Below are positions 1 through 64,000 of a stretch of 64,000 bases of DNA, in pieces (position 1 is the stretch's first letter; each line of letters starts with the position of its first letter). The position numbers were made by a program, and so were the translations under genes. The DNA is from an uncultured Desulfobacteraceae bacterium. Lineage in GTDB: Bacteria > Desulfobacterota > Desulfobacteria > Desulfobacterales > CAZWAE01. The notes below the pieces were generated by a model, which did no database searches, was not told the origin of the DNA, and was given only the letters and a program-made list of their open reading frames with translations. The stretch spans positions 190 to 64,189 of the forward strand of contig CAZWAE010000001.1 of NCBI GenBank assembly GCA_964631805.1, in the 5' to 3' direction.

Positions 1-181
1 CGGTGTCGGAATTCTCCACGAGAATCAGTCCATCCGCACCCACGGACATGGCCCTGCGGCACACCCTCGCGATAAAATCGGGAAGGTCCTGGTTCGCCAA
101 ACGGTCCTTTCGATTGTCGATAATGATAAAGTCATTCCCGCTCCCGCTCATCTTGTAAAACGGTATCGCTTTCAAAGACAT
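1..181 (-). CDS. dapF: diaminopimelate epimerase, N-terminal part (gene runs off left edge)
   Basis: Minus-strand translation from ATG at 179-181: MSLKAIPFYKMSGSGNDFIIIDNRKDRL... The KMxGxGNDFIIID motif is the DapF N-terminus. It lies 13 bp downstream of lysA. Confidence 0.8.
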   Translation of the reverse strand, partial: MSLKAIPFYKMSGSGNDFIIIDNRKDRLANQDLPDFIARVCRRAMSVGADGLILVENSDT

Positions 182-194
182 CGGTTCCATCCGT

Positions 195-1445
195 TCAAAA
201 GGAAGTTACGGTTTCTCCTGCCACCAGATCTTCGTAGGACTGGCGCGCTTTGATGATCCGGAATTGATCCCCGCTTGCCATCACCTCCGGTACCTTCAGG
301 CGGCTACAATAGTTGGATGACATGGTATACCCGTAGGCACCGGCACTCATCACGGCCAAAAGATCACCGCTTCTGGCATCGGGGACCTCCCGGTCTTTTG
401 CCAAAAAGTCACTGCTTTCACAAATGGGGCCCACCACATCGGCAACGATAACGTTAGCGTTTTTCCGGTCCACCGGCTGGATGGCATGATATGCCTGGTA
501 CAACATGGGCCGCATGAGATCGTTCATCCCCGCATCGGTAATCAGGAAGGTCTTCTCCGGTCCCTCTTTCCGGTAGAGGACGCGTGTCACCAGGGCCCCC
601 GCATTTCCCACGACCACGCGGCCTGGCTCTAAAATCAGATGGACCGATTCTCCCTTCAATGCGTCCACGATGGCCCGGGCATATTCTCCGGGTTGCGGCG
701 GCGATTCATCGTCATAGGTGATTCCCAATCCACCGCCCATGTCCAGGTACCGGATGCTGATGCCCATCTCCCGAAGGTGCCCGATGAGTCGCTTTAGATT
801 GGCCAAAGCATCTTCAAACGGTCCCACCTCTGTAATCTGGGACCCGATATGACAATCGACACCGATAATATCGATATTGGCCAGCCGGCTGGCCGCCTGG
901 TAGGCTTCAATAGCGGTTTTGGTGTCGATTCCGAATTTATTCGTCTTCATCCCAGTTGAAATATAGGGATGGGTCTTCGGGTCCACATCCGGGTTGACAC
1001 GGATGGCCACCGGCGCTTTTCGGTTCAACAACCCCGCCCGCTCATCGATCCTTGCCAGCTCCTCTATGGATTCCACATTGAACATGAGGATACCGGTGTT
1101 GAGGGCAAAATCGATCTCATCCACACGCTTTCCGACCCCCGAGTATACGATCTTTTCAGGGGCGATCCCGGCTTTCAACCCCCGGTACAATTCACCCCCC
1201 GAAACGATATCCAGCCCTCCCCCCAGATCGGCGAACAGCTTTAAAATGGAGATATTGCTGTTGGCCTTTGCGGAGTAACATACGATCCGGTTCAATCCAT
1301 GAAAGGCCTCATCGAAAATCAGAAAATGGCGCTTCAATGTGGCATGGCTGTAGAGATAAAACGGCGTTCCGACTTTTTCGGCAATGGCGGAAACCGGAAC
1401 CTCCTCACAAAACATCTCGTTGTCGCGGTATTTAAAATGATGCAT
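195..1445 (-). CDS. lysA: diaminopimelate decarboxylase
   Basis: 416-aa ORF with PLP-dependent group IV decarboxylase motifs (TPFYLY, YSxKAN, GGGLGI, EPGR, CESxD), collinear with LysA. Confidence 0.95.
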   Translation of the reverse strand: MHHFKYRDNEMFCEEVPVSAIAEKVGTPFYLYSHATLKRHFLIFDEAFHGLNRIVCYSAKANSNISILKLFADLGGGLDIVSGGELYRGLKAGIAPEKIVYSGVGKRVDEIDFALNTGILMFNVESIEELARIDERAGLLNRKAPVAIRVNPDVDPKTHPYISTGMKTNKFGIDTKTAIEAYQAASRLANIDIIGVDCHIGSQITEVGPFEDALANLKRLIGHLREMGISIRYLDMGGGLGITYDDESPPQPGEYARAIVDALKGESVHLILEPGRVVVGNAGALVTRVLYRKEGPEKTFLITDAGMNDLMRPMLYQAYHAIQPVDRKNANVIVADVVGPICESSDFLAKDREVPDARSGDLLAVMSAGAYGYTMSSNYCSRLKVPEVMASGDQFRIIKARQSYEDLVAGETVTSF

Positions 1446-1853
1446 ATTTCCTCAAACTAAGTATAGAATCCCGTCATAGAGGACCAGGCTTTGGGTTACC
1501 CCTTAAAGGGGATGTCTTACCGTTGAACGGATTAAAACCGAAATTCGAAACAAATCCTAAATTCGAATGCTCAAATGCTCTAAACAATCAAGATGGGTTT
1601 CAATGCATAACGGTAAATTTGTTTGGAACATTAGAGTTTTGGTCACGCGCAGCGCAGGCGCTCCCGCAGCGCCAGCGCTTGCGCGGCGTGTGCGCCGCGT
1701 GTTAGAGTTTGTTTCGTATTTCATATTTCGTGCTTCTAATTTTGTATCAATTTGCTTCAGCAGGGACGTCTATATCTGAGCCGGCTCAAAGGAAAATGTT
1801 TTTCCAAATGAATAGAATCTTCTGATTGGGGCCTTGACGGCTGCAGCCCGTTG

Positions 1854-2312
1854 TCAGTAGATAAACTCGGCCGGATTGGAGTTCGGCCCCTCATCTCCAT
1901 CACGATTGTAAACCGTTACCTGGTAGATATAGCGGTATCCCTTTTCCACGGACTCCTGATACTCCCATTTCTTCTCTCCGGCTAATTCGCCACGGAGGGG
2001 GATGTCTGCAATCCGTTCGAACATCAAGGGGCAGTCCTCACAGTCTGCAACAGACAGGGCTGTTTTTGAGCGGCTGACAAAAAATCCCGCTGCAACAGCG
2101 GCGGCCTGTCCACTGCTTTTCGGCAGGGTCCACCAGAGCCTGACCGCATCGTTTTCAACGGCTGCAGTGAGGTCGGAGATAACCGGAAGCGGTGCCTGCC
2201 GGGGTGCGACAGGAGGTCCCTTTTTTCCACATCCTGTCAGGATAGGTACGATCGCAAACAACAGGAAAAGCAAACCGGTGCCGATGACATACTTTTCTTT
2301 TCTATGTTTCAT
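1854..2312 (-). CDS. lipoprotein with LptM/LppL-like lipobox (LTGCGKKGPP) and a C-terminal beta-rich extension
   Basis: Signal peptide plus lipobox LTGC followed by GKKGPPVAP, as in the YifL/LptM attachment motif. The position upstream of lysA-dapF matches the lptM-lysA-dapF synteny of other Proteobacteria. Confidence 0.65.
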   Translation of the reverse strand: MKHRKEKYVIGTGLLFLLFAIVPILTGCGKKGPPVAPRQAPLPVISDLTAAVENDAVRLWWTLPKSSGQAAAVAAGFFVSRSKTALSVADCEDCPLMFERIADIPLRGELAGEKKWEYQESVEKGYRYIYQVTVYNRDGDEGPNSNPAEFIY

Positions 2313-2473
2313 GTTTCACATATCCTAATTTAGAATCAACGATTATTGTCCAATGGAGGATCCGGTACATCCAACTTCAACCGAAATCACTTCCATTCTC
2401 TCTGCCGGAACGGTTTAGATCAATACCGTTCGAACAACAACCGACCCAAATGCCGGAAGAATTCATTCGGGAA

Positions 2474-3862
2474 TCACTTTTTTCCGGCGATCTCTTTCTT
2501 TGCTTTTTGAACGGCCGCTTTTACCCGTGGGGTGGCCGTGCCACCGAATGATATTCTCCGATCGATGATCTGTTGGGTCGAAAGGGCCTCAAAAATATCC
2601 TCCCTGACCAGGGAAGAAAACGCGCTTAACGCTTCAAAACTCAGTTCATGGAGTTCCTTGCCCTGGCTCAGCGCTGCTGCAACCGCTTTCCCGACACAGT
2701 CATGGGCCTGCCTGAACGGCATGCCTTGGTTGACCAGGTAATCGGCGAAATCGGTGGCATTGAGAAAACCGCGGCAAGCGGCAGCCGCCATCCGGTCCTC
2801 CATCACCCCGATCTTCGGAATCAGTCTGGCATAGATATCGATGCAGGCTTTTAACGTGTCCACGGCATCGAACAGCAGGTGTTTATCTTCCTGCATATCG
2901 CGGTTGTAGGCAAGCGGAAGCGATTTCATGAGCGTCAACATGCCCATCAGGTCCCCGATAACCCGCCCGGTCTTTCCCCGGACCAGTTCGGGTACATCCG
3001 GATTTTTTTTCTGGGGCATGATACTGCTCCCCGTTGCAAAGGCATCCGGTAGTTCGATAAAATGAAATTCCGCAGAAGACCAGAGGATCATCTCTTCCGA
3101 CAATCGGCTGAAATGAATCATGCTGAGACTCGCGGCCGCCATGAATTCGATGATAAAATCCCTGTCGGACACCGTATCGATGCTGTTTGCCGTCACTTCC
3201 GGGAAATCGAGCAGTTCGGCCGTGTAGTGCCGGTCGATGGGATAGGTGGTGCCGGCCAGGGCGGCGGTCCCCAGCGGCATCACATCGATCCGTTTGAGAC
3301 AATCCTCGAATCGTCCGGTATCCCTTGAAAACATCTCATAATAAGCCAGAAGATGGTGCCCGAACAATACCGGCTGGGCTCGCTGCAAATGGGTATATCC
3401 GGGCAAGACCGTTTCCGCATGGGTTTCGGCGAGGTTGACCAGCGCCTCTTTGAGCCTCGAAAGATCGGAAAGAATCTGGCGGGTTTCCGCACGCAGATAC
3501 ATCCTGATGTCGAGGGCCACCTGGTCGTTCCGGCTCCGCCCGGTATGCAGCTTTTGGGCGGTTTTGCCCACGATCTCTGCCAGCCGGGTCTCCACGTGCA
3601 TATGGATATCTTCCAGGCTGTCGTCAAACTGAAATTCGCCCCGCCTGATTTCCCGTTTGACCTGCCCGAGGCCTTCAACCATGAGGGATGATTCCTCTTC
3701 CGAAATCACCCCGGCTTTCGCCAGGGTCCGGCAATGCGCAATGCTTCCCTCGATATCGTAGACATAAAGACGCCTGTCTGTTTCGATGGAGGAGGTAAAC
3801 GCCTCCACACTCCGATCGGTTTTCTCCGAAAATCTGCCGTCCCAGGGTTTTTGGGCCATCAT
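2474..3862 (-). CDS. argH: argininosuccinate lyase
   Basis: 462-aa ORF with the fumarate-lyase signature GSSIMPQKKNPD and an ArgH-typical N-terminus (WDGRFSE). Confidence 0.95.
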   Translation of the reverse strand: MMAQKPWDGRFSEKTDRSVEAFTSSIETDRRLYVYDIEGSIAHCRTLAKAGVISEEESSLMVEGLGQVKREIRRGEFQFDDSLEDIHMHVETRLAEIVGKTAQKLHTGRSRNDQVALDIRMYLRAETRQILSDLSRLKEALVNLAETHAETVLPGYTHLQRAQPVLFGHHLLAYYEMFSRDTGRFEDCLKRIDVMPLGTAALAGTTYPIDRHYTAELLDFPEVTANSIDTVSDRDFIIEFMAAASLSMIHFSRLSEEMILWSSAEFHFIELPDAFATGSSIMPQKKNPDVPELVRGKTGRVIGDLMGMLTLMKSLPLAYNRDMQEDKHLLFDAVDTLKACIDIYARLIPKIGVMEDRMAAAACRGFLNATDFADYLVNQGMPFRQAHDCVGKAVAAALSQGKELHELSFEALSAFSSLVREDIFEALSTQQIIDRRISFGGTATPRVKAAVQKAKKEIAGKK

Positions 3863-3977
3863 TACCTCTTTGGATGGACTGCGGGTCCATCATTTTAGTG
3901 CCTGGCGTTACCGCACCCGGTTGTTTATCTCATAAGATTGTAGGATTGATCCCGGGTCTCAACCGACAGGGCGACAC

Positions 3978-5186
3978 CTACACCTTCTCCATCATCAGCT
4001 TCCGGATTCTCAGCCGCAATGCGTTCAATCGGATAAAGCCTTCGGCATCCTTCTGGCTGTAGACATCGTCGTCCTCAAAGGTGGCAAAATCCTGGCTGTA
4101 GACGGAATAATCGGATTTCCGGCCCAGCACGGTACAGTTGCCTTTATACAGTTCAAGACGGACGACCCCCGATACCTGCTGTTGGCTCATATCGATCATG
4201 TTCTGCAGCAGCAATCTCTCCGGTGAAAACCAGAAACCGTTGTAAATCAGTTCCGCATATTTGGGGACCAGCGAATCCCTCAGGTGCATCACCTCCCGGT
4301 CCATGGTGATGGACTCGACGGCCATATGAGCCGTCCTTAAAACCGTTCCCCCCGGCGTTTCATACACCCCCCTCGATTTCATCCCGACAAACCGATTCTC
4401 GACAATGTCCACCCGCCCGATCCCGTGGCGCCCGCCAAGCCGGTTGAGTTCCTTCAGCATATTGGCCGGTGAGAGGGTCTTACCGTTGACGGCAACAGGA
4501 TCGCCTTCTTTAAATTCGATCTCTATGATTTCGGCCTGATCCGGGGCGTCTTTCGGGGAAACGGTCATGGTATGCATGCTTTCGGGCGGTGCCTGCCAGG
4601 GATCTTCCAACTCGCCGCCCTCAAAACTGATATGCAGAAGGTTGCGATCGGTGCTGTAGGGTTTGGCGTGGGTTGTGGGAACCGAAATGCCGTGTTTCTC
4701 GGCGAATGCCATCAGGGCGGTCCGTGAATTCAAGGACCAGTCCCGCCACGGGGCGATGATTTTTATCTTCGGGTCTATGGCAAGATACCCCAGCTCGAAC
4801 CGCACCTGGTCGTTGCCTTTGCCGGTGGCCCCGTGGCTGACGGCGTCGGCGCCCTCGATTTGTGCAATTTCCATCTGGCGTTTGGCAATCAGGGGTCTCG
4901 CAATGGAGGTGCCCAGCAGATACTGCCCCTCGTATATGGCGTTGGCCCGAAAGGCCGGAAAGACGTAATCCTTGACAAAGGTTTCCGTTAAATCATCGAT
5001 ATAGATCTTTGAAGCACCGGTCTTTTTGGCGTTTTCCCGGATGGGTGCCACCTCTTCACCCTGCCCGATGTCCGCTGAAAATGTGATGACTTCACAATGA
5101 TAGGTTTCAATCAGCCATTTTAGGATGACCGATGTGTCCAATCCGCCCGAATAGGCCAGGACGACTTTTTGAATATCTGTTGACAC
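3978..5186 (-). CDS. argG: argininosuccinate synthase
   Basis: [12 protein letters not shown]-pyrophosphatase motif and full-length ArgG collinearity. The ORF is open to 5234, but the GTG at 5186 has an AAAGGA RBS 7 nt upstream and gives the canonical N-terminus. Confidence 0.93.
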
Positions 5187-5247
5187 GAATCTGTCCTTTC
5201 TTTTGACTCCGTTATGATCATCTTTCCGGGGCACGTTGCCCCTTGCG

Positions 5248-6156
5248 CTACCCCAGCATCACATCCAGAATGGCAGCGGCCATATGCATCTTGTTTTCCG
5301 CCTGGTCCCAGACGGCGGAACCCTCTCCCTCCAACACCGTTTCGGTGATCTCTTCACCCCGGTGAGCGGGCAGGCAGTGCAGCACCATGGCGTCCCGGGC
5401 CGCATGCGCCAACAGCTTGCGATTGACCTGGTACGGCATGAAAGCTTTTTCTCTCAGCATTTGCTCCTCTTCCTGCCCCATACTGGCCCAGACATCGGTG
5501 TTGACGACATCCGCACCCGCCACCGCCGCCACAGGATCGGAAGTCACCTCTATGGTGCCGCCGATCTCCCGGGCATTGTCCAGAATCCGGCGGTCCGGTT
5601 CATACCCGACGGGGCATGCCAAATGCAGGTTGAGCCCTAAAACCGCGGCGGCATTTATCCAGGAATGGGCCACGTTATTGCCGTCCCCGACCCAGGCAAT
5701 CTTCAGGTCATCGACTCGCCCCTTGTACTCTACAACGGTAAATAGATCGCACAGGATCTGTGTCGGATGGTACCCGTCGGTCAGTGCGTTGATGACCGGA
5801 ATGCCGGCAAAACCCGCAAACGCCTCCACCCATTCCTGTGAATAGGTTCGGATCGCCACAACATCCAGATACCTTGACAGCACCCGCGCCGTATCCTGAA
5901 GGGGTTCGTTACGCGACATCTGTGTGTCCGCCGTGCTGATGAACAAAGAGGTTCCCCCCAGCTTTGATGCCGCGGCTTCAAAAGAGACCCGCGTCCGGGT
6001 GGAAGCCTTTTCAAAAAGGAGACCCAATGTCTTTCCTGAAAGCCGCGATTCAACAATCCCCTGTCTCCGGCGTGTTTTCAGTTCAGCCGCCCGCCGGAAC
6101 AGCCGGTGGAAATCTTCCTTGTCCAGATCCAGCAATGTCAAAATATCTTTTTTCAT
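5248..6156 (-). CDS. argF: ornithine carbamoyltransferase
   Basis: 302 aa with the STRTR carbamoyl-phosphate motif, HPTQ and HCLP motifs. Confidence 0.93.
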
Positions 6157-6190
6157 GATTCATTCCCTTATGGCGTCCGGACCCCTGAGA

Positions 6191-7375
6191 TCAAAGCAGA
6201 CCATCCAGGCCTTCCAGCAGTCCATCGATCTGGTGTTTTTCGATGATCAGCGGCGGTACGAACCGCAGGATATTGCCCTGGATGCAGTTCACCACCAGTC
6301 CCTTTTCAAGGCATTGGTTCACAATGGCATCGCCGTCGGTCGCCAGCTTCATGCCGAGCATCAATCCCCTTCCCCGTACATCAAGAACGGTTTCGTGTTT
6401 CTCTTTCAACCGGAGAAGCCCCGCCTTGAAATAGGCGCCGATATCTGAACACCGCTCGACGATCCCCTCCCCTGCAAGAATCTTCACCACAGCCAGCGAT
6501 GCCGCGGTGACGATGGGTGTACCGCCGAAGGTGGACCCGTGGGATCCGGGTCCGAAAGCCTCGGCAACAGCCTCTTTTGCCAGCATCGCCCCGATGGGAA
6601 ACCCGTTTCCCAATGCCTTGGCCAGGGTCATGATATCCGGCTGGATGTCGTCATGCTCATGGGCAAAGAGCTTTCCGGTCCTCCCCATGCCGGTCTGGAT
6701 CTCATCGAGTATCAACAGGAGCCCGGCCTCATCGCAAAGCTGCCTGACCGCCTGTAGATATCCCGGGTCGGGGCATCGGACCCCGCCCTCTCCCTGCACC
6801 GGTTCCATCAGCACGCCACAGGTGCTGTCACATACGGCGTTTCTCAGGGCATCAATGTCATTAAAGGGAACAAAATCGAAACCATCCAGGACCGGGGCAA
6901 AACCCTTTTTGATCTTATCCTGCCCGGTGGCGGAAAGGGCCGCCATGGTCCTGCCGTGGAAGGATCGATCCATGCCGATGATCCGGAAACGCCCGGGATC
7001 GCCCTTGTCGTGAAAATACTTGCGGGCAAGCTTTATGGCGGCCTCGTTGGCCTCTGCCCCGCTGTTGCAGAAAAAAACCCGATCCGCAAAACTGTTTTCG
7101 GTCAGCCATAACGCCAGTTCCACCTGTGGGGAGGTATAGTAAAGATTCGAGACGTGCAGCAGTTTTGCCGCCTGTTCCGCCACCGCATCGGCCACCATCG
7201 GATGGGCATGTCCGAGATTGCAGACCGCAATACCGGCGACGAAATCGGTGTATTCACGCCCTTCGGTATCCCATAGGGTGGCCCCGCTACCCCGTTCAAA
7301 CACGACGGGAAAGCGTTTATAGGTTCTGGCCATCACCCGCTCCGCCTCGGTCTTGATGTCGCTGGTCATGTTCAT
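6191..7375 (-). CDS. argD: acetylornithine aminotransferase (class III PLP aminotransferase)
   Basis: 394 aa with class-III aminotransferase motifs (GSGAEANE, DEIQTGMGRTG, TFGG), located in the arg cluster. Confidence 0.9.
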   Translation of the reverse strand: MNMTSDIKTEAERVMARTYKRFPVVFERGSGATLWDTEGREYTDFVAGIAVCNLGHAHPMVADAVAEQAAKLLHVSNLYYTSPQVELALWLTENSFADRVFFCNSGAEANEAAIKLARKYFHDKGDPGRFRIIGMDRSFHGRTMAALSATGQDKIKKGFAPVLDGFDFVPFNDIDALRNAVCDSTCGVLMEPVQGEGGVRCPDPGYLQAVRQLCDEAGLLLILDEIQTGMGRTGKLFAHEHDDIQPDIMTLAKALGNGFPIGAMLAKEAVAEAFGPGSHGSTFGGTPIVTAASLAVVKILAGEGIVERCSDIGAYFKAGLLRLKEKHETVLDVRGRGLMLGMKLATDGDAIVNQCLEKGLVVNCIQGNILRFVPPLIIEKHQIDGLLEGLDGLL

Positions 7376-7415
7376 GGTCCGCCTTCTGCTGTGCGTGGGT
7401 TTGTTCCGCTGCCCC

Positions 7416-8303
7416 TTAACCGGTCTCTTTTACCGTCACTTCGGTGCCGATGCCGCTGTCGGTAAAAAGTTCCAGGAGAATGGCGTGGCGCTTTTTGCCG
7501 TTCAGGATGTGCACCTTTTCAACACCGTTTTTCAACGCCGAAAGCGCACATTCAATCTTGGGGATCATACCCCCGGAAATGGACTGGTCCCGGATCATCT
7601 TCCCGATGGTTTCCGCATCGATGGTGGATATGAGATTTCCGGACGGTTCCATCACGCCGTCCACATCGGTCAACAGGACCAACCGGCAGGCATCCAGCGC
7701 CGTGGCCATACGACTGGCAACCAGATCGGCATTGATGTTGAAAGTTTCCCCGGAACTTCCCACCCCCACCGGTGCGATCACCGGGATAAATCCCCTGGCC
7801 GTCAGGGTATGGATGATGTCCGGATTGATCCGGGTGGGTTGTCCCACCAGACCGGGGTCGATAATCTCCGGCGGTTTGTCTTCGTCATCCTGAAACACAA
7901 TATGGAGCTTTTCAGCCAGTATCAGTTCGCCATCTTTGCCGCTGAGCCCGACCGCCTTGCCCCCTTCCCGGTTGATCCTTGCCACGATCTGTTTGTTTAC
8001 CTTGCCCCCCAGCACCATCTCCACCACATCCATGGTCGGGGCATCGGTCATCCGCATCCCCCGGACAAACTTGGGGAACATCCCCATCCTGTCGAGCACT
8101 TCGTTTATCTGAGGTCCTCCCCCGTGGACGATAACAGGGTTCAAACCGATAAATTTCAGGAGGGTGACATCCCGGGCAAAATCGGTTTTCAATTGATCGT
8201 CGACCATGGCGTGTCCGCCATATTTAATAACGATGGTTTTGCCTGAAAACCGCCGGATGTAGGGCAGTGCCTCCACCAGAATGTCAGCAACATTGGGGGT
8301 CAT
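7416..8303 (-). CDS. argB: acetylglutamate kinase
   Basis: 295 aa with the amino-acid kinase fold ([19 protein letters not shown]). Confidence 0.95.
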
Positions 8304-8352
8304 GGTCCGGATCCGTTATGGGTTGTGAGTTGTGGGTTACGGGTTGCGAGTT

Positions 8353-9735
8353 CTAAAGAATGTACCGGCTCAGGTCCTCATCCTCCATGATATCTTTCAG
8401 TTTGTCATTCACATAGGACACGTCGATGGTAATTTTCTTCTCTTCCATATCCGGTGCTTCGAACAGGATATCCTCCAGCAATCTTTCCATCAGGGTATGC
8501 AGACGCCTGGCCCCGATATTCTCGGTCCTGTTATTGACCTTTTCGGCAATATCGGCAATGGTTTCCACCGCCGCATTTTCAAACACCACATCGATCCCTT
8601 CTGTCCTCAACAGTGCCAGATATTGCAGCAGCAGGGCATTTTTGGGTTCGGTCAGTATCCGGACGAACTCCTCTTTGCCCAAGGAATCAAGCTCAACCCG
8701 GATGGGGAATCTGCCCTGGAGTTCGGGAATCAGATCGGACGGTTTAACCATGTGAAAAGCCCCCGACGCGATAAACAAAATATGGTCGGTTTTGGCAGGG
8801 CCGTACTTTGTGGTGACCGTACTTCCCTCCACGATGGGCAGCAGGTCCCGTTGAACCCCCTCCCTGGACACATCAGGGCCGGTCGAGCCGTTTTTCCCCG
8901 CGATCTTGTCTATTTCATCGAGAAAAATGATCCCCGACTGCTCCACCTTTTCAATGGCCCGGCTGACCACTTTCTCCATATCAACCAGTCTCTGCGCCTC
9001 TTCCTGGGTCAATATCCCCATGGCTTCAGAGACTTTAACCTTCCGGCGGCGGGTGTTTTTCGGCAGGAGGCCGCCCAACATATCCTTGAAATTGATGCCC
9101 ATCTCTTCCAGTCCTGCGCTGGAAAAGATCTCCACCACCGGCTGGGTCTGTTCCGATACGTCCAGATCCACATACCGGTTGTCCAGCTTTCCGTTTTTAA
9201 GCATCTTACGGAGTTTTTCTCTTGTCGAATGGCTCCCGGCCGGTTCCGCCATTTCAGGATTTTGAGGTACGGGGGCATCCTGATTTGCTTCATCCCCTTT
9301 CCCGGCCCCGGTTTCGGGCAACAAGATATCCAGAAGCCGCTCCTCGGCAGTCTGCCGTGCCTTGCTTTGGACGGCCGCCTGCTCCCTGGTTCTGAGATCA
9401 TTGACCGTCAACTCCACCAGATCCCGGACCATGGACTCCACATCGCGACCCACATATCCGACTTCGGTAAACTTGGATGCCTCCACCTTGGAAAACGGGG
9501 AATCGGTGAGGGAGGAAAGGCGTCTTGCAATCTCGGTTTTTCCCACGCCGGTGGGTCCGATCATGATGATATTTTTGGGCGCGATTTCATCCTTCAGTTC
9601 CTCTGGAACCTGCTGTCGGCGCCAGCGATTCCGGAGGGCAACGGCAACGGACCGCTTGCCCTTGTCCTGACCGATGATATATTTGTCCAAAGCATTTACG
9701 ATTTGAGATGGTTTCAGACTGCTCATATGGCTCAC
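8353..9735 (-). CDS. hslU: ATP-dependent protease ATPase subunit HslU
   Basis: 460 aa with Walker [16 protein letters not shown]-like motif, IIFLDEIDK Walker B, and the HslU I-domain insertion. Confidence 0.95.
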
Positions 9736-9794
9736 AACTGCTCATTTAGGGTTTTCAGCCAATGGAGAAACCTTAAGTTTCTTCCGCGTATGGA

Positions 9795-10400
9795 TCACAA
9801 CTCCTCTATTGTCAGTGAATCGTTGGTGAACACGCAAATGTTGCCGGCGATCCGCATCGCCTCCTCCACAATCTGCCTTGCATCCAGATCCGTATTGCGA
9901 ATCAGGGCGGTAGCGGCTGCCTGGGCGGGGACCCCGCCGGACCCGATACCCATGATGCCCTCATCCGGTTCGATGACATCCCCGCTGCCTGAAACGAGAA
10001 ACATCCGATCCCTGTCGACGGCGATCATCACCGCTTCCAGCCGCCGCAAATATTTATCGGTACGCCAGTCCCGGGCCAGTTCCACTGCGCTGCGTGTCAG
10101 GTTGCCGTTATAACGCTCCAGCTTGGCCTCCAGGCGTTCGGAGAGATTCAACGCATCGGCCGCACCACCGGCAAATCCCACGATAATGGTATCGTTATAT
10201 ATGCGCCTTACCTTTTTGGCGCTGTGCTTGATGACGCTGTTGTTCAACGTCACCTGCCCATCCCCTGCAACGGCTGCCCGGCCCTCGACCCGGACCGCCA
10301 GAATCGTGGTGCTTCGTATGACGCGTCCGCCGGCCATGGTTTTATCTTCTACACCGCGATTTCCGGTTTCAGGAAAATGGTGCGGTTTGATATTTTTCAT
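9795..10400 (-). CDS. hslV: ATP-dependent protease subunit HslV
   Basis: Core TTILAVRVEGRAAVAGDGQVTL...GFAGGAADA is HslV. The ATG at 10400 has a GAGGGAG RBS 7 nt upstream; an alternative ATG lies at 10337. The ORF-track start at 10637 overlaps xerC and is rejected. Confidence 0.9.
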   Translation of the reverse strand: MKNIKPHHFPETGNRGVEDKTMAGGRVIRSTTILAVRVEGRAAVAGDGQVTLNNSVIKHSAKKVRRIYNDTIIVGFAGGAADALNLSERLEAKLERYNGNLTRSAVELARDWRTDKYLRRLEAVMIAVDRDRMFLVSGSGDVIEPDEGIMGIGSGGVPAQAAATALIRNTDLDARQIVEEAMRIAGNICVFTNDSLTIEEL

Positions 10401-10441
10401 GATCACGCTCCCTCGACCCGCAACGAATCCCCGGAACCGAT

Positions 10442-11377
10442 CTATTTCCGGGGATGGGCACGGTCGTAAGTTTCCATCAGCCTGTCGATGCTGACATGGG
10501 TATATTTCTGGGTCGTCGACAGGCTTTTGTGGCCGAGCAACTCCTGGACGACCCTTAAATCCGCCCCCGCATCCAGCATGTGTGTCGCAAAGGTGTGCCG
10601 CAATGCATGGGGAGATACAGGGCTTGCCAGACCGCACGATTCAACGAGACGGGCCAGGATCCTGGCAATGGAACGGGTGCTGAGCCTGCCGTTTCGCTGG
10701 TTGAGGATCAACGGACCGTTTTCATCCCATCCGATCCCGGAATGCTGCTTCAATCTTTTCCGGTATTTCATAATAGCGGAGAGCGCCTTCTTGCCGATGG
10801 GCACCACCCGCTCCTTATTTCCCTTTCCCACCACCCGGACCAACCGCTCGTTGAAATCCACATCCAGGACATTCAAACCCGCCAGTTCCGACACGCGGAG
10901 ACCGCACGAGTAGAGCGTCTCGAATACCGCCCGGCTTCTCAGTCCGTGAAGCGTATCCGTATGAATCGCATCCAGAAGCCGGAACATCTCGTCCACCGTC
11001 AGATAAGATGGAATCGGTTTTTCCTGCTTGGGCGTCATGATCAGGTCCGCCGGGTTTTCCGCAATGACGCCGTGCCGCATCAGATACTTGAAAAAGGACC
11101 TCAATGAGGACAATTTCCGGGAAATGGTCGACTTTTTATTTTTTTGATGCAATTTCCCGAGGAATCCCCGGATCATCAGGCTGTCCACATGATCAGCGGC
11201 AAACTCCTTTTTTTCGGATACTGTCCGGCGCCCGGACTTTCGCATTTCATCCAGATAAAAAAGAAACTCGTTGAGATCCCGCTCGTAGGCCCGGCAGGTA
11301 TTATCGGAATACCCTTTTTCAGCGGAAAGAAACTCGATGAAAGTCCCGACAATTCTGTTCAATGAAGTTGACGGCAT
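10442..11377 (-). CDS. xerC: tyrosine recombinase XerC/XerD family
   Basis: 311 aa with an N-terminal SAM-like core-binding domain, the catalytic R..HxLRHxxATHLL..G.D and the terminal Y (TTQKYTHV). It sits in the conserved xerC-hslV-hslU arrangement. Confidence 0.88.
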   Translation of the reverse strand: MPSTSLNRIVGTFIEFLSAEKGYSDNTCRAYERDLNEFLFYLDEMRKSGRRTVSEKKEFAADHVDSLMIRGFLGKLHQKNKKSTISRKLSSLRSFFKYLMRHGVIAENPADLIMTPKQEKPIPSYLTVDEMFRLLDAIHTDTLHGLRSRAVFETLYSCGLRVSELAGLNVLDVDFNERLVRVVGKGNKERVVPIGKKALSAIMKYRKRLKQHSGIGWDENGPLILNQRNGRLSTRSIARILARLVESCGLASPVSPHALRHTFATHMLDAGADLRVVQELLGHKSLSTTQKYTHVSIDRLMETYDRAHPRK

Positions 11378-11385
11378 GAAAATAG

Positions 11386-12024
11386 CTAAAAGTTGATCAG
11401 CGATTCAAGTTCGGACCATGAGCCCACCTCCCTGAAGGGGTGGGGTTCCCGGTTCCACGGCTGCCTGAACAAAATGGGCTCTATCCCCTCCGCTTGGAGT
11501 AAATGGCAGGTGTCCAACCGGTCATCGACAAAAAAACGGCTCCCGTGCTGTTTCAATACGCCGGCTTTGGCTTTGGATGTTCCCGTCGCTACCATCTCAA
11601 CGTCCTCCGTTCCGAGTGAAAGAACGCTGTTGAGCCAATTGGGAATCGGCCCCATATGGGGTCTGGCCGTTACCAGCAAAATCGGACGAACCCTTGCGGC
11701 GATCCGTTTCAGGACTCTTTTTGCCCCCTTGATGGCTTTGAGGGATACCGCATACTCACCGGATATGATCCGTTCCACGATGGCATCAATGACACCGGTG
11801 TCGATGGTCGTCAGGCAATCCTCAAGGGAATAGCAGGTGATATCCTCGTAACGGACCCCTTCGATCCGATACTCCAGGCGGGCAATTTCGAGAAACAGTC
11901 CCATGGTGTCCGCAATGACACCGTCGACGTCAAACGCGAGGGATGACGGATCTATCTTCCTGTTTGTATCCGCATGAAACGCCCGGCAAGCCTTATTCAC
12001 CACAGGTTCCGCGTTACCGTTCAA
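11386..12024 (-). CDS. HAD-superfamily hydrolase (5'-nucleotidase-like)
   Basis: DxDxV/T motif I (FDVDGVIADT), later TAR and DD motifs, 212 aa. Confidence 0.6.
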   Translation of the reverse strand: MNGNAEPVVNKACRAFHADTNRKIDPSSLAFDVDGVIADTMGLFLEIARLEYRIEGVRYEDITCYSLEDCLTTIDTGVIDAIVERIISGEYAVSLKAIKGAKRVLKRIAARVRPILLVTARPHMGPIPNWLNSVLSLGTEDVEMVATGTSKAKAGVLKQHGSRFFVDDRLDTCHLLQAEGIEPILFRQPWNREPHPFREVGSWSELESLINF

Positions 12025-12028
12025 TGGA

Positions 12029-12355
12029 TCAGGCCGCTTTTCTCGTTTTTTTCTTCAACTTGCTGATTTTCCGTCGATATATCGCGGCCATCTTATCATC
12101 TTCCGCTTTCAGTGCCGCTTCGCGCTTGCCCTTCAATTCCTTGATCTTTTTCTTGATGTCCCGGATGGAGGAATCCGATTTTTTCCTGGGTGCCTCCTCT
12201 ATACCACGCGCTTTTTTGATGGCTGAAATCAGTTCAGCCTTGTTCATTCCATACACACCCGTAATTTCAGGCATCTCTTTTGCGAGGTTCCTGAGATCGT
12301 TGGCCGTCATCTTTTCCAGTGGTTTCTCTTTGGCTTCCTTCTTCTTTCCACCCAT
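12029..12355 (-). CDS. Lys-rich small protein with Rho N-terminal/SAP-like helix-extended-helix motif
   Basis: 108 aa. The segment MTANDLRNLAKEMPEITGVYGMNKAELISAIKKA resembles the Rho_N domain, flanked by K/E-rich tails. Confidence 0.5.
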   Translation of the reverse strand: MGGKKKEAKEKPLEKMTANDLRNLAKEMPEITGVYGMNKAELISAIKKARGIEEAPRKKSDSSIRDIKKKIKELKGKREAALKAEDDKMAAIYRRKISKLKKKTRKAA

Positions 12356-12500
12356 CGGTATTGGTCTCCTTTAAGCTGTCGTCCTTATTATCTTAAAAGC
12401 ACAGACGGAGGCTGACCCGCCCCCGTCCGGTGTCTGTATCGTAAAACTTTTCTTCTAAACCGTTTATTTTTATAAAGTCAACAAAAATGAGCGTATCCCG

Positions 12501-13277
12501 TCAATCGCTTCCGGGCTTATTCTGTTTCGTATGTTGGTCAACCAATTGAATGAACGGTTTGAAAAGATCCATCGGAAACGGAAAGATGGTGGTGGTATTC
12601 TGTTCGGCTGACATTTCACGCATGGTTTGCAGATACCTCAACTGAAGTGCCGTGGGATGTTTGGTAATGATTTCAGCAGCCTCTGAAAGCCGGGTTGCCG
12701 CCTGAAACTCCCCTTCCGCATTGATCACCTTGGCACGGCGTTCCCGTTCCGCTTCTGCTTGTTTGGCCATGGCCCGCTGCATCTCCTGGGGCAAATCGAT
12801 ATGCTTGAGTTCCACCGTCGCCACCTTTATTCCCCAGGGATCGGTGTGGGTGTCCAAAATTTCCTGAAGCTGGGAATTGATTTTTTCACGATCCGAAAGC
12901 AGTTCATCGAGCTCAGCCTGGCCGCAGACGCTTCGCAGGGTGGTCTGGGCCAGCTGGGACATGGCATAGTTGTAATCCTCCACCTCTATGACCGCCTTGA
13001 TAGGCCCGATGACCCTGAAGTAGATCACGGCGTTGACCTTGACGGACACGTTGTCACGGGTAATGACATCCTGCGGATCCACATCCATGGCCACCAGCCG
13101 CATGCTGACCTTGACCATCTTGTCGACGATGGGAATCAGGATGATCAATCCCGGGCCCTTGGCCTTGATGACGCGTCCCAGCCGGAAAATCACCCCGCGT
13201 TCATATTCGTTGAGAATTCTCAGCGCCGCTGAAAGAAAGAAAACAACCAGTACAACGATTGTTATGGTGGTTGCCAT
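12501..13277 (-). CDS. SPFH/band-7 (stomatin-like) membrane protein
   Basis: N-terminal TM helix plus SPFH core ([16 protein letters not shown]...TRDNV...) and a coiled-coil AEAERERRA region. It is paired with NfeD upstream. Confidence 0.9.
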
Positions 13278-13297
13278 GATTATGCCTCCTGTGTCTG

Positions 13298-14581
13298 TTA
13301 TGTCTCCTCTTCTACGGTGACCACCAGCCCATCCACCTTTACCACACGGACCTTACTCCCCTTTTTTATGGGCCGGTCGGACCGGGCCTTCCACAATTCA
13401 CCGTGAACCATCACTTTCCCCTTCCCTGCGATCTCCTCTTTCACTTCCCCCAATTCCCCGACAAGGCCTTCCCTCCCGGTTTTCGGTCTTGTGACCTGCG
13501 CCTTGAATACCATGCCGGCAACGAGGATAAAAAAACCGGAAACAACCGCCACGGTGGGGAGCAGAACACCCCAGGACACCCGCATATCCGGCCTCTCCCC
13601 CTCAAACAGCATCAGCGAACCCAGCAGTAATGACACCACACCGGCGACACTGAGCAATCCGAAGCTGGTCACCTTCATCTCCAGGATAAAAAAGATCAGC
13701 GCCAGCACAATGAGCAGGATTCCCGCGATATTGACCGGCAGCGTTTGGAGAGAGTATAAGGCCAGAACGAGTGATATCCCGCCGATAACACCTGGGAATA
13801 TGGCCCCTGGGTGGGAAAGTTCGAAATAAAGCCCGGCCATGCCGATCATGAGCAGGATATAGGCGATGTTGGGGTTGCTGACCACCCTCAGCACCCGTGT
13901 CCTAAAATTTTCCTTCAGGAGGACCCGCTCTGCATGTTCAATGTCAAGAATTCCCTTTTCCGCAACGGGCCTTCCGTTCATCTGGCGGATCAGATCGTCG
14001 AGATCCTTTGCCACCAAATCGATCACCCCCTCTTTCAGGGCTTCCGTTTCGGTGACGGAGACACTTTCACGCACAGCCTTTTCCGCCCACTCCAAATTTC
14101 GATCTCTTTTCTGTGCGATACTCCTGGCCTGGGCCACCATGTCATTGAGCACCTTATCGGACATGGCGCCTTCAACCTCTTTTCCCCCGATACCGACGGG
14201 ATGGGCGGCACCGATATGGGTTCCCGGTGCCATGGCGGCGATGTCCGCGGCCATGGTAATCATGACACCTGCAGACGCAGCCCTGGCCCCTCCGGGACTC
14301 ACATAGACCGCCACCGGCGCTTCAGATTCATATATGTCCATGACAATTTGCCGCATCGACTCGACCAGACCGCCGGGTGTATCCAGAATGATGATCACGC
14401 ACGCCGCCCTGTTTTTCGAAGCTTTTGAAAGCCCCTGCCGTATGTGATCCGCCACACCGGGGCTGATGGCATCATTGATCTCGAGGATGTAGATCTGGCT
14501 GCTCTCCGCCCTTGCTGTCGCGGCATTGGCGGTAAGAACGCTCAAAATGACAACCCATAGGATCGATGTGGATAATTTCAT
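13298..14581 (-). CDS. NfeD-family membrane-bound serine protease (ClpP-class domain + TM + OB-fold C-terminus)
   Basis: 427 aa with a signal peptide, a ClpP-like domain (IILDTPGG...SAG), 4-5 TM helices and a C-terminal NfeD OB domain ([15 protein letters not shown]). This is the classic NfeD-SPFH operon. Confidence 0.9.
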
Positions 14582-14659
14582 AGCGACTTTGGTTCTTAAA
14601 CTTTCAATGATCTCCGGTAGCGCCTGAAGAATGGCCTCAGATAGAATTTGTGGATCGGT

Positions 14660-15367
14660 TTAAGCATCCATTTCGATGCCCATCGCTTTCATGATTTTCT
14701 GGACATCCGCCCAGACATCCTTTTTTTTCCCGGCGTTGCGAAGCAGGTATGCCGGATGGTAGGTCGGCATCACCTGAATTTGGTCTTTATAATCGTGGAA
14801 TCGACCCCGCAATCTGGATATCGGTTCTTTTGTACCCAGCAGCGTCTGGGCTGCGAAAGTCCCCAGGGCACAGATGATCGCCGGTTGGATGGCCGCAATT
14901 TGACGCCTGAGAAAGGGCAGACACGCAGCGATCTCATCGGATTGGGGATTCCGATTCCCGGGCGGACGGCACTTAATGACGTTGCAGATATAGACCTGTT
15001 GACGATCCAGTTTCATCGCCTGTATGATTTTGGTCAGCAGTTGGCCGGCAGCACCCACAAAGGGCAAGCCCTGGACATCCTCATCGTAGCCCGGCCCTTC
15101 GCCGACAAAAACCAGCCGGGCGTTTTCAGTTCCCTCTCCGAAAACGATGTGCCGGCGCTTTTCAGACAATCGACAGCGGGTGCAATCCCCAAGATCCGCC
15201 CTGATCCGTTGAAGGTCTTCACGGTGGATTTTCCCTGACCCCCAGCTCTCGATGGTGGCGACCGTATCCCCTGAACAATCCAGACCGCTCCATCCTGCCT
15301 CCGAGGCGGCATTCAAGGTACGCTTGACCCCGTCGATGGTGTCGTTGAATGACTGTTTTGAAATCAT
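14660..15367 (-). CDS. uracil-DNA glycosylase, family 4
   Basis: GEGPGYDEDVQGLPFVGAAGQLL and HPAYLLR motifs, with a C..C cluster typical of family-4 UDGs. Confidence 0.85.
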   Translation of the reverse strand: MISKQSFNDTIDGVKRTLNAASEAGWSGLDCSGDTVATIESWGSGKIHREDLQRIRADLGDCTRCRLSEKRRHIVFGEGTENARLVFVGEGPGYDEDVQGLPFVGAAGQLLTKIIQAMKLDRQQVYICNVIKCRPPGNRNPQSDEIAACLPFLRRQIAAIQPAIICALGTFAAQTLLGTKEPISRLRGRFHDYKDQIQVMPTYHPAYLLRNAGKKKDVWADVQKIMKAMGIEMDA

Positions 15368-15374
15368 AATTGGA

Positions 15375-16568
15375 CTATTTGCACAGCGCCGCCACCCGAT
15401 CCAGAAGGATATGGGCCACCTCGTCCTTATCCATGGAGGGGAGGGACTCCTTGCGGCCGTCCTTCAGAAAGAGGGTCACCCGGTTCAGGTCCGAGCCGAA
15501 CCCGGAGTCCGGCCTCCCCACAATGTTGCCGACAATGATGTCCAGGTTCTTTTCAGCCAATTTTTTCCCCGCATGGTTTTCAAGATCCTCCGTTTCAGCG
15601 GCAAATCCCACTAGAAAACGGTCCTGCTTCCGTTTTCCGACCTCCCGGAGGATATCCCGATTTTTTACCAGCCGAAGGCTTTTTTCATTCTCCCCCTTCT
15701 TGACCTTCCGATCCACATACGCTTCGGGCCGGTAATCCGACACCGCCGCGGTTTTGATGACGATGTCGGCCGTATCCAGACGGGTAAAAACGACATCGGC
15801 CATCTCCTCGGCAGTCTCCACCCGGATCACTTCCATATGGAACGGATCCGGCAACTGGGTCGGTCCCGACACGAGGGTCACCTCCGCCCCACGTTGTTCC
15901 GCAGCCCTGGCAACGGCAAATCCCATCTTTCCGGAAGATGGGTTGCTGATATATCGAACAGGATCCATGGGTTCCCGGGTCGGGCCCGCAGTCACCAGAA
16001 CATGTTTATCCGTAAGATCATTGGGTGTCAAAAAACCGATCAGGCGGTCCATTATCTCGGGCGGGTCGGGAAGACGTCCGGGACCGGTGGTGCCGCATGC
16101 AAGTTCCCCTGCATCGGGTTCCAGCACATACAGTCCGTCTTTTCTTAACGTATCGAGGTTTCTCTCAACCGCCGGGCTTTCATACATGTGGGTATTCATG
16201 GAGGGGCAGATCACCACAGGACAGGTGACGGCCAGCATCAGCGTGCTCAAGGCGTCGTCGGCCAGTCCGTTGGCCATCTTCCCGATAATGTTGGCCGTTG
16301 CCGGGGCGATCACCACCGCATCGGCTTCCTGGGCCCAGTCGATATGACGGATGGAGGCATCACCGCTTTTTTCAAACAGATTGGTGCAGACAGGATTGCC
16401 GGAGAGCGCCTGAAATGTGGTGGGCCCGACAAACCGGCATGCGTTTTCCGTCATGACCACCCGCACCTGGGCGCCCTGTTTTGTCATCAACCTCAGCAGT
16501 TCCACGCTTTTGTAAGCGGCAATGCCGCCGCTTACGCCCAATATGAGATGTTTATCACTGATGGTCAT
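15375..16568 (-). CDS. coaBC: bifunctional phosphopantothenoylcysteine decarboxylase / phosphopantothenate-cysteine ligase
   Basis: 397 aa with an N-terminal flavoprotein domain ([10 protein letters not shown], PAxANxIxKxAxGxADD) and the C-terminal CoaB domain ([10 protein letters not shown]). Confidence 0.95.
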
Positions 16569-16640
16569 CGATATGGCTCCGTTATCATCATCGGTCCCTC
16601 CCCATTCTTGTCGGCAGGCTCCAAAGTCTAAAAAGATAGT

Positions 16641-17138
16641 TCAACTGCCCGTATCTTTCAGCAAGCCGCTGTCTGTCTCCGATGTGGTCGGCGCCACCCA
16701 GATCTCGACATGGGTGTAAAAGCTTTGTTCGGTGACGTTGATCACACACCACCGGTTCTCCTTCCGGTACAGCATGATGGTCCGCACCGCTTTAAAAGAG
16801 CTGACCCGCTGCCAGTTGTCTTTTTGCATGTTCACTTCAAAAAAACGGATAAGGGAGGCCATTTCGGCCCGGCCCTTCAACGCCAGGACACCGGCGGTGA
16901 GGCTCGGTGTCTGGAACACAAAGGAGGCCTTCCGGTCCAGCTTGAGTTCGCTGGGTATCAGCACATCGCCGAAATCGTAATATACCGGAGACGGCCCTTT
17001 TTTTTTCGGACTGGTGGCCGGCTGGGTCATACCGCCGGATCGGGAGGACTGGAAAAAGGAACACCCTGTGAGGATAAATACCGCGGCAACCAGCAGGAGA
17101 AACACCCGTATGCGGTTCCGGGAATTAAAATGTATCAT
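16641..17138 (-). CDS. hypothetical lipoprotein
   Basis: Signal peptide plus lipobox LTGC, 165 aa. I recognise no family. Confidence 0.55.
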   Translation of the reverse strand: MIHFNSRNRIRVFLLLVAAVFILTGCSFFQSSRSGGMTQPATSPKKKGPSPVYYDFGDVLIPSELKLDRKASFVFQTPSLTAGVLALKGRAEMASLIRFFEVNMQKDNWQRVSSFKAVRTIMLYRKENRWCVINVTEQSFYTHVEIWVAPTTSETDSGLLKDTGS

Positions 17139-17248
17139 CTGTCAGCCTCCGTACTTAACTTATGTCGTTTTAGAAATAAACCCGAACAGGAGATAGTATA
17201 TATAAGCTCCGGGTTGGTTAGGCAAACCCTTTTGTGTCTACAGCGCCG

Positions 17249-20066
17249 CTATTTTTGGGTCAGGCGAAATACCCCGTCCCATTTTTCACCGGGACCAACC
17301 GGCGGTTTTTCCATATATTTCCGGCACCTGTATATCAACACCTCCGAGGGAGTGGTTTTTTCAAAGGGAAAGCGTTCCAGGCTGTAGGACCTGCTGAACC
17401 GTTCGATCGCCTCGTCCCACTGCATCTTTTGGTAGTGGGCCATTCCCTCTTCGAACAAATCGATCAACTCCCGGTCTTCTGCAGACAAATCCCCTTTCAT
17501 GGCAAACAGTTCATACACCCGGACCGGTTCTGATTTGCCCATCACGGTGATACGATCCAGGTAACGGGTTTCCACCATATCCATGACCCGCTTCGTCGCA
17601 CCCGTTTCGTCCATATACTCCACATCCAGGGTGTATTCGCTCACCAGGTTGTACACCCCGTATTGCTTGGCCGCCGCTTCGAGCCTTGCTGAAAGATTCA
17701 CAGGGTCTCCCATCATGGTGTAGTTCATGCGGGTGGAACTGCCCATGTTGCCCACCACGATCTCTCCCGTGTTGATACCGATGCGCATCCGCATCTCATG
17801 GACCACCTGCGGCCATTTATCCCCCGGGGTCCATTGATCCTGCGGCACGTTCCTCTCATTGGGATTTGCTTCTCCGGATCCCGTTTTTTCATTCCGCCAT
17901 TTTTCCCGAAGTTCCCCGAGTTTTTTTTGCATGTTGACCGCCACCCGGCACGCCCTGACCTCCTGGTCCACCATTTCCATGGGAGCGCCGAAAAACGCGA
18001 TGATGGCGTCCCCCTCGTACTTGTCCAGGGTGCCGTTATCCCCGATGAGGATATCGGTCATGGCGGTGAGGTATTCATTGAGCAGTTCCACCAGTTGATG
18101 GGCGGTCAGTTTTTCCGAAAATGTGGAGAAACCCTGAATATCCGTAAAAAAAGCGGTAATGACCTTGGCTTCCCCCCCCGAGCGTCGGCATGGTCCGGGT
18201 GTTGTGCATCTCCTGAATCAACTCCGGAGCCAGATAGGTGCCGAATGTCTCCTTGATAAACCGCTTGTCCTTCTCCTCCGTGAGGAGTTTGAAACCGAGG
18301 ATCATGACAAAAATACCGGCATCTGCAAAAACCAGCGGTGTCGTGCTGATAAAGATGCTGGCCCCGAAGAAGGCTCCCACGACAAACAGGACGATACCAA
18401 AAAGAGAAAAAACGAAAAACACACCGCTTGTGCGGATGCCGGTCAGGCCGTATAGAAAGCAGGTTATCAGGCAAAGCCCGCCGAGGAGCATCGTGTCGAG
18501 GGAGGGATCGTTTTCGGACATGTTCAGCGGATTGTCCGTGGCGATGGTATTGAAGGCATTGATGATCACATTCACACCGAACATGCCGGCATAGGGGGTC
18601 TGCTGAACATCTCCGAGACCCGTGGCATTGGCACCGGTGAATATGAATTTATTGTAATACCGGTTAAACCCCTCCTCGTAAGCATCCAAAAGGGCGGATA
18701 GCATGCTTTCGTTACTCAATCCTTCACCCGGTTTGACGTTTCCGCCCGAACTTGGCTCGGGGATCTCCGCAAGATCATCCATTTCATAGACGGTTCGGTA
18801 CCCGTCGGTGGGAATCGTCGTGCGGGACCGGAGTTTTCCGCTTGAATCCTGGTAGAATCGTTCATCTTTGCCTGCGAAGTTGACGTGGTAAAATCCGGTG
18901 ACCGGGGTTTCGATAACGATGTTTCTCTCCTGGTAGGGAATGACGTGAAGGGTATTGGCACCGGCATCCCGGGCCGCGTCGAAAATCTCCCAACCGTCGA
19001 CGATTTCCGATTTTCCGTCGATCCTTTCCAGCAGGTGGAGGGAAAAATCGGGAACCTTCTCCCCGCCGGCAGCCACCTCCTTCAGTCTATACAATAAGTA
19101 ACGGTACAAATTGGTGTTGTAGGCGTATCCGGGCGGTGCTTTCGGATTGAGGACCGTCTGGATCACCATGTTCGCATCCCGGACCAACCGGACCGTCCGC
19201 TTGGTATTCGGGTCCAGCATCGGTGCCTTGACCCCGTTGAGCACGACCTTGTCGGTTTGGAAGCTGATCTGGTCCTTTCCGATGTGAAAATACTTCTGAA
19301 GCAGTATCAAAGTGACGGAAAAAACATTCCGGTAGGAACCGTCCTCCATACGGTAGGTGAAAAACAGGGGGAACAGGCGGATGACGCCGTCTTCATCCGG
19401 CAGGACATTGATCACGGAAGGGTGGGCGTTTTTGACATAATCGGTCAGGATCGGCTCGAGAGAATTGAAAACCACTGGGTTCATCACCTCTCCGGCCGGG
19501 TGGGAATAATTTTCAAGGATTTTTTCGTTGAGTGCGATCCGTTTTTGGAAATTTTCCGGCAGTGATTCGCGTTGCTCTTCCACCAACTGTTGGTCGATAT
19601 AGACATTGTCATACCGGGAAAGGGCCCCGGCAAACTCTTGATCCATCCCGGCAAAGGCGTTTTTGACCCGCTCAATGGTCCCCGGATCCAAACGGAACTT
19701 ATCCGTTATAAATCTCGGTACCGTCTCCGGTTTGGCAAAAATGATATCGAAAAAGACGGTTTCCGGAGAAAACCGCTGGATTTTGTCTAAAAATTCTGCG
19801 TGAATATATCGTTTCCAGGGCCACTTTCCAATCACCGCAATGGAATCTTCATCGTAACCCAGCAGGTGTACACGATCGGAAACATAAGGATTGATTTCGC
19901 CGATACCCGGTTCCCGCAGATAAAAAAGTCCGTTGAGAATTCCCCTTTCAATCCCTATAAAGAGATTGGAAAAGGTGGAGATCATATAGATGACCGTAAA
20001 GGCCCCGAGACCGACGACAAAGGAGGAGAAGATTTTTTTCAGCACAAGACACCTAACGGTTGACAC
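17249..20066 (-). pseudogene. CHASE2 sensor - class III adenylate/guanylate cyclase, split by a +1 frameshift in a G8 run
   Basis: ORFs 18075-20066 (CHASE2 + TMs) and 17249-18091 (cyclase domain) are collinear with the intact paralog 20083-22482. Removing one G from the run at 18172-18179 (C8 on +) restores TLGGEAKVITAFFTDIQGFSTFSEKLTAHQLVELLNEYL. Confidence 0.85.
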
Positions 20067-20082
20067 ACAACAGACGAACGCC

Positions 20083-22482
20083 CTATTTTTGGGTCAACTG
20101 GAACACCCCGTCCCAGGTCTGGCCGAGCTTCACCGGAGGTTCCGCCTTGAATTTCCGGCACCGGTAAATAAAGACTTCCGAAGGGGTGGTTTTTTCAAAG
20201 GGAAAGCGTTCCAGGCTGTATGAGCGGCTGAACCGTTCGATGGCCTGATCCCACTCCATATTCTGGTACAAGCGCATGCCCTCCTCATACAAGACAATGA
20301 GTTCCCTTTCCTTTTCGGATATCTCTCCCTTCATGCCGATCAACTCGTAGACGCGCACCGGTTCCGATTTCCCGACAACGGTGATACGATCCAGATATCG
20401 GGTCTCCACTGCATCCATCACTTTTTTGGGTTCGCCCGATTCATCCATATACTCCACATCCAGCGTATATTCGCTCACCAGGTTGTAGACACCGTACTGT
20501 TTGGCGGCTGCCTCCAGCCGTGCCGACAGGTTCACCGGATCACCCATCATGGTATAATTCATACGGGTGGAACTCCCCATGTTCCCCACCACGATCTCTC
20601 CCGTATTGATGCCGACGCGCATCCGCATCTCATGGACCACCCGCGGCCACCGGTCTCCGGGTCTCCATTGATCCCCGGGAACATTTCTGACATTTGGGTT
20701 GGGCTCTCCTGCTACTGTCTTTTCACCCTGCCATTTTATCCGAAGCTCATCGAGCCGCTCCTGCATTCGGACAGCCACCCGGCAGGCCCGGACCTCCTGA
20801 TCCAGCAGTTCCATGGGGGCGCCGAAAAAAGCGATGATGGCGTCTCCTTCATATTTGTCCAATGTGCCCTTCTCTCCAATCAGGATGCCGGTCATCTCGG
20901 TGAGGTATTCGTTGAGCAGCTCCACCAGCTGGTGTGCGGTCAGCTTCTCGGAAAAGGTGGAAAATCCCTGGATGTCGGTAAAAAAAGCGGTGATGATTTT
21001 GGCCTCTCCACCCAGCGTGGGATGCATTTTACTGTCATACATCTCATCGATGAGTTCCGGCGACAGATAGCTGGAGAATGTGTTTTTAAGGAACTTCTTG
21101 TCCCGCTCCTCGGTAAAATATTTGATGGCGGATAACGTGAGATAGGCAACCACGAGGTATACCGCCGGTACGGTAAAATTGAGCAGTAGTTTGTAATTGA
21201 CAAACGCCGCCTGCACCATCACCGCGTGTGCCAGCAGGCAGAAAAGTGTGATGGGAATGGCCCAAAGAGTGGTGGCCACCGGGAAAATAATCCCAAGCAG
21301 CAGGCCAAAAGAAAGCACCTCGGCGGCCGATAGATGATGAACCCAGTCCGGTTCTTTCAGGAATGCCTGCTCAAGGATATTTTCCACCACGGTGGCCTGT
21401 TTTTCCACCCCTAAAAAACCGGGGCTGAAAGGGTTGGGCCAGATGTCGGCCATACCCACGGCCGCCCCGCCCACCATCACCGCTTTACCCGCAAGTTTTT
21501 GCGGTTCGACGCTCTTTTCGAGGATATCGATGACCGAATAGGCGGGGATGGTCAGGTTGGGACCGTAGTAATTGATGTAAGCATGCCCGTCTGTCGCAAT
21601 GGGAATTTCAACATTCCCCAGCTTGACCTTCTTGCTGAAATGCAGCACCACATCTTCCGGTGCCACATCCAGATAGGTCTGGGCCAGACGAAGCCCAAGG
21701 GGTGCGAAGGCCACCTCATCGTGAAGGATCACCAGCGCCTCCCGTCGAATGGCGCCATCGGTGTCCGCAAAGGTGTTGACATACCCCATTTGACGAGACG
21801 CCTCCGACAGGACCGGAATGGGAAGGGAGCGTCCCGGCATCACCGTGGGCAGAAACGTATCCACACCCGCGGGGTTATCGAACTGGCTGTAGGCGGCATT
21901 CACAAGGTAGGGGGGAAATTCTTCCGTCTTTTCTTCATAGGGCAGCAGCGCCATGCCCAGCACCACGTTTTCCCTTTCCAGCATGGTGGCCGCCATTAAC
22001 TGATCGTTGTTCGCCACCTCCAGGGCCTGGTTGAGCTGCTCGAAATAGGCCTGGTTTTCCGGTTTTTCGTTGAGCAATCCCATCGCCACATAGACATCCG
22101 CCAATTCACCCAGAAGTTCAAGCTGGGGCGTAACTTCAGGATCGGTGAAAAGGACATCAAACCCGATGGCTTTGACCCCGTAATCGTTGAGCTGCTGAAT
22201 CAAAGCGGCAATCACCGATCGGGACCACGGCCATCGCCCCAGCGCTTTGATGCTCTTTTCATCCACGTAGGCCACCGCTACCTGGCCGCTGGGCTTTGCC
22301 GGTCCCCTGAGCAAAAACCGGTAATCCACGCTTTTCTGCCGGATGGCATTGTACATGAAAGATACATTCAGGTAGGGCACAACGGCAAACACCGCTGCGA
22401 TGGCCAGGCTGAACCAGAACAGTTTATTCCTGAACAATTTCCCGAATGAAAATAGCCGGGTTAACTTCTTTGTTTTTGGCAT
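20083..22482 (-). CDS. CHASE2 domain-containing adenylate/guanylate cyclase
   Basis: 799 aa with an N-terminal TM, a periplasmic CHASE2 domain (GRWPWSR motif), 3-4 TMs and a class III cyclase domain (FTDIQGFS...KYEGDAIIAFFGAP...GINTGEIVVGNMG). Confidence 0.9.
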   Translation of the reverse strand: MPKTKKLTRLFSFGKLFRNKLFWFSLAIAAVFAVVPYLNVSFMYNAIRQKSVDYRFLLRGPAKPSGQVAVAYVDEKSIKALGRWPWSRSVIAALIQQLNDYGVKAIGFDVLFTDPEVTPQLELLGELADVYVAMGLLNEKPENQAYFEQLNQALEVANNDQLMAATMLERENVVLGMALLPYEEKTEEFPPYLVNAAYSQFDNPAGVDTFLPTVMPGRSLPIPVLSEASRQMGYVNTFADTDGAIRREALVILHDEVAFAPLGLRLAQTYLDVAPEDVVLHFSKKVKLGNVEIPIATDGHAYINYYGPNLTIPAYSVIDILEKSVEPQKLAGKAVMVGGAAVGMADIWPNPFSPGFLGVEKQATVVENILEQAFLKEPDWVHHLSAAEVLSFGLLLGIIFPVATTLWAIPITLFCLLAHAVMVQAAFVNYKLLLNFTVPAVYLVVAYLTLSAIKYFTEERDKKFLKNTFSSYLSPELIDEMYDSKMHPTLGGEAKIITAFFTDIQGFSTFSEKLTAHQLVELLNEYLTEMTGILIGEKGTLDKYEGDAIIAFFGAPMELLDQEVRACRVAVRMQERLDELRIKWQGEKTVAGEPNPNVRNVPGDQWRPGDRWPRVVHEMRMRVGINTGEIVVGNMGSSTRMNYTMMGDPVNLSARLEAAAKQYGVYNLVSEYTLDVEYMDESGEPKKVMDAVETRYLDRITVVGKSEPVRVYELIGMKGEISEKERELIVLYEEGMRLYQNMEWDQAIERFSRSYSLERFPFEKTTPSEVFIYRCRKFKAEPPVKLGQTWDGVFQLTQK

Positions 22483-22650
22483 GACAGGACTCCTGATGAA
22501 AGAGGATCGCTTGCATCAACGCATGTTCAAAAAGAATTTTTGAGAACTGCGGGAATCGTTTGGGTCTAATCCTATCAAATATAAAGAAAAGCTGCAAAAT
22601 AAAAGTGTGTCATGGTCGTTTCCGGAACCGGAATAGGGCATGTTTGAAAG

Positions 22651-23424
22651 TCAAAAAATCTGCCACCACTTTTTCTTGGGAGGTAAAAAGGGTTCGGGGC
22701 AGAAAACCGTTCTGCCGGCCAGCACCGCCCGGGGCCGATCCCGGACCATGGCGTTGGCGTCGGCCGGATTGCCCAGTATTTTCGCGGCAACCGCAACGGC
22801 CTTAGATAGGATCGGTGGACGGTTGTCCGATGAATGGGCATCCGTGGCAATAAAATGGGCCATCCTGCAACGAATCAAGGTGTGGGCGCTGTCCATGGCT
22901 TCCCTTCCGAAGGCCCCTGTAACGCTCATGGCGGTTACCTGGATGAGGCAGCCCATGGTGCAAAGTTCGAACATGAGGTCGGGCCTGTTTCGAAGCAGGG
23001 GATGGCGTTCGGGATGCGTGACGATGGGTGTAATCCCGCTTAATTTGAGCTGGAACAGCTCCTCCTTGAACCCGGAAGGGATAAATTGCCCGGGAAATTC
23101 CACGAGCATGTAGGCACCGGTATCGTTGATCGTGGCGACACGGCCGCCTCTTACCTGTTCCACCATCGCGGTGCAGATATGGACGTCCGATCCGGAGATG
23201 AGTGCCAGGGGCAACCGCTCCCGGTCAATCGTTTTCTGCAATTGTGCCACACCGTCTTTGACCTGCTTCAGATCATTTTCGTACACACCGTTTAAGGTGT
23301 GGGGAGTGGCCACGATGGTATGGATGCCGTCTGAAACCGCCACATGTGCCATGGCCAGGCTTTCCGCAATATCGGCAGCACCATCATCGACTTTGGGCAA
23401 TATGTGGCAGTGGATATCGATCAC
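22651..23424 (-). CDS. PHP-family protein-tyrosine phosphatase (CpsB/YwqE type)
   Basis: N-terminus MIDIHCHILPKVDDGA...ATPH matches CpsB/CapC Mn-dependent phosphatases. Its start overlaps the stop of the Wzc-like kinase by 4 nt. Confidence 0.85.
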   Translation of the reverse strand: MIDIHCHILPKVDDGAADIAESLAMAHVAVSDGIHTIVATPHTLNGVYENDLKQVKDGVAQLQKTIDRERLPLALISGSDVHICTAMVEQVRGGRVATINDTGAYMLVEFPGQFIPSGFKEELFQLKLSGITPIVTHPERHPLLRNRPDLMFELCTMGCLIQVTAMSVTGAFGREAMDSAHTLIRCRMAHFIATDAHSSDNRPPILSKAVAVAAKILGNPADANAMVRDRPRAVLAGRTVFCPEPFLPPKKKWWQIF

Positions 23425-25670
23425 GAATGGGTTTCGGAATGTCTTTTCCGCTGGGCTTTCTTTCGTTTTCTACCATCTTCCCCGTAGTAGTAATAGTAGT
23501 ACTGATAATAGTAGTAGCTGTCGCGTCGGGCACTGACACCGTTAAGTACCGCACCGAGAATTTGGCCCCGGGCCGTCCGGACCTGGGCAACGCCGTTTTG
23601 TATCACCTGCCGGGGCGTCTCCCCCACCCGGACCACCAATAACGTGCCATCAACCACCTGGGATAGAATCACCGGGTCGGTCACGGCGGTCAATGGCGGC
23701 GAGTCAATAATGATGCGCGTATACCGTTTCCTGAGTGCATCCGTAAGGGCGACCATTCTCTTGGAGCCAAGTATCTCCGAAGGATTGGGTGGAATGGGGC
23801 CGCAGGGGATCAGATCGAGGTTATCGACCCCCGAGTCCACCATACAACTCTTGAAATCCGCAGCGCCCACCATGATGCTGGAGATACCGTTTTCACGATC
23901 CACATCGAACACCTTGTGCATCCGGGGGCGCCGCATATCGCAGTCGATCAATGCGACCCGCGATCCGGCATTGGCCATGGTAATGGCCAGATTGGCGGCA
24001 CAAATAGTCTTGCCTTCATCTGGCCCCGCGCTGGTCACCAGAATCACCTGGGGTGCCTCATCCGCGGATGAAAAGAGAATACCGGTTCGAATGCCGCGAA
24101 AAGATTCGCTGGCCGTCGATTTGGGGGAGTGCAGGGTTACCAGATCACCGGGGATGCCGTTTTGCGACGCTTTCGTTTCCATGGCCGGCACCATCCCCAG
24201 ATAGGGAATGCCCAGGTAGTTTTTCACCTCCTCCGGCATTTTAATGGTGTTGTCCATATACTCCAGAAAAAATGCCAGACCGATGCCCAGGGTCAAACCG
24301 ACCACCATGGCCAGCAGGACGTTGAGTTTCTTCTTGGGTTTGACAGGATTTTCCGGCACTTCCGCCCGGTCCACCACGCGGATGTTCCCGGTTTTCATCT
24401 CCTCGGTGAGAGAGGTCTCCTTGAATCGCTTGACCAGCAGTTCGTACATATTCCGGGCGCTTTCCGCCTGCCGGCGGAGCACACCGTACTGGACCGCCTT
24501 CTGGTTCATCTGCAGGCTGTCCTGTTTTTGGGCCGCCAGCGCCTTCTTGAGGGTTTCTTCCCGGGCCAATGCAATTTTATAGTTGTTCCGCAAAGAGTTG
24601 ATGACCCGTTTGACTTCGGTGGCCTTTCTTTTTTTCAGGTCCTTCAGCTCGGAGTCGATGGCCAGCATTTTCGGGTGCTGCCGTCCATATTTCTTGGAAA
24701 GCTCGGACATGCGCGTGTATAGATTGACCTCCATCTTCTTGATCTCACGGACCAGATCGTTGGCCAGCACCTCCGGAATGGAATCGAGCATGTCCGGGGA
24801 TTTTTCCACGGAAAGGGCCTGGCGGTAGCGGGTTTCCGCTTCTACCCGCTTGGCTTCCGCTTCCACCACCTGCTGGTTCAACTGGGCCAGTTTTTGGGCC
24901 GTGATCTGTTCGGCATCGCTGGAAAAATCGGTGATAATACCATGTTGTTCCTTGTACCGCAGCAGGGCGTTTTCCGCGATTTCCACTTTGCTTCGTTCAT
25001 CATCGATGCGTTCGCTGAGCCAGAGAACGGCATCCTTTGCCGCGTTCAACTTGGTCTCGAGGTTCTGGTCGATGTAGGCACGAACCAGTTCATTGGCCAT
25101 TTTTGCCGCCAAACCCGCGTCCGTCGCTTCCACGCGGACATCCACCAGCCGGCTGTTGCGAATGGGCTCGATACTGACCCGGTTGATAAAGGATGACACC
25201 AATGCGGAATCGGTTTTCTCGGTATTCTCATCGCCACTTTCGGGCCCTGTTTTCAACAGGGATACCGTCCATTCGGTCCACCAGGCGATACTCTCTTTGA
25301 ACCAGGCCTTGGTAGTTGATACAATATCGTCCTTGGGCGGCGGGAAGAACTCCGGGCTGCTTTGCAGGTCCAGCTTCCGGATCACGTCCCTGGCCACGGC
25401 ACGGCTTTCGATGATCTTGTACTGGGTCTGGTAGTAGTCGGAACCCGTGGCATCCACCGCCATCACTTCCTGGATGGACATCAGGTTCGGGTTTTCCTTT
25501 TCGATGACGATGCGGGTCGATGCCTGGAAAATGGGGGTGGTGGTGAAAGTGTGGACAGACACGGTCAGCACCACCAGCATAAACAGGGAAAAGACGGTCC
25601 ACCGCCTTTTGGAGAGAACGCGCAGGTAGTCGCGCAGATCGATGGTTTCTTCGTCGTAGGTGTCGTTCAT
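23421..25670 (-). CDS. polysaccharide co-polymerase / tyrosine autokinase (Wzc / GumC-EpsG type)
   Basis: 749 aa with a Wzz-like N-terminal TM, a periplasmic coiled coil and a second TM. The BY-kinase domain has Walker A (SAGPDEGKT) and a C-terminal Tyr cluster (RRDSYYYYQYYYYYYGEDG). Confidence 0.9.
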   Translation of the reverse strand: MNDTYDEETIDLRDYLRVLSKRRWTVFSLFMLVVLTVSVHTFTTTPIFQASTRIVIEKENPNLMSIQEVMAVDATGSDYYQTQYKIIESRAVARDVIRKLDLQSSPEFFPPPKDDIVSTTKAWFKESIAWWTEWTVSLLKTGPESGDENTEKTDSALVSSFINRVSIEPIRNSRLVDVRVEATDAGLAAKMANELVRAYIDQNLETKLNAAKDAVLWLSERIDDERSKVEIAENALLRYKEQHGIITDFSSDAEQITAQKLAQLNQQVVEAEAKRVEAETRYRQALSVEKSPDMLDSIPEVLANDLVREIKKMEVNLYTRMSELSKKYGRQHPKMLAIDSELKDLKKRKATEVKRVINSLRNNYKIALAREETLKKALAAQKQDSLQMNQKAVQYGVLRRQAESARNMYELLVKRFKETSLTEEMKTGNIRVVDRAEVPENPVKPKKKLNVLLAMVVGLTLGIGLAFFLEYMDNTIKMPEEVKNYLGIPYLGMVPAMETKASQNGIPGDLVTLHSPKSTASESFRGIRTGILFSSADEAPQVILVTSAGPDEGKTICAANLAITMANAGSRVALIDCDMRRPRMHKVFDVDRENGISSIMVGAADFKSCMVDSGVDNLDLIPCGPIPPNPSEILGSKRMVALTDALRKRYTRIIIDSPPLTAVTDPVILSQVVDGTLLVVRVGETPRQVIQNGVAQVRTARGQILGAVLNGVSARRDSYYYYQYYYYYYGEDGRKRKKAQRKRHSETHS

Positions 25671-25756
25671 AGGTTCCGTATGTTGTGTGTTGTCCGTTAT
25701 AGGTTTGGGTTTTGGAAGCGGGTTGTGAGTCCAACAGCAAATTGGCTTTTTAGACT

Positions 25757-25815
25757 ATAGGCTGTTAGGAAAAGCCTAAACGCCTAAGAGCCTTCAGCCT
25801 GGTCAGCTAATTACT
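25757..25815. repeat. copy A of a ~57-70 bp dispersed repeat (R element)
   Basis: taggctgttaggaaaagcctaaacgcctaagagccttcagcctggtcagctaattactc. About 6 mismatches over 57 nt versus the copies at 39294-39350 and 42876-42932. Confidence 0.8.
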
Positions 25816-25890
25816 CCTGCTCACTGTTTACTGTTCACCGCTTACCTTGTATTTCCCCTGCTCACCGTTTACCGTTCTCTGCTCACCGTA
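25816..25890. repeat. degenerate heptamer tract (YGYTYAC)n
   Basis: tgctcac|tgtttac|tgttcac|cgcttac at 25818-25845. This 28-mer is identical to 46368-46395. Further ctgctcaccg units continue to 25890. Confidence 0.8.
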
Positions 25891-27009
25891 CTAAAAGAAA
25901 CTCTCCGGTACAACGATCACATCCCCCGGCTGGATGAGGATATCCTGGCCTTTTTTTCCGGCCTCGGTGATTTCATCCACTTTGACCTCGATGATCTTTT
26001 CGACACCATCCTCCACCCGGATGATCCGGGTGCGATTCCGCGCCGCAATGGGGGTGAATCCACCGGATTTGCCGATGGCTTCCACCAGGGTAATCTCTTT
26101 TTCCAGGTAGGCGTAGGATCCGGGCGCCTGCACCTGGCCGATGATATAAAAGTAATCCGCTTTGGGGATATAGATCAGGTCTTTGTTCGTCAGTGGAAGA
26201 TTGGAGAACTGGTCGCCGCCTTTGAGCAATGCCGGAAGATCGATTTTTATAACGATTTTGCGCTGGTTCTCGGCTCCGGGGTTCTCCGTTCGAATAATCA
26301 TCCCCTGTTTGCCGCCCTGTTCGAAATCGATGCCCCCTGCCTTGGAGATGGCGTCCAGCAGGCGCTCCTGCTCCCTTAAGGCATAGGATCCCGGTTCTTT
26401 GACCGAGCCGAGCACCATGAACTGCTTGCTGAGGTAATCGGTCACGATGACGGAAACGTGGGCATCCAGCATAAACTGCCCCTCGGCGAGTTTCAGCGCA
26501 ATGCTGTTTTCAATTTCCGATGTGGTCATACCGGCCACCTTCAGCCGGCCGATCAGCGGAAACGAAATAAAACCGTCTGCGCTGATGCGAACCTTTTCCC
26601 GCGACAGATCCTCCTCTTCGTAAACAATGATATCGATAATGTCGTACCCGCCGACCCGGTAATCCCGATCTTTGACCACCTTTTCACCGGCGGGCAGGGC
26701 CAGGTACTCCTCCACCGAGTAGTTGGGCGTCTGCTCGACCACTTTTTCCAGTTCGACATCACCCGTGGCTTCATCTTCCTGGGCTTTTCTGAACTCGGCG
26801 AGCTGTGCCAGTTCCTCCTCCCCGAGATCCTCAAGGGCAGCGTCCGAATTGGACACTTTGGTGACCTGCACCACTTCGCCACCGGTCACGCACGCAAAAA
26901 TCGAGATGCCGACGGCAATCACACCCAACAACCGTAAAACCGCATAATTTTTCATGGAATCGCTCAACATCCTCTGAATGGTTGTTTTTTCGAACCTTTT
27001 CAAACCCAT
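25891..27009 (-). CDS. polysaccharide export protein (Wza-like, Poly_export + SLBB domains)
   Basis: 372 aa with a signal/lipobox-like N-terminus and the motifs YRVGGYDIIDIIVYEE and GRLKVAGMT..E, plus repeated SLBB-like segments (PGSYAL, PGSYAY). Confidence 0.85.
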   Translation of the reverse strand: MGLKRFEKTTIQRMLSDSMKNYAVLRLLGVIAVGISIFACVTGGEVVQVTKVSNSDAALEDLGEEELAQLAEFRKAQEDEATGDVELEKVVEQTPNYSVEEYLALPAGEKVVKDRDYRVGGYDIIDIIVYEEEDLSREKVRISADGFISFPLIGRLKVAGMTTSEIENSIALKLAEGQFMLDAHVSVIVTDYLSKQFMVLGSVKEPGSYALREQERLLDAISKAGGIDFEQGGKQGMIIRTENPGAENQRKIVIKIDLPALLKGGDQFSNLPLTNKDLIYIPKADYFYIIGQVQAPGSYAYLEKEITLVEAIGKSGGFTPIAARNRTRIIRVEDGVEKIIEVKVDEITEAGKKGQDILIQPGDVIVVPESFF

Positions 27010-27209
27010 GGTTTTGATTTCAGCAAAGTTTATTTTTTACAACCAGAGCCGTAAAAAAGCAAGTTTAATCCACTGGTTTCGCAGATTCCCAGGCAAATGC
27101 GGTTATCATGCCAGGAGCCGCTAAGATCCCCTGCATGAAAAATCGGTCATCTGTTTTACCCTGAAACAAGTTTTTTCTTTCAGAAACGACCGGATTGCAG
27201 AGCCGGCAT

Positions 27210-29972
27210 TCAGGGGCGTTCCGGAATGCTATCCAGCCATTCCAACGCATATTTGGCCCACACGTCGTCGGGAAACTCTTCAAGCACCCGTCTGAATGCA
27301 ACTGCCGCCGCTTGGTGACGATGGAGCATGAATTGGCACTTACCGATGTGAAACAGTATCTCCGCATAATTTCGGGCATCCGGAAAATCGATCAGGGTCT
27401 TTTGGAAAACGGAAAGGGCCGCTTCCCAGTTTTTTTCTTTGTAATGGGTGATGCCATAGAAAAAAGAGGTCTCATCACTCACCGAAGAACCGGGAAATTC
27501 AGCCAAGGCGGTTTTCAATACTTCCCTTGCCGCTGCAAACCGCTCCTGTTTCACCAGATCCATACCGGTACGGTACATGATGGTGGCATCGCGGTTGTGC
27601 ACCAGAAAAATCGTCCAGACGGCACTGCCCAAGAGCAACAATACAGTTGCCTGTAGAATGGGCTTTCGTTTTTGCACCGGTACCATTTTGGAAATTCCTG
27701 ACCAAACAGATTCCCCCCATCGATTGAATTGCTGGGCGTTATCAGATACCCGCGCCGCCGGTACCGGAAATAGGTGACGCATAAACCGCATTAAAAAAGG
27801 TGACGTGATGAAAAACATCAACAGACCGGCAACGGTCAGAACCTGGCCCAGATGATTGGGAAAGGTCGTTGAAAAGTAAAGCCTTACACGGTTCTTTTTG
27901 GGGTACACCAGCATGAATGAGGGAGACACCAGATAGACCCGTTCAGCCCCCTCCACCTTCCAGTTGGGGTGGTAGGAAACCCGAACCAGATGCGGTTTTC
28001 CCAGATGGGGCGTTTCGAAAACGATCTCCTCCGGAGATATGGATTCGTTGATCAACCGGCTGTCATCGTGAATGGAATGGGGCTTTTTTTCTCTTCTCTC
28101 TTCCAGAAAGTGGTCCGGAAGCCGGTCGTGAAAGATGGTTTTGAACCGCTTTTTATCTTCGGGACCGAGCCGTTTTTTGAAAATGACCGGCACCCTCAAA
28201 TCTCCTTTCCGGAACCACTGATATGCATTTTGCTTCCAGTTGCCGCCCACCATCAACACCGGATCGTATTCTGCCAGCGACACGTAGCGATCGAGGTTTC
28301 CCGTATATCGATAGATGGTAAAGGGCGGAAATTCCTTTTCGCGCACCACCTCCGGATATGCCCCCAGCATCTTTTTCAGCTTGGCACCGACGGCAATGAT
28401 GTGGCTGACGTTGAAAAGACGCAGATGGGCCAGTGCCCGATCGATCCGAACATGGGAATAGTTGTATTGGGGCAGGGGCCTTGAGGGCGTTGCTGAGATT
28501 TCAGACTGGATGTAGAACACAAACGGCGAGGTCGGAGAGGACTGGGGGTAGAGGCCCTCCAGTGTGGAACGGCCGGAAAAAAGGGGCAGCATCTCAAATG
28601 CCCGCAGAGAACCCGCCTTGGCGGTCAAATCGTTGTGTTCGTAAACCACCCGCGGGTCCTGAAGACTTCCCCGAAGATGGTCGTTGACCCCCTTGAACTG
28701 CTTCCATACCGCTTTTTTCTCAAAACCGTTATAGTCCCACTGGATCCAGTTGGGAATGTAGTTGACCTGCGAGTTCACCCACAACAGGGTGGCCACCGCC
28801 AACAGCACGGCTGTCATTCCCCGTGCGCGGACGCGCCGAATGCACTTTCCCAGCCCGATGGCACCCAGCATCACCAGGGTCAACTGCAGGAAAGGAATGA
28901 ACCGGATATCCACCACGCCGATCCGGTGTGCCACCAGATAGAAAACTCCGGCGGCAACCGAAATCACCCACAGGTAGATCTCGGCATGGATTGTTGCCTC
29001 GTCGGCATCGTTTGTTTGGAAAAGGCCCCGCAACCAGCCGGTCTCCAACCTGCCGGGCACACCCCATTTCATGCACAAGCGCCGGGCAATCAGCAAAAAC
29101 AGCCCGACGCAGGCAAGCACCACGGCCGGAAGCAGGATCGGCGGAAACACCTCCCATATATCTTTTATAATCCAGATAAAATTGTTGCTGGTGGTGTAAG
29201 GTGTGAACCACAACAGTTGCACAATCCAGAACCCCAATAAGAAAAAAGCCAGGGCATTGACCCTGAGATAATACCAGATTTTTCTGCCGAACCGGTCGGT
29301 GGTGAACAGCAGGAATGCGGTTACGCACACGCCGAACAGGATGGTGTATCCGTGGCTGAATCCCACCAGGGCCAACAATATGGCATTGGCGCGAACCCAT
29401 TTGCCCTCCGTCAACCCACGATGGAAGGTTCCGATGTAAAGATAGAGAAACGCCATCCCGATCCCATATGAAAACTCGCCGGCCAGCGTGCTGGGGATGT
29501 TGCCACCCCACATGGAATTGGCTTCCATAAACAGGAACATCAGGGAAAAAGCCGCACCGATGAGTGCCGTGCCATAGTGAAACCGCAGATGACGAAGGCA
29601 GGCATAGACACAAAAAGGCAGGAGGAAAGGGCTTGATGCCGAGACCAGTTTGAAGGCTATTTTGAGTGGAACGAGCCATTCCAATGCCGCCATGACAAGG
29701 AACGGAAATGGGAAGTAAAACTGAAACAATGGAAACCCGGCGTAGTTTCCCGGCATCCATCCGATGATTTTCAAACTGGGCAGAAGCGTTCGAACGAAAT
29801 AGTGTGCCGTCAGGTATTGGGAACACATGTCCCCGCCTGCGGTAGTGGTTTCCAGCAGCAGATATGCGGGATGATAGTAGCTGAACAGAAACCCGACGAT
29901 CAGGCCGAAAACCGCCAGGCAGGAGACGATCCTTTTTAGAGAGACTATACTGGGGGATGCGCTGCTGTTCAA
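27210..29972 (-). CDS. large polytopic membrane protein with C-terminal TPR domain (possible GT-C-like glycosyltransferase; function unproven)
   Basis: 920 aa with more than 10 predicted TM helices in the first ~420 aa, a soluble middle domain, one more TM, then YbgF/BamD-like TPR repeats (last ~130 aa). The stop abuts the start of the next gene. Confidence 0.55.
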   Translation of the reverse strand: MNSSASPSIVSLKRIVSCLAVFGLIVGFLFSYYHPAYLLLETTTAGGDMCSQYLTAHYFVRTLLPSLKIIGWMPGNYAGFPLFQFYFPFPFLVMAALEWLVPLKIAFKLVSASSPFLLPFCVYACLRHLRFHYGTALIGAAFSLMFLFMEANSMWGGNIPSTLAGEFSYGIGMAFLYLYIGTFHRGLTEGKWVRANAILLALVGFSHGYTILFGVCVTAFLLFTTDRFGRKIWYYLRVNALAFFLLGFWIVQLLWFTPYTTSNNFIWIIKDIWEVFPPILLPAVVLACVGLFLLIARRLCMKWGVPGRLETGWLRGLFQTNDADEATIHAEIYLWVISVAAGVFYLVAHRIGVVDIRFIPFLQLTLVMLGAIGLGKCIRRVRARGMTAVLLAVATLLWVNSQVNYIPNWIQWDYNGFEKKAVWKQFKGVNDHLRGSLQDPRVVYEHNDLTAKAGSLRAFEMLPLFSGRSTLEGLYPQSSPTSPFVFYIQSEISATPSRPLPQYNYSHVRIDRALAHLRLFNVSHIIAVGAKLKKMLGAYPEVVREKEFPPFTIYRYTGNLDRYVSLAEYDPVLMVGGNWKQNAYQWFRKGDLRVPVIFKKRLGPEDKKRFKTIFHDRLPDHFLEERREKKPHSIHDDSRLINESISPEEIVFETPHLGKPHLVRVSYHPNWKVEGAERVYLVSPSFMLVYPKKNRVRLYFSTTFPNHLGQVLTVAGLLMFFITSPFLMRFMRHLFPVPAARVSDNAQQFNRWGESVWSGISKMVPVQKRKPILQATVLLLLGSAVWTIFLVHNRDATIMYRTGMDLVKQERFAAAREVLKTALAEFPGSSVSDETSFFYGITHYKEKNWEAALSVFQKTLIDFPDARNYAEILFHIGKCQFMLHRHQAAAVAFRRVLEEFPDDVWAKYALEWLDSIPERP

Positions 29973-29973
29973 T

Positions 29974-30858
29974 TCAGTCCCTTTTTTTACCAGTTGAAGT
30001 CGTTGCTGTTTCCCTGAATTGGAAATAAACGATCACACCCAACAGGATGACGGCCACAAACACCCAAACCCAGAAGGTCCTTTTAAACCAGTTTTCCTGT
30101 TCAGCTATCTCGAGGGTAGGCTGGACGATCGCTGTTTGGTGTTGGCCGTCGGCATCGAATTCGAGAAAACAATGCACCGGATAGGTGGCGCCCGATTTAG
30201 CGGTAAAATTGCGCACCCGGAAGATCAGGGTTTCCCTGCCCTTTGCGGGAAGGGTGAATTCAATGCGATCACGATCCGCGGACAACTCACGGGGAACCGA
30301 AAGACGGGCCGTAATACGCCTGGTTTTTTCCGCAAGGTTTCGCACCTCGATTTTCAGGCTGCCCGGCCGGCTCCTAAGGGGTATCCGTGCATTCATCGTC
30401 CGACCGGAAAGCTGCTGATCGACATCGTCACCCACCCGGAAGGTCATTCCGGACGTGGCCGAAAACGGGTAACGGTTGGCGTCGTGGTAATCTAAAAGGA
30501 CACTCAACGGGTATCGTCCGGCTCGAATCCCGGGTTCGTTTTTAGAAAACGTAAAATGAGCGGGAGCATTCACTTCCATCCGCTTGACAACCCGGCTTTT
30601 CAGCGTCTCACCAAAAATGGTGAGAAATACCTGAACGTCGCGGGCGGCCTCATTGCCATGGTTGGTCACGTCGATGGTAACGGAAACCCTTTCGCCGGAC
30701 ACGTTTACGCTCATTTTTGTCGTCATGGATATAGTGCCGGCATGGGCAGGCGTAAATAGGACGCCGGAAAAGGCCATAAGGAGAACCATGCCCGTTAAAA
30801 ACCTTCTGCAAAGGTATTTCTTATGTCTTCGGATGGCGTCGTATTGCTTATCGATCAT
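29974..30858 (-). CDS. exported protein with two beta-sandwich (CARDB/NEW3-like) modules and a C-terminal TM anchor
   Basis: Signal peptide (MVLLMAFSGVLFTPAHAG), two similar ~110-aa segments (VxVxNxG..A..V) and a C-terminal hydrophobic helix WVWVFVAVILLGVIVYF. Confidence 0.45.
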   Translation of the reverse strand: MIDKQYDAIRRHKKYLCRRFLTGMVLLMAFSGVLFTPAHAGTISMTTKMSVNVSGERVSVTIDVTNHGNEAARDVQVFLTIFGETLKSRVVKRMEVNAPAHFTFSKNEPGIRAGRYPLSVLLDYHDANRYPFSATSGMTFRVGDDVDQQLSGRTMNARIPLRSRPGSLKIEVRNLAEKTRRITARLSVPRELSADRDRIEFTLPAKGRETLIFRVRNFTAKSGATYPVHCFLEFDADGQHQTAIVQPTLEIAEQENWFKRTFWVWVFVAVILLGVIVYFQFRETATTSTGKKRD

Positions 30859-30950
30859 TTGCGACGATGCGGATTTTTTATGTTTAAAACCTGCGATAAT
30901 CTGTGCCTGCCCCGTAGTTCCGGTAGATGGTACTGGGTAATCTGCGGATT

Positions 30951-30980
30951 AAAAAAAAAGGACCCGCTGTTGCAGGTCCT
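30951..30980 (-). terminator. Rho-independent terminator after the OM beta-barrel gene
   Basis: Minus strand reads AGGACC-TGCAACAGCG-GGTCCT followed by T9, about 27 nt downstream of the stop at 31007. Confidence 0.7.
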
Positions 30981-31006
30981 TTCTCGATTCTTAGGTGGCA
31001 TTGGGA

Positions 31007-32290
31007 TTAATAGGTCGCGCTGATCTCCAAAGACACGCGATTTTGGTCCGTATCTTCCACCAGTGTCGTCTTGTCCTTTTCGCTTCGGCTGCCCTCGTAT
31101 TGAAGTGTGGCGTTGAGCCATTTTTTGATCTGGTAATCGAGACCGATCTTTCCTGTAAATGTGTCTTCTTCCTGGCCCGGTGTGGCGGCCAGCAATTCGT
31201 TGTAGTCTTTGTGCTCGTAATCCACGCTGAGGTTCAGATTCAGCCGCTCGATGATTCCCTGTTTGAGCGCGACCCCAAAGTTGGTCTTGTTGTACCAGCT
31301 TCTCTGGGCTTCATCCACGGTGTCATAGGAATAGCCCGCCGTTCCTTTGAGTTCCGTTCGCTCCCGCACTTTCCAGGTCAGGTCGATGGAGGTCAGGAAA
31401 TTACCGTCCGGATCATCCTGGGGATTTCCATCCACGTTGGTGTCGTCGTCAAAATCACCGTAACCAAAACCGAACAGCAGATCACCGGTGATCTTTGCAG
31501 AGGGGCTGAAGGTCAGGCCCACCAGGAAATCAAGTGTATCGATATTGTAGGTATTGCCTGAATTGAACCCCCGGGAGGTGGCACCATCTTCCTGTTTGGG
31601 GAAATCGGACTGGGCGTAGGTCACCACGAATTTCACGGCCGTTTTGGGGGTCAGTCCCCAGTAAGTCGTCAGCGCAACAATGTTCTCGTCCTCATCTTCC
31701 CACACATCCTCAAAGGCATCGTAACGAACGGTACGAATGGTATAATCAAGCTGCCCGGCAAACCGGTCGTCAAATGCTTTTCCGTAGCCCGCTGAAAGTT
31801 TAAACGAATTTTCGTACCCTGTTTTCCGATCCCCTTCATCGTCGGCCAGCGTTTCCGTGATGTTGCTGTAGGGGTCCTCATTGTCCTTGTATTCCTCGGC
31901 TACCCCCACCCAGTATTTGGAGGGGAACAAGTAGCCCGCATCCACATTGAACTTCACCTTTGTGTAGTTGTTCTCGTCGTGGTCCGAATAGACCACCGGA
32001 GCAATCTCGATCCCCGTTTTAAAATTCGGTCCCGGTTCATTGGCCTCTTTCATATATTCGAGTGCAAGCCCGCCGGTGATGGTATGGATGACATCATCAT
32101 ATTTTTCAAGCCCCTCGATCTCCGAAAAAATATTGTCGTCGTATTTGACGTTGTATTTGATGGTGGGAACCACTTTTAAGCGTCCCATTTTGATGTTGCC
32201 CTGGGCTTCCGCCGGTCGCGGGCAACACAGCGTGACAGCGAGCAACAACACACCAACCAGGTACAGCGAAGCTTTTGATGTCAGAGTCAT
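31007..32290 (-). CDS. outer-membrane beta-barrel protein (EPS-locus-associated)
   Basis: Signal peptide ending AEAQ, alternating amphipathic beta-strand pattern rich in Y/G/D/T, and a C-terminal LEISATY with terminal aromatic residue. Confidence 0.7.
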   Translation of the reverse strand: MTLTSKASLYLVGVLLLAVTLCCPRPAEAQGNIKMGRLKVVPTIKYNVKYDDNIFSEIEGLEKYDDVIHTITGGLALEYMKEANEPGPNFKTGIEIAPVVYSDHDENNYTKVKFNVDAGYLFPSKYWVGVAEEYKDNEDPYSNITETLADDEGDRKTGYENSFKLSAGYGKAFDDRFAGQLDYTIRTVRYDAFEDVWEDEDENIVALTTYWGLTPKTAVKFVVTYAQSDFPKQEDGATSRGFNSGNTYNIDTLDFLVGLTFSPSAKITGDLLFGFGYGDFDDDTNVDGNPQDDPDGNFLTSIDLTWKVRERTELKGTAGYSYDTVDEAQRSWYNKTNFGVALKQGIIERLNLNLSVDYEHKDYNELLAATPGQEEDTFTGKIGLDYQIKKWLNATLQYEGSRSEKDKTTLVEDTDQNRVSLEISATY

Positions 32291-32503
32291 GGAGATACCC
32301 CTATTCGTTTGTCAGTTTGCTATGCCGTCATCAGGTCATATTCGTACCGAGCGTCCGAACTTAATGCTACGAAACGCCGTGACGGAGACAAACCGGGTGC
32401 AACACCCGGCTAACCATTTAAAATTGTTGTTATGGAACGCCTTCCCCTCCCCTACACCGAGACGGAACGGTTCCCGCCCCGGTGGAATCGCTCTGTCACG
32501 ATA

Positions 32504-35500
32504 TCATTTTCCTGCCAATTCATCGGCCATCAGCACTGCCAACCGCTCATCGTCGTCGATATGACCGGTGTAGGGTGTTGTTGTTGGTGCACTCGTCGTG
32601 GTGGTTGTTACGGTCGTGGCCGTTGTAGCCGTTGTAGCCGTTGTGACTGTTGTAGCCGTTGTAGCCGTTGTGGCTGTTGTAGCCGTTGTGGCTGTTGTAG
32701 CCGTTGTGGCCGTTGGCGGCGGCGCATCTGTTGGCGGCGGCGCATCCGTCGGCAGCGGCGCATCCGTAGGCAGTGGCGCATCCGTCGGCAGTGGCGCATC
32801 CGTCGGCAGCGGCGCATCCGTCGGCAGCGGCGCATCCGTCGGCAGCGGTGCATCTGTCGGCAGCGGCGCATCCGTCGGCGGCAGATCGGTGCTCTGGACA
32901 ATCTGCTCGGTGTTGGTGGTTATGACATTAGTGGTCGATTCGGCCGTCTGTTGAGCGGTATCGGCTTGTTGGGTGACCTGATCGGCCAATGCCTGAGCAT
33001 CTGCTTCGTTCGTGGCAGTAGCAGCCTGGGTCGCCAACTGATTGGCACTGTCGGCAGCCTGTGTGGCCTGTTGTGCGGTTGTCGCGGCCGTATTGGCTGC
33101 GGCAGTCGCCTGTTGTGCCGTGTTGGTATCGCCGACGGCCTGGGCGGATGCCGCAAATGAATTGGCATCTGCCACAGCGGCATTGGCTTCCGCTGACGCA
33201 GCGGCGGCCCGGGCTGCTTCTGCCGCAGCCTGGGCGCCGGCTTCTGTTGGGGCCGTGGCAGCCGCAGTCGCTATGTTAGATGCCGTATTTGCAGCGGTTT
33301 GAGCCTGGTTGGCGGCGGTCTGCGTTGCAGCGACAGCGGTCTGAGCGGCGGCGGCGGCTTCGGTATTGCCGGCAGCCTGTGCAAATGCCACATCCGAATT
33401 GGCCTCGGCCGTGGCAGCGGTGGCCTCGGCTGCCGCAGCGGACGCCTGGGCGGCGGCAGCCGCCGCATCAGCGGCAGCACCGGTAGCGGTGGCCGCCGTC
33501 TGGGCCTGGGTGTCGGCTGTTGCGGCTACCGTTTGGGCCTGGGTAGCAGCGGTGGCCGCATTGTCAGCCGCAGCCTGGGCGGCAGCGGCGGCAGCAGTAT
33601 TACCTTCCGCCTGAGCAGCAGCTACGTTGGCGTTGGCATCAGCGGTCGCCGCATTGGCCTGAGCGGCAGCAGCAGATGCCTGGGCGGCGGCGGCGGCGGC
33701 TTCCGCTGCAGCGCCGGTGGCCGTGGCGGCCGTTGTGGCCTGTGTATTGGCGGTTTCAGCAACCGTCTGGGCCTGGGTGGCTGCTTGAGCTGCATTGTTC
33801 GCAGCCGTCTGGGCGGCGGCGGCGGCAGTAGTATCGCCTTCGGCCTGGGCCGTGGCGACGTTGGCGTTGGCATCGGCCGTGGCCGCATTGGCCTGGGCGG
33901 CGGCGGCGGAGGCCTGGGCGGCAGCAGCGGCAGCTTCCGCTGCTGCACCGGTGGCCGTGGCGGCCGTGGTGGCCTGGGTGCTGGCGGTATCAGCCGCGGT
34001 CTGGGCCTGGGTGGCCGTGTTGATGGCGGCATCGGCGGCCGTCTGGGCGGCCTGGGCCTGTTCCGCCTGGCCGGTGGCCGCAGCGGTGGCGACTTCCGTC
34101 GTCGCCTCTGCAGCAGAAGCGTTGGCTTGGGCAGCAGAAGAAGCGGCCTGAGCAGCGGCAGCAGCCGCATCAGCAGCGGCCGTGTTTCCGGTCGCAACAG
34201 CCTGCTCAACCACAGCTACTTGCTGCTGGGCGGTCTGGGCAGCTGCGGTTGCCTGGCTGGCGGCAGTGGCGGCCTGCGCGGCGGCGGCACTGGCAGCGGC
34301 CGCCTCATCGGGGTTACCCGAAGCAGCGGCGACGTTGGCCTGGGCTGAAGCAACGGTTGCCTGGGCGGCAGCGGCTTGAGCGGCTGCCCAGGCAGCGGCC
34401 GCCGCTGCCTGGGCGGCTACAGTGGAAACACCCGACCGGGTCGCAACCCTCGCAGCTTCCTGGACCGCTTGATACCTGTTATTGGCTTCCTGAAGAGCAC
34501 TCTGAGCGTTGTTCAATGCAGCCTGGGCGGCAGCGAGTTGGGCATTGGTCTCCTGGGCATATGCCGTGGCAATCAAGCTGGAATAGGCATTGGCCAGCCA
34601 GGCCAGAATCGAATCCAGGGTGTTCTGCCTGTAGGATATGGTTTTGCCTTCGATCTTCCGGTTGAACCGCAGGGCTTCTTCCACACCGGCTTCAGCGGCG
34701 GTTACACCGGCAGAGGCCGTGGTCCGAGCGGCTTCGGCCTTGGTTTTAGCCAGTTCCGCACGGTGTGCAGGTGCTTTTCGGTTTAGTTTTTTGGCTCGAT
34801 CCTTAGCGGCATTATCCAATTGCGTTGCCTGGGTCTGGGTCCCCAAGGCTTTTTGTGCGGCCTGCTGGAAGGGCAGTTTCTCCACCTGGGGATCACCGGC
34901 CGGCAATTCCGATACCGGTACGGCCACATCCGAGGCTTTCATCTGCTGATCCTTAGGCACGGTGATTTTTTGACCACCGGTTACATCCGCGTCCCCAATC
35001 ACATCATAAGAGGTGCTGCCGTCACCGGTCACTTCAATGGGAAAATCGGTTCCCCGGATGGCGGCCACCATGGTGGGGGTCCTGACATTGAATTTAGGTC
35101 CGGTCTTTTTGCGCTTGATGTTGAACATGATCTTGCCGAGCAGTACATCGACACGGCGCGACACGACCTTGCCCCTGGAGAACAGTCCGCGTTTTTCCCG
35201 TTTCTGATTCAAGGTGATGTTGGCATTCACATCCAAACGCATCTCACTGCCGTCCACCATGCGGACCTCCGCCCGTCCGCTGGTGGTAACGATTTTATCG
35301 GAGTTGTAGACGGGAAAAGGCACTTTTTTCAGTTTGCCCCATTTACCCTTGGAGCGTACCACCACATTTCCGGTGTAACTGACAATATCACCGATTTTGG
35401 CAGAGGTTCCGGAATCTTTCTGAGCGTTGGCGTCCGTCTGGTAAACAAAAGCATGAAACGGAAAAATCATGCTTAATGCGATCACATAAACCAGTATCCT

Positions 35501-35509
35501 TTTTCCCAT
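32504..35509 (-). CDS. secreted FecR-domain protein with a giant Ala/Thr/Gln-rich repeat region, (PTDAPL)n and (TTA)n repeats
   Basis: Signal peptide plus a FecR domain (GDIVSYTGNVVVRS...RAEVRMVDGSEMRL...TPTMVAAIRGTDF). A low-complexity region of ~650 aa follows, with a 78-aa periodicity. Then come 7x PTDAPL + 2x PTDAPP, a TTA/TTV run, and the short tail TTPYTGHIDDDERLAVLMADELAGK. Confidence 0.8.
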   Translation of the reverse strand: MGKRILVYVIALSMIFPFHAFVYQTDANAQKDSGTSAKIGDIVSYTGNVVVRSKGKWGKLKKVPFPVYNSDKIVTTSGRAEVRMVDGSEMRLDVNANITLNQKREKRGLFSRGKVVSRRVDVLLGKIMFNIKRKKTGPKFNVRTPTMVAAIRGTDFPIEVTGDGSTSYDVIGDADVTGGQKITVPKDQQMKASDVAVPVSELPAGDPQVEKLPFQQAAQKALGTQTQATQLDNAAKDRAKKLNRKAPAHRAELAKTKAEAARTTASAGVTAAEAGVEEALRFNRKIEGKTISYRQNTLDSILAWLANAYSSLIATAYAQETNAQLAAAQAALNNAQSALQEANNRYQAVQEAARVATRSGVSTVAAQAAAAAAWAAAQAAAAQATVASAQANVAAASGNPDEAAAASAAAAQAATAASQATAAAQTAQQQVAVVEQAVATGNTAAADAAAAAAQAASSAAQANASAAEATTEVATAAATGQAEQAQAAQTAADAAINTATQAQTAADTASTQATTAATATGAAAEAAAAAAQASAAAAQANAATADANANVATAQAEGDTTAAAAAQTAANNAAQAATQAQTVAETANTQATTAATATGAAAEAAAAAAQASAAAAQANAATADANANVAAAQAEGNTAAAAAAQAAADNAATAATQAQTVAATADTQAQTAATATGAAADAAAAAAQASAAAAEATAATAEANSDVAFAQAAGNTEAAAAAQTAVAATQTAANQAQTAANTASNIATAAATAPTEAGAQAAAEAARAAAASAEANAAVADANSFAASAQAVGDTNTAQQATAAANTAATTAQQATQAADSANQLATQAATATNEADAQALADQVTQQADTAQQTAESTTNVITTNTEQIVQSTDLPPTDAPLPTDAPLPTDAPLPTDAPLPTDAPLPTDAPLPTDAPLPTDAPPPTDAPPPTATTATTATTATTATTATTATTVTTATTATTATTVTTTTTSAPTTTPYTGHIDDDERLAVLMADELAGK
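32600..32714. repeat. 9-bp coding tandem repeat (gttgtRgcY)n encoding (TTA/TTV)n
   Basis: About 12 consecutive 9-bp units seen directly, in frame within CDS 32504-35509. Confidence 0.85.
32715..32876. repeat. 18-bp coding tandem repeat x9 encoding PTDAPL/PTDAPP
   Basis: Nine units of ggcRgYggYgcatcYgtN counted from 32715 to 32876, in frame within the CDS. Confidence 0.9.
33000..34200. repeat. 234-bp (78-aa) coding tandem repeats, ~4-5 copies with decaying identity
   Basis: acgttggcgttggcatc recurs at 33624 and 33858 (234-bp offset). The protein unit is ATADANANVA..TATGAAAEAAAAAAQASAAAAQANA. Confidence 0.8.
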
Positions 35510-35875
35510 TCTTCCTTCTCCTTATTTAGGTAAAGAGATGATTTGCTCGTATTGAAAATGGCAACCGACTTGGGTTGTTGATGACAGGTACCGAATATTG
35601 CACTGCGCAGGTTAGAGAGTTTAGGTAGAACCCAATAGCAGCCCTAAACGGAACGCAACACTCTAAATCTATTAACTATATCGGACTTAAAAGCACTACA
35701 AGAAGATAAAATAACTCAAACCTTTAAAATTTCTCTCATATTTTCGGGCAATTGTCAAATTTTTTTTCTCCCTGGCCAGGAGTTTACCGACCGGAAACGG
35801 GCGCGTCGCATTCCATGAACCATTCCGAAACCCCAAACCGCTTCCAATCCGACACGCCACAACGGATTTCGCCCG

Positions 35876-38125
35876 TCAGGAATTTGTTACCACCCACTGC
35901 AACACGCGCTTTTGAAGCGCCTCGTTCTCAGGCGGTACGATTCCCAGAATAACGGTATCATCCGGATAGTATTCCCGCACCCGTCTGGCAGCCTTTTTCC
36001 AGGATTCGGGCTTTAATCGGAGCGACCGTTGGAAAAGATCCTGGAATTTGCGGATCCCTTCCTGCCGGGTGCGGACACTCCCCCCTGTTTCACCTGCTGT
36101 TTCTGGTTCGGTTTCGGGCAACAGATGCGCCCGCCATACCCAGTACCATGCACTGCTCATCAACAAATCCGGTTTCATCGGCGCCCACCGAGCCGCCGCA
36201 TCGAAACAGCGGTCCGCCGCCGGAAGCCAGCGTTCCATATAGTGGTAGGGATCATAGGTTTTGTAAGATAACCGATAACCCAGGTCATGCCATACATTGG
36301 CCAAAGTGGGGTTGAGAGAAAGGGTGTGGCGGAAAGCGGAAATCGCCTGTTCATTGATACGGTGTCGCGCTGTTTCCCCGGCGGCACCCATGGCGGCATA
36401 GGTGAGCGCACGGCGGAGATGATTTTCCGCATTGCCGGGTGCATATGAAAGTGCTGTTTCAACCGCCTCAGGATCCGGGTTCCAGTTGAGATTCAGAGTG
36501 GAGTTCCATTCCGTGGGACTGTGGATCTCGGATATAAAATGTCGGCCGGTGGCAATGATGGCACCCCCCAAACCCAGTAAAACCACCGCCCCGGCAACGA
36601 TGCGAACCGGCATTGCAGGCCGGATGGTTCGTTTCGCATAAAAAAACCGCTCCAGGTATCCCTTTCGTTGACGATGTACGACCACAAATCCGACTCCCGA
36701 AAGGGCAGAGAGGGTCAACGGTGTGGCGGGGATGTGCATGTTTATATCCATAAAACCGTAAAACCCCATGGACAGGAGCGCGCCCATAACCCCTGCACCG
36801 ATGCCCATGGCAAAACGATCCGATCGAGACCGCCAAACCCGGAAAATACCGACCCAAATACCCACAAAAAGGCCGATGAAGATCAGCAGACCGGCTATCC
36901 CGGTATCACAGCCGGATTCGATCCAGTCGTTGTGAGCATGTCCGCTGGAACTCACCTTATCCTTTTGATCCGCCATGTATCGTGGATAAAGATACCGGAA
37001 ATTCCCGCCCCCTACGCCCAAAACCGGATATTCTCCGATCATTGGCAGGATTTCACGGACCGTCTCCCGCCGAACATCCGACCTATTTTCCCCCTTATCA
37101 GGTGATGCGTTATGTCCGATGCCCAGATACATCCCGAAGCCAAGCAACGTCAGGCAGAAAAGCACCGGCGCAACATGCCGCCATCGGAAATAACGATGAA
37201 AGCCCACGATTCCCACTCCGGCAAACAGCGCTGCGGTCATCGATAGGATGCCCTCACGGGACCCGGACAGAAAAATCGCTAAACCCATAAAAATGGCAGC
37301 AAACAAAAGTATCCTTGTCCCTGGGTCGGCCGCTTCAGGCGCAAACCAGGCAACCACCCGCTGCACCAGCACCCGGCGCCCCCCCAATCCGGACACCATT
37401 CGCTTTTGTTTGGGCTGCCGGGCCACCATGCACCCCAGTGTCAGCAAAAGGGCCATCAGCAGATACCCTGCATAATGATTGGGTGCAATATAGGTGCCCG
37501 TGGCCCGGCCGGAAAACCGTGCATGCACCCACCACCATACACGCGGGGAATCGCTGGCAAGCTGATAGAATCCATAAATCGATTCGAAAAAGCCGACGGC
37601 AACAAGGGTGTAGACCATGCCCATTATTCGCTTTTTTGACGTGACCGTATGGACCACCAGAAAAAACATCCCCGCGCAGGACAATAGCTTCAGCCCCATC
37701 AGACGGACCGGATACCGGTAATAGGCGATACTGGTCCAGGTCGGGGGCCCGGCGCCGACCCCGGCCCCGTCAAGGGCCTGGTGCATCATCAATTTATCGG
37801 CATATCCCTTGGGGGAAAGAAACGCCACCCATGAGGCGGGCAGCGGCATCCATTGTATTCCAAATAGCAGGATCAGTAGAATCACCGGCAAACTTACAGG
37901 CGTTTTTATCCAGACTACAAAACCGTCTTTGTTCAAAAAAAAACGGTCCAACACCCACGTCCCCAGGAGACTGAACACCAGCACCTGAATTACGGAATAG
38001 GCCCATACATGGACGGATCCAAAGGCCAGCGGCGCAAACAACAACAAAAACAGGAGGCCGGCGTAAATAATCCGGTCGCAGGTTTTGGCCGGCTGGTTCA
38101 GGGGGATGAATTGCGAATTTTTCAA
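35876..38125 (-). CDS. Wzy_C (O-antigen ligase/polymerase-like) membrane protein with C-terminal TPR domain, paralog 1
   Basis: 749 aa with ~12 TMs and a Wzy_C core (GSREGIL...PVLGVGGGNF...GHAHNDWIESGCDTGIAG). A C-terminal soluble TPR-like region of ~230 aa follows. Confidence 0.8.
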   Translation of the reverse strand: MKNSQFIPLNQPAKTCDRIIYAGLLFLLLFAPLAFGSVHVWAYSVIQVLVFSLLGTWVLDRFFLNKDGFVVWIKTPVSLPVILLILLFGIQWMPLPASWVAFLSPKGYADKLMMHQALDGAGVGAGPPTWTSIAYYRYPVRLMGLKLLSCAGMFFLVVHTVTSKKRIMGMVYTLVAVGFFESIYGFYQLASDSPRVWWWVHARFSGRATGTYIAPNHYAGYLLMALLLTLGCMVARQPKQKRMVSGLGGRRVLVQRVVAWFAPEAADPGTRILLFAAIFMGLAIFLSGSREGILSMTAALFAGVGIVGFHRYFRWRHVAPVLFCLTLLGFGMYLGIGHNASPDKGENRSDVRRETVREILPMIGEYPVLGVGGGNFRYLYPRYMADQKDKVSSSGHAHNDWIESGCDTGIAGLLIFIGLFVGIWVGIFRVWRSRSDRFAMGIGAGVMGALLSMGFYGFMDINMHIPATPLTLSALSGVGFVVVHRQRKGYLERFFYAKRTIRPAMPVRIVAGAVVLLGLGGAIIATGRHFISEIHSPTEWNSTLNLNWNPDPEAVETALSYAPGNAENHLRRALTYAAMGAAGETARHRINEQAISAFRHTLSLNPTLANVWHDLGYRLSYKTYDPYHYMERWLPAADRCFDAAARWAPMKPDLLMSSAWYWVWRAHLLPETEPETAGETGGSVRTRQEGIRKFQDLFQRSLRLKPESWKKAARRVREYYPDDTVILGIVPPENEALQKRVLQWVVTNS

Positions 38126-38228
38126 GGTGTGAGAATTTTAAATAAGCCTTTAAGCGAAATGTAAGTTTTAAGGTTTTTTCCCAAAATGTCGTAAAGCCGA
38201 ACGGTTGAGGTGGCCCGAAGTTAAATAT

Positions 38229-39206
38229 TCATGTCATCCTTTTCCCATGACCCTCAGATACTTCAGGCAGGCTCATCTCTGCAACCAGATAATTGGGGCG
38301 CCGCTTGACCTCCATGAAGGTTTTTCCGATATATTCACCACATAGGCCTATAAAAATCAGCTGAATACCACCCAGCAAATATACCCCGGCCATGACCGAA
38401 AGCCAGCCGGAAACGGCTTTTGTGGTAAAGAATTTGATACACAACGCATACAAAACGTATGAAAAACTGGAAAGCGCGATGACAACACCGGCGATAGCCG
38501 CCGCACGTAATGGGAAAACAGTAAACGCCGTGATCCCGTTTACTGCGAGACTCAACATTTTTCTCAGTGAATATTTGCTCTTTCCCATATATCGAGGTGA
38601 TGGGGTATATGGAATCTCGTATTGTCTGAATCCCAGCCATGCGATCAGCCCCCTGTAGAAAATCGTACTCTCGTTAAAACGCTTGAGGGAGTCCACCACT
38701 TTCCTGTCCATGAGCCTGAAATCCGCCGCGCCATGCTTGAGATCGAAGTCCGTTAGTTTATTCAGCAAGCGATAGTACCATCCGGCAGATTTTCGCTTGA
38801 GTCTCGAGAAATCCTTAGCATCGCGTCGGGTCGTAAACACAACATCATAGCCCTCCTGCCATTTTTTCAGCATTTCTGGGATCAGATCAGCCGGATGCTG
38901 CAAGTCACCGTCCATGGTGATCACGGCATCACCGGAACTCCAGTCCAATCCGGCCCGGATGGCATTCTGGTGGCCGAAGTTCCTGGAAAAGGAAATAAAG
39001 TATATATTCGGTTTGGCAGCTGATGCTGCTTTGATGATCTCAAGGGTTCTGTCAACACTCCCATCATCAACGAACAAGATATCGTAGCTTATCTCAATAT
39101 CGTCGAGAATGGCCAGTGCATCAATGGCCGCTGAAATATTTTCCTCCTCATTAAAAACCGGAATGACGACTGTGGCCTTCTGTACTTTTGGATTTTCCAT
39201 ATGCAC
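38229..39206 (-). CDS. family 2 glycosyltransferase, polyprenyl-phosphate sugar synthase type (ArnC/DPM1-like) with C-terminal TMs
   Basis: VVIPVFNEEENI...FVDDGSVDRT...DGDLQHP motifs and two C-terminal TM helices. The likely true start is the ATG at 39200; the ORF-track start is a GTG at 39206. Confidence 0.88.
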   Translation of the reverse strand: MHMENPKVQKATVVIPVFNEEENISAAIDALAILDDIEISYDILFVDDGSVDRTLEIIKAASAAKPNIYFISFSRNFGHQNAIRAGLDWSSGDAVITMDGDLQHPADLIPEMLKKWQEGYDVVFTTRRDAKDFSRLKRKSAGWYYRLLNKLTDFDLKHGAADFRLMDRKVVDSLKRFNESTIFYRGLIAWLGFRQYEIPYTPSPRYMGKSKYSLRKMLSLAVNGITAFTVFPLRAAAIAGVVIALSSFSYVLYALCIKFFTTKAVSGWLSVMAGVYLLGGIQLIFIGLCGEYIGKTFMEVKRRPNYLVAEMSLPEVSEGHGKRMT

Positions 39207-39221
39207 GCCTTCGCCCGGCTA

Positions 39222-39375
39222 TCCGTTCACCGCTTTCAGTTTACTGTTTACTGCTCAATAGCTCATTAGCTTTTTAGCCTAAAGGCTGTTAGCAAAAACC
39301 TATACGCCTAAATGCCTTCAGCCTGATCAGCTAATTATTCCTGCTCACCGCTTTCAGTTTACTGTTTACTGCTCC
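39222..39375. repeat. heptamer tract interrupted by R-element copy B, flanked by a perfect 29-bp direct repeat
   Basis: caccgctttcagtttactgtttactgctc occurs at 39228-39256 and again at 39346-39374. The 89 bp between them contain the R copy (39271-39339). Confidence 0.85.
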
Positions 39376-41139
39376 TATTTTCAATATACTTCACAACTGC
39401 CCCCCTGAGCCCGATATTGCCTATCGGGAGGATACCAATGACAACCGATCGTTCCGGATAATAGTTCCAGATTTGATCCACAGCCAACATGACCTTTTTT
39501 TCTTCACTTTTAATCTCAAAAGAGGTCCTAAACAGCTTCTGGAACTTTGTGATCGCCGCCTTTCGATCCTCCACCACCTCGCTATGCGAACCGCTTTGGC
39601 CAGTTTCCGCAAAATGGGTCGACCGCCACACCCAGTACCAGGCGCTGTTGAACAAGATGCCCGGCCGTCTGGGCGCATACCGAACCGCCTGATCAAAACA
39701 CCGATCCCCACAGCGAAAGGGTCGCGGCGTCTATACCAGACGCGGAGCATCCGGGTTATAAAAAAAACCGTCCCGACCAGCACGAGAATAAACCCGGAGA
39801 CACCCAGTTCGGCACCCAGAGTGACCCAGTCGTTGTGCAGATTACCGCCAGTCAGCCGCCGAGCGAATTCAGGCGCCGGAGCCGGAGGGGCATATCGCGG
39901 ATATAAAGAGGGCAGCCCCCCCATGCCGACACCGGCGACCGGGTATTGGTAAACCATCGGCAGCGCTACCCGTGTTTCCAGCATCCTGTTGTCAAACTGA
40001 CGTTCTATGGACTGGAACTTGTTGAGGGTCCGATCGATACCGATATAGTATCCGTAGCCAAATATGACCAGGCAGACGGCCATAGTCCCCAATGCCTGCC
40101 GGCGATACTGCGCTTTCGCCATAAAGAGCAGACTCACCAGCAACATGGAGATGGAAGCTGCTAGAATGCCCCCCCTGGATCCGGACAGCAGCAGGGCGAT
40201 GCCGACGATGAGGGTAATGTAAAAAAAGAGCGCCACCCGGGAACGGCCAGATTCCGAGAGCGCGCGATGCAGCTTTTTCTTGAATCCCTGCTTTACTGTC
40301 GTTCGTTCAGAGCGGCTTCGGTCAACTTTCCCGCGAAGCGCCACCACATATCCCAAGCCCAGACTGGCGATCATCTCCATGTACCCGGCAAAATGATTGG
40401 ACCCTATAAATGTACCGCTGGCCCATGCGACCCGGCTGGGCCACCACCATACATTCGGCCTGGGGCTGAACACCTGGTAGATGGCATAAACCGCCTCGAA
40501 ACAGCCCACCAGCAGCAACACGGTCACCAGCATCTCTATCCGTTTATGGGTATTTGCTGAGTTTAGCACCAGAAAAAAGAGTGCCGCATAAGTGGCCATC
40601 TTGAGCCACTCGACACCTGTGGCATGGCGGTTGTATGTCAGGGGTATCCAGCCTGAAAAGGCCCGTTCCGGTTGGGTGTCCCGCGCCAAAAGTTCCATCA
40701 ACGGCGCTTTATCCGCAGCGGTTTCCGGAGACAGAAACGCCACCAGAGCAGGAGGCATGGGGATTGCCTGCAGCATCCCGATCAGCAAAAGAACAAGAAT
40801 GAACCCGCCTAAAGGCGTCCGCACCCATGACCATTCCACATGCTGACGTGAAAAAATCTTATCGAGCAGATACAATAGCCCCAACGAGAACACGCCGATT
40901 TGGACTACCGTATACGCCCATACGTGGCGCAAACCGAAGGCCAGCGGTGCGAACACCAGTAAAAGGATGATTCCCCCAAAAACGATCCGGTCAGGGGTTA
41001 GGAGGCCGGATCGAGACTTTTTGAGGGTCGTTTTTCGCCGTCTGTCGGCCAATAAAAAATCTTTGAAGGAAATGTGAGATGTAGCGGTGAGTCTGCTTAC
41101 AGCTAACCTGATCATTTTACCCCCGCTCACTCTCGACAA
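39359..41139 (-). pseudogene. Wzy_C-TPR paralog 2, disrupted by a ~589-bp internal deletion with frame change
   Basis: Roughly 85-95% DNA identity (by eye) to paralog 3 on both sides of a junction at 39699-39707 (caccgatcc). In paralog 3 the two matching 9-mers lie at 48861-48869 and 49450-49458. The C-terminal 98-aa ORF (39359-39655) is in a different frame from the 572-aa ORF (39421-41139). Confidence 0.75.
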
Positions 41140-41227
41140 TCGACTGCTTACAATTTCTTATCGATCAATTGTTGAGACCCCTTGCTGACTCGCGGTCAAG
41201 CCCACCATCAAATGCCGATATTCCGTC

Positions 41228-41256
41228 TTGACATCGGATTATTATCGTATTATTAT
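41228..41256 (+). promoter_or_regulatory. sigma70-like promoter of the Phd/RelE cassette
   Basis: TTGACA (41228-41233), 17 nt, TATTAT (41251-41256). It overlaps the short inverted repeat cgtat-N4-atacg, a candidate operator. Confidence 0.5.
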
Positions 41257-41276
41257 ACGAATTATTTTCCAATTTT

Positions 41277-41564
41277 GTGGTGGGAGAATATAAGATGCAT
41301 TCAAAAGATTATTTGTCAGCGACCTCGCTTTCCAAAAAAACATCTGCCACGTTAGATTCACTTGAAAAAGGAGAATCTGAAAAGCTGATCATTCTAAAAA
41401 ACAATTCACCCAAAGCGGTCCTTATGTCCATGGAAGCCTATGAGATCATGGAAGAAGAATTGGAAGATTTGAGACTGACCGCTCTTGCCATTTCACGCTT
41501 GCAGAGCTTCGATCCTGATAGCATGCTCACACATGAAGAATTGATGGCTAAGTTTGCCAAATGA
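41277..41564 (+). CDS. Phd/YefM-family antitoxin
   Basis: SATLDSLEKGESEKLIILKNNSPKAVLMSMEAYEIMEEELEDL is a typical Phd/YefM fold sequence. The probable start is the ATG at 41295, preceded by GGGAG. It overlaps the toxin gene by 4 nt. Confidence 0.85.
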   Translation: MVGEYKMHSKDYLSATSLSKKTSATLDSLEKGESEKLIILKNNSPKAVLMSMEAYEIMEEELEDLRLTALAISRLQSFDPDSMLTHEELMAKFAK

Positions 41565-41845
41565 CTTGGTCAATTTTATACCACCCGGATGTTGAGGATG
41601 ATCTAAAAAGCGTGGGTCCTTCCATGGCTCGCAGGATAATGCGATCCATCGACGCGAAACTCACCCAAGCTCCTTTACAGTTTGGCTCCCCACTATCCGG
41701 AAATCTGGGCAGCTTTCGTAAACTTCGGGTTGGTGACCACAGGGTCGTTTACCAAGTTCAGGGGAAAACGATCATTGTTTTTGTCCTGGCGGTCGGCGCT
41801 CGGAGAGACAAAGAAATCTATAGGTCTGCACTGAAAAGAAAATAG
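41561..41845 (+). CDS. RelE/ParE-family toxin
   Basis: 94 aa; LSGNLGSFRKLRVGDHRVVYQVQGKTIIVFVLAVGARRD is the canonical RelE/StbE core. Confidence 0.88.
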   Translation: MTWSILYHPDVEDDLKSVGPSMARRIMRSIDAKLTQAPLQFGSPLSGNLGSFRKLRVGDHRVVYQVQGKTIIVFVLAVGARRDKEIYRSALKRK

Positions 41846-42006
41846 CCCAGCGAAGCTACAATTCACCAGCTCAACAGCTATACAAAATGTGAACGGAAAG
41901 CAGTGAACTTAAAACAGGGAAATGGCCATTGTAAGCAGTAAGATGTGAACAGTGAAAAATATGTACATTTACGAATAATTTTTCTGTTTCCCCTGCTCAC
42001 TGCCGA
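41846..42006. repeat. heptamer tract in mixed orientation (GTRARCR units followed by ctgctcac units)
   Basis: gtgaacggaaagcagtgaac...gtaagcagtaagatgtgaacagtgaaaaa, then ...ctgtttcccctgctcactgccgactg. Confidence 0.65.
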
Positions 42007-42152
42007 CTGTTCACCGCTTACCCTTTTCCTTTTTTCACGCGAATTGATACTGCGGATAAGACCATTCAGCATCGCTGAAATGGTCCTACTTCTCTCCAAT
42101 AAATCTTGGGAACAACCATGATCCATGAACTCGAGTTCCCGTGCAATATAAT
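42007..42152 (-). pseudogene. 3' fragment of a four-helix-bundle (S23-IVS/Avd family) gene
   Basis: Minus-strand reading YIARELEFMDHGCSQDLLERSRTISAMLNGLIRSINSREKRKRVSGEQ aligns with the C-terminus of the intact copy at 46378-46758. The N-terminal two thirds are missing and the original stop is lost. Confidence 0.65.
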
Positions 42153-42335
42153 GTTCTACTGGGCCGAAGTTTGCTTGGGTTGTCCGAAAAGATCATAACG
42201 GCTTTCAAAGGAAACAACGCCCCCTATCAAACGGAATAAAGGCGGAATGCGCAAATATGTGAAGCAATTTTCATCTTGATATTGCGACAAATTTAGGATA
42301 AACGATATGGTGTATTTTTTATGCGATAAAAGGAG

Positions 42336-42602
42336 GTGCAAAACATGCAGCCAAACCCACGAACTAAAAAAGCCAGACTCAATATTCAAATCTCCTCTGA
42401 ACTTAAAAACAAACTTTATCAACTGTCCGCTAATCAAGGTAAAAAAGTCTCTGTCCTAGTTAGAGAATCCATTGAAGAAAAGCTGGAACAGATTAATAAA
42501 AAGATATTTGAGGAAAAAATGAAGTGCGCCTACCAAGGGTTGGCACAGGAAAACATGGAAGTTTCAGAAGATTTCAAATACGTTGATACCGAAAACCTTT
42601 AA
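42336..42602 (+). CDS. ribbon-helix-helix (CopG/MazE-like) antitoxin
   Basis: KKARLNIQISSELKNKLYQLSANQGKKVSVLVRESIEEKL is an RHH motif. The likely start is the ATG at 42345, 8 nt after AGGAGG. It lies directly upstream of the mazF-like gene. Confidence 0.75.
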   Translation: MQNMQPNPRTKKARLNIQISSELKNKLYQLSANQGKKVSVLVRESIEEKLEQINKKIFEEKMKCAYQGLAQENMEVSEDFKYVDTENL

Positions 42603-42614
42603 CGAGCGTAACGT

Positions 42615-42893
42615 ATGGCTAATATTCAAGTTAAACGAGCCGATATCCATTATGCGAACCTTGATCCGGTTGTGGGAAGAGAAACAGGAAAAACCCGGCC
42701 TGTGCTTGTGATTCAAAATGATATCGGCAACATGTACTCACCAACGACCATTGTAGCGGTGATTACTGAATATTCAGAAAAAAAGGCATCCTATCCCATC
42801 TGTGTGGCCATCAAAAAGGGAAATGGCCTCAAAAAAGACTCAATTGTTAATTTGTCCCAGATTAGAACTATTGATAAAAACCTATACGCCTAA
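42615..42893 (+). CDS. MazF/PemK-family endoribonuclease toxin, C-terminally truncated/replaced
   Basis: ADIHYANLDPVVGRETGKTRPVLVIQNDIGN...TIVAVIT...KDSIVNLSQIRTIDK is the MazF core. The last 5 codons and the stop (KNLYA*) are supplied by R-element copy C. About 20-25 C-terminal residues expected in the family are absent. Confidence 0.8.
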   Translation: MANIQVKRADIHYANLDPVVGRETGKTRPVLVIQNDIGNMYSPTTIVAVITEYSEKKASYPICVAIKKGNGLKKDSIVNLSQIRTIDKNLYA

Positions 42894-42932
42894 ATGCCTT
42901 CAGCCTGGTCAGCTAATTATTCCTGCTCACCG
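42876..42932. repeat. R-element copy C (5'-truncated)
   Basis: 57 nt identical to 39294-39350 except for one a/g difference. Confidence 0.9.
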
Positions 42933-43134
42933 GCGACCGCTCACCGCTTATCGATACTCCGTTTTCCCCCTGCTCACCGCCGCCTGTTAACTGTTTACCC
43001 CGTGAAATCTGTTTTCAAGTAGCTATTTCACCGGGGCCCACTTTATTTTCCACCTGCTCAACAGCTTACCAGCTCATCAGCCCAATAGCTTACCAGCTCA
43101 ACAGCTAATCTGCTTAACAGCTGTAATCTATTGA
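42933..43134. repeat. degenerate 7-8 nt periodic tract including 9 consecutive octamers (CAGCTYAN)
   Basis: ctgctcaa|cagcttac|cagctcat|cagcccaa|tagcttac|cagctcaa|cagctaat|ctgcttaa|cagctgta at 43054-43125. A hairpin lies at 42998-43036. Confidence 0.8.
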
Positions 43135-43500
43135 TTACAAAACACACTCCGTATCCCCAGGCATATACTCCGGAACAATCTCTTTGAATTTATCTCGTAT
43201 CCCACATCCATCCTGTTTTTCGGCCAACTGGTGCAATTCTTCGATCCCCTCAATCAACCATTTCTTATAGCTTTCCTGATCGCCGTACCCGTTAAAATTT
43301 TCCCCGGCACGAATCACCTTGATCTTTTCGTGTCCGGTTTCGACGATCCCTTCGCCCTCTGTGATCAATTCTTCATAAAGCTTCTCGCCGGGACGGAGGC
43401 CCGTGTAGACGATCTCGATGTCTCGATCAGGCTCCTTCCCGGACAGCCGGATCAGATCTTTGGCCATATCCACGATCTTTACCGGTGTGCCCATCTTCAA
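43135..43500 (-). pseudogene. CapD/WbpM-type polysaccharide biosynthesis protein, C-terminal fragment (copy 1, frame intact)
   Basis: MGTPVKIVDMAKDLIRLSGKEPDRDIEIVYTGLRPGEKLYEEL matches the C-terminal region of CapD/PglF-type 4,6-dehydratases. The ~500 N-terminal residues are absent, and homology ends where AT-rich DNA begins (~43505). Confidence 0.75.
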
Positions 43501-43512
43501 TATAATAGATCC

Positions 43513-43541
43513 TTGACATAAAAGAAAATGTGCCTCATAAT
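43513..43541 (+). promoter_or_regulatory. sigma70-like promoter of the DUF4258/YgiT cassette
   Basis: TTGACA (43513-43518), 17 nt, CATAAT (43536-43541), within an AT-rich block. Confidence 0.5.
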
Positions 43542-43805
43542 AATTATAAATATTTAATATCAGTAGTTTATATATTGAAATAGCATTGAGAAGGCACGTT
43601 GCCGAAAATCATCTGCCGTGAAGCTAACCGTCTCCCGAATCGCTTAGCTCGTGAGCCACTTGATTTTATACACTATCTCAATTTCAAACATACCCGCGGA
43701 GATTCATCGGTCGATCATTTACGTGCTACCCCAAAAGCCGGTGATGGACCCAATTTGGGACAACTCCGATGACGATGCTTGGAATGACCTGCAAACCTCG
43801 TAATC

Positions 43806-44135
43806 TTGATGAATCAGCGATTGTCAGAATATTTAGCAGCACCTCTTGATGAATGGACTATCGAATATCGTGTTCATGCAACCCAACGTATGTTCAAACG
43901 TCGTATCGATGAGAAAGACGTCATGCAATTGCTTGCCAAGGGAACAATTATCGAGGAATATAAGGACGATTTCCCTTTCCCGAGTGTATTGGTAAACGGT
44001 GTATCAGGCGATAACAGGCCATTACATGCTGTTTTGGGGATTGATGACAATCTTTCCCGGCTTTATCTGATCACCATCTATGAACCCGACTCCAATAAAT
44101 GGGCGGAAAATTACAATAAGAGGCTATCGCCATGA
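43806..44135 (+). CDS. DUF4258-domain protein (putative toxin)
   Basis: 109 aa; YRVHATQRMFKRRIDEKDVMQLLAKGTIIEEY...LHAVLGIDDNLSRLYLITIYEP is the DUF4258 pattern. The likely start is the ATG at 43809. It overlaps the next gene by 4 nt. Confidence 0.75.
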   Translation: MMNQRLSEYLAAPLDEWTIEYRVHATQRMFKRRIDEKDVMQLLAKGTIIEEYKDDFPFPSVLVNGVSGDNRPLHAVLGIDDNLSRLYLITIYEPDSNKWAENYNKRLSP

Positions 44136-44356
44136 AATGTGCAATCTGCCGGAATGGGCACACAGTAAAGGGGCATATCACGGTGGTTCTTGAAAGAGAA
44201 CAATCCACTCTTGTGTTTAAAAAAGTTCCCGCAAAGATCTGCGAAAACTGTGGTGAGGAATACTTATCCGAAGAGATCAATCGGAAACTTTTAGAAAGGG
44301 CCCGGGAAGCAGTCGAAAGAGGTGTAGATCTGGAGCTGTTACGATTTGCGGCCTAA
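44132..44356 (+). CDS. YgiT-type zinc-finger protein (MqsA N-terminal-like, putative antitoxin)
   Basis: MKCAICRNG...KICENCGEEYLSEE carries the CxxC...CxxC zinc ribbon of the YgiT/MqsA family. Confidence 0.8.
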   Translation: MKCAICRNGHTVKGHITVVLEREQSTLVFKKVPAKICENCGEEYLSEEINRKLLERAREAVERGVDLELLRFAA

Positions 44357-44470
44357 TTCACCTACACCTTTGTCCAGCTTGGATATTTTGGTGCGGATTT
44401 TCGCCTTGTCGGATTGAAAAGATACATGGACTGCCCATCCGTATATTTCACAAATTGATACGAATTCTTA

Positions 44471-44636
44471 GGCTCCGCTCTCCCGTCCTCACCTTCTCAT
44501 GCACTTCCCGCTCTCACGCTCTTACGCCTCATGCTTTCTCGCTCTCCCACCTCACGCCCTTCCCGCTCTCACGCCTAACGTTCTCACGCTTACGATTCCC
44601 CTGCTCACTGACACCTGCTTACAGCTCACCTCGTCG
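44471..44636. repeat. degenerate 7-8 nt periodic tract (CGCTCTYA/CGCCTCA units)
   Basis: cgctctca|cgctctta|cgcctca|tgctttct|cgctctcc|cacctca|cgcccttc|ccgctctca|cgcctaa|cgttctca|cgcttac...ctgctcactg. Confidence 0.75.
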
Positions 44637-44946
44637 TTACAACACACACTCCGTATCCCCAGGCTGATATTCCGGTACCATCTCCTTGAACTTCTCACGA
44701 ATACCGCAACCATCCTGTTCATCCGCCAATAGGTAAAGCTCATCGATTTCTGCCATCAGCCATTTCTTGAAGCTTTCCTGATCGCCGTGTCCATTAAATT
44801 TTCCCGACACGGATTATCTTGATTTTTTCATGACCGGTTGTAAAGATCCCCTCCCCCTCTGTAATCAACTCCTCTTATAGCTTTTCTCCCGGACGCAGGC
44901 CGGTATAAACAATATCTATATCCCTATCCGGCTCCTTTCTGGACAG
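44637..44946 (-). pseudogene. CapD-like C-terminal fragment, copy 2 (nonsense + frameshift)
   Basis: The minus strand reads LSRKEPDRDIDIVYTGLRPGEKL*EELITEGEGIFTTGHEKIKIIRVGK. After a 1-nt deletion it continues NGHGDQESFKKWL...GCGIREKFKEMVPEYQPGDTECVL*. Confidence 0.7.
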
Positions 44947-45136
44947 GTCTACCCCGTCAATATATGATTCCTGATGAGGATTATTCATTTCCGTGACCCT
45001 AAAATCCTGCCGGTCAGTGTCTTTTTGAAATAGAAGGCGATTCATGTGGCCAGCGATAAAATATCAATTGACATAATTACCATAATAATGTTAATTATGA
45101 TTAACACTTTCCCACTCATAGCAGAAAGTATACTTT

Positions 45137-46351
45137 ATGGAATATTGGTTTTCCGAACAAACGGCAAGGCTTCGGTCTCTTCCTGAAACCAGGCGCTACC
45201 TTTATCATGATATCGATTGGTCCGGTCGCTGTGTCGGCCTTTTGGGCGCCCGCGGTACGGGAAAAACCACCCTGATGTTGCAATACCTTCTCGAAAACTT
45301 CCCTGGATCTGACAAAACCCTTTACGTTTCCGTGGATCATCCCAAATTTCAAGCCCTATCCCTTTATGAATTCGGTCGTGAATTTTCTCAATACGGCGGA
45401 AAGATCCTTTTTCTGGACGAAGTTCATAAATATGACCGGTGGGCAAGCCATATCAAAACCTTGTATGATTCATGCCCTGATCTGCGGATTATCTTTTCCG
45501 GATCGAGCTTGCTGCAGTTGCAGGTTCAAGATACCGATTTGAGCCGTCGCGCGGTATTCTACCACCTGCACGGTCTATCCCTGAGGGAATTTTTATTTTT
45601 CCAGCAAAACATTGTCTTTCCCGTCATTGATTTCAACGATCTGATCGAGAATCATATATCCCATTCACAGCAAATCTGTCGGAAAATAAAACCTCTTGAA
45701 CATTTTCGTAATTACTTACGATATGGCTATTATCCGTATTTCACAGAGGGCATAGATGTCTATCCCATGAAACTCAATGAAGTTATCAAACAAGTGCTGG
45801 AAACGGATCTGCCTTTTGTCGGACATGTGGATACCCGACAAATCTCAAAACTGAAAAAGCTAATATATCTTTTAGCGATCAATGTCCCTTCTCAGGTCAA
45901 TATTCAAAAGCTTTCGGCAAGTACAGAAATATCCAGGCCCAAGGTCTATGAATATTTGGAATATCTCAAAAAGGCGCGTCTACTTCATTTAATCAGGGGA
46001 GGAGAAACAGGCTATAAAATCCTATCCAAGCCTGATAAGATTTTTCTGGAGAATCCCAATTTGGCCCATGCATTGGCAGATACAGTCAATACAGGTACGA
46101 TCAGAGAAACCTTTTTCGTCAATCAAGTAACCAATGCGTTTGACCGTTATCCATCTTTGGCCAAAAGTTCAATTACGACCGCACGGCACGGTGATTTTAC
46201 AGTACTGGAGCAATTTAGTTTTGAGATCGGCGGTCGGACCAAGGGAGCCAGGCAAATCAGGGGGATTGACAATGCTTTTATTGCCTCGGACGATTTGGAG
46301 ACCGGATTTTCCCATAAAATCCCGCTGTGGCTATTTGGATTTCTCTACTAA
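45137..46351 (+). CDS. AAA+ ATPase, AAA_14/DUF4143 family (COG1373-like)
   Basis: 404 aa with Walker A GARGTGKTT, Walker B ILFLDEVH and a C-terminal DUF4143-like region. Confidence 0.85.
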   Translation: MEYWFSEQTARLRSLPETRRYLYHDIDWSGRCVGLLGARGTGKTTLMLQYLLENFPGSDKTLYVSVDHPKFQALSLYEFGREFSQYGGKILFLDEVHKYDRWASHIKTLYDSCPDLRIIFSGSSLLQLQVQDTDLSRRAVFYHLHGLSLREFLFFQQNIVFPVIDFNDLIENHISHSQQICRKIKPLEHFRNYLRYGYYPYFTEGIDVYPMKLNEVIKQVLETDLPFVGHVDTRQISKLKKLIYLLAINVPSQVNIQKLSASTEISRPKVYEYLEYLKKARLLHLIRGGETGYKILSKPDKIFLENPNLAHALADTVNTGTIRETFFVNQVTNAFDRYPSLAKSSITTARHGDFTVLEQFSFEIGGRTKGARQIRGIDNAFIASDDLETGFSHKIPLWLFGFLY

Positions 46352-46377
46352 CCGGTTTTCTGCGACCTGCTCACTGT

Positions 46378-46758
46378 TTACTGTTCACCGCTTACTCTTT
46401 TCCTTTTTCCACGCGAATTGATACTGCGGATAAGACCAATCAGCATCGCTGAAATGGCCCTGCTCCTCTCCAATAAGTCTGTGAAAAAATCCTGATCAAT
46501 ATATTCCAGTTCTTTTGCAATATAAAGCTGCGTTCTTAGTTCCCCGCATGACCCTTTCGCAATATTCAGGAAGCGGATAAAATCCCGGGGGCTGTTCCGC
46601 TCATATCCCTCGGCAATGTTCGAGGGAACTGACACAGCAGCACGACATATCTGATCCTTAAATCCATAGTCCCGACATTCTTTGAAAACTCCATAGATAT
46701 CAACTGCCAACCGACATCCTCTCTTCCACACCTCCAATCCCTCAAACCCCTCCGACAT
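46378..46758 (-). CDS. four-helix-bundle protein (23S rRNA intervening-sequence / Avd family)
   Basis: LEVWKRGCRLAVDIYGVF...RAAVSVPSNIAEGYERNSPRDFIRFLNIAKGSCGELRTQLYIAKEL is the TIGR02436-type signature. The ORF is open to 46794, but M13 (46758) gives the family-typical N-terminus. Confidence 0.85.
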   Translation of the reverse strand: MSEGFEGLEVWKRGCRLAVDIYGVFKECRDYGFKDQICRAAVSVPSNIAEGYERNSPRDFIRFLNIAKGSCGELRTQLYIAKELEYIDQDFFTDLLERSRAISAMLIGLIRSINSRGKRKRVSGEQ

Positions 46759-46794
46759 TTCACATTCCCTTCCCGCTCCCAGCCTCCAGCTCAC

Positions 46795-46876
46795 CGCTCA
46801 CTTTCCAATCCCCCGCTTACTGTCCACTTCCTTCATTCCCCTGCTCACTGCCCCCCGCTTACAGCTCACATCGTCG
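46795..46876. repeat. degenerate heptamer tract
   Basis: ctcaccgctcactttccaatcccccgcttactgtccac...ctgctcactgccccccgcttacagctcac. The last ~45 nt are shared with 44594-44636. Confidence 0.7.
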
Positions 46877-47062
46877 TTACAACACACACTTCGTATACCC
46901 AGGCATATATTCCGGAACAATTTCTTTGAATTTATCTCGTATCCCACACCCATCTTGTTTACTCGCTAACCTATAGAAGTCCTCGATTCCAGCGAACAGC
47001 AACTTCCTGAAGGTTTCCTGATCCCCGTGTCCGTTGAAATGGTCACCGGTCCGGAAGATCTC
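46877..47062 (-). pseudogene. CapD-like C-terminal fragment, copy 3 (shortest)
   Basis: The minus strand reads EIFRTGDHFNGHGDQETFRKLLFAGIEDFYRLASKQDGCGIRDKFKEIVPEYMPGYTKCVL*, collinear with the last ~60 residues of copy 1. Confidence 0.65.
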
Positions 47063-47184
47063 TCCTTTTCCGAATCCACAGTTCCGGCTGATCCGTTAAA
47101 ATATTATCTGTACATCTTGCCACAACTTATGCTATTCCACGACAAATATAACAATTTACATGTATATTGACGGAGTTCAAATAA

Positions 47185-48348
47185 ATGTACAAAAGAATCC
47201 TCTGTTTGCCTGAAACGCCTCGAAAGAGCTTTTTCCTTTGGGGCCCCCGTCAAACGGGAAAAACCACTCTGCTGAAATCGCATTATCCTGATGCTTTCCG
47301 AATCGACCTGCTTAAAACCGATGAATTGGTGCGCTACGCGAAGAATCCATCCCGTCTGCGGGAAGAGGTTACAGCGCTTTCAGCTGAAACATTGATCGTA
47401 ATCGACGAAATTCAGAAAGCCCCCGCTCTCCTGGACGAAATTCATTACATGATTCAGGAGAAACGAAGTGTTTTCGCAATGTGCGGCTCGAGTGCAAGAA
47501 AAGTTAGACACGGCCACGCAAACCTGTTGGGCGGACGCGCCATGCGATACGAACTGTTTGGGCTGGTTTCGGAAGAGCTTGCCGAAGACTTTTCCATTGG
47601 TCATTTCGTCAACACGGGTCCGCTTCCTGAACACTACGGGGCCGAATCCCCCCACCTGGCGCTCCGCTCCTATGTTGAGGATTATCTGCGCGAAGAAATT
47701 CTGCAGAAGGGTCTGACACGCCGGTTGCCTTTGTTTTCCGACTTTCTCCGAGTGGCAGCTATCGGAGACACAGAAACGGTGAACATGTCCAACATCGCCC
47801 GGGAGACGGGAATCGCGGTCTCAACGGTCCGGGATCATTTTGGAATACTGGTAGATACCCTGATCGGTGCGTTTCTTCCGGCTTTTACGTTGCGTCCCAA
47901 ACGCCGCACTATCCAGGCCCCCAAATTTTATTTCAGGGATCTGGGAGTGGTTAACCATCTGGCAAGACGAGGTATCGTCAGGCCTGGTTCTGAGCTATTC
48001 GGAAAAGCCTTTGAAAACTGGCTGTTTCACGAGATCTCCGCTCATACTCGATACAGCGAATTGTTTTATGATATTTCGCACTGGCGGCTTTCCAGCGGTA
48101 TTGAAGTTGACTTCATTCTGGGCCCCGGTGCCATCGCCATCGAGGCAAAAGGCAAGCATCGCATTACCACCAGCGACACAAAGGGGCTTCTTAATTTCAA
48201 AAAAGATTTCCCTTCGGTCAAGCAACTGCTCATCCTCAGTCTTGAGGAACGGCCACGGCTCACTAAAGATGGCGTCCACATCCTGCCTCACAGGAAATTC
48301 GCCAAATCTCTTTGGCAGGGAAAATGGAATTCAGATCTTGCTCAGTAG
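47185..48348 (+). CDS. AAA+ ATPase, AAA_14/DUF4143 family (second, divergent)
   Basis: 387 aa with Walker A GPRQTGKTT, Walker B LIVIDEIQ and a C-terminal DUF4143-like region. Confidence 0.85.
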   Translation: MYKRILCLPETPRKSFFLWGPRQTGKTTLLKSHYPDAFRIDLLKTDELVRYAKNPSRLREEVTALSAETLIVIDEIQKAPALLDEIHYMIQEKRSVFAMCGSSARKVRHGHANLLGGRAMRYELFGLVSEELAEDFSIGHFVNTGPLPEHYGAESPHLALRSYVEDYLREEILQKGLTRRLPLFSDFLRVAAIGDTETVNMSNIARETGIAVSTVRDHFGILVDTLIGAFLPAFTLRPKRRTIQAPKFYFRDLGVVNHLARRGIVRPGSELFGKAFENWLFHEISAHTRYSELFYDISHWRLSSGIEVDFILGPGAIAIEAKGKHRITTSDTKGLLNFKKDFPSVKQLLILSLEERPRLTKDGVHILPHRKFAKSLWQGKWNSDLAQ

Positions 48349-48351
48349 TTC

Positions 48352-48526
48352 ACAAGCTTTACCAGATCCCTGCCCCCCCCATTCACTTCTCACCAGCTTA
48401 TCAGTTCAATAACTCAGTAGCTCTTTTCCTGCTCGCTACCTGCCCAGCAAAATTTATCCTGTGAAACCTTTTTGTCGCTGTTTCTCTGGAACCCGTTTTT
48501 GTCATTGTTTCACCGGGGCTCACTAC
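48352..48526. repeat. degenerate periodic tract plus hairpin downstream of Wzy_C-TPR paralog 3
   Basis: ttcacttctcaccagcttatcagttcaataactcagtagctc..., with the hairpin cctgtgaaac...gtttcaccgggg at 48458-48518. Confidence 0.65.
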
Positions 48527-50881
48527 TCACATCTTTTTATTTTTTATATACTTCTCCACCTCATCCTTAAGCCCATCATGCCCCGCCGGCAAAATGCCCA
48601 GTACCGCAGATCTGTTCGGATAATAGTTCCAGATTTGATCCACGGCTGTGAGCACCTTTTTTTTATCTGTTTTAATCTCAAAAGAGTTCCGGAACAATTC
48701 CTGGAACTTTATGATCGCCGCCTTATTGCTTGCCACAACCCCACTCCGATGTTTGTCCTTATTTGTTTCGGAAAAGTGCGTCGACCGCCAAACCCAGTAC
48801 CAGGCTGCATTGTACAAAATGCCCGGTCTTCTTGGCGCACAGCGCACCGCCTGCTCAAGACACCGGTCCGCCGCCGGCAGCCAATTTGTAGAATGGTTTT
48901 CTGAATCGTAGTTTTTATAGGAATAACGGTACCCCAAATCATGCCAATAATTGGCCTCCGCCGGATTGCAGCGCAGCGCATTTTCAAGGCTTTCAATGAC
49001 ATGCTCGTTGATTTCCCGGCGTTGTTTCTCATCAGCAGCGGGAGTTTTCATGTAGTGGAGGGCCTTCTTGTGATGGTATTTGGCGTTGAAAGGATTCAAC
49101 CTGATGGCCGCCTCGATATCAGGAAGGTCCGGGTCATAGTTCAGGTTCAGGGTAGAATTCCACTCTGTGGCGCAATGGGCTTCAGCCAGGAAGTGTCTGA
49201 CGGAGGCAGTCATCAGGAGGCAGTAAACTGGAATAATCAATACCGTCAAAATTAGGCGGCGCAAAGGCGTCAACCGAACACGCCTTACCCGGTACATGAA
49301 TCGTTCGCGACGCCCCTTTCGGTACCGGTGAACCGCTGAGTACCCGATAGCGGCAATGGCGGCAAGGGTCATCGGATTGGCCGGGACCCGCATATTGAGT
49401 TCAACATAGCTGTGAATGCCGATGGAGATAATACCGGCCACCGCGCCCGCACCGATCCCCACGGCGAAAGGGTCGCGGCGTCTATACCAGACGCGGAGCA
49501 TCCGGATTATAAAAAAAACCGTTCCGACCAGCACGAGAATCAACCCCATGATACCGAGTTCTGCCCCCAATGTAACCCAGTCATTGTGTAAATATCCGGC
49601 TCCTAATTCATTAAATAGGGCCGTTGGCGCATAGCGGGTGTATAACGATGGCAGCACCCCCATCCCCAAACCGGTAAACGGATAATCGTATATCATTGGG
49701 GCAGCCACCAGTGTTTCCATCATCCTCTTTTCAAATTGTCCCTCTATCATTTTGAATTTAGCTAAGGTTCGATCAATACCAGTGCTATACCCATAGGCAA
49801 AAATGATAAGGCAAATGGCCGACGCCATTACAGCCTTCTTACGATAACGCTGTTTTGTTATAAAAATTAGGCATACTAGTAGCATTGTGACCAAAGCCGC
49901 CAGAATCCCCCCCCTTGAGGCAGACTGGAGTAAAGCAACGCCAACAGTTACGGAAATATACAAAAAAAGGGCCAACTGGATAAATGAGGTATTTGACAAA
50001 TACTGATACAGTTTTTTCTTAATCCCTTCGACAGATGTCGAATGTTCAGGTAGGATTTGTGACGCTTTCTCACGCAGGGCTACAAGGTAACCAAATCCAA
50101 GAAAAACGATCAATTCCATGTAACCGGCGAAATGATTGGATCCAATAAAGGTTCCGCTAGCCCATCCCTCAACTCCGATTCGACTCGGCCACCACCACAC
50201 ATACGGTCTGGGACTGAACACCTGGTAAATGGCATAGACCGCCTCGAAACAGCCCACCATCAGCAGGGCAACTACCAGCACCTCCATTCGTTTTCTAGTA
50301 TTGGCCGTATTGAGCACTAAAAAAAACAGTGCCGTATAAGTGGCCATCTTGAGCCATTCGATACCTGTGGCATGCTGGTTGTATGTCAGGGGTATCCAGT
50401 CTGAAAATAACCGGTCCGGATGGGTATCCCGCGCCAGGAGTTCCAAAAGCGGCGCTTTATCCGTAGCGGTTTCCGGAGACAAAAACGCAACCAGCTCCAT
50501 CGGTAGGGGAACGGTCTGAAGTATCCCAATCAGTAAAAAAGCAAGAATGAACCCGTCGAGAGGCGTCCGCGCCCATGACCATTCCATCTGCTGTCGTGAT
50601 AAAATTTTGTCCAGCAGATACAACAACCCCAACGAGAACACGCCGATTTGAACTAACGTATACGCCCACACGTGGCTCAAACCGAAGGCCAGCGGTGCAA
50701 ATACAAGCAAAGCAATTATACCGCCAATAACAATCCGGTCGACAGTCACCTGCCCGGGCTTGGAGGTCTTGATTTTTTTACGGTGTTTGGAAATCGAAGA
50801 AAATCCAGAAAAATAGAGGACAATAAGCAATATAGAGCGTTTAAACGCATCTACGGGGAGGAGGTATTGGACCGGCGTCAA
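48527..50881 (-). CDS. Wzy_C (O-antigen ligase/polymerase-like) membrane protein with C-terminal TPR domain, paralog 3 (intact)
   Basis: 784 aa with the same architecture as 35876-38125 (SASRGGIL...GLGMGVL...GYLHNDWVTLGAELG) and a TPR-like C-terminus. High DNA identity to pseudogene 39359-41139. Confidence 0.8.
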   Translation of the reverse strand: MTPVQYLLPVDAFKRSILLIVLYFSGFSSISKHRKKIKTSKPGQVTVDRIVIGGIIALLVFAPLAFGLSHVWAYTLVQIGVFSLGLLYLLDKILSRQQMEWSWARTPLDGFILAFLLIGILQTVPLPMELVAFLSPETATDKAPLLELLARDTHPDRLFSDWIPLTYNQHATGIEWLKMATYTALFFLVLNTANTRKRMEVLVVALLMVGCFEAVYAIYQVFSPRPYVWWWPSRIGVEGWASGTFIGSNHFAGYMELIVFLGFGYLVALREKASQILPEHSTSVEGIKKKLYQYLSNTSFIQLALFLYISVTVGVALLQSASRGGILAALVTMLLVCLIFITKQRYRKKAVMASAICLIIFAYGYSTGIDRTLAKFKMIEGQFEKRMMETLVAAPMIYDYPFTGLGMGVLPSLYTRYAPTALFNELGAGYLHNDWVTLGAELGIMGLILVLVGTVFFIIRMLRVWYRRRDPFAVGIGAGAVAGIISIGIHSYVELNMRVPANPMTLAAIAAIGYSAVHRYRKGRRERFMYRVRRVRLTPLRRLILTVLIIPVYCLLMTASVRHFLAEAHCATEWNSTLNLNYDPDLPDIEAAIRLNPFNAKYHHKKALHYMKTPAADEKQRREINEHVIESLENALRCNPAEANYWHDLGYRYSYKNYDSENHSTNWLPAADRCLEQAVRCAPRRPGILYNAAWYWVWRSTHFSETNKDKHRSGVVASNKAAIIKFQELFRNSFEIKTDKKKVLTAVDQIWNYYPNRSAVLGILPAGHDGLKDEVEKYIKNKKM

Positions 50882-51123
50882 ATTCCTCGATTGGGTGAGG
50901 GCAAAAATATCATAGAATGTTTAGTGATGGTATTCACCTTACCGTCGTGAAAATTTGAAGCAGCATGAATGTTTGATTCTTAATTCTCCTGAAGACACTA
51001 CTCATTGCTGGCACTAACTTCCGACAGGTGATGCCTTCTGGACAAAAAATCGTGTTTCACGTCCGGTGATTCGGGACCACCGCCCATCCTCACTTTAGAA
51101 TTGGATGGACCGCCATCATCCTC

Positions 51124-51684
51124 TCATTGTCCTTTCAGCCCATTCTCGGATTTGATATATCTTCTCAAACAAACATGGCACCTCAAGTCGTTTGGCAATG
51201 TTTCACCACATTCGCAGACCCAACCGATCTGTTTGGCAGGATTTCCCGCTACAAGTGCATAGTCCTGGACATTCTGGTTGACGACTGTGCCGGCACCGAC
51301 AAAGGCATATCGTCCTATGGTTGCACCGCAAATGACAGTGCAGTTCGCACCGAGCGTAGCACCATGCTTGACCAATGTCGGACGCACCTGGTCCATTTTG
51401 CGGATCTCGGCTCTGGGATTATAGATATTGGTAAAAACCATAGATGGTCCGCAAAAGACCCCGTCTTGCAGGGTTACCCCTTTATAAACAGATACGTTAT
51501 TTTGAATTTTACACTGATTTCCAATCGTCACATCAGGGCCTACAACAACATTTTGTCCGAGGTTACAGTTTTCGCCAATGACCGATCCGGAAAGAATATG
51601 TGAAAAATGCCATATTTTAGTGCCTTCACCGATTTTGCAGCCCTTATCGATAATGGCGGTTTCGTGGATCTGTGGGGATAGCAT
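51124..51684 (-). CDS. left-handed beta-helix N-acetyltransferase, WbpD/WlbB-like
   Basis: 186 aa with hexapeptide repeats and the motif [34 protein letters not shown]. Adjacent to a WbpB-like dehydrogenase. Confidence 0.8.
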
Positions 51685-51696
51685 AATGACTCACTT

Positions 51697-52665
51697 TCAG
51701 CTTTTCAAACGGTGACAGAAGGGATGACATTCTCCTTTCAACCCAACTGGCGTCGAATGAAAGATATGATTCACGATTTCAATACTAGGCCTGGCCTCTA
51801 ACAAGCCAAATCCACGCCCAGCCAGTATTTCTCGGTAGCTATGGGTATGAAGGTCGTTGAAGCCGTTTGAAAATTCTATTTCCTCATCGTCTATCGTAAT
51901 TGAGCGATAGGTCCTTAAATCCCGGTCAATCGCCTCACTTGGTAGATGTTTGGCATTGACGCTTAAAAACCAGCGAACCCTGGCATGTGCCAGGCCCAAA
52001 AAACCGGCGGCAGTGTCTGGTTCATGCACATGAACAATATTTTCACGCACCGGTCCGAATATCCAACTAAGCACGTCAAAAAAATGAATGCCAATGTTTG
52101 TGGCAATACCTCCGGATTTCTTAGGATCTCCTTTCCAGCTTATGAAATACCACCTGCCTCTCGAGGTCAAATAAGTTAAATCGATATCATAAGTCTTAGC
52201 AGGATTTTGAATAAGCTCTTCCGCAATGGTTTTTCTTAATTTCATAAGGCTCGGATGAAGTCTGAGCTGTAAGATATTCCATATTTTATAACCATATTCA
52301 TTTTCGAGTTCTTCGAGGGCATCCAGGTTCCAGGGTCTTAACACAAGGGGTTTCTCACAGATTGCATGCGCCTTGATTCGTAGGGCAAATCTGATATGGG
52401 CATCGTGCAGGTAATTTGGTGAACATATGGTTACGTATTCCAGGCCCGCATCCTTGCGGCGTAGCTTTTCAGCATGCCGGTCGAAACGCTCGAACTCTGT
52501 AAAAAAAGAGGCTTCCGGAAAATAGCTGTCAATAATTCCTACGGAATCGTTAGGGTCTAACGCTGAAACCATCTTGTTACCGGTTTCCGCGATAGCCTTC
52601 ATATGGCGAGGGGCAACATATCCACCAGCACCTATAAGAGCAAAGTTTTTTGGGCGAACCATCAT
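51697..52665 (-). CDS. Gfo/Idh/MocA oxidoreductase, WbpB/WlbA-like
   Basis: 322 aa with N-terminal Rossmann FALIGAGGYVAPRHMKAI and ICEKP motifs, collinear with UDP-GlcNAcA 3-dehydrogenases. Confidence 0.8.
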   Translation of the reverse strand: MMVRPKNFALIGAGGYVAPRHMKAIAETGNKMVSALDPNDSVGIIDSYFPEASFFTEFERFDRHAEKLRRKDAGLEYVTICSPNYLHDAHIRFALRIKAHAICEKPLVLRPWNLDALEELENEYGYKIWNILQLRLHPSLMKLRKTIAEELIQNPAKTYDIDLTYLTSRGRWYFISWKGDPKKSGGIATNIGIHFFDVLSWIFGPVRENIVHVHEPDTAAGFLGLAHARVRWFLSVNAKHLPSEAIDRDLRTYRSITIDDEEIEFSNGFNDLHTHSYREILAGRGFGLLEARPSIEIVNHIFHSTPVGLKGECHPFCHRLKS

Positions 52666-52796
52666 TTAAACTCCAACAGTTCGATAAATTTGAGGTTATT
52701 GTTTGGGAAATTTCACATCACATCGCACCGATTATCCCAACCAATAATCTATATGGGCAATTGTTCTGATATTCTGACAAATTAGATCTCAAAAAA

Positions 52797-54758
52797 CTAT
52801 CGACTCCGGGCACCCTTTAAAGAAATATTGTAGACTATTTTTAAGAAATATGTACACTGTGTTTTCAAGGGGTTCTTCATGTATTTCTGAATATATTTTT
52901 CCTCAGAAACACATATTTCTTCGATGGTTTTCGGCATATCAGCGTAAAACGGGGGAAGCAAGCCGGGTTTCACGCGTTCCCGCAACTCCACCAATTTTTC
53001 GTCGTACAGGCATATATATTGAGAACTCAAAGGTCTGATTCCGACAATCTGTAGATCCCCTCTGAGCCAGTTGTAAAACATGGGTAGTTCATCCAGCCAG
53101 AATTTTCTCATGAACTTACCCCATTCGGTCACCCGGAAATCGTTGTTGAACTTACCCCCCTCCTGAAGCTTTTGGGTGGCATAAATATAATCCTGCAGGA
53201 ATTCAGAATAGGGGTACATTGTCCTGAACTTGTACACCGATATTGGAAGGCCGTTCAAACCCGTCCGGGTCAGCTTGATTAAAGGGCCGTAGGAAGGGTC
53301 GGTTTCATGGGAAATGGTTTTCATTTTTCTGGTGACAAAATATACACTCCCCTCATACTCCTCCTCGCCCAGTATCTCGAATCCGCAGAAACTGAGCCGG
53401 CCCAGCAGCTCTGCCTTTGAAATCATCCGGTTTCTGCCCCGAGTAACGGCAAAATAGAATTTCTTTACAACAGGGAGTTTGGGTATGATACGAAAAATAA
53501 GAAAATGTAACGCATACAGAAAGCTCGGGAAATAACCGTCATACAGATCAAAAAAGACCTTACGGTGGGCAGCTTTGGTCTTTGCGAAACCAACAAAATA
53601 CCCCCCGTTCAGCATTTTCTGATGAACCTCGATGAAATAGCGATTGATCCGGCGGATGTCATTGATTTTTTGCAGGTTCACCAACAATTCAACGGAATGC
53701 TGATCACGGATTTTCATACTCATGATGTCATTTGAATTCATGAAATGTGTCCGGTTCTCATCTATGTGCTCCAACTTGATGGCCTTATCCATGAAGCCGA
53801 AAAGCCAGGGGTTGAAAAATTCAAGGACCGTTTTGACCTTCCCCCTTACAGGTTTGATCTCTTCATGTTCCTTAGGAAACGCCTCCACATTCAGATGTGT
53901 CTGGAGGAGGCTCTTCTTCAGGTGTTTAAGCAGTTCGATGTCATCTCCACCGGCTTTCTCTTTTTTCATACCGGCATAAATAAAATAGAGCAACACCTCA
54001 CAGATGAGAGTAAACATTGCAGTTCCGAATACTTGCGTTCTCGAATAAAACTGCAGCCGCATGGCGAACAGAATGATGGACATAACGCAGGAAACAAACA
54101 CAGTCGTTTTAAGACATGCTGCGATAGCATTGAAATAATGCCAGGCGGTATCCTTATCGTATTTCCGTGTCAGGAATGACAAAACGACCCAGATGCTGGC
54201 GTAAAAAAACAATAGTTTTGCATAGGGGGTTGTTAAATACATCTCTCCAGACTTTAAGAAATTGATGATAAAAAAGCCGGCGTTGAATAGAGAGAAGTCC
54301 GCGATCAGCAGACGCGCCGATATCCTCTGGGGTTTTACTTCCCCTTTCTTCTCACTCAGGGTATCAGCCGAATGGGACCCTTTTCCCCGATGGTACAGCC
54401 AGCAGAGAATGCACTCCAGCATTAGGAATATAACGAAGGTCCCGAAGATGTGAATTCTTGAGAGGGCGAAAGCGCCGTCAATGACGACGACGAGGCATGT
54501 AAAATAGCAGATGAAAAACGTCGAGTTCAGCAGGGCCTTCCAACCGGCACCGTAGATCGCATATGTTTCGATTTGAAATTTTTTTAAGCCTATAGAGAAG
54601 GTGAACCACAAAAACAACAGGAGACACCACAGATCGACGTAAAAGGAGGCCGTCAAGACAATGGTCCCGTTTTTCCAGTAATTCATCGTGAAAAAGGAGC
54701 CGTTGAGCAGGAAAAAATCTATCAGGAACAGGAATGATGGCCGTGGTCGGAAATTCAT
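52797..54758 (-). CDS. polyprenyl-phosphate glycosyl-phosphotransferase (bacterial sugar transferase family) with extended N-terminal membrane region
   Basis: The C-terminal domain EWGKFMRKFWLDELPMFYNWLRGDLQIVGIRPL is the Bac_transf signature. Eight or more N-terminal TM helices and a ~150-aa cytoplasmic insert precede it. Confidence 0.8.
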   Translation of the reverse strand: MNFRPRPSFLFLIDFFLLNGSFFTMNYWKNGTIVLTASFYVDLWCLLLFLWFTFSIGLKKFQIETYAIYGAGWKALLNSTFFICYFTCLVVVIDGAFALSRIHIFGTFVIFLMLECILCWLYHRGKGSHSADTLSEKKGEVKPQRISARLLIADFSLFNAGFFIINFLKSGEMYLTTPYAKLLFFYASIWVVLSFLTRKYDKDTAWHYFNAIAACLKTTVFVSCVMSIILFAMRLQFYSRTQVFGTAMFTLICEVLLYFIYAGMKKEKAGGDDIELLKHLKKSLLQTHLNVEAFPKEHEEIKPVRGKVKTVLEFFNPWLFGFMDKAIKLEHIDENRTHFMNSNDIMSMKIRDQHSVELLVNLQKINDIRRINRYFIEVHQKMLNGGYFVGFAKTKAAHRKVFFDLYDGYFPSFLYALHFLIFRIIPKLPVVKKFYFAVTRGRNRMISKAELLGRLSFCGFEILGEEEYEGSVYFVTRKMKTISHETDPSYGPLIKLTRTGLNGLPISVYKFRTMYPYSEFLQDYIYATQKLQEGGKFNNDFRVTEWGKFMRKFWLDELPMFYNWLRGDLQIVGIRPLSSQYICLYDEKLVELRERVKPGLLPPFYADMPKTIEEICVSEEKYIQKYMKNPLKTQCTYFLKIVYNISLKGARSR

Positions 54759-54784
54759 GATAATGTAATCGGAATACGTCTACA

Positions 54785-55600
54785 TCAATGGAATAAACAG
54801 CGTTGACGGTGTATCCATTTTATTATGCGCCCCAACCTGAATGTCAACGCCTCTCTAAATGTCGGTGTGGTATTGTAGGTTGCGTGACGGTCCGAATTTG
54901 CAATCACATCAAAATCTCCCTTTTCGATTACTGCCAGGGCTTTCAACATGGCATAAGGAGCAATTTCGTAATTTTTTTTGACGATGGCGTGGATATCATC
55001 CCGTTCATCTATTTCGAATCTTTCCTGAACGACGATATCGCCGTCATCAATACCTTCCGTTAAAAAATGGATGGAGACGCCGGTTTCCTGTTCACCGTGG
55101 TACAACACCCAAAAAGGGGTCAACCGCCCCCGGTTCTTGGGTAGTAGTGCGTTGTGTCGATTCAGCACACCCATTTTCGGGATGTCCAGCAATTTTTTTT
55201 TAATGATGTTCTGGGATTGATTAATAATGATATCCGGTTGGATTTCCTCGATTTTCCGAATAAACACATCATCGATGGCATTGATCCAGTAGGTAGCTAT
55301 ACCTAATTGTGAAGCATACTCTATAATGGCGGATGATCGATAGAAACGGCATGTTGACGAAAACCGGTTTTTCAACTTATTCCCCATGGAAATGCAGACC
55401 GATCGGAAAAAATAAGGAAACCCCATAATCAGCAACAGGGATACCAGATAGACACTTTTGGAGCGTTTCGGCCCGATGGTCAGACGACTGCCGTCCGTCA
55501 CGGCAACCCCAACGATGTCCTTTTTCCTGGCTTTGATAATTTTCTTTATAAACGGATTGGTATAGACGGGTTCGTCCATTGTCAGGATAAAAATTTTCAA
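54785..55600 (-). CDS. formyltransferase-family protein
   Basis: NRHNALLPKNRGRLTPFWVLYHGEQETGVSIHFLTEGIDDGDIV matches the HxSLLPxxRG...TG.T.H...D.G.I formyl-transferase core. Confidence 0.75.
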   Translation of the reverse strand: MKIFILTMDEPVYTNPFIKKIIKARKKDIVGVAVTDGSRLTIGPKRSKSVYLVSLLLIMGFPYFFRSVCISMGNKLKNRFSSTCRFYRSSAIIEYASQLGIATYWINAIDDVFIRKIEEIQPDIIINQSQNIIKKKLLDIPKMGVLNRHNALLPKNRGRLTPFWVLYHGEQETGVSIHFLTEGIDDGDIVVQERFEIDERDDIHAIVKKNYEIAPYAMLKALAVIEKGDFDVIANSDRHATYNTTPTFREALTFRLGRIIKWIHRQRCLFH

Positions 55601-56559
55601 AATGTTAGATAACCCTTTTCCATGCAGTAATCCTTCAAGGTCACAAATCGATATCGATGCGCGGCAAAAAAGCGGATCTCCTTTTCAAACAACTTCTTTG
55701 CGGGGTCACCGAGATTTCTTATTTTCAACTTACTCCGCAGGAGGTCTCCGACAAGATAGGACAAAAAATGCCGGGTTCTTCGATGGATGACCCTTTTATT
55801 TCCATCATTTTCATCGATGACCTCGTTTGGATGAAAATTAAACACAATGGGTTTCTGATTAAATCCGCTTTCCGTGTGGAGCCCCCATCTCGTTATTTTG
55901 GTTATGAATGGCGCAATTCTCATGGTCGTGCCGATATAGGGAATCAGTAGAGCTGAAACCGGTATTTCGATAATCGGTCCATCGCCTTTTTTGAATAGAT
56001 CGTTCGGGGCCGTCCGGTATGGCAGCCGGGGTGCAGCTAACCATCTTAATTTTCTTAAGCCCCCAAAAGAAATCATGCTGTCGATCCGCTGTGATGCAAT
56101 TGAGCTGTCGATCGTGAACTGATTCCGGGCCAGAGCAACGGGGGTATGCCTGTTGATCCTCAACGCCGGTGCCCGAAATGAGATGACTGGCATTTGGGAT
56201 ACATCTTCCAATATATCTTTTGCTTTATGCAGATGCTCAGTCTGTTCAGATAGGGGAAGGCAGTCAAATGCTTTCTCCGGCTTATGTGAAAGTCCGTGGC
56301 AACCCACCTCATGCCCGTAAGGAAGGACCATTTTGACGACGTCCGGGAATTTGTTTGCGATATAGCCGGTAAAGAAAAAGGTCGTCTTGATTCCAAACTG
56401 CTCGAACCGTTCCAGAATGAAGGGCATTCCCTCCTTTAACACCCTCTCCCCGGTCCGATCCATCAGACGGTTGTGCCAGATGGAATGGGTCTCCACATCA
56501 ATTGTCAGTGTACAATAGCGTTTTTTCGTTTTTTGTCGGTATTGTACCAAAGGCTTCAC
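55597..56559 (-). CDS. polysaccharide deacetylase (NodB-homology/CE4) family protein
   Basis: TIDVETHS...TFFFTGYIA...GHEVGCHGLSH motifs (the metal-binding D, H, H pattern). Confidence 0.8.
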   Translation of the reverse strand: MKPLVQYRQKTKKRYCTLTIDVETHSIWHNRLMDRTGERVLKEGMPFILERFEQFGIKTTFFFTGYIANKFPDVVKMVLPYGHEVGCHGLSHKPEKAFDCLPLSEQTEHLHKAKDILEDVSQMPVISFRAPALRINRHTPVALARNQFTIDSSIASQRIDSMISFGGLRKLRWLAAPRLPYRTAPNDLFKKGDGPIIEIPVSALLIPYIGTTMRIAPFITKITRWGLHTESGFNQKPIVFNFHPNEVIDENDGNKRVIHRRTRHFLSYLVGDLLRSKLKIRNLGDPAKKLFEKEIRFFAAHRYRFVTLKDYCMEKGYLTF

Positions 56560-56622
56560 AATCTATTCAATAGTTCTCCGATTACCTTAAGTCCATCACT
56601 AACACTTCTGATAACCATCCCA

Positions 56623-58179
56623 CTAGGCAGGCAGGGTTTCTCGAATGGCCTTATTCCTTTCAGTCCGGGAAAGCCGTAGGGCGACATGGGATAGGCTAAA
56701 GTAAAGAAACATCCAGATATCCAAGCCATACTCGCTGTTGGCCAGGTACTGAACGGAGACACCACAGAAGGTTGACAGGATGATATTCGCGTAAATGAAC
56801 AATCTGAGGTTATGACCTCTCTTGGAAATTGATCTTGCCTTCATCAGATTTTTAATTGAAGCAATGTATAGAACCGTAATTGCGAAAAAACCGATCACAC
56901 CATTATCGATTAGCCATGACACATAAAAGCTGTGAACCGATGAATACAGTCTTGAATAGACGCCCACAGCGTACACACCCAGGATCTCTTTTGAAGAACC
57001 CAGACCATAACCAAATATGGGATTTTCGAAAAAGGGCTCGACGAGTAGTACCCAACGACCGATTCTGAGCCTCAAGCTACTGCCGCCATAGGGATGGTTG
57101 TGGGTCCTGGCTGAACTTGTAAAATGATCGATCAAACCGAATTGTTCAACGGCGATGACAATTGCTAAAAAAACCGCCAGACAGAGCAAAAGGATCCTAG
57201 TTTTTCTTTGAGCCAACATATCCCTGCTGATGGACAACAGACAGAATACGATCAATGCACAAGCAACACCAACATAAACCGCCCGAGTATACGTCAACAA
57301 AATGGCCGTGATCAGGAAAGCCGATATAAGAAACGCGGTAAGCACCTTTTTACCCTTCTCAACAAGTAGGAATGAAAGAACAAGGCACAAAGCCGGCATA
57401 ATTCTTTCAGCGGTAGCTCCAGCAGAATGTCCGGTTGCCGCAGTCAAGCGCCTTTCATAAAAATAAAACAGCTCTTGGTTGGGGGTGATCAAGACAAGGC
57501 CGTAATACTGCAGAAAACCCTGTACCGCCAGACAAATGCCAATGACGATCAGGGTCCAGAAAAAGATGGTTAGCTTTCTTTCGGAGTTGACCAGCCAAAC
57601 AACCAGAATGGATATCAATATACCATTGAAAAAGAAAAAATAGGGCTCACGCTGAACCCTCCCGAATCCTGACATTACCTTCGGATTGAAGAACATTTCA
57701 TAATCGAGCACTCGGGGCAGGCTCGAAATAAAGACAGCCGAAACCATAATAAAAAGGACGACTTTGAACGAGATGGACAACTCCTGCGTCATGGGACCAG
57801 AAAATGGCTCCCTTTTGATTCGGTTTTTATAATACACCGAGAAAAATATCAGCGCCAAAATCAGCGTATACGAAGACTGGAGCATACTGCCGTACTTGAA
57901 AAGACCTATAGGCAGGAGGTGCCTCGCCAGGTAAAATACCAAAATCCCGTAAAAGGGGTTCTTTATGATCACTGTGAACATGAAAAACGCAACGAGTGGG
58001 AAAATGGGAATGGCGACGCTATATACCATTTTCCCTGCCTGCATACAGTATATCAATACAATGACCGAAAAAATAACAAATAGAAAACCAATAGCCGGAA
58101 AGGCATTCCCGCTCATGCGATTTGACCCGACATTCTGCATATGAATGGATTTAACTCCGTCTGATCTTGAAATAAGCAT
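56623..58179 (-). CDS. O-antigen polymerase/ligase-like polytopic membrane protein (Wzy type)
   Basis: 518 aa with ~12 TMs and a Wzy_C-like loop (TYTRAVYVG...NPIFGYGLGSS...SVHSFYVSWLIDNGVIG). No TPR tail. Confidence 0.7.
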   Translation of the reverse strand: MLISRSDGVKSIHMQNVGSNRMSGNAFPAIGFLFVIFSVIVLIYCMQAGKMVYSVAIPIFPLVAFFMFTVIIKNPFYGILVFYLARHLLPIGLFKYGSMLQSSYTLILALIFFSVYYKNRIKREPFSGPMTQELSISFKVVLFIMVSAVFISSLPRVLDYEMFFNPKVMSGFGRVQREPYFFFFNGILISILVVWLVNSERKLTIFFWTLIVIGICLAVQGFLQYYGLVLITPNQELFYFYERRLTAATGHSAGATAERIMPALCLVLSFLLVEKGKKVLTAFLISAFLITAILLTYTRAVYVGVACALIVFCLLSISRDMLAQRKTRILLLCLAVFLAIVIAVEQFGLIDHFTSSARTHNHPYGGSSLRLRIGRWVLLVEPFFENPIFGYGLGSSKEILGVYAVGVYSRLYSSVHSFYVSWLIDNGVIGFFAITVLYIASIKNLMKARSISKRGHNLRLFIYANIILSTFCGVSVQYLANSEYGLDIWMFLYFSLSHVALRLSRTERNKAIRETLPA

Positions 58180-59263
58180 CTTCGATGGTATTCACAATGG
58201 CATCCCAGTCGAAGCGATCCTGGGCAGACCGTTTGGCCGTCTTTCCGATTTCACTGAGCAGGGCACACTCCAGGGAAAGTACTCTTTTCATTTTTTCTAC
58301 GAGGTCATTAAAGTCCTCGGTTTTGAACAAAAAGCCGGTGGTGTCGTTGTCGACGATCCATTGATGGGGAGCAATATCGCTCACGAGGCAGACTTTCCCA
58401 AAGCCAAAGGCTTCGATAATCGATGTCGGCATCCCCTCGGAAACGGAGGGAAGCACCATGAACCGACAGTTGCTGAACAGTTCCGCTTTCAATCTTCCGC
58501 TAACAAAGCCTGTGAAAACAATGTTGTCAGATCCTTCGGATAGGCGCGATAGATAATCCCTGTATGCTCTGTCCTTGGTATCCCCTGCTATAACCAATTT
58601 CACATCTGAAGGATTTATTTTTTTGAATGCCCCAATCAGCCACTCCAGCCGTTTGACCCTTTCAAGACGCCCGATAAATAGGACGAAGCGGTCCTTTTCA
58701 AGGCCATATTTTTTTGTCATGATATTCGGTTCAATGGGATCTGTAAACTGGCCACCAACTGGTGTCAGGTAGACCTGTCTCATGAACTTTTCTTCCGTCA
58801 TGATCTTAAGAGGCAGCGATTCGGCCATTACAGCATCTGCAAACCTGCAGCCAACGTGATAGGCCAACCATTCGATCCACCGGCCGGCCCGATTCAGTGT
58901 GATGTCGTTCCACGGTTCACCACCCATGGTGATGACAGTTTTGCAACCCATCATTTTCAACAAGGGGATAAACAGATAGGACGCAAAACTATAAAAATGA
59001 GCGATATCGTAGTTGCGACTCATTGCATGCCATGCGGAGGTCAGGGTGTGTACAAATATATCGGTAAATCTCGATGGAATGGTCGGGGTAACAATCAGCG
59101 CCATCCCGCGGTATCGAGTTTTTGACCCCGTGTACCATTTCCTACAATAGACAGAGACATCATGGTCTCTGCTTACCAACCTTTCGCCGATCTCCTCCGC
59201 ATCGAACTGAAGGCCACCAAATCTTGCGGGCAATCCTTTCAACCCAAAAAAGGCAATTTTCAT
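58151..59263 (-). CDS. glycosyltransferase family 4 (GT-B fold)
   Basis: 370 aa with the C-terminal E(x7)E-type motif region (PSVSEGMPTSIIEAFGFGKVCLVSD). Confidence 0.85.
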   Translation of the reverse strand: MKIAFFGLKGLPARFGGLQFDAEEIGERLVSRDHDVSVYCRKWYTGSKTRYRGMALIVTPTIPSRFTDIFVHTLTSAWHAMSRNYDIAHFYSFASYLFIPLLKMMGCKTVITMGGEPWNDITLNRAGRWIEWLAYHVGCRFADAVMAESLPLKIMTEEKFMRQVYLTPVGGQFTDPIEPNIMTKKYGLEKDRFVLFIGRLERVKRLEWLIGAFKKINPSDVKLVIAGDTKDRAYRDYLSRLSEGSDNIVFTGFVSGRLKAELFSNCRFMVLPSVSEGMPTSIIEAFGFGKVCLVSDIAPHQWIVDNDTTGFLFKTEDFNDLVEKMKRVLSLECALLSEIGKTAKRSAQDRFDWDAIVNTIEDAYFKIRRS

Positions 59264-59328
59264 TCATTCTCCATCAATACACGATAATAAAATAGTTACC
59301 ACGATGATATGCACAGGCCAGCCCTAAT

Positions 59329-60237
59329 TCAGCTGAACTTGCAGGCTCTCCGAATGCTCCGCAACAACCGCTTGCTAAGACCGCTTGCCGCATACAGCAG
59401 ATATGCATGCAAATGAAATGGATTGATCCTCAGGCATTTCCTCAACTCTTTTCTGGCCTCGACCCTCAAAGTGGCCCTCAGGTATTTCCTGCCGCGCAGG
59501 TAGTAGGCGTTGCTGAACGCCTTCTGTTTAACAACCGCAGGCAAGCGCCTGTCCCTTTCAATCGCCCGGTGCAACACGCTCAGGATATCCTCATTCAGGT
59601 TTAAAAATTCGTTTTTGGAATAGTTCCCCTGATGAATCCGATAGTATACCAACGCCTCGTTGATTAACTTGCTGGGAAACTTCCTGCAGATTCGGATCCA
59701 CATATCCCAGTCTTCAGCGCCGGCCTTGGCCTTGAACTGTTCATAGAAGACCCCGCATTGTGTAAAGCACTCCTTTTTCACAGTGATGGAAGAGTTGACC
59801 AGGCTGTAGCCCATCAGGAGTTCGTGATAGGCGGCCCTGCCAAGATCCCGTCGCTTCAGCATGCTGATCATGGATCCGTTTTCCCTGATCAGATTGGTGT
59901 TGGAATGGAATAGGCCGCAGTGAGGCAGGGTATCTATGAACGCCGCCGTGCTCTTCAATTTTTCAGGATGCCACAGGTCATCGGAATCCAGGAAGGCGAT
60001 GTAGTCGCCATTAGCCTCATGAATGCCGACGTTGCGGGCACTGGCAACACCGCCGTTTGCCTTATAGATATAGCGCGCCCTTCCCGAATAGGGTTTCATT
60101 TCCTCACGCGTGTTATCCGTGGAGCCATCGTCGACAACGATGATTTCATAATCGTCATAGGTCTGGCGAAAGACACTGTTGATGCAGTCCGGCAGAAAAT
60201 GCGCCTGATTATAAGTTGGGACGACAACGCTTATCAT
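59329..60237 (-). CDS. glycosyltransferase family 2
   Basis: ISVVVPTYNQAHFLPDCINSV...IVVDDGSTDNT...FLDSDD motifs. Confidence 0.88.
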   Translation of the reverse strand: MISVVVPTYNQAHFLPDCINSVFRQTYDDYEIIVVDDGSTDNTREEMKPYSGRARYIYKANGGVASARNVGIHEANGDYIAFLDSDDLWHPEKLKSTAAFIDTLPHCGLFHSNTNLIRENGSMISMLKRRDLGRAAYHELLMGYSLVNSSITVKKECFTQCGVFYEQFKAKAGAEDWDMWIRICRKFPSKLINEALVYYRIHQGNYSKNEFLNLNEDILSVLHRAIERDRRLPAVVKQKAFSNAYYLRGRKYLRATLRVEARKELRKCLRINPFHLHAYLLYAASGLSKRLLRSIRRACKFS

Positions 60238-60313
60238 TTTCTCTTGTCTTTATGTTAAAGGGTCATATGCCACCGGATCCGGCCGCCGGTATCACAGCTT
60301 TGGGGATTCCGGA

Positions 60314-61840
60314 TCAGGTTTCGACAGGCCCGCCTGGATGGCCGGTGTCATTTTTTTTATTGAACATCGCGGCCAGCCGGTAGGGAATCTGACGGATCAA
60401 TTTCTTCAGAAGCGACCGGTTGGCAAGGGCGGAATTGATCCAGTACAGATTATCGATCAGGTATCCCACGAACCTGAATCTTGTGGTTCGTTTTAAACGA
60501 AGCGCAAGTGACACCAACTCCCGAAAAACCTTGTCCAGAAAGGGTTTAAAGGATTCCGGGCTGATTAAAAACAGGGGAAAAAACTTCTGGTACGTCAAAA
60601 TACTGATCCGATCCAATTGCGGCATTTTCAAAATGGAATCATAGTAGTAGCTGTGAAGTCCGGCTTTCTGTTCCTGTATCCACCCCTTTTGTTCGCACAG
60701 GTCGCCCATCGGCGTACCGGGAAAAGGATAAAAAATACAGACATTGTGATGGTCCGGTTTCAACTCCTTGTTCAGCCGGATGGTGTCCATGATCATCTCA
60801 GCGGTCTCATGGGGCATCCCGATCATGTTGAAGGATGTCACCGTGTAGCCGAGGGATTTCGCCATACGGAAAGCATTGAATATGGTTTGATTGCGCATGT
60901 TCCTTCCGAGGATCTTGTTCCTGAACTGCTCGTTTCCGCTTTCAACTCCGAAATTGATGCTGTTGCAGCCCGCCTCCCGTATCCCTTTTAACACGTCGTA
61001 ATCGACATGGTCGCACCGGGTCTGGAAGATAAACGGGAGGTCAACCCTGCGCTTGTATTCCATGCAGAATTCCAGAACCCATTTTTTCCTGAGTGTAAAG
61101 GTTTCATCCGCAAACTCTATGAACCTGACACCATATCGGTCCCTCATGATCTCAAGTTCCCGGATCAGATGCTCCGCCGATCGGGTCCGGACATATTTTC
61201 CTTTACCCTTGTAGAGTATTTTCAAATGGCTGTTGATGCAATAACCGCAGGCATACGGGCATTCTCTGGATCCGCTAACGATCGAACCGGCATTGGCCCT
61301 CATATGACGGCTGTCAAACAGTCCTCGGTCGGGATACGGCAATAGATCCAGATCAGCGATCAATGAGCGTATCGGGTTTTTAACGATGTTGCCGTTGTCT
61401 TTGATCCAGAGATTCTCTATGGCCGAAACGGCCCTACCGCCGTCCAGTCGGCCGGCCAGTTCGACAATGGGTCCTTCTCCTTCCCCAATACATACCATGT
61501 CGACGAAATCATATCCGATGCAGGTATCGGGCCTCACCGTCGGATGGTTCCCACCCCACAGGATCGGGATGTCACGGCATGTTTTGATCTGCCGGGATAT
61601 CCACTTTGCCTGGTCAAGCTGGAGGGTCATGACACTGACACCGACAAGGTCCGCTCCCCTGCAGGCGTCGGACACCATTTTGCCGTCGATGCCAAAGGTG
61701 GAATCAAGCAGGCTGACATGATGCCCATTTTCTTTCAAGCAGGCCGAAATATAGGCCAGGCCCAGATGGATTTTCCGGACGCCCATGCTGTTAGGGTAAA
61801 CCAGTAGTATGTTCATCGGGCCCTCAACAGGTTTACCCAT
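60314..61840 (-). CDS. B12-binding domain-containing radical SAM enzyme
   Basis: N-terminal cobalamin-binding Rossmann-like domain plus the radical SAM cluster motif CPYACGYC, 508 aa. Confidence 0.88.
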   Translation of the reverse strand: MGKPVEGPMNILLVYPNSMGVRKIHLGLAYISACLKENGHHVSLLDSTFGIDGKMVSDACRGADLVGVSVMTLQLDQAKWISRQIKTCRDIPILWGGNHPTVRPDTCIGYDFVDMVCIGEGEGPIVELAGRLDGGRAVSAIENLWIKDNGNIVKNPIRSLIADLDLLPYPDRGLFDSRHMRANAGSIVSGSRECPYACGYCINSHLKILYKGKGKYVRTRSAEHLIRELEIMRDRYGVRFIEFADETFTLRKKWVLEFCMEYKRRVDLPFIFQTRCDHVDYDVLKGIREAGCNSINFGVESGNEQFRNKILGRNMRNQTIFNAFRMAKSLGYTVTSFNMIGMPHETAEMIMDTIRLNKELKPDHHNVCIFYPFPGTPMGDLCEQKGWIQEQKAGLHSYYYDSILKMPQLDRISILTYQKFFPLFLISPESFKPFLDKVFRELVSLALRLKRTTRFRFVGYLIDNLYWINSALANRSLLKKLIRQIPYRLAAMFNKKNDTGHPGGPVET

Positions 61841-63804
61841 CTGGTCAACGCTTCATCTATCAGCCAGTAGCTAGCGAGAAAGTCTTTGTGATGGCGGTTT
61901 TTCAATCCTTCTCCTCTGATCAGTTGATCCATAATCTCCCTCAGGGATTCCGCGTTAAAGATCTGATGATACCGGGATTCGAACCCAACCAGCGGGCTCA
62001 TCAGCATCTGTTCTGCAATCACGGGTACAATGACCTCGCACCCCAACGCCAGGGCTTCTATGGCTACCGTAGAAGATCCCACGACGACAACGGCAGTGTC
62101 CGACAACAGTTCATCGATTGGCTGGTTCCTTACATCATAACCGACACGGTCCAGATCAATCCCGATGGCATTGCACACCCTTTCCATGGGCGTGGCCGGG
62201 TGGCCCTTGAGCCTGATGTCGAAAGCCTGATCCCCGGGATAGGCGGCATGGAGCAGACTCAAGATCGCCGATGTCTCTTCAAAATCGATGGAACCCGCCA
62301 CAAGTGCCGCCCGTCTTTTTACCGGATTTTCTTCAGGGTCATCCAGATAGTCGGCCATGTATTGCTGTCTTACGGCCTCCACCAGTTCAAGGTCCGGGTA
62401 CCCCTGTTCCGATAGGAGCTGGCAGGGGATGCTGCCGTTGCATCCGATATGATCCGGCAACGGCAAGTCTGTGGGTGCATCGACAGGCGCCATCTCATTT
62501 GGGTGGTGATAGAAATGGAAATAATTGCTGGCAGGCGGCACGTGTTGAAAGCCAATGGTTTTAAGTTTCGGTGAAGATGCCCTTCTGGCCGCATTCAATG
62601 CCTTTTCCCAGGCGTGCATTTCCAGGTAATACAAACAGCGGGAAGCGGTTGGGAAATGGGACAGAGCGTTTTTAAATATCTCGAAATGGATGAGGCCTTC
62701 CATGCCGGTTCTCCCGATAATGGATTTTCGCCAGACGGGATACAGGAGATCTGAAATTTCAGCGGCACCCAAACCATCGGACAACAGGTTGCCATCGGAT
62801 CTCCACCCCACGGAAAAGTAGGTAAAACACTGGCGGATCCACTCCAGGAGAACGGCCAGGCTCACCCGGGGTGTAAAAAATTCTTCAATAAAGAAGATGG
62901 GTTCCCCGCTTTTCCCAATCGAACGGCCGACGTTCAGGGCGTTTTGATATGAGTACCCACCGATTCTCACATACATCAGGAGCCAGGAGACGGGGATATT
63001 CAGTCTCTTCATTGCTTCCTGAAGCGGTTCGGCATATTTGTTGACAAAGATCCCGCTCTCGGCGGCCGTGGCATCCACTGCCGGGAAGTAGCTCACAAAC
63101 AACAGGCTATCATCAGGCAGGCGGCGATGGCTTACGTTCCCCATTTTTCGCCGGGCTGACCCGCCCCTTATAATCGTTCGGAACCAGTATCCTAGGGCAT
63201 CAAAGACATCGCCAAGGCATCCCAGCCGCAGGAGGACCTCTGCTGTTCTTTCTTTCCATGAACGCGGAGAGTCCTTTCGGAAGACAATACATGCGACCCT
63301 CTTGCTGTGGCGGCGGCCTAATGCCTGATAAACCGCATTAAACCTCATGCTTTGAGTCGCGATGATGCTGCCGCTGATACGGTTGCTCCTGAACCGCTTT
63401 TCCAGCGCCTGGAGTTGGGCAATCTGAAAAAAAACATCCGTTTTCAATGTATTCTTCTCAGACAGCAGATTGAACCACCAGGTGGAAACCTCTTTTTGGG
63501 AAGTGAGGAGCCACTGTTTAATGGTTTTCCCCCCGACCTTACGATCTCCCAGATCTGCGGACCATTCTGCAACACGCTCTTTCAGGGCATCAACTTCCGC
63601 GTTGATATACCGTGCAGAATCCAGGACCGTTACCTGCTTTGAGCCACCCGCTTCCATCAAACATTTCGCCTTTACCGCCTCTATCAGGTCCGTCCTCGCC
63701 GTCAACGGAAACAGATCAATGCCCTCATACCCGTCGGCAACTCCGGGAGCGGGGAATTGCGCAAGGTCGACCTGCCGGTCAAATACGATCAATATACGGG
63801 TCAT
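61813..63804 (-). CDS. hypothetical surface-carbohydrate biosynthesis protein (possible GT-B-like C-terminal half)
   Basis: 663-aa soluble ORF. I recognise no catalytic motif with confidence. The C-terminal segment (AVVVVGSSTVAIEALALGCEVIVP) resembles a GT-B/capsule-synthesis Rossmann half. It overlaps the radical SAM gene by 28 nt. Confidence 0.45.
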   Translation of the reverse strand: MTRILIVFDRQVDLAQFPAPGVADGYEGIDLFPLTARTDLIEAVKAKCLMEAGGSKQVTVLDSARYINAEVDALKERVAEWSADLGDRKVGGKTIKQWLLTSQKEVSTWWFNLLSEKNTLKTDVFFQIAQLQALEKRFRSNRISGSIIATQSMRFNAVYQALGRRHSKRVACIVFRKDSPRSWKERTAEVLLRLGCLGDVFDALGYWFRTIIRGGSARRKMGNVSHRRLPDDSLLFVSYFPAVDATAAESGIFVNKYAEPLQEAMKRLNIPVSWLLMYVRIGGYSYQNALNVGRSIGKSGEPIFFIEEFFTPRVSLAVLLEWIRQCFTYFSVGWRSDGNLLSDGLGAAEISDLLYPVWRKSIIGRTGMEGLIHFEIFKNALSHFPTASRCLYYLEMHAWEKALNAARRASSPKLKTIGFQHVPPASNYFHFYHHPNEMAPVDAPTDLPLPDHIGCNGSIPCQLLSEQGYPDLELVEAVRQQYMADYLDDPEENPVKRRAALVAGSIDFEETSAILSLLHAAYPGDQAFDIRLKGHPATPMERVCNAIGIDLDRVGYDVRNQPIDELLSDTAVVVVGSSTVAIEALALGCEVIVPVIAEQMLMSPLVGFESRYHQIFNAESLREIMDQLIRGEGLKNRHHKDFLASYWLIDEALTRWVNLLRAR

Positions 63805-63846
63805 GGTTCAGATTTCCCTCAGACGGTTACCATGGATAAAAAAACA

Positions 63847-64000
63847 TCAGACCTGTTTCAGGTAATGGTGTTTGAACCGATCCTGCTTCATCAAATGCCG
63901 GACCTCTTCCAGGTCACCGGGTGTATCCACACTAATTTTGGCATCCTCGACACGAACAGCCCGCATCTTGTACCCATGTTCCAGAACGCGAAGGTATTCA
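63847..64000 (-). CDS. CMP-sugar (KdsB/NeuA-type) cytidylyltransferase, C-terminal end (gene runs off right edge)
   Basis: The minus strand reads ...EYLRVLEHGYKMRAVRVEDAKISVDTPGDLEEVRHLM...*. LR.LE.G..I......VDTPEDL..V is the C-terminal signature of KdsB-like enzymes. Confidence 0.55.
   Translation of the reverse strand, partial: EYLRVLEHGYKMRAVRVEDAKISVDTPGDLEEVRHLMKQDRFKHHYLKQV

Follow-up and report, generated by a model that had tools for sequence, protein, structure and literature searches.

The locus raises the question of whether an outer membrane (OM) β-barrel, an anchored β-sandwich protein and a 920-aa polytopic protein with TPRs, encoded beside a FecR-domain repeat protein in an uncultured Desulfobacteraceae bacterium, constitute a single envelope module, and what reaction the 920-aa protein may catalyze. 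We analyzed these genes in their 64,000-nucleotide window (the whole stretch of DNA under study; Table 1) and compared 81 loci encoding GT-C homologs with 80 control loci from housekeeping neighbourhoods.

The three ORFs of the original prediction are all present on the minus strand, and translation and folding bore them out together with the tight gene spacing and the terminator described there. A single base separates the TGA stop codon of the 294-aa ORF from the TTG start codon of the 920-aa ORF, and downstream of the barrel gene lies a 14-bp hairpin (-21.2 kcal/mol, z = -5.3, with 0 of 200 shuffles as good; fold of 30945-30995 on the minus strand) with a U9 run directly after it. A consensus terminator scan gave no call at this hairpin, which was found by folding instead. 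The terminator sets the FecR/barrel unit apart from that of partner and GT-C, and the genes of the 294-aa and 920-aa proteins form a separate, probably translationally coupled unit.

Table 1. Features of the analyzed locus, in window coordinates
Feature	Position	Strand	Basis
372-aa OPX (Wza-like) lipoprotein	25891-27009	-	Pfam Poly_export + 2 SLBB; NCBIfam EpsE 4.7e-49
920-aa GT-C glycosyltransferase, PF10131 (PTPS_related)	27210-29972	-	TTG start; Pfam 1e-37 and TPR matches
920-aa protein, TM core (residues 1-403)	28764-29972	-	
920-aa protein, predicted periplasmic domain (residues 404-703)	27864-28763	-	
920-aa protein, two further TM helices (residues 704-791)	27600-27863	-	
920-aa protein, CpoB/YbgF-like TPR domain (residues 792-920)	27213-27599	-	
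294-aa β-sandwich partner/subunit	29974-30858	-	AF2 model, weak CARDB match, linkage to GT-C
Intrinsic terminator, 3' of barrel gene	30949-30985	-	Hairpin fold and U9 run
427-aa OM β-barrel, BBP2_2/EpsL-like	31007-32290	-	Pfam BBP2_2 7.7e-14
1001-aa exported FecR-domain protein, candidate acceptor	32504-35509	-	Translation; Lsa33/FecR match 1.5e-10
325-aa GtrB/ArnC/PgfS-type GT2	38229-39206	-	PDB and NCBIfam matches

None of the three proteins had been considered assignable to a function; nevertheless, the barrel matches known families (see below) and the 920-aa protein matches PF10131 over residues 83-564 with 130.3 bits (cut-off 26.4). This family belongs to the GT-C clan CL0111 and is placed by HHpred close to the N-domains of TMTC proteins (PMC7801869); in the libraries and literature searched, we found no function for it. 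The protein comprises 11 TM helices and a helical hairpin, a soluble domain of ~300 aa and three YbgF/CpoB-like TPRs, as its predicted architecture (more than ten TMs, a large soluble domain and YbgF-like TPRs) had suggested. Its AF2 model (pLDDT 90.6, pTM 0.90) has its best Foldseek matches among STT3, AftA, AglB, ArnT, DPY19 and PglB, all with probability 1.00, with STT3 6c26_A at the top (E = 9e-7) and 3waj and 6gxc also matched; the TPR domain, which is predicted to be periplasmic, matches YbgF 2xev. In 58 homologs with 37-60% identity, the G46-G47-D48 triad is invariant, and further invariant residues include N152, W155, N158 and R357, with EL2 residues among the invariant set. By the positive-inside rule, the loop carrying D48, which is the first extracytoplasmic one (EL1), would lie on the periplasmic side. 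The PF10131 match, the structural similarity to STT3, AftA, ArnT and PglB, and the invariant Asp of EL1, predicted to be periplasmic, thus identify the 920-aa protein as a GT-C enzyme, a reading that the original prediction had suggested from its architecture.

The analogy with TMTC/PMT-like enzymes, which had also been proposed, holds for the overall logic and fails at the level of family. Like the eukaryotic O-mannosyltransferases TMTC1-4/PMT (PMC7801869), the 920-aa protein combines an N-terminal GT-C domain with TPRs on the presumed catalytic side, carries an acidic residue in EL1 (D48 is in register with the DD motif of TMTC1 in the alignment of that paper and in the Pfam alignment), and would obtain its donor from a DPM1-like GT2. 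Unlike them, it has a single invariant Asp (GGD) instead of DD/DE, three TPRs instead of 8-12, and an extra periplasmic domain of ~300 aa plus two TM helices before the TPRs. The PMT, PMT_2, MIR and TMTC-specific Pfam families gave no match to the whole protein or its segments at E <= 10, and the YfhO family matched neither; membership of the YfhO family was rejected on this ground, and that of the PMT/TMTC families also on the single Asp. Its best structural matches, STT3/AglB/PglB, resemble it in having a soluble domain behind the last core TM, and a conserved motif, W-x-x-W-[DN]-Y-x-G-F-E (W409-x-x-W412-[DN]-Y414-x-G416), is found at the place of the WWDYG motif of OST, to which it may correspond. 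As this motif is not WWDYG and no STT3 family matched the sequence even at E <= 10, assignment to this group was likewise discarded.

As predicted for an exported protein, the 294-aa protein has a signal peptide, two CARDB-like β-sandwiches, a C-terminal TM helix and a short cytoplasmic tail (AF2 pLDDT 86), and its Pfam match to CARDB is weak. Homologs of this protein are encoded in 55 of the 81 GT-C loci and in none of the 80 controls, mostly directly upstream of the GT-C gene on the same strand, and in P0065/85/92 and in 31 of 144 family representatives the partner is fused N-terminally to the GT-C. The two genes form a conserved unit, and on this sequence evidence we regard the 294-aa protein as a dedicated partner of the GT-C; a β-sandwich subunit with a single TM pass recalls the accessory subunits of eukaryotic OST. 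It is very likely that the 920-aa protein works as a GT-C enzyme together with such a partner. The family is represented in archaea, whose members have no TPR domain, in Actinomycetota and in many diderm phyla, and amounts to ~4,500 clusters at 50% identity.

An ArnC/GtrB-like GT2 is encoded in 59 of the 81 GT-C loci, often abutting the GT-C gene. The GT2 of the window has full-length matches to GtrB (PDB 5ekp, 1.1e-74) and ArnC (6e-51), its best NCBIfam match is PgfS (5.8e-85), and it is a probable polyprenyl-phosphate sugar synthase that would make the lipid-linked donor. Its homologs with 40-44% identity lie within ~0.5 kb of the GT-C gene in L019, L036, L050, L051, L053, L060 and L073, and another one with 37% identity lies near the GT-C gene in L082. 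The linkage to this GT2 suggests a monosaccharide-P-lipid rather than an oligosaccharide-PP-lipid donor, in which the enzyme would differ from STT3/AglB/PglB, and a polyprenyl-P-monosaccharide is the likely donor. Elsewhere, the pair belongs to a free-standing cassette with such a GT2 and a B12 radical-SAM enzyme; the latter is encoded in 35 of the 81 GT-C loci, and an ortholog of it is absent from the window. A model of protein glycosylation leaves this radical-SAM enzyme without a role. The window contains the GtrB-like GT2 and the GT-C of a Gtr-type three-component set; no conserved cluster of small (GtrA-like) flippases was found among the neighbours of the GT-C loci, and there is no space for one beside the window GT2.

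Streptococci use the pairs GtrB+PgtC2 and PgfS+PgfM1 for the O-glycosylation of disordered Ser/Thr-rich regions, including poly-Ser/Thr tracts, in their exported proteins (PMC12041528). By analogy with them, a GtrB/PgfS-type GT2 would here make Und-P-monosaccharide and a GT-C would transfer it outside the cytoplasm, and the FecR gene lies near the enzymes just as substrate genes (Cnm and others) lie beside the enzymes in the pgf cluster. Unlike the streptococcal systems, the GT-C described here belongs to PF10131 and not to YfhO, has a predicted periplasmic TPR domain, a dedicated β-sandwich subunit and usually a B12 radical-SAM enzyme, occurs mostly in diderm bacteria and some archaea, and would act on an acceptor that is proposed from gene neighbourhoods. 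The 1001-aa FecR protein carries 78-aa Ala-rich repeats, (PTDAPL)x9-10 and a (TTA)n/poly-Thr tail, with tandem repeats of 9, 18 and 234 nt in its gene, and its ortholog in L167 has ~105 consecutive Thr. Exported poly-Thr ORFs were found in 17 of the 81 GT-C loci and in 0 of the 80 controls (Fisher p = 6e-6), which as housekeeping neighbourhoods may under-represent secreted proteins, and the tract enrichment near the GT-C is specific to Thr. No homology links these poly-Thr proteins to one another; they stem from several phyla, and a signal, lipoprotein or prepilin leader is present in nearly all of them. Seven of the 17 combine FecR with poly-Thr as the protein of the window does, in seven Desulfobacterota loci; besides the L167 ortholog, such relatives lie near the GT-C in L006, L031, L034, L059 and L168. 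The remaining ~79% of the GT-C loci have no nearby poly-Thr protein. The suggestion that the Thr/Pro-repeat protein is the substrate has thus gained circumstantial support, and we tentatively propose poly-Thr exported proteins as the acceptor of the GT-C. A Wzy_C+TPR protein is encoded adjacently (35876-38125), and it might glycosylate the FecR protein in place of the GT-C. CHASE2 cyclase genes are a frequent further element of Desulfobacterota loci with FecR-domain proteins.

TPR domains are likewise known from proteins of polysaccharide secretion, and the GT-C pair might, in the manner of Gtr systems, add a side-branch sugar from Und-P-sugar to EPS, LPS or another envelope glycan before export. 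This we consider unlikely, although the pair lies between the barrel gene and Wza in the window as well as in syntenic L167, and a Wza gene is found near the GT-C in 7 of the 81 loci and none of the 80 controls (including L167, and L017, four anammox loci and L061, where the pair adjoins Wza/Wzc). Such embedding in EPS genes fits a polysaccharide acceptor equally well, and three-component glycan systems of GT2 and GT-C are common (PMC11127046). However, more than 70 of the 81 loci lack nearby EPS genes, the cassette standing alone among unrelated genes as in L085 and L086; a family that is spread over archaea, Actinomycetota and many diderm phyla shares no single glycan acceptor; and a glycan acceptor leaves the Thr-specific enrichment unexplained.

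Less probable still is a cassette that modifies a membrane lipid or a small envelope acceptor, in the manner of ArnT with lipid A or of HpnI/J/K with hopanoid head groups, the radical-SAM enzyme remodelling the sugar head group. A universal lipid acceptor would fit the autonomy of the cassette, ArnT is among the fold matches of the 920-aa model, and the recurrent neighbours are a GT2, the B12 radical-SAM enzyme (best NCBIfam match HpnJ, 1e-37 to 1e-41) and a YdjC deacetylase (HpnK, 2e-40). These scores nonetheless fall far below the cut-offs (HpnJ, 128-143 versus 577 bits; HpnK, 139 versus 233) and equal those for unrelated B12 radical-SAM and deacetylase families, YdjC is encoded in only 8 of the 81 loci, one would not expect a TPR domain and a two-domain β-sandwich subunit if the acceptor were a lipid, and the poly-Thr enrichment again goes unexplained.

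The barrel, which had been correctly recognized as such, matches BBP2_2 with 51.8 bits (cut-off 23.7) and, weakly, TIGR03016 and the EpsL of Methylobacillus-type eps clusters (EpsL, 40.3 bits versus a cut-off of 275). The Wza of the window has only Poly_export and two SLBB domains without the Wza_C helix, which makes it a class 3 OPX protein; these classes and their pairing with Wzp porins have been described (PMC9603273). Encoded in an EPS locus together with a Wza that has no OM-spanning helix, the barrel fits a Wzp-type role, and its size of 427 aa is close to the roughly 410 aa of WzpX among the Myxococcus WzpX/S/B porins (PMC9603273). In L017, the gene of a homologous barrel immediately adjoins Wza-Wzc. 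In contrast to Wzp/EpsL, 4 kb separate the barrel gene of the window from Wza, and the GT-C pair is inserted there. We consider it somewhat more probable than not that the barrel is an EPS porin, a Wzp-type partner of the helix-less Wza, outside the GT-C unit. A single envelope assembly or secretion machine of barrel, β-sandwich anchor, GT-C/TPR and FecR protein, in which the barrel exports or anchors the repeat protein, is very improbable: the four genes lie side by side both here and in L167 (GT-C 60% identical), and in L017 an Ala-rich/poly-Thr protein is encoded directly upstream of the homologous barrel, but the terminator splits them, a barrel homolog occurs in only 2 of the 81 GT-C loci at 1e-10 (~5 at looser thresholds), FecR with poly-Thr lies near the GT-C without a barrel in L006, L031, L034 and L059, and the EpsL/BBP2_2 barrel with a class 3 OPX fits the known export pairing. 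The linkage of barrel and FecR protein to the GT-C that was originally postulated is confined to a few lineages (L167, and L017 for the barrel).

Thus, we propose that the region holds two separate things, an EpsL/Wzp-type porin of a Wzx/Wzy-type EPS pathway and a two-subunit periplasm-facing GT-C that would act on poly-Thr tails; to this explanation as a whole we assign a probability of about 0.4. The GtrB/PgfS-like GT2 would charge undecaprenyl phosphate with a single sugar on the cytoplasmic side, the loaded lipid would be flipped, and the PF10131 GT-C would then carry out the transfer of this sugar at the periplasmic surface of the membrane, using the invariant Asp48 of EL1 together with conserved residues of EL2 and the edge of TM8. 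The acceptor, presumably held by the single-pass β-sandwich subunit and the periplasmic TPR domain, would most likely belong to the disordered poly-Thr tails of exported proteins, represented in the window by the FecR repeat protein. A broader possibility, to which we give less credence, is that the subunit, the PF10131 GT-C/TPR protein, the ArnC-like GT2 and the B12 radical-SAM enzyme form an undescribed and widespread system for O-glycosylation of mucin-like poly-Thr tails, in which the radical-SAM enzyme may modify the monosaccharide and the Desulfobacterota targets would include FecR-domain proteins. That the pair may represent an undescribed protein O-glycosylation system is suggested by its frequent location near genes for secreted proteins with long Thr runs.

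The barrel gene is hereby reinterpreted as a probable component of EPS export rather than of the GT-C module. For the large PF10131 GT-C family, the linkage to a dedicated β-sandwich subunit, to a lipid-sugar synthase and, possibly, to exported poly-Thr proteins replaces an anonymous annotation, "TPR repeat protein", by a testable glycosylation system. If the proposed acceptor is correct, the system would be the first of the GtrB + GT-C type, as far as the literature was searched, that is described as O-glycosylating Ser/Thr tracts in organisms other than streptococci. Among its hosts would be environmentally dominant diderms, such as sulfate reducers, anammox bacteria, Acidobacteriota and methanotrophs, as well as some archaea, and it would help to explain why long poly-Thr linkers are common in the surface proteins of these lineages.

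The three genes taken by the original prediction as one module with the upstream FecR repeat gene were recovered by translation with the predicted boundaries, all on the minus strand, within a large minus-strand EPS locus (see the table). The terminator predicted 3' of the barrel gene is also real: a hairpin with a 14-bp stem (-21.2 kcal/mol, z = -5.3) and a downstream run of nine U was detected by folding, though not by a consensus terminator scan. The barrel matches BBP2_2 and, weakly, EpsL and TIGR03016. The Wza of the window carries only Poly_export and SLBB domains and thus belongs to the class-3 OPX proteins, which pair with 18-stranded Wzp porins (PMC9603273). Barrel homologs occur in 2 of 81 loci encoding relatives of the 920-aa protein (GT-C loci) at 1e-10, and in about five at looser thresholds, and in the Syntrophales MAG locus L017 the homolog directly adjoins Wza-Wzc. 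This rarity, the L017 gene order and the terminator make the barrel a probable component of EPS export rather than of the GT-C unit. Neither its inclusion nor a fixed module of four genes is supported. The full order of FecR protein, barrel, 294-aa partner, GT-C, Wza, Wzc, Wzb and CHASE2 cyclases is kept in one sister lineage, L167, the GT-C of which is 60% identical to that of the window. Locus L017 also encodes, at 4882-6033 (-), a repeat protein that is rich in Ala, carries a poly-Thr tail and lacks a FecR domain; its gene lies directly upstream of the barrel homolog and Wza-Wzc in an order parallel to that of the window, and the repeat-protein/barrel pairing itself may be conserved.

Features of the EPS locus and neighboring genes in the window
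Feature	Position	Strand	Remark
CHASE2 cyclases, two	17249-22482		EPS locus
CHASE2 ORF (663 aa) overlapping cyclase ORF (280 aa)	17249-20066	-	
CpsB-type phosphatase	22651-23424	-	EPS locus
Wzc	23421-25670	-	EPS locus
Wza-like OPX	25891-27009	-	EPS locus
920-aa protein (GT-C)	27210-29972	-	TTG start
294-aa protein (partner)	29974-30858	-	
Terminator	30945-30995	-	folded region; 3' of barrel gene
427-aa barrel	31007-32290	-	
FecR repeat protein	32504-35509	-	
Wzy_C protein	35876-38125	-	EPS locus; TPR-like tail
GtrB-like GT2	38229-39206		EPS locus
Wzy_C protein	39421-41139	-	EPS locus
Low-GC island (0.43-0.45)	41200-48400		within EPS locus
Toxin-antitoxin-like pairs	41277-41845, 42336-42893, 43806-44356		by eye, from translations
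CapD/PglF-like fragment	43135-43500	-	truncated, C-terminal
AAA_14/DUF4143 ATPases, two	45137-46351, 47185-48348		in island
Wzy_C protein	48527-50881	-	EPS locus
Wzy_C protein	56623-58179	-	EPS locus
Radical-SAM enzyme	60314-61840		paralog
GT4/GT1 enzyme			EPS locus
Bac_transf initiating transferase			EPS locus

The low-GC island, with its small gene pairs and ATPases, resembles an insertion into a sugar-dehydratase gene, which it would have disrupted. The Wzy_C ORF at 39421-41139, one of four WaaL/Wzy/PglL-family paralogs in this single locus, has an Arg-rich, nonsense-looking tail past residue ~480; this O-antigen-ligase-like gene has probably suffered a frameshift or is decaying. The overlapping CHASE2 and cyclase ORFs are arranged as if one gene had been split by a frameshift; on L003, another contig with the same GT-C, the CHASE2-cyclase gene is unbroken (931 aa).

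The 920-aa protein matches the Pfam family PF10131 (PTPS_related) at 1e-37, a GT-C clan entry annotated as "function unknown" and among the families nearest to the TMTC N-domains by HHpred (PMC7801869); its C-terminal TPRs are closest to those of YbgF/CpoB and BamD. The AF2 model built from 58 homologs (pLDDT 90.6, pTM 0.90) has its best PDB matches by fold search in STT3 of the yeast and human OST (E = 9e-7 to 6e-6), AftA, AglB, ArnT, DPY19, and PglB, and its TPR domain resembles that of YbgF (2xev; TM-score about 0.9). A profile search of PDB sequences matched TPR proteins only, with no sequence-related solved structure for the membrane part. From the helices of the model and the positive-inside rule, we predict a cytoplasmic N-terminus, nine TM helices with a helical hairpin, a periplasmic domain (residues 403-703), a TM helix (704-722), a basic cytoplasmic loop, a second TM helix (766-791), and a periplasmic TPR domain. 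In this predicted topology every invariant polar residue maps to the periplasmic side of the membrane: G46-G47-D48 in the first extracytoplasmic loop (EL1), E150, N152, W155, and N158 in the second (EL2), D355 and R357 at a TM edge, and W409-x-x-W412-[DN]-Y414-x-G416-F-E directly after the last core TM helix. Combining the published TMTC/PF10131 alignment (PMC7801869) with our Pfam alignment places D48 in putative register with the DD motif of TMTC1. At residue 52, after the presumed catalytic GGD motif, 97% of homologs carry His (GGDTxSHY) and the window protein carries Gln (GGDMCSQY). The protein had been read as a GT-C of TMTC/PMT-like logic. Both features on which this reading was staked, a GT-C-like fold (STT3/ArnT/PglB matches) and an acidic residue in a loop (D48 in EL1), are present, and fold and family confirm the protein as a GT-C. 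Pfam searches of the whole protein and of its segments at E <= 10 gave no STT3, PMT, TMTC, or YfhO match. The fetched loci contained no WWDYG proteins from which an OST profile could be built.

The GT-C family is large, with more than 1,500 matches in the word-indexed search and 4,523 clusters at 50% identity (E <= 1e-30), and the libraries searched yielded no characterised member. It occurs in 298 GTDB species of Desulfobacterota, anammox Planctomycetota, Acidobacteriota, Gammaproteobacteria, Binatia, Margulisiibacteriota, Actinomycetota, and several archaea, the archaeal forms being without TPRs. Carriers include a MAG assigned to Desulfatirhabdium butyrativorans (L071) and a Geobacteraceae relative (L051). 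The 294-aa protein, whose stop codon lies one base from the TTG of the GT-C gene, is its dedicated partner. Its AF2 model (pLDDT 86) comprises a signal-peptide helix, two beta-sandwiches (residues 45-252; fold class assigned from DSSP and a weak CARDB match), and a C-terminal TM helix. Word-indexed searches with this protein returned only 4-7 proteins; further homologs were recovered from the GT-C loci by tblastn and HMM, and the family profile has matches in 55 of 81 GT-C loci vs. none of 80 control loci (surroundings of CoaBC homologs, i.e., housekeeping neighborhoods). The partner is usually encoded directly upstream of the GT-C on the same strand, and natural fusions (P0065, P0085, and P0092, and 31 of 144 family representatives) carry it N-terminally, joined via its TM helix. 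In an alignment of fusions with partner homologs, the latter were wrongly placed in the GT-C region, and this alignment was discarded.

The wider cassette includes a small GT2 (59/81 loci vs. 10/80 controls), which is closest to ArnC and dolichol-P-mannose/hexose synthases in PDB and NCBIfam searches, and a B12-binding radical-SAM enzyme (35/81 vs. 4/80), the gene of which often overlaps the GT-C stop codon; rarer neighbors are GNAT (13 loci) and YdjC deacetylase (8 loci) proteins. The cassette stands amid unrelated genes in L085 and L086, and its four gene types are non-contiguous in L084. In L036 (14729-16774) and L084 (16593-21464) additional GT-C-like membrane proteins with a fused PA14 domain (DUF2079+PA14, PMT_2+PA14) are encoded after it, and in L084 a PA14-only protein as well. 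Likeness of cassette neighbors to HpnI/J/K was generic, below threshold, and rejected. The cassette-type radical-SAM enzyme is absent from the window, where the radical-SAM protein scores 213 bits vs. 600-690 for orthologs. In eight loci the GT2 adjoining the GT-C is a homolog of the window GT2 (37-44% identity), which, from its matches to Synechocystis GtrB (1.1e-74), ArnC (6e-51), and PgfS (5.8e-85), is predicted to be a polyprenyl-phosphate sugar synthase.

Scanning of neighboring ORFs for Thr tracts (40-residue stretches with at least 60% Thr) revealed about 18 distinct proteins in 17 of 81 GT-C loci (1.29 Mb), i.e., in only about 21% of them, vs. none in the 80 housekeeping controls (0.78 Mb; Fisher p = 6e-6). 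The enrichment is confined to Thr. Tracts of Ser, Pro, Glu, or Gly are absent, and the few of Val and Arg probably reflect shadow frames of the same DNA. These poly-Thr proteins are mutually non-homologous, come from several phyla, and include FecR-domain, dockerin-bearing, and heme-motif proteins, pseudopilins, and lipoproteins, nearly all with signal, lipoprotein, or prepilin leaders. Seven combine FecR with poly-Thr (window, L167, L006, L168, L031, L034, L059); that of L167 has about 105 consecutive Thr, and the repeats of the window protein are borne out in its gene by 9-nt, 18-nt, and 234-nt arrays. Relatives of the FecR N-domain escaped tblastn and were recovered by an HMM built once the poly-Thr proteins had been noticed. 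CHASE2 adenylate/guanylate cyclase homologs lie near the cassette in 6 of 81 loci, in Desulfobacterota (L025, L028, L032, L045, L059, window), in L059 ~2 kb from the FecR/poly-Thr gene, and in L034 an RR-GAF-HD-GYP regulator separates that gene from the GT-C; these neighbors suggest a signaling link.

The closest mechanistic precedent is offered by the streptococcal pairs of GT2 and YfhO-type GT-C, GtrB/PgtC2 and PgfS/PgfM1, which glycosylate extracytoplasmic poly-Ser/Thr disordered regions, the pgf cluster also encoding the substrate adhesins (PMC12041528). Following this precedent, we propose that the window GT2 would make an Und-P-sugar, which the GT-C/beta-sandwich complex would transfer in the periplasm to exported proteins at their poly-Thr tails, the FecR repeat protein being the candidate in this window. 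No conserved flippase was found among the GT-C neighbors, and the radical-SAM enzyme has no role in this scheme. A polysaccharide acceptor is a serious rival, since the cassette is enriched beside Wza (7/81 vs. 0/80). Alternatively, the FecR protein could be modified by another enzyme: the Wzy_C protein with the TPR-like tail, encoded directly upstream, could act as a PglL-like O-oligosaccharyltransferase on its Ala/Ser/Thr-rich region. The 17/81 vs. 0/80 distribution gives circumstantial, statistical backing to the original suggestion that the Thr/Pro-repeat FecR protein is a substrate, and we consider poly-Thr tails the most likely acceptor class. The system would belong with the known lipid-monosaccharide-dependent GT-C glycosylations, with poly-Thr proteins as its candidate acceptors.

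Follow-up and report, generated by a model that had tools for sequence, protein, structure and literature searches.

The window (the whole 64-kb stretch of DNA that was analysed) carries a 7.4-kb stack of five cassettes at 41140-48526, inside an EPS operon. The host is a marine, uncultured, Desulfobacterota-like bacterium related to sulfate reducers. It is moderately likely that recombination assembled the segment from small selfish or defensive cassettes in an intergenic hot spot of the operon, with repeated gene-end and tract modules and illegitimate joins building and shuffling the array without an integrase. All cassette genes lie on the plus strand and every flanking EPS gene on the minus strand, the cassettes thus being antisense to the operon. 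The same arrangement is present at 99.99-100% identity in at least ten contigs from independent metagenome assemblies and is therefore not an assembly artefact. The array is invariant in the sampled population, which is clonal at this locus; no empty site was found, and no polymorphism or circular form was seen among the contigs of the window's population.

The cargo consists of three type II TA pairs and two AAA_14-DUF4143 ATPases, as identified with Pfam, NCBIfam and PADLOC (Table 1). These calls and the ORF strands match the five plus-strand units described in the first-pass annotation, and Pfam and PADLOC bear out its picture of an accessory islet rich in TA genes and COG1373-type ATPases, genes which are reportedly enriched near defence genes. 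PADLOC, a defence finder, assigns both ATPases to the candidate family PDC-S01, a feature which, with the three TA pairs, likens the array to defence and addiction islands; it differs from them in being only 7.4 kb long, in containing no validated defence system and in residing in an EPS operon rather than a tRNA or integrase hot spot. At least two units had been credited with TTGACA-17 promoters of their own, and two sigma-70-like sites agree with this as consensus matches only (11/12 each): TTGACA-17-TATTAT at 41228-41256, before cassette 1, and TTGACA-17-CATAAT at 43513-43541, before cassette 3. The Phd and ParE/RelE genes of cassette 1 overlap by 4 nt. The MazF of cassette 2 is truncated at its C-terminus (positions 1-84 of 109 in the PF02452 profile), the truncation being the junction at 42876 with a copy of the 57-nt core of the intergenic repeat element. 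In blastn, 39294-39350 matches 42876-42932 at 98%, and 39256-39369 matches 25732-25845 at 82%; the other copies of the element span 42876-43003 and 25732-25867.

Table 1. Features of the cassette array and its borders
Feature	Position	Strand	Evidence or content
Repeat element in the wzy2-GT2 intergenic region	39201..39374	-	heptamer tract, 57-nt core, hairpin; blastn
Periodic tract	39239-39271		tandem repeat scan
wzy2, left bracket, disrupted Wzy_C(-TPR) paralog	39359..41139	-	Pfam Wzy_C E=4.8e-16
Cassette 1	41228..41845	+	promoter-like site, then the two genes below
Phd/YefM antitoxin	41277-41564	+	Pfam PF02604, TIGR01552
ParE/RelE toxin	41561-41845	+	Pfam PF05016, TIGR02385
Four-helix-bundle 3' fragment and downstream heptamer tract, promoter side of cassette 2	41987..42175 (fragment 42007-~42175)	-	
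Cassette 2	42336..42893	+	the two genes below
RHH antitoxin	42336-42602	+	PF01402
MazF/PemK toxin	42615-42893	+	PF02452
capD (Polysacc_synt_2) 3' fragment 1 and downstream tract	43052..43513 (fragment 43135-~43513)	-	PF02719 E=6e-17
Periodic tract, period 8, 8.4 copies	43056-43122		tandem repeat scan
Cassette 3	43513..44356	+	promoter-like site, then the three genes below
Small ORF	43599-43772	+	
DUF4258 toxin-like gene	43806-44135	+	PF14076 E=2e-21
YgiT/MqsA-like zinc-finger antitoxin	44132-44356	+	PF15731, TIGR03831
capD 3' fragment 2 and downstream tracts (44476-44631)	44476..44958 (fragment 44637-~44958)	-	tblastn 75-79% to fragment 1
Periodic tract, period 8, 14.5 copies	44476-44590		tandem repeat scan
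Cassette 4	45069..46351	+	TTGACA-containing leader and the gene below
AAA_14-DUF4143 ATPase (AAA1)	45137-46351	+	PF13173 E=4e-27, PF13635; PADLOC PDC-S01 E=3e-29
Periodic tract	46367-46396		tandem repeat scan
Intact four-helix-bundle gene (23S rRNA IVS protein)	46378-46794	-	PF05635 E=2e-36, TIGR02436
capD 3' fragment 3, about 68 codons, and downstream tract (46835-46879)	46835..47083 (fragment 46880-~47083)	-	tblastn 63% to fragment 1
Cassette 5, AAA_14-DUF4143 ATPase	47185-48348	+	PF13635 E=3e-22, PF13173 E=9e-18; PADLOC PDC-S01 E=2e-47
Short tract 3' of the wzy3 stop	48384-48421		
wzy3, right bracket, intact Wzy_C-TPR gene, 784 aa	48527..50881	-	Pfam

The spacers have a regular structure. 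On their promoter side, cassettes 2-5 each adjoin the 3' part of an EPS gene that has lost its 5' end (three times capD, once the four-helix-bundle gene); the rule is limited to these four of the five cassettes because cassette 1 adjoins the nearly full-length wzy2 instead. The 3' ends of the cassettes adjoin periodic tracts that come after minus-strand stop codons. The tandem repeat scan recovered the 7-8 nt periodic tracts reported earlier for the array; they are direct-periodic, not palindromic, and their type varies between copies. The "minus-strand debris" previously said to separate the units does contain capD and four-helix-bundle pieces and tracts (Pfam, tblastn), but it is not random, being made of ordered gene 3' ends on the promoter side. 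These gene ends offer the strongest hint of how the cassettes were stacked.

Fragment 1 retains an intact 121-codon ORF (43135-43500) covering positions 228-291 of 293 in the PF02719 profile, and its homology to full-length capD genes stops at 43505-43513. Fragment 2 has one in-frame stop and one frameshift according to frame analysis; 44595-44798, in its region, matches 46835-47038 in that of fragment 3 at 79% nt. The differences between the three capD fragments are almost all synonymous (dS 1.2-3.2, dN/dS 0.05-0.12), and so they diverged while belonging to functional genes. Since the divergence is synonymous and the 64-kb window contains no intact capD (nor does the orthologous locus described below), the fragments look imported with the cassettes rather than decayed in place. 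The four-helix-bundle fragment is 77% identical to aa 91-138 of the intact gene (tblastn; dN/dS 0.34), with 41992-42151 matching 46366-46525 at 85% nt (blastn); the region of the intact gene, 46357..46871 (minus strand), has a heptamer tract on either side of it. Exact matches among the window's fragment copies reach only 20-29 nt. Such lengths are borderline for RecA, which would make shuffling rare at present.

The left bracketing gene, wzy2, is disrupted, as the first-pass annotation had noted: the part corresponding to wzy3 residues ~478-669 is missing from it, and the 113 codons at the C-terminal end are read in a different frame. The remaining parts are 69% (aa 24-477) and 66% (aa 670-782) identical to wzy3 in tblastn. 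The supposed near-identity of the two genes is contradicted by 69-72% aa and 73% nt identity, with dS 0.96-1.3 and dN/dS ~0.2. They are mutual closest relatives in the database searched and are much closer to each other (~70% aa) than either is to paralog 1 (35% aa). Judging from this divergence, the brackets are old copies and not a fresh direct repeat. It is highly improbable that the segment is the remnant of a larger integrative element or prophage that has lost its integrase and ends, the wzy repeats being its att-like flanks. Direct wzy repeats do bracket the cargo, and a relative's contig with wzy, four-helix-bundle and AAA genes (L095) self-closes by k-mer overlap, which fits a circle or a tandem repeat. 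However, neither the array nor the rest of the window contains a phage, conjugation, integrase or replication gene; in nucleotide sequence the wzy copies differ by 27%; the internal fragments represent three or more capD alleles; and a related array has no such bracket.

That array, L186, lies at the orthologous position in the genome of a related species, whose core genes are 69-78% identical to those of the window at the nucleotide level (GT2 78%, wzy1 69%). It includes at least 12 plus-strand cassettes, mostly different from the window's, between homologous tracts and capD remnants, and lacks wzy2 next to GT2; this different, larger set supports the earlier view that the array was inserted and is not ancestral. 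A tract is found 3' of nearly every L186 cassette, and a capD remnant is kept in only two of about ten units. Three units are common to both loci (AAA1, 90%; YgiT, 96.5%; Phd/ParE, 77% nt) and follow one another in reversed order, with the strand kept. Window positions 43991-44528 correspond to L186 11649-12185 (YgiT unit), and 44899-46361 to 7868-9329, the latter block including the junction of the capD fragment with the AAA1 promoter, which is kept in both. The shared stretches stop at points of various kinds: within a toxin gene, 10 nt past a stop codon, within a tract. Window fragment 2 has its 5' and 3' portions at separate places in L186, implying that recombination has taken place inside fragments; one L186 junction lies at an 8-nt microhomology.

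Cassettes also accompany capD in other metagenomic loci, and independent examples have the layout that the recombination reading predicts, with cassettes and capD fragments alternating after an intact capD. In L153, an intact capD is followed by two cassette-fragment units, a pattern repeated in L129; in L150, capD is followed by BrnTA and a fragment flanked by ~400-nt repeats (78-85%). L097 (two fragments, 93%) and L144 have cassettes beside capD fragments, with no intact capD within the contig. The dN/dS of fragments against full capD genes is 0.01-0.06 (L150, L153), and that of the L097 fragments against each other is 0.12. The capD genes of L150 and L153 are 76% identical, whereas their BrnTA-plus-fragment blocks share 88-92%. 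On these sequence comparisons, horizontal movement of cassette-plus-fragment units is evident, and so is the replacement and reordering of cassettes in L186. In L171, a 79% aa homologue of the cassette 5 ATPase adjoins a capD gene. In other loci, capD is flanked on either side by TA, AAA and four-helix-bundle genes, so its 3' end is not the sole entry point.

These comparisons weaken a reading of the array as a static relic, with ancient tandem duplications of a wzy-capD-four-helix-bundle segment eroding independently and TA and ATPase genes landing there by chance, without any cassette-specific mechanism. The age of wzy2 and wzy3 (dS ~1), their mutual closest relationship, the fixed state of the array in the sampled population and the way EPS loci in general gather genes of this kind to either side of capD are consistent with it. 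It is nevertheless unlikely: three independent truncations would each have to leave the same 3' portion of capD beside the promoter side of a cassette, and neither the 90-96.5% identity of L186 units against 69-78% for core genes, with the reversed order, nor the contrast between L150 and L153 is explained. Unrelated loci also repeat the order of an intact capD, then cassettes and fragments.

No integrase, transposase, IS or attC-like site is present in the array, and no tRNA or Rfam match in the window, in agreement with the first-pass annotation; likewise, no integrase was found in or adjoining any array examined. The sole recombinase gene in the window, of Xer type (10442-11377), is 30 kb away in a conserved xerC-hslVU housekeeping context. 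The array resembles chromosomal integron and CALIN arrays in its compact co-oriented cassettes, many TA pairs, rapid turnover between relatives and reshuffled order; it differs from them in that no IntI, attI or attC was found, in the cassettes' own candidate promoters and in spacers made of gene 3' fragments and direct-periodic tracts. A possible but doubtful explanation is integron-like: a trans-acting site-specific recombinase, Xer-type or other and encoded elsewhere, would act at a site in the tracts or in the conserved ILDMGTPVKI-coding capD stretch and direct insertion and excision. The single cassette strand in the window (5/5) and in L186 (at least 12), the tracts of L186 and the Xer-type gene speak for it, as do the 5' boundaries of seven of ten capD fragments, from at least three lineages, at residues 514-532. 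These boundaries, however, spread over ~36 nt, or wider if the others (498, ~570 and 583) are counted; the common units end at unlike sequences, and the tracts lack palindromy and a uniform type. The lack of attC-like inverted-repeat sites and of integrases, and the housekeeping setting of the Xer-type gene, also count against it.

In the preferred, recombination-built reading, cassettes, each with its own leader and candidate promoter, alternate with homology modules. Such a module comprises the final 50-125 codons of an EPS gene (capD in most cases, the four-helix-bundle gene once) plus the 7-8-nt tract after its stop. Arrival of a cassette would duplicate or displace a long stretch at the 3' end of the target gene, through Campbell-type or homology-anchored recombination of incoming module-bearing DNA, the non-homologous end being sealed by illegitimate, microhomology joins. 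Several direct-oriented modules could then recombine within and between genomes, adding, deleting and reordering cassettes with the strand kept. A dedicated integrase would not be required, and TA addiction would then hinder cassette loss. We infer the order of these events, and also that RecA or host recombination is responsible and not a site-specific recombinase acting in trans. A full-length capD probably once headed the window's array and has since been lost. Against this reading, it has to suppose either such a loss or the import of an array already built, and the clustered fragment 5' ends could mean a site-specific process. The exception of cassette 1, the short exact matches, the few capD remnants of L186, the other entry points around capD and the invariance of the sampled population also weigh against it.

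Two further described systems are close and serve as precedents for the recombination reading. According to the account in Furuta et al. 2010 (PMC2853133), which cites Nobusato et al. 2000 for insertion with long target duplication, RM gene units have no mobility genes and lie between long direct repeats (tens to hundreds of bp) that duplicate a target often overlapping a gene 3' end; the proposed life cycle is to invade, amplify through the repeats and be released. The window's units are likewise small, of addiction type and without mobility genes, and the same life cycle can be proposed. They differ from the RM units of that account in their cargo of TA pairs and AAA-DUF4143 genes, in the stacking of several units, in repeat copies that are diverged alleles (dS above 1) rather than fresh, and in having no empty-site genome. 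The other system is the arrays of T6SS, Rhs and CDI loci, with homology-facilitated illegitimate recombination and 3'-end displacement (Jackson 2009 and Poole 2011, as cited in Kirchberger et al. 2017, PMC5361080). In that account, the 3' ends that are displaced encode variable toxin tips, and their immunity partners are the genes linked to them; in the window, the 3' end that recurs is part of a conserved sugar dehydratase gene functionally unlinked to the antisense cargo, and the full-length head gene is missing. Common to both are displaced 3' fragments, following a full-length gene and each with a small gene, horizontal acquisition, and a proposed mechanism of homology-anchored illegitimate recombination without an integrase.

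Re-annotation of the region at 39.3–50.9 kb of the window, using ORF lists together with Pfam, NCBIfam and PADLOC models, left the gene identities proposed for the array in the first-pass annotation intact. The minus strand carries all the EPS genes around the array, including GT2, three Wzy_C-TPR paralogs, a hexapeptide transferase, a GFO oxidoreductase, Bac_transf, Wzz-kinase and Wza. Three of the five cassettes are type II toxin–antitoxin (TA) gene pairs, with members of recognised families that overlap or are closely spaced. A defence-finder search assigned both ATPases to PDC-S01, a PADLOC candidate defence family, and they are candidate anti-phage genes. Two sigma-70-like sites, each matching 11 of 12 consensus positions, precede cassettes 1 and 3, in agreement with the suggestion that at least two units have their own promoters. 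At least 10 contigs from JGI, ENA and Logan assemblies contain the same arrangement and agree with the window at 99.99–100%; it is therefore no assembly artefact.

Genes, gene fragments and repeats in and around the array (window positions)
Feature	Position	Strand	Remarks
GT2	38229–39200	−	EPS gene
wzy2, disrupted	39359–41139	−	Left bracket of the array
Phd	41277–41564	+	Cassette 1; PF02604
ParE/RelE	41561–41845	+	Cassette 1; PF05016, TIGR02385; 4-nt overlap with Phd
4HB gene 3′ fragment	42007–~42175	−	
RHH	42336–42602	+	Cassette 2; PF01402, score under the curated cut-off
MazF	42615–42893	+	Cassette 2; PF02452, E = 1.6e-23; gap to RHH 12 nt
capD fragment 1	43135–~43513	−	
DUF4258	43806–44135	+	Cassette 3; PF14076
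YgiT/MqsA-type zinc-finger protein	44132–44356	+	Cassette 3; TIGR03831; 4-nt overlap with DUF4258
capD fragment 2	44637–~44958	−	
AAA_14-DUF4143 ATPase (AAA1)	45137–46351	+	Cassette 4; PADLOC PDC-S01, E = 3e-29
Intact 4HB gene	46378–46794	−	PF05635/TIGR02436
capD fragment 3	46880–47083	−	
AAA_14-DUF4143 ATPase (AAA2)	47185–48348	+	Cassette 5; PADLOC PDC-S01, E = 2e-47
wzy3, intact	48527–50881	−	Right bracket of the array
7–8-nt tracts	25732–25867, 39201–39374, 41987–42023, 42917–43122, 44476–44631, 46357–46414, 46835–46871, 48384–48421		After stop codons of minus-strand EPS genes or fragments
Dispersed intergenic element, three copies	25732–25867, 39227–39374, 42876–43003		~115–135 nt

The minus-strand pieces described as debris between the cassettes are all present, namely three 3′ fragments of capD (Polysacc_synt_2), one four-helix-bundle (4HB) gene and one 4HB 3′ fragment, and they are ordered, not random. 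In the direction of the operon, with antisense cassettes in brackets, the order is wzy3 – (AAA2) – capD fragment 3 – 4HB – (AAA1) – capD fragment 2 – (YgiT/DUF4258) – capD fragment 1 – (MazF/RHH) – 4HB fragment – (ParE/Phd) – wzy2 pseudogene – GT2. A 5′-truncated EPS-gene 3′ fragment is located within 100–300 nt of the promoter side of four of the five cassettes; the fifth (ParE/Phd) adjoins the 5′ end of the disrupted wzy2. The 3′ end of every cassette abuts a periodic tract, itself located behind the stop of whichever minus-strand gene or fragment comes before the cassette. The homology of fragment 1 to full-length capD stops at 43505–43513, the exact start of the TTGACA of cassette 3. Fragments 2 and 1 form direct repeats around cassette 3 (312 nt, 77%), and fragments 3 and 2 do so around the 4HB gene and cassette 4 (204 nt, 79%). 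Exact matches among the fragment copies in the window span only 20–29 nt, so exchange today would be rare. Three successive insertions into a capD 3′ end would account for the AAA2-to-fragment 1 stretch alone; the distal part of the array additionally requires deletions.

The periodic tracts reported earlier were also found by Tandem Repeats Finder. They share a recurrent sense-strand motif, RGTGAGCAGGGGAA, and their heptamers are STRR-like; an Rfam search of the whole window, tracts included, gave nothing at the gathering score. A role in RNA processing, protein binding or recombination might be envisaged for them. The dispersed intergenic element consists of heptamers, a 57-nt core and the hairpin AGCCTTTAGGCT, and a similar hairpin is found 3′ of the capD fragments in L097, one of the numbered loci obtained from database and metagenome searches. 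With 98% identity between them, the cores at 39294–39350 and 42876–42932 suggest a recent gene conversion or transposition event. At 42876 this 57-nt repeat, 98% identical to the wzy2–GT2 spacer, interrupts the window MazF; the toxin spans only profile positions 1–84 of 109 and is probably inactive, the other toxins appearing full-length.

The capD fragments differ pairwise at 22–25% of nucleotides, nearly all the differences being synonymous (dN/dS 0.05–0.12, dS 1.2–3.2). Such divergence indicates that each fragment diverged inside a working capD gene and, judging from the sequences, the fragments would not have been formed in place. A six-frame search found no intact capD in the window. Fragment 1 has an open frame of 121 codons, fragment 2 contains one stop and one frameshift, and about 68 codons are left of fragment 3, which points to fragmentation that is only recent.

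The two wzy brackets had been called near-identical, but share only 69–72% of amino acids and 73% of nucleotides (dS ~1, dN/dS ~0.2). They are mutual closest relatives in a database of 5.8 billion proteins, save for one 61% homologue, and are much closer to each other than to the first paralog, wzy1 (35%), the reverse of what had been named as evidence against an insertion array. The STRR-like heptamers had first raised the suspicion of a cyanobacterial origin, which was rejected: relatives of the Wzy and GT2 proteins occur in Desulfobacterales, Desulfobulbales and cable-bacteria MAGs (46–57% identity). A fourth Wzy_C gene (518 aa, 56623–58179) is located farther along the EPS locus, making four Wzy_C genes in this single cluster.

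The contigs L186 and L187 were found through a homologue of AAA1 with 91% identity. L186 matches the window in GT2 (82% aa, 78% nt), wzy1 (64% aa, 69% nt) and an Ala/Thr-rich protein (81% aa), and thus represents the same locus in a related species. Its array directly follows GT2, with no wzy2, and comprises no fewer than 12 cassettes, each running antisense to the EPS genes: MazE/PIN, two AAA-DUF4143 genes, the AAA1 homologue, BrnTA, an HTH gene, MazEF, a 5′-truncated DUF4258 with YgiT, two further MazE/PIN pairs, Phd/ParE and another AAA gene. The spacers contain eight 8-nt-periodic tracts, homologous to window positions 43046–43122, and short capD remnants; the AGCT-type version of the 8-nt tract occurs eight times in L186. 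Only three units are common to L186 and the window, namely AAA1 (90% nt, 44899–46361), YgiT (96.5% nt, 43991–44528) and Phd/ParE (77% nt), and two of the three far exceed the core genes in similarity. Their order in L186 is reversed relative to the window, the strand being unchanged. The junction between the capD fragment and the AAA1 promoter is kept in both, as is the adjacency of YgiT, tract and capD 3′ end. The 5′ and 3′ parts of window fragment 2 lie at separate places in L186, which points to recombination inside fragments, and MazEF stands in place of the 5′ half of DUF4258, joined at 8 nt of microhomology.

No empty site was found: the population contigs are the same as the window, a GT2 homologue in L189 is not syntenic, and a scan of genome collections gave best relatives of 46%, with no synteny. 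L186, the nearest relative, also has an array at the locus; among the sampled contigs the array is fixed and the population is clonal at this locus. A homologue of AAA2 in L171 (79% aa) was considered as a guide to the ends of the mobile unit and was rejected, the DNA homology ending at the gene borders. At its end, L186 continues into L095, a contig of the same sample (positions 1–4415; ENA ERZ27247866 k141_126496), which carries a wzy gene (61% to wzy3), a frameshifted 4HB gene and an AAA-DUF4143 gene. The first and last 141 nt of L095 are identical, 141 being the assembler's k, which is compatible with a circle as well as with a tandem repeat collapsed in assembly. The Ala/Thr-rich protein corresponds to a 1001-aa ORF at 32504–35509 (−) with 62–72% GC in surroundings of about 45–50%; it has a signal-like N-terminus, about 600 Ala/Thr/Gln-rich low-complexity repeat residues, then (PLPTDA)n and (TTA)n, 33% Ala overall and no Pfam match at E ≤ 1e-6. 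The N-terminal 73 aa match, at 81% identity, a gene cut off at the end of L186.

A metagenome scan using an alignment of capD C-termini returned chiefly full-length genes, but also L150, L153 and L129, where cassettes and duplicated capD 3′ ends alternate behind an intact capD. L150 has capD, antisense BrnT/BrnA and then a fragment, an insert of about 860 nt lying between direct repeats of about 400 nt (78–85%); L153 has two cassette–fragment units after capD, and L129 follows the same pattern. L144 has an antisense VapBC beside a capD fragment, and L097/L098 have TA pairs between two fragments (486 nt, 93%), with no intact capD inside these contigs. Only these loci and the window were counted as real fragment arrays. 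The dN/dS of fragment against full capD is 0.01–0.06 in L150 and L153, and that of fragment against fragment in L097 is 0.12. The fragment 5′ ends correspond to capD residues 514, 514, 517, 521, 525, 525 and 532 in seven cases and to 498, ~570 and 583 in the other three. Between L150 and L153, capD is 76% identical, whereas a block of about 1.2 kb, comprising a 3′ gene remnant, BrnA, BrnT and the capD fragment, is 88–92% identical; the L150 fragment is 91% identical to the capD of L153 and 85% to its own neighbouring capD. These comparisons show that cassette-plus-fragment units move. A static relic of tandem duplications fails to explain the array, as it leaves both such identity contrasts and the reordering unaccounted for.

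No tRNA is present in the window and no integrase or transposase in the array, as had been noted. The 64 kb encode a single recombinase, a tyrosine recombinase of Xer type (10442–11377) beside hslVU; this xerC-like housekeeping gene, hslV and hslU together span 8353–11377. An integrase-borne genomic island, inserted at a tRNA or at the 3′ end of a gene, would have an integrase and tRNA/att flanks, whereas the window has no tRNA and the array no integrase; a decayed integrative element would likewise be without any supporting gene. An integron or CALIN was rejected, given no IntI next to the array and no attC-like sites; no RYYYAAC...GTTRRRY pair 47–150 nt apart was found on either strand at 41000–48600, where 1.7 were expected by chance. 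A trans-acting site-specific recombinase would agree with the uniform cassette orientation, with the tracts that follow almost all L186 cassettes and with the way in which fragment boundaries cluster, but not with the lack of attC-like sites and of a linked recombinase gene, nor with the heterogeneous breakpoints.

The most economical reading is that integrase-free recombination, the enzymology of which we infer, builds the array. Incoming DNA with a cassette, the conserved 3′ end of a gene and a tract would recombine with the resident gene end, in a Campbell-type or homology-anchored manner, the second end being joined illegitimately. The product would be a cassette between long direct repeats, and repeated rounds would stack cassettes; recombination between direct repeats could then delete, reorder and export units while keeping their orientation. 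The same topology is described for restriction–modification genes as 'insertion with long target duplication' in PMC2853133, and its direct repeats of >30 bp around an insert free of mobility genes are also found here. According to PMC5361080, 3′-end displacement at Rhs, CDI and T6SS loci proceeds via homology-facilitated illegitimate recombination. The full-length head gene of such displacement arrays is missing in the window, which lacks an intact capD, but is present in L150, L153 and L129; fragments from different horizontally acquired functional alleles are also seen here (dN/dS, L150/L153). The array is real and regularly built, and is best filed as a long-target-duplication or 3′-end-displacement insertion with TA and candidate defence cargo. 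It seems doubtful that the capD 3′ end and the directional 7–8-nt tract constitute the recombination site of an integron-like, integrase-free capture system in Desulfobacterota-like EPS operons, or that an unrecognised recombinase acts on the tracts. Were it so, a portable module would allow TA cassettes and single-gene defence cassettes to be cut out, swapped between species and restacked in a fixed orientation.

The capD 3′ end as the sole hot spot was rejected, since about 35 loci have TA, AAA and 4HB genes on either side of capD at distances of up to 3 kb; EPS operons generally act as sinks for accessory genes of these types. The EPS locus of a Gallionella MAG (L057, 900–8800) contains Phd/PIN, YhgA-like transposase copies, two 4HB genes, a DUF4160/DUF2442 pair and many direct repeats of 130–400 nt (70–97% identity), which suggests similar repeat-flanked accessory insertions beyond Desulfobacterota. 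In L161, a repeat-rich stretch 3′ of capD (8570–9256) has an ORF resembling REP-associated-type Y1 transposases, and an AAA-DUF4143 gene lies between 129-nt direct repeats (94.6%) at 9391–10957. A Y1_Tnp gene is located right behind the fragment array of L097. REP-like palindromes of about 30–48 nt occur in both orientations in L153 (125–161, 526–560, 730–769, 5203–5230, 5552–5583, 5758–5794 and 9437–9474), with copies directly 3′ of the capD stop and of fragment B. A piece of about 110 nt is conserved in L150 (8441–8529) and L153 (5876–5989 and 8453–8565). It combines a perfect hairpin, GACTGAATTTTTCAGTC, with the 3′-terminal part of an antisense ORF (...AAAFAEKDNL.GF.ED.DFQKE), and resembles what would remain of an older cassette after its replacement.

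The spread of TA modules and small defence genes that lack mobility genes of their own is poorly understood. The locus and its relatives offer a concrete, testable architecture, in which cassettes would carry a piece of a conserved neighbour gene as a homology handle. It would account for apparent 'pseudogene debris' and the build-up of addiction and defence genes in polysaccharide loci, as well as for array turnover between species. For annotation, it warns that short 'CapD-like' ORFs may be recombination scars rather than genes. A family of free-standing CapD C-terminal proteins of 119–121 aa was considered and rejected: the top 120 database matches, all short, are mostly partial or split genes. 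Most are read from a conserved internal Met codon of an incomplete gene on a short contig, and those in L099, L100, L181 and L185 are frameshift-split genes in long-read assemblies. In three independent contigs (L182, 3571–3574; L183, 3518–3521; L184, 1621–1624), one in-frame stop codon, just in front of the Met in the ILDMGTP motif, divides capD into ORFs of 385–539 aa and 119 aa; this may reflect recoding, an alternative genetic code or a common nonsense mutation.

Follow-up and report, generated by a model that had tools for sequence, protein, structure and literature searches.

The polysaccharide locus described here raises the question of why short repeats of 7 or 8 nt lie at the 3' ends of so many of its genes. 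We analysed a window of 64,000 nt, the whole stretch of DNA under study, in which a sequence-only reading had marked eight such tracts and likened them to the heptanucleotide STRR repeats of filamentous cyanobacteria. To our knowledge, STRR-like repeats have gone unexplained since their description in 1990. In the window, the tracts consist of 7-nt (partly 8-nt) units in decayed tandem arrays and belong to the (GTRAGCR)n/(YGCTYAC)n family, which is a heptanucleotide-repeat class found widely in bacteria. As to their origin, we lean towards the view that they are arms and solo remnants of cassettes carrying a four-helix-bundle (4HB) gene, and that they are recombination joints of a mosaic locus. 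Arrays reading (GTRAGCR)n in the sense direction are called R arrays below, and their complements Y arrays.

All eight tracts, from 25816-25890 to 48352-48526, were present on inspection of the sequence, and two further tracts were found at 35820-35875 and 25700-25745 (Table 1). The nine CAGCTYAN octamers could be read directly at 43054-43125, and TRF, which is independent of the lag test, returned period 8 with 8.4 copies at 43056-43122 and with 14.5 copies at 44476-44590. The 30-nt module CCTGCTCACYGNNNNCYGYTYACNGCTYAC had nine matches in the window with at most two mismatches, all nine on the plus strand, against an expectation of 0 (none found in 100 shuffles). A repeat reported as an identical 28-mer is indeed repeated, but it is longer, an identical 30-mer at 25816-25845 and 46366-46395. 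We also checked the objection that periodicity might be a general intergenic trait. The results showed z ≥ 2 in only 7 of the 30 intergenic regions of the window that measure 60 nt or more, indicating that periodicity is not a general property of its intergenic DNA. The units were degenerate, no tract attaining 17 of 21 lag-7 matches, and the common ones were GTGAGCA, GTAAGCG, GTGAACA and GTAAACA.

Table 1. Repeat tracts and associated genes of the window (lag-7 and lag-8 z scores are against mononucleotide shuffles)
Feature	Position	Strand	Basis	Remarks
Two 30-nt R-array modules (25816-25845, 25857-25886)	25816-25890	-	Module matches; lag-7 z = 4.6	Minus-strand reading (GTRARCR)n, 3 nt past wza stop (25891-25893)
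C/A-rich (Y-like on sense strand) degenerate heptamers	25700-25745	-	Sequence	About 30 nt upstream of wzc start (25670)
D7 element, imperfect palindrome of about 62 nt made of GCCTAANN octamers	25732-25815	.	Repeat-family comparison	Further copies 39254-39345 and 42876-42932 (57 nt only)
Degenerate array	35820-35875	-	Enclosing intergenic region z = 2.5	Directly past Wzy_C-TPR paralog 1 stop (35876-35878)
R array interrupted by D7 copy	39222-39375	-	Lag-7 z = 4.8	Insert flanked by perfect 29-nt direct repeat (39228-39256, 39346-39374); reaches from Wzy_C paralog 2 stop to GT2 start (39206)
Sole R-spacer-Y inverted pair in window	41886-42021	-	Module match, fold; lag-7 z = 3.3 over 41846-42006	R module 41992-42021 at 4HB fragment end, spacer of about 31 nt, Y arm 41886-41960 (minus-strand sense)
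4HB (PF05635) gene, 3' fragment	42022-42126	-	Translation ...LLERSRTISAMLNGLIRSINSREKRKRVSGEQ; D10 repeat	
Flagged tract	42933-43134	-	Lag-8 z = 4.3	Nine proximal octamers right past CapD fragment 1 stop (43135-43137); 12-bp hairpin 43000-43045; heptamer modules 42969-42998 and 42922-42951, the latter extending into the mazF-truncating D7 copy
About 14 degenerate octamers (CGCTCTYA on plus strand) and heptamer module 44600-44629	44471-44636	-	Lag-8 z = 2.3	Follows CapD fragment 2 stop (44637-44639)
R module 46366-46395, including last codons and stop of intact 4HB gene	46352-46397	-	Lag-7 z = 4.2	4HB end ...VSGEQ, stop 46378-46380; adjoins plus-strand AAA_14 stop (46351); no Y arm after
Intact four-helix-bundle gene	46378-46794	-	PF05635 2e-36; TIGR02436 8.5e-37; NF008912	
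R array with module 46840-46869	46795-46876	-	Lag-7 z = 2.0	Between CapD fragment 3 stop (46877-46879) and 4HB gene
Pyrimidine-rich tract, weak periodicity	48352-48526	-	Lag-8 z = 2.3	Hairpin at about 48459-48520; between Wzy_C paralog 3 stop (48527) and plus-strand AAA_14 stop (48348)

The plus strand was pyrimidine-rich, as had been claimed, at 63-76% in seven tracts with C well above G; the exception, 41846-42006, reached only 45% because it includes the inverted arm. The claimed strand bias exists in the window but is a simple consequence of the minus-strand position of all the neighbouring polysaccharide genes. In minus-strand reading, the arrays began 0-10 nt past a stop codon or overlapped it. 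This was so at wza, at each of the three CapD fragments, at the 4HB gene and at Wzy_C paralogs 2 and 3, as had been proposed, and also at Wzy_C paralog 1. The tracts equally adjoined stops of convergent plus-strand genes, namely ParE (41845) and two AAA_14 ATPases.

One explanation of this composition and placement is that the plus strand is a Rho-loading (rut-like) site for antisense transcripts, so that read-through from the plus-strand toxin-antitoxin and ATPase genes would be halted before the minus-strand polysaccharide genes and the G-rich sense transcript would escape. A rut region is C-rich and G-poor over at least about 70 nt, and the plus-strand RNA, with C/G counts of 28/10, 78/22, 39/9 and 68/31 over 75-200 nt, has this composition, whereas the sense RNA does not. 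Five tracts fill precisely the space where two genes converge, the plus-strand modules have promoter-like sites of their own (41228-41256 and 43513-43541), and canonical promoters and intrinsic terminators showed no excess over shuffles in the region. We nevertheless consider termination quite improbable as the explanation, because the same arrays occur with the same polarity in cyanobacteria, which are not known to have Rho. In tandem operons, moreover, the Y array occupies the sense strand immediately ahead of the following start codon, where loading would terminate the operon, and the conservation of unit sequence exceeds a compositional requirement.

The distribution outside the window was assessed by a genome scan with the module, seeded with one unit type, and the counts given here rest on the loci that it listed. 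The arrays occurred in at least 120 species or loci of at least 13 phyla among the matches listed, and arrays of the same heptamer units were perfect in Prochloron, Calothrix and Rivularia among the cyanobacteria, as well as in many other phyla, which upheld the comparison with the STRR class. The tie to gene 3' ends proved a general rule of the class; degeneracy, which had been taken as a special feature, appears to reflect the decay in the window of what are perfect arrays in other places. Among the at least 120 loci listed, the purine strand began 0-15 nt past a stop codon, and median array-to-gene gaps were 1-5 nt among the matches listed, with examples beside genes of 200-900 aa. In single arrays among these matches, the Y strand adjoined with its 3' end an opposite-strand stop 66 times vs a same-strand start 18 times, the former count being somewhat inflated because the ORF calls were heuristic and ORFs running into R arrays end there automatically. 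Inverted pairs among the at least 120 loci were oriented R-spacer-Y in 42 cases vs Y-spacer-R in 2, and the genes flanking them were tandem in 20, convergent in 10 and divergent in 2 of the matches listed. One locus (L012) carried TGATAAC (= TAACTGA) units mixed among TGCTCAC units. A scan of viral contigs with the 30-nt module gave 0 matches, which indicates that the arrays are not phage-borne.

R units contain TGA or TAA, so that a run of three closes every reading frame; Y units of the common types have no stop and no ATG, GTG or TTG start. All-frame stops were rejected as a general cause of the polarity, since GGGAATC and GGGGACT heptamers share it without stop codons. The STRR1-3 units of heterocystous cyanobacteria were reportedly given by Mazel in 1990 as CCCCAGT, TTGGTCA and CAACAGT, and the window differs from STRR in the strict sense in its units and its Desulfobacterales host. 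It shares with the broader STRR/LSSR class the head-to-tail 7-nt units (lag 7 in five tracts, period 8 in three) and a G/purine-rich strand whose 5' end adjoins an ORF, as found in every window array. Heptamers of the GGGNATC type have a run of at least three G per unit, four units being able to fold into a G-quadruplex; the window's consensus units have no G-run, so such structures are impossible here.

Known heptamer arrays include the cyanobacterial STRR, GGGAATC in Xanthomonas and GGGGA(C/T)T in Nostoc (Rehm et al. 2015, PMC4692102) and TAACTGA in Beggiatoaceae (MacGregor 2015, PMC4679880), and the polarity described above is already reported for GGGAATC and GGGGA(C/T)T (Rehm 2015, PMC4692102). 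Known arrays and the present family have in common that the G/purine-rich strand is sense within 50 nt past a stop and its complement sense just before a start, that they are rare between divergent genes, form inverted pairs, have about four units and favour no gene-function class. The window arrays differ in being degenerate and partly 8-nt and in their Desulfobacterales host. With the polarity published, the novel point is the coupling of heptamer arrays to 4HB genes (PF05635/TIGR02436, 'S23p'), a link absent from the passages of Rehm 2015 (PMC4692102) and MacGregor 2015 (PMC4679880) consulted here.

To characterise this coupling, we searched metagenomes for 4HB loci with a three-sequence alignment, the first 4HB alignment having been too divergent. 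The results showed an operon layout of stop-R array-4HB-Y array-start, with both arms canonical in 40 of 73 distinct metagenomic loci. Over 80 independent metagenome loci, the upstream array was R in 55 and Y in 0, and the downstream array was Y in 59 and R in 5; all eight 4HB genes outside the window were bracketed R...Y (8/8). The metagenomic neighbours were co-oriented with the 4HB gene upstream (41/51) and downstream (54/60), at gaps of about 80 and 68 nt, and in locus L214 the order metK-(GGTTCAG)n-4HB-(CTGAACC)n-ahcY left just 31 and 25 nt. The commonest units beside 4HB genes (GTGAGCA, GTAAGCA, GTGAGCG, GTAAGCG, GTAAACA and GTGAACA) are those of the window. These arms bracket 4HB cassettes, so the earlier idea that the arrays are relics of the 4HB gene was right in spirit, and its detail, that they are pieces of the 4HB coding end, was not. 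The window's own intact 4HB gene is flanked R/R, not R/Y, and lacks the 3' arm. PADLOC gave no match for the 4HB protein as a known defence protein.

Traces of cassette movement were found in the wza-wzc spacer (25671-25890, lag-7 z = 6.4 overall), where the heptamers at 25700-25745 are the putative 3' arm. In two relatives (L128 and L127, wza 83-85% identical) this spacer is filled by a 4HB gene with an R arm on one side and a Y arm on the other, and in the window it is empty, which directly supports the proposed role of the tracts as recombination substrates. At the orthologous position the window and L130 have arrays without a 4HB gene and L129 has no arrays, and the unit sequence there turned over between GTRAGCR, GTTGTCA, GCTGGTG or none. 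The same role is supported within the window by a 57-nt D7/array segment, 98% identical at 39294 and 42876, that cuts off mazF at 42876, and in relatives by L212 and L213, which are 98% identical over 2113 bp with homology ending inside the Y array; L213 carries an extra (CGCTTAC)10 that L212 does not. Each of the three CapD 3' fragments retained its array, the arrays coincided with the joints of a mosaic in which such fragments are combined with Wzy_C paralogs, AAA_14 ATPase genes and toxin-antitoxin modules, and similar cassette contexts were found in relatives L211, L212, L213 and L215. The window's R-spacer-Y pair belongs to repeat D10, which is 85% identical to 46366-46525.

In this family, an R array lies at or just past the stop of the upstream gene and a complementary Y array just before the next start, and the two are inverted arms around a short spacer or a small 4HB gene placed inside the operon. 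Under the cassette reading that we favour, the locus comprises an intact cassette, a 4HB fragment accompanied by a hairpin, and an orthologous site at which relatives carry the gene. The arms may let a cassette reside in an operon without harm, R stopping all frames and Y offering neither stop nor start, and the dispersed arrays of 30-60 nt may supply the DNA homology for its gain, loss and shuffling. In the window, most arrays no longer have a partner arm and are probably relics whose present function, recombination aside, is slight.

The main competing account is that the arrays are near-neutral simple sequence repeats (SSRs), generated by replication slippage that favours 7-nt units and without function. 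They would gather in tolerant intergenic DNA, mainly promoter-free 3' ends, expand up to the coding region and decay by point mutation, and the same tolerant places would simply receive 4HB, toxin-antitoxin and ATPase genes as well. In many bacterial genomes no long SSRs are commoner than heptamers, and slippage has been proposed for them (Mrazek 2007, as summarised in PMC4679880). Unit number does differ between strains, as in L213 vs L212 and in Coxiella with 2 or 3 GACAGAT units (PMC4990558), the spacer units turn over, and the arrays in the window have degenerate units and mostly lack a partner. Only 6 of 120 array loci among the matches listed contained a 4HB gene, so that most arrays (95% of the loci listed) occur without one and could be the primary phenomenon, merely exploited by 4HB genes. 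No empty sites at carbamoyltransferase-SxtJ or methyltransferase-RfbC junctions were found among the at least 120 array loci listed. Slippage alone, however, predicts neither the 42 vs 2 polarity of the listed inverted pairs nor the 55 R vs 0 Y upstream arms at 4HB loci. It also leaves unexplained the recurrence of one unit family in at least 13 phyla and the cassettes that fit between housekeeping genes and are separated from them by arrays alone, and we consider it rather unlikely.

A role as contingency repeats, in which unit number would switch the polysaccharide genes by phase variation, has the surface-polysaccharide setting and frame-shifting units of 7 or 8 nt to recommend it. Contingency-locus SSRs, however, are polymorphic repeats in 5' coding regions or promoters, and the window arrays lie past stops rather than in 5' coding regions or promoter spacers, with units too degenerate for efficient slippage (none at 17/21 lag-7 matches). 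The tracts were also invariant across six independent metagenome contigs (99.99-100% identity, no indels, at most two substitutions). Hypervariability was rejected on these grounds, and phase variation is barely conceivable.

At the RNA level, we assessed pairing between the arms of 4HB loci. The arms could form about 24 Watson-Crick pairs (-40 kcal/mol), and the arm duplex energy was -68.8 kcal/mol compared with -51.7 kcal/mol for shuffled arms. Arms of the same locus paired no better than arms from different loci, with equal duplex energy, indicating no locus-specific complementarity. Sense and antisense folds showed no asymmetry (stability 19 vs 14, G·U pairs 67 vs 60, p = 0.46), and the slippage account gains from this absence of an RNA-level selection signal in the co-variation and asymmetry tests. 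In the window, the arms of the single R-Y pair were paired in the MFE fold without significance (z = -1.4), neither the wza-wzc spacer (z = +0.39) nor the flagged-tract spacer had a significant fold, and Rfam returned no family over the whole window at the gathering threshold or over 38-49 kb at E ≤ 1, and no rRNA. We suggest that in polycistronic RNA the arms might pair over about 24 bp into a stem-loop around the cassette, in the manner of the 23S rRNA intervening sequence (IVS), which RNase III processes; such R/Y pairing and RNase III processing are putative.

The arrays might instead be multi-site platforms in 3' or 5' UTRs, where a single-strand RNA-binding protein (S1, cold-shock proteins, CsrA-like proteins or the 4HB pentamer itself) or sRNAs would tune the stability or translation of flanking genes. 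[quoted passage not shown] Arrays typically have about four units, and 4HB relatives crystallise as pentamers: the PDB relatives of the window gene, 2GSC and 2RLD, each have five chains per entry, and 2GSC is described as a homopentamer (PMC4990558). The flanking genes, however, are functionally unrelated, here and in Rehm (PMC4692102), specific multi-site binding to the degenerate window arrays would be weak, and units differ between 4HB subfamilies and lineages. Judged from these sequences, a platform role appears very unlikely.

The cassette reading has a close known parallel in the S23p-bearing IVS. In Coxiella, the 23S rRNA IVS carries an S23p ORF, its 28-bp terminal inverted-repeat stem is cut by RNase III (Warrier et al. 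2016, PMC4990558), and two to three tandem heptamers lie upstream of the ORF in strain-dependent copy number (PMC4990558); S23p-encoding IVSs are also reported in Leptospira and Brucella (PMC4990558). The shared traits are a PF05635 ORF, tandem heptamers upstream and a position inside a longer transcript. The ORF at 46378-46794 is of this family, and the IVS, regarded as a selfish element, has an ORF prone to decay, comparable to the fragment at 42022-42126. Terminal inverted repeats that could pair enclose the ORF in the R...Y loci of relatives (8/8, and 40 of 73 distinct loci), whereas the window's intact copy is R/R and the R-spacer-Y pair of the fragment lies downstream of the ORF. The IVS sits in helix 25 or 45 of 23S rRNA and its stem is a unique 28 bp, whereas the window elements sit between protein genes in mRNA operons and the arms are generically complementary heptamer arrays.

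A bolder proposal, which we regard as unlikely, is that 4HB (S23p/TIGR02436) genes with R/Y arms are unrecognised, pan-bacterial, operon-resident, IVS-like selfish cassettes, that orphan arrays and R-spacer-Y hairpins are their empty sites, miniature derivatives or footprints, and that the 4HB pentamer recognises the heptamers at about one unit per subunit. If true, the rRNA intervening sequence would be a special case of a cassette that happened to land in 23S rRNA. 

Neither heptanucleotide arrays nor the large 4HB/S23p protein family, both widespread in bacteria, has a known function, and the two are physically coupled in many phyla in the fixed stop-R array-4HB-Y array-start order, the layout of S23p-bearing rRNA IVSs. 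The coupling turns two vague puzzles into a single testable hypothesis, covering 4HB-array binding, RNase III cutting of the arms and cassette movement by array recombination.

Other element classes resemble the arrays in part. Like REP/BIME elements and MITEs, they are short repeated extragenic elements past stops or between convergent genes and recombination joints, and an R-short spacer-Y unit resembles a miniature element with two inverted ends and no cargo. A REP/BIME is, however, a fixed imperfect palindrome of 20-40 nt with a RAYT, whereas the arms are non-palindromic tandem heptamers of variable length (only the adjacent D7 is palindromic) and the 4HB protein is not among known transposases. 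No Y1/RAYT transposase emerged when 10 ORFs, mostly at 41-46 kb, were scanned against Pfam, no target-site duplication was seen in the MITE comparison, where array copies shared unit type and not sequence, and Rehm et al. (PMC4692102) report no mobile-element association. The small modules (4HB, toxin-antitoxin pairs, AAA_14/DUF4143 ATPases) stacked between conserved polysaccharide genes, with repeated sequence at every joint, recall an integron-like 'junkyard'; unlike integrons, the locus has no integrase or attC-type sites, its modules lie on both strands and its joints are heptamer arrays. In practice, arrays show where polysaccharide loci have recombined and where their assemblies break, and because R arrays stop all frames they truncate ORF ends and may cause annotation errors.

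The D7 element was considered as a structured RNA and set aside, given weak fold scores (z = -1.4 to -2.1) and only three copies. A metagenome scan for its core, GCCTTCAGCCTGRTCAGCTAATTA, gave 0 matches and missed even the source contig, which indicates that the scanned collection does not contain this organism. One contig (L006) begins exactly at a repeat copy.

We found all eight of the degenerate 7-8-nt tracts that the sequence-only reading had described, including that at 42933-43134, with TGCTCAC, TGTTTAC, TGTTCAC and CGCTTAC as units on the plus strand; TRF recovered both octamer runs independently. The 30-nt array consensus (module) CCTGCTCACYGNNNNCYGYTYACNGCTYAC had nine matches in the window with at most two mismatches, 9/9 on the plus strand, against 0 expected by chance (100 shuffles). 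A repeat reported as an identical 28-mer proved identical but longer, a 30-mer (25816-25845 = 46366-46395). All tracts showed significant autocorrelation at a lag of 7 or 8 (z = 2.0-4.8), while z >= 2 was reached in just 7 of the 30 window intergenic regions 60 nt or longer, indicating that the signal is local; this speaks against the alternative that the tracts are a compositional trait of all intergenic DNA. As proposed, the arrays begin 0-10 nt past a minus-strand stop or overlap it, following wza, three Wzy_C paralogs, three CapD fragments and a four-helix-bundle (4HB) gene. Five tracts adjoin convergent plus-strand stops just as closely (ParE, truncated MazF, the MqsA-like gene and two AAA_14 ATPases). 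The plus strand was pyrimidine-rich as claimed except in tract 41846-42006, because an inverted arm also lies inside it. The finding is real.

We scanned species-representative genomes once with the module, which returned at least 120 loci, and called the genes there heuristically. Among the matches listed, the first 86 titles covered at least 13 phyla (Acidobacteriota, Gemmatimonadota, Verrucomicrobiota, Chloroflexota, Bacteroidota, Cyanobacteriota, Pseudomonadota, Planctomycetota, Desulfobacterota, Bdellovibrionota, Myxococcota, Actinomycetota and Bacillota), and the arrays were near-perfect (YGCTYAC)n; 2.9 million viral contigs gave 0 module matches, compared with the at least 120 bacterial loci. 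Also among the matches listed, the 3' end of the pyrimidine-rich (Y) strand of single arrays adjoined an opposite-strand stop in 66 cases and a same-strand start in 18, with a median gap to the gene end of 1-5 nt, so that the order in gene sense is stop-(GTRAGCR)n, the purine-rich (R) array. The first array units often provide the stop, which in about 40% of cases lies a few nucleotides upstream. The stop-adjoining count is somewhat inflated, since R arrays stop three frames and end any ORF entering them; the genes counted are nonetheless 200-900 aa long. Of the inverted pairs, 42 were R-spacer-Y and 2 were Y-spacer-R; the genes around the pairs were in tandem (20), convergent (10) or divergent (2).

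This class of heptamer array and its polarity are already known: Rehm et al. describe arrays that obey this rule in Xanthomonas (unit GGGAATC) and in Nostoc (unit GGGGA(C/T)T), which lie on the coding strand within 50 bp past a stop or on the non-coding strand before a start, with few reported between divergent genes (PMC4692102), and MacGregor describes TAACTGA repeats immediately 5' of starts in Beggiatoaceae (PMC4679880). One locus from our scan (L012) mixes TGATAAC (= TAACTGA) units among TGCTCAC units. The window tracts are decayed members of this class, and their strand bias follows from its polarity rule and the orientation of the neighbouring genes. Our literature search found no mention of tandem GTGAGCA/TGCTCAC arrays in bacteria, and neither this specific unit family nor its spread over at least 13 phyla appears to have been described. 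The flanks of eight scanned loci (L007, L012, L037, L056, L063, L069, L100 and L107) held further heptamer arrays (AGCAATA, GGTCGAA, ATCCGTA, CCCGACA, GCGGGCT, CGTGAAT, GTGACGG), often adjoining TGCTCAC arrays and some forming hairpins of their own; in compound arrays, GTGAGCA units were frequently gene-proximal and GGGAGCA units distal.

We then compared 4HB genes outside the window. In the first set, 8/8 showed the order upstream stop, R array, 4HB ORF, Y array, next start. We sampled 80 further metagenomic loci independently, all from one 4HB subfamily: upstream arrays were R at 55 loci and Y at 0, downstream arrays were Y at 59 and R at 5, and both arms were canonical at 40. Neighbours in this sample mostly shared the orientation of the 4HB gene (41/51 upstream, about 80 nt away, and 54/60 downstream, about 68 nt away); they were commonplace operon members, among them carbamoyltransferase/SxtJ, C-methyltransferase/RfbC and UvrD. 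Homologues of the window 4HB gene showed the same arrangement (L211, L214 and L215, loci from other genomes or metagenomes). The L214 array encodes a C-terminal 'SEP*', and SEP ends 26/120 homologues of the window protein. Array units varied among 4HB subfamilies, with the G-rich arm always 5' and the C-rich arm always 3'. The reverse association was weak, a 4HB gene occurring in 6 of the at least 120 array loci, directly against the array in 5/6 among the matches listed. The window wza-wzc spacer contains tract 25816-25890, and the same spacer in the closest relatives ranged from an intact 4HB gene to neither gene nor array. Above all, the role of these arrays as paired arms of operon-resident 4HB cassettes seems not to have been described before.

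Features of the window, followed by compared loci (L-numbers) from other genomes and metagenomes
Feature	Position	Strand	Description
Octamer run	43054-43125	+	nine CAGCTYAN units
Octamer run	44476-44590	+	~14 CGCTCTYA units
D7 element	25732-25815, 39254-39345, 42876-42932		imperfect ~62-nt palindrome of GCCTAANN octamers
Wzy_C-TPR paralogs	35-51 kb		three, one with frameshift
GT2 glycosyltransferase	35-51 kb		one gene
4HB genes (PF05635/TIGR02436)	35-51 kb		one intact, one fragmentary
Phd/ParE	35-51 kb	+	opposite strand
Antitoxin and 3'-truncated MazF	35-51 kb	+	opposite strand
DUF4258/MqsA-like	35-51 kb	+	opposite strand
capD fragment 1	43165-43506	-	C-terminal; residues 513-626 of 636-aa homologue
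capD fragment 2	44664-44958	-	C-terminal, frameshift; residues 529-627 of 636-aa homologue
capD fragment 3	46907-47059	-	C-terminal; residues 576-626 of 636-aa homologue
AAA_14/DUF4143 ATPase gene 1	45137-46351	+	antisense insert; PADLOC PDC-S01, E = 3e-29
AAA_14/DUF4143 ATPase gene 2	47185-48348	+	antisense insert; PADLOC PDC-S01, E = 2e-47
L211			DUF218 - R..Y - 4HB - Y - ATG of Wzy_C
L214	2470-2920		metK - (GGTTCAG)n 31 nt - 4HB - (CTGAACC)n 25 nt - ahcY; nothing else between
L215			4HB, tight R/Y hairpin at stop, then capD
L127 wza-wzc spacer			wza 85% identical; decayed 4HB gene
L128 wza-wzc spacer			wza 83% identical; intact 4HB gene
L129 wza-wzc spacer			without arrays or 4HB gene
L130 wza-wzc spacer			(GCTGGTG)9 array, without 4HB gene

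The 23S rRNA intervening sequence (IVS) of Coxiella, termed a selfish element, carries an S23p (= 4HB) ORF in the loop of an RNase III-cut 28-bp terminal inverted-repeat stem, with two or three tandem GACAGAT heptamers, depending on the strain, 5' of the ORF; the Xanthomonas S23p homologue is a homopentameric toroid (PMC4990558). The window 4HB protein matched structures 2GSC (this Xanthomonas homologue) and 2RLD. The operon cassettes share the ORF, inverted arms and heptamers with the IVS, but their host transcript is an mRNA instead of an rRNA and their arms consist of generic repeats. Array-armed 4HB cassettes link STRR-like repeats to the S23p-type IVS.

At the family level the R and Y arms are complementary, with about 24 possible Watson-Crick pairs (-40 kcal/mol) and an arm duplex energy of -68.8 kcal/mol, compared with -51.7 kcal/mol for shuffled arms. 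As read from the sequence, R units carry TGA or TAA, so three units with a 7-nt period place a stop in every frame, while common Y units are free of stops and of ATG, GTG and TTG. We infer that the cassette is 'operon-compatible' and that, by analogy with the IVS, its transcript would fold with the arms around the insert into an RNase III-type substrate. Cognate arms paired no better than non-cognate ones, sense and antisense folds were equally stable (19 vs 14; G·U 67 vs 60), and neither the only R-spacer-Y pair in the window (41886-42021) nor the window wza-wzc spacer gave a significant fold. Read at the DNA level instead, the arms may act in the manner of a mobile unit's terminal repeats, with R-short spacer-Y hairpins as its putative miniature derivatives and single arrays as putative solo ends.

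The best named homologues of the window wza were from Desulfobacterales, the order to which the source bacterium of the contig belongs, and contigs identical to that of the window were present in several water-column metagenomes. Six independent contigs were 99.99-100% identical to the window with zero indels, which rules out hypervariable tracts. The 35-51 kb region is a polysaccharide locus turned mosaic. Intact capD is absent from the 64-kb window, and the three capD fragments are remnants of repeated replacement events; PDC-S01, matched by both inserted ATPases, is a PADLOC candidate defence family.

The suspicion that arrays serve as recombination joints was supported. Two strains (L212 and L213) were 98% identical over 2113 bp, comprising the upstream gene, R arrays, 4HB gene and first 59 nt of the Y array, and similarity was lost completely inside that array (L212 2857-2916; L213 2038-2160), where L213 has an extra (CGCTTAC)10; beyond it, the toxin-antitoxin cargo differed. 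In the window, an array adjoins each of the three copies of the palindromic D7 element. A 57-nt segment of D7 palindrome and array start is 98% identical between 39294-39350 and 42876-42932, and mazF breaks off at the left edge of the latter copy, at position 84 of its 109-position Pfam profile. A perfect 29-nt direct repeat brackets the D7 copy at 39257-39345, and all three CapD 3' fragments have kept their array. Direct modules lie on both sides of the intact 4HB gene (46840-46869 and 46366-46395); if they recombined, the gene would be lost, leaving a pattern like that of the two modules after wza. Together these observations indicate that the arrays are joints of the mosaic; most of those in the window are probably relics, still relevant as recombination substrates. 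The D7 core had zero matches in a metagenome scan of a collection that lacks the host organism itself.

Two copies of a hairpin, CCGTGAAAT...ATTTCACGG at 43000-43045 and CTGTGAAAC...GTTTCACAG at 48459-48520, differ in loop length and by a compensatory base-pair change, T-A to C-G. Each is located in a tract that separates convergent genes, with a U-rich stretch after it on the plus strand, and may serve the inserted plus-strand modules as a terminator. The frameshift in Wzy_C-TPR paralog 2 (39359-41139, minus strand) splits the gene into ORFs 39421-41139 and 39359-39655, and starts and stops of this paralog and ParE vary between the gene callers of different samples. Beside the polysaccharide genes, a 1001-aa minus-strand ORF (32504-35509) probably encodes an Ala/Gly-rich repetitive protein; its repeat region (33-35 kb) has 64-70% G+C and nested tandem repeats of 9 nt x 10.8, 18 nt x 9.4 and 234 nt x 3.
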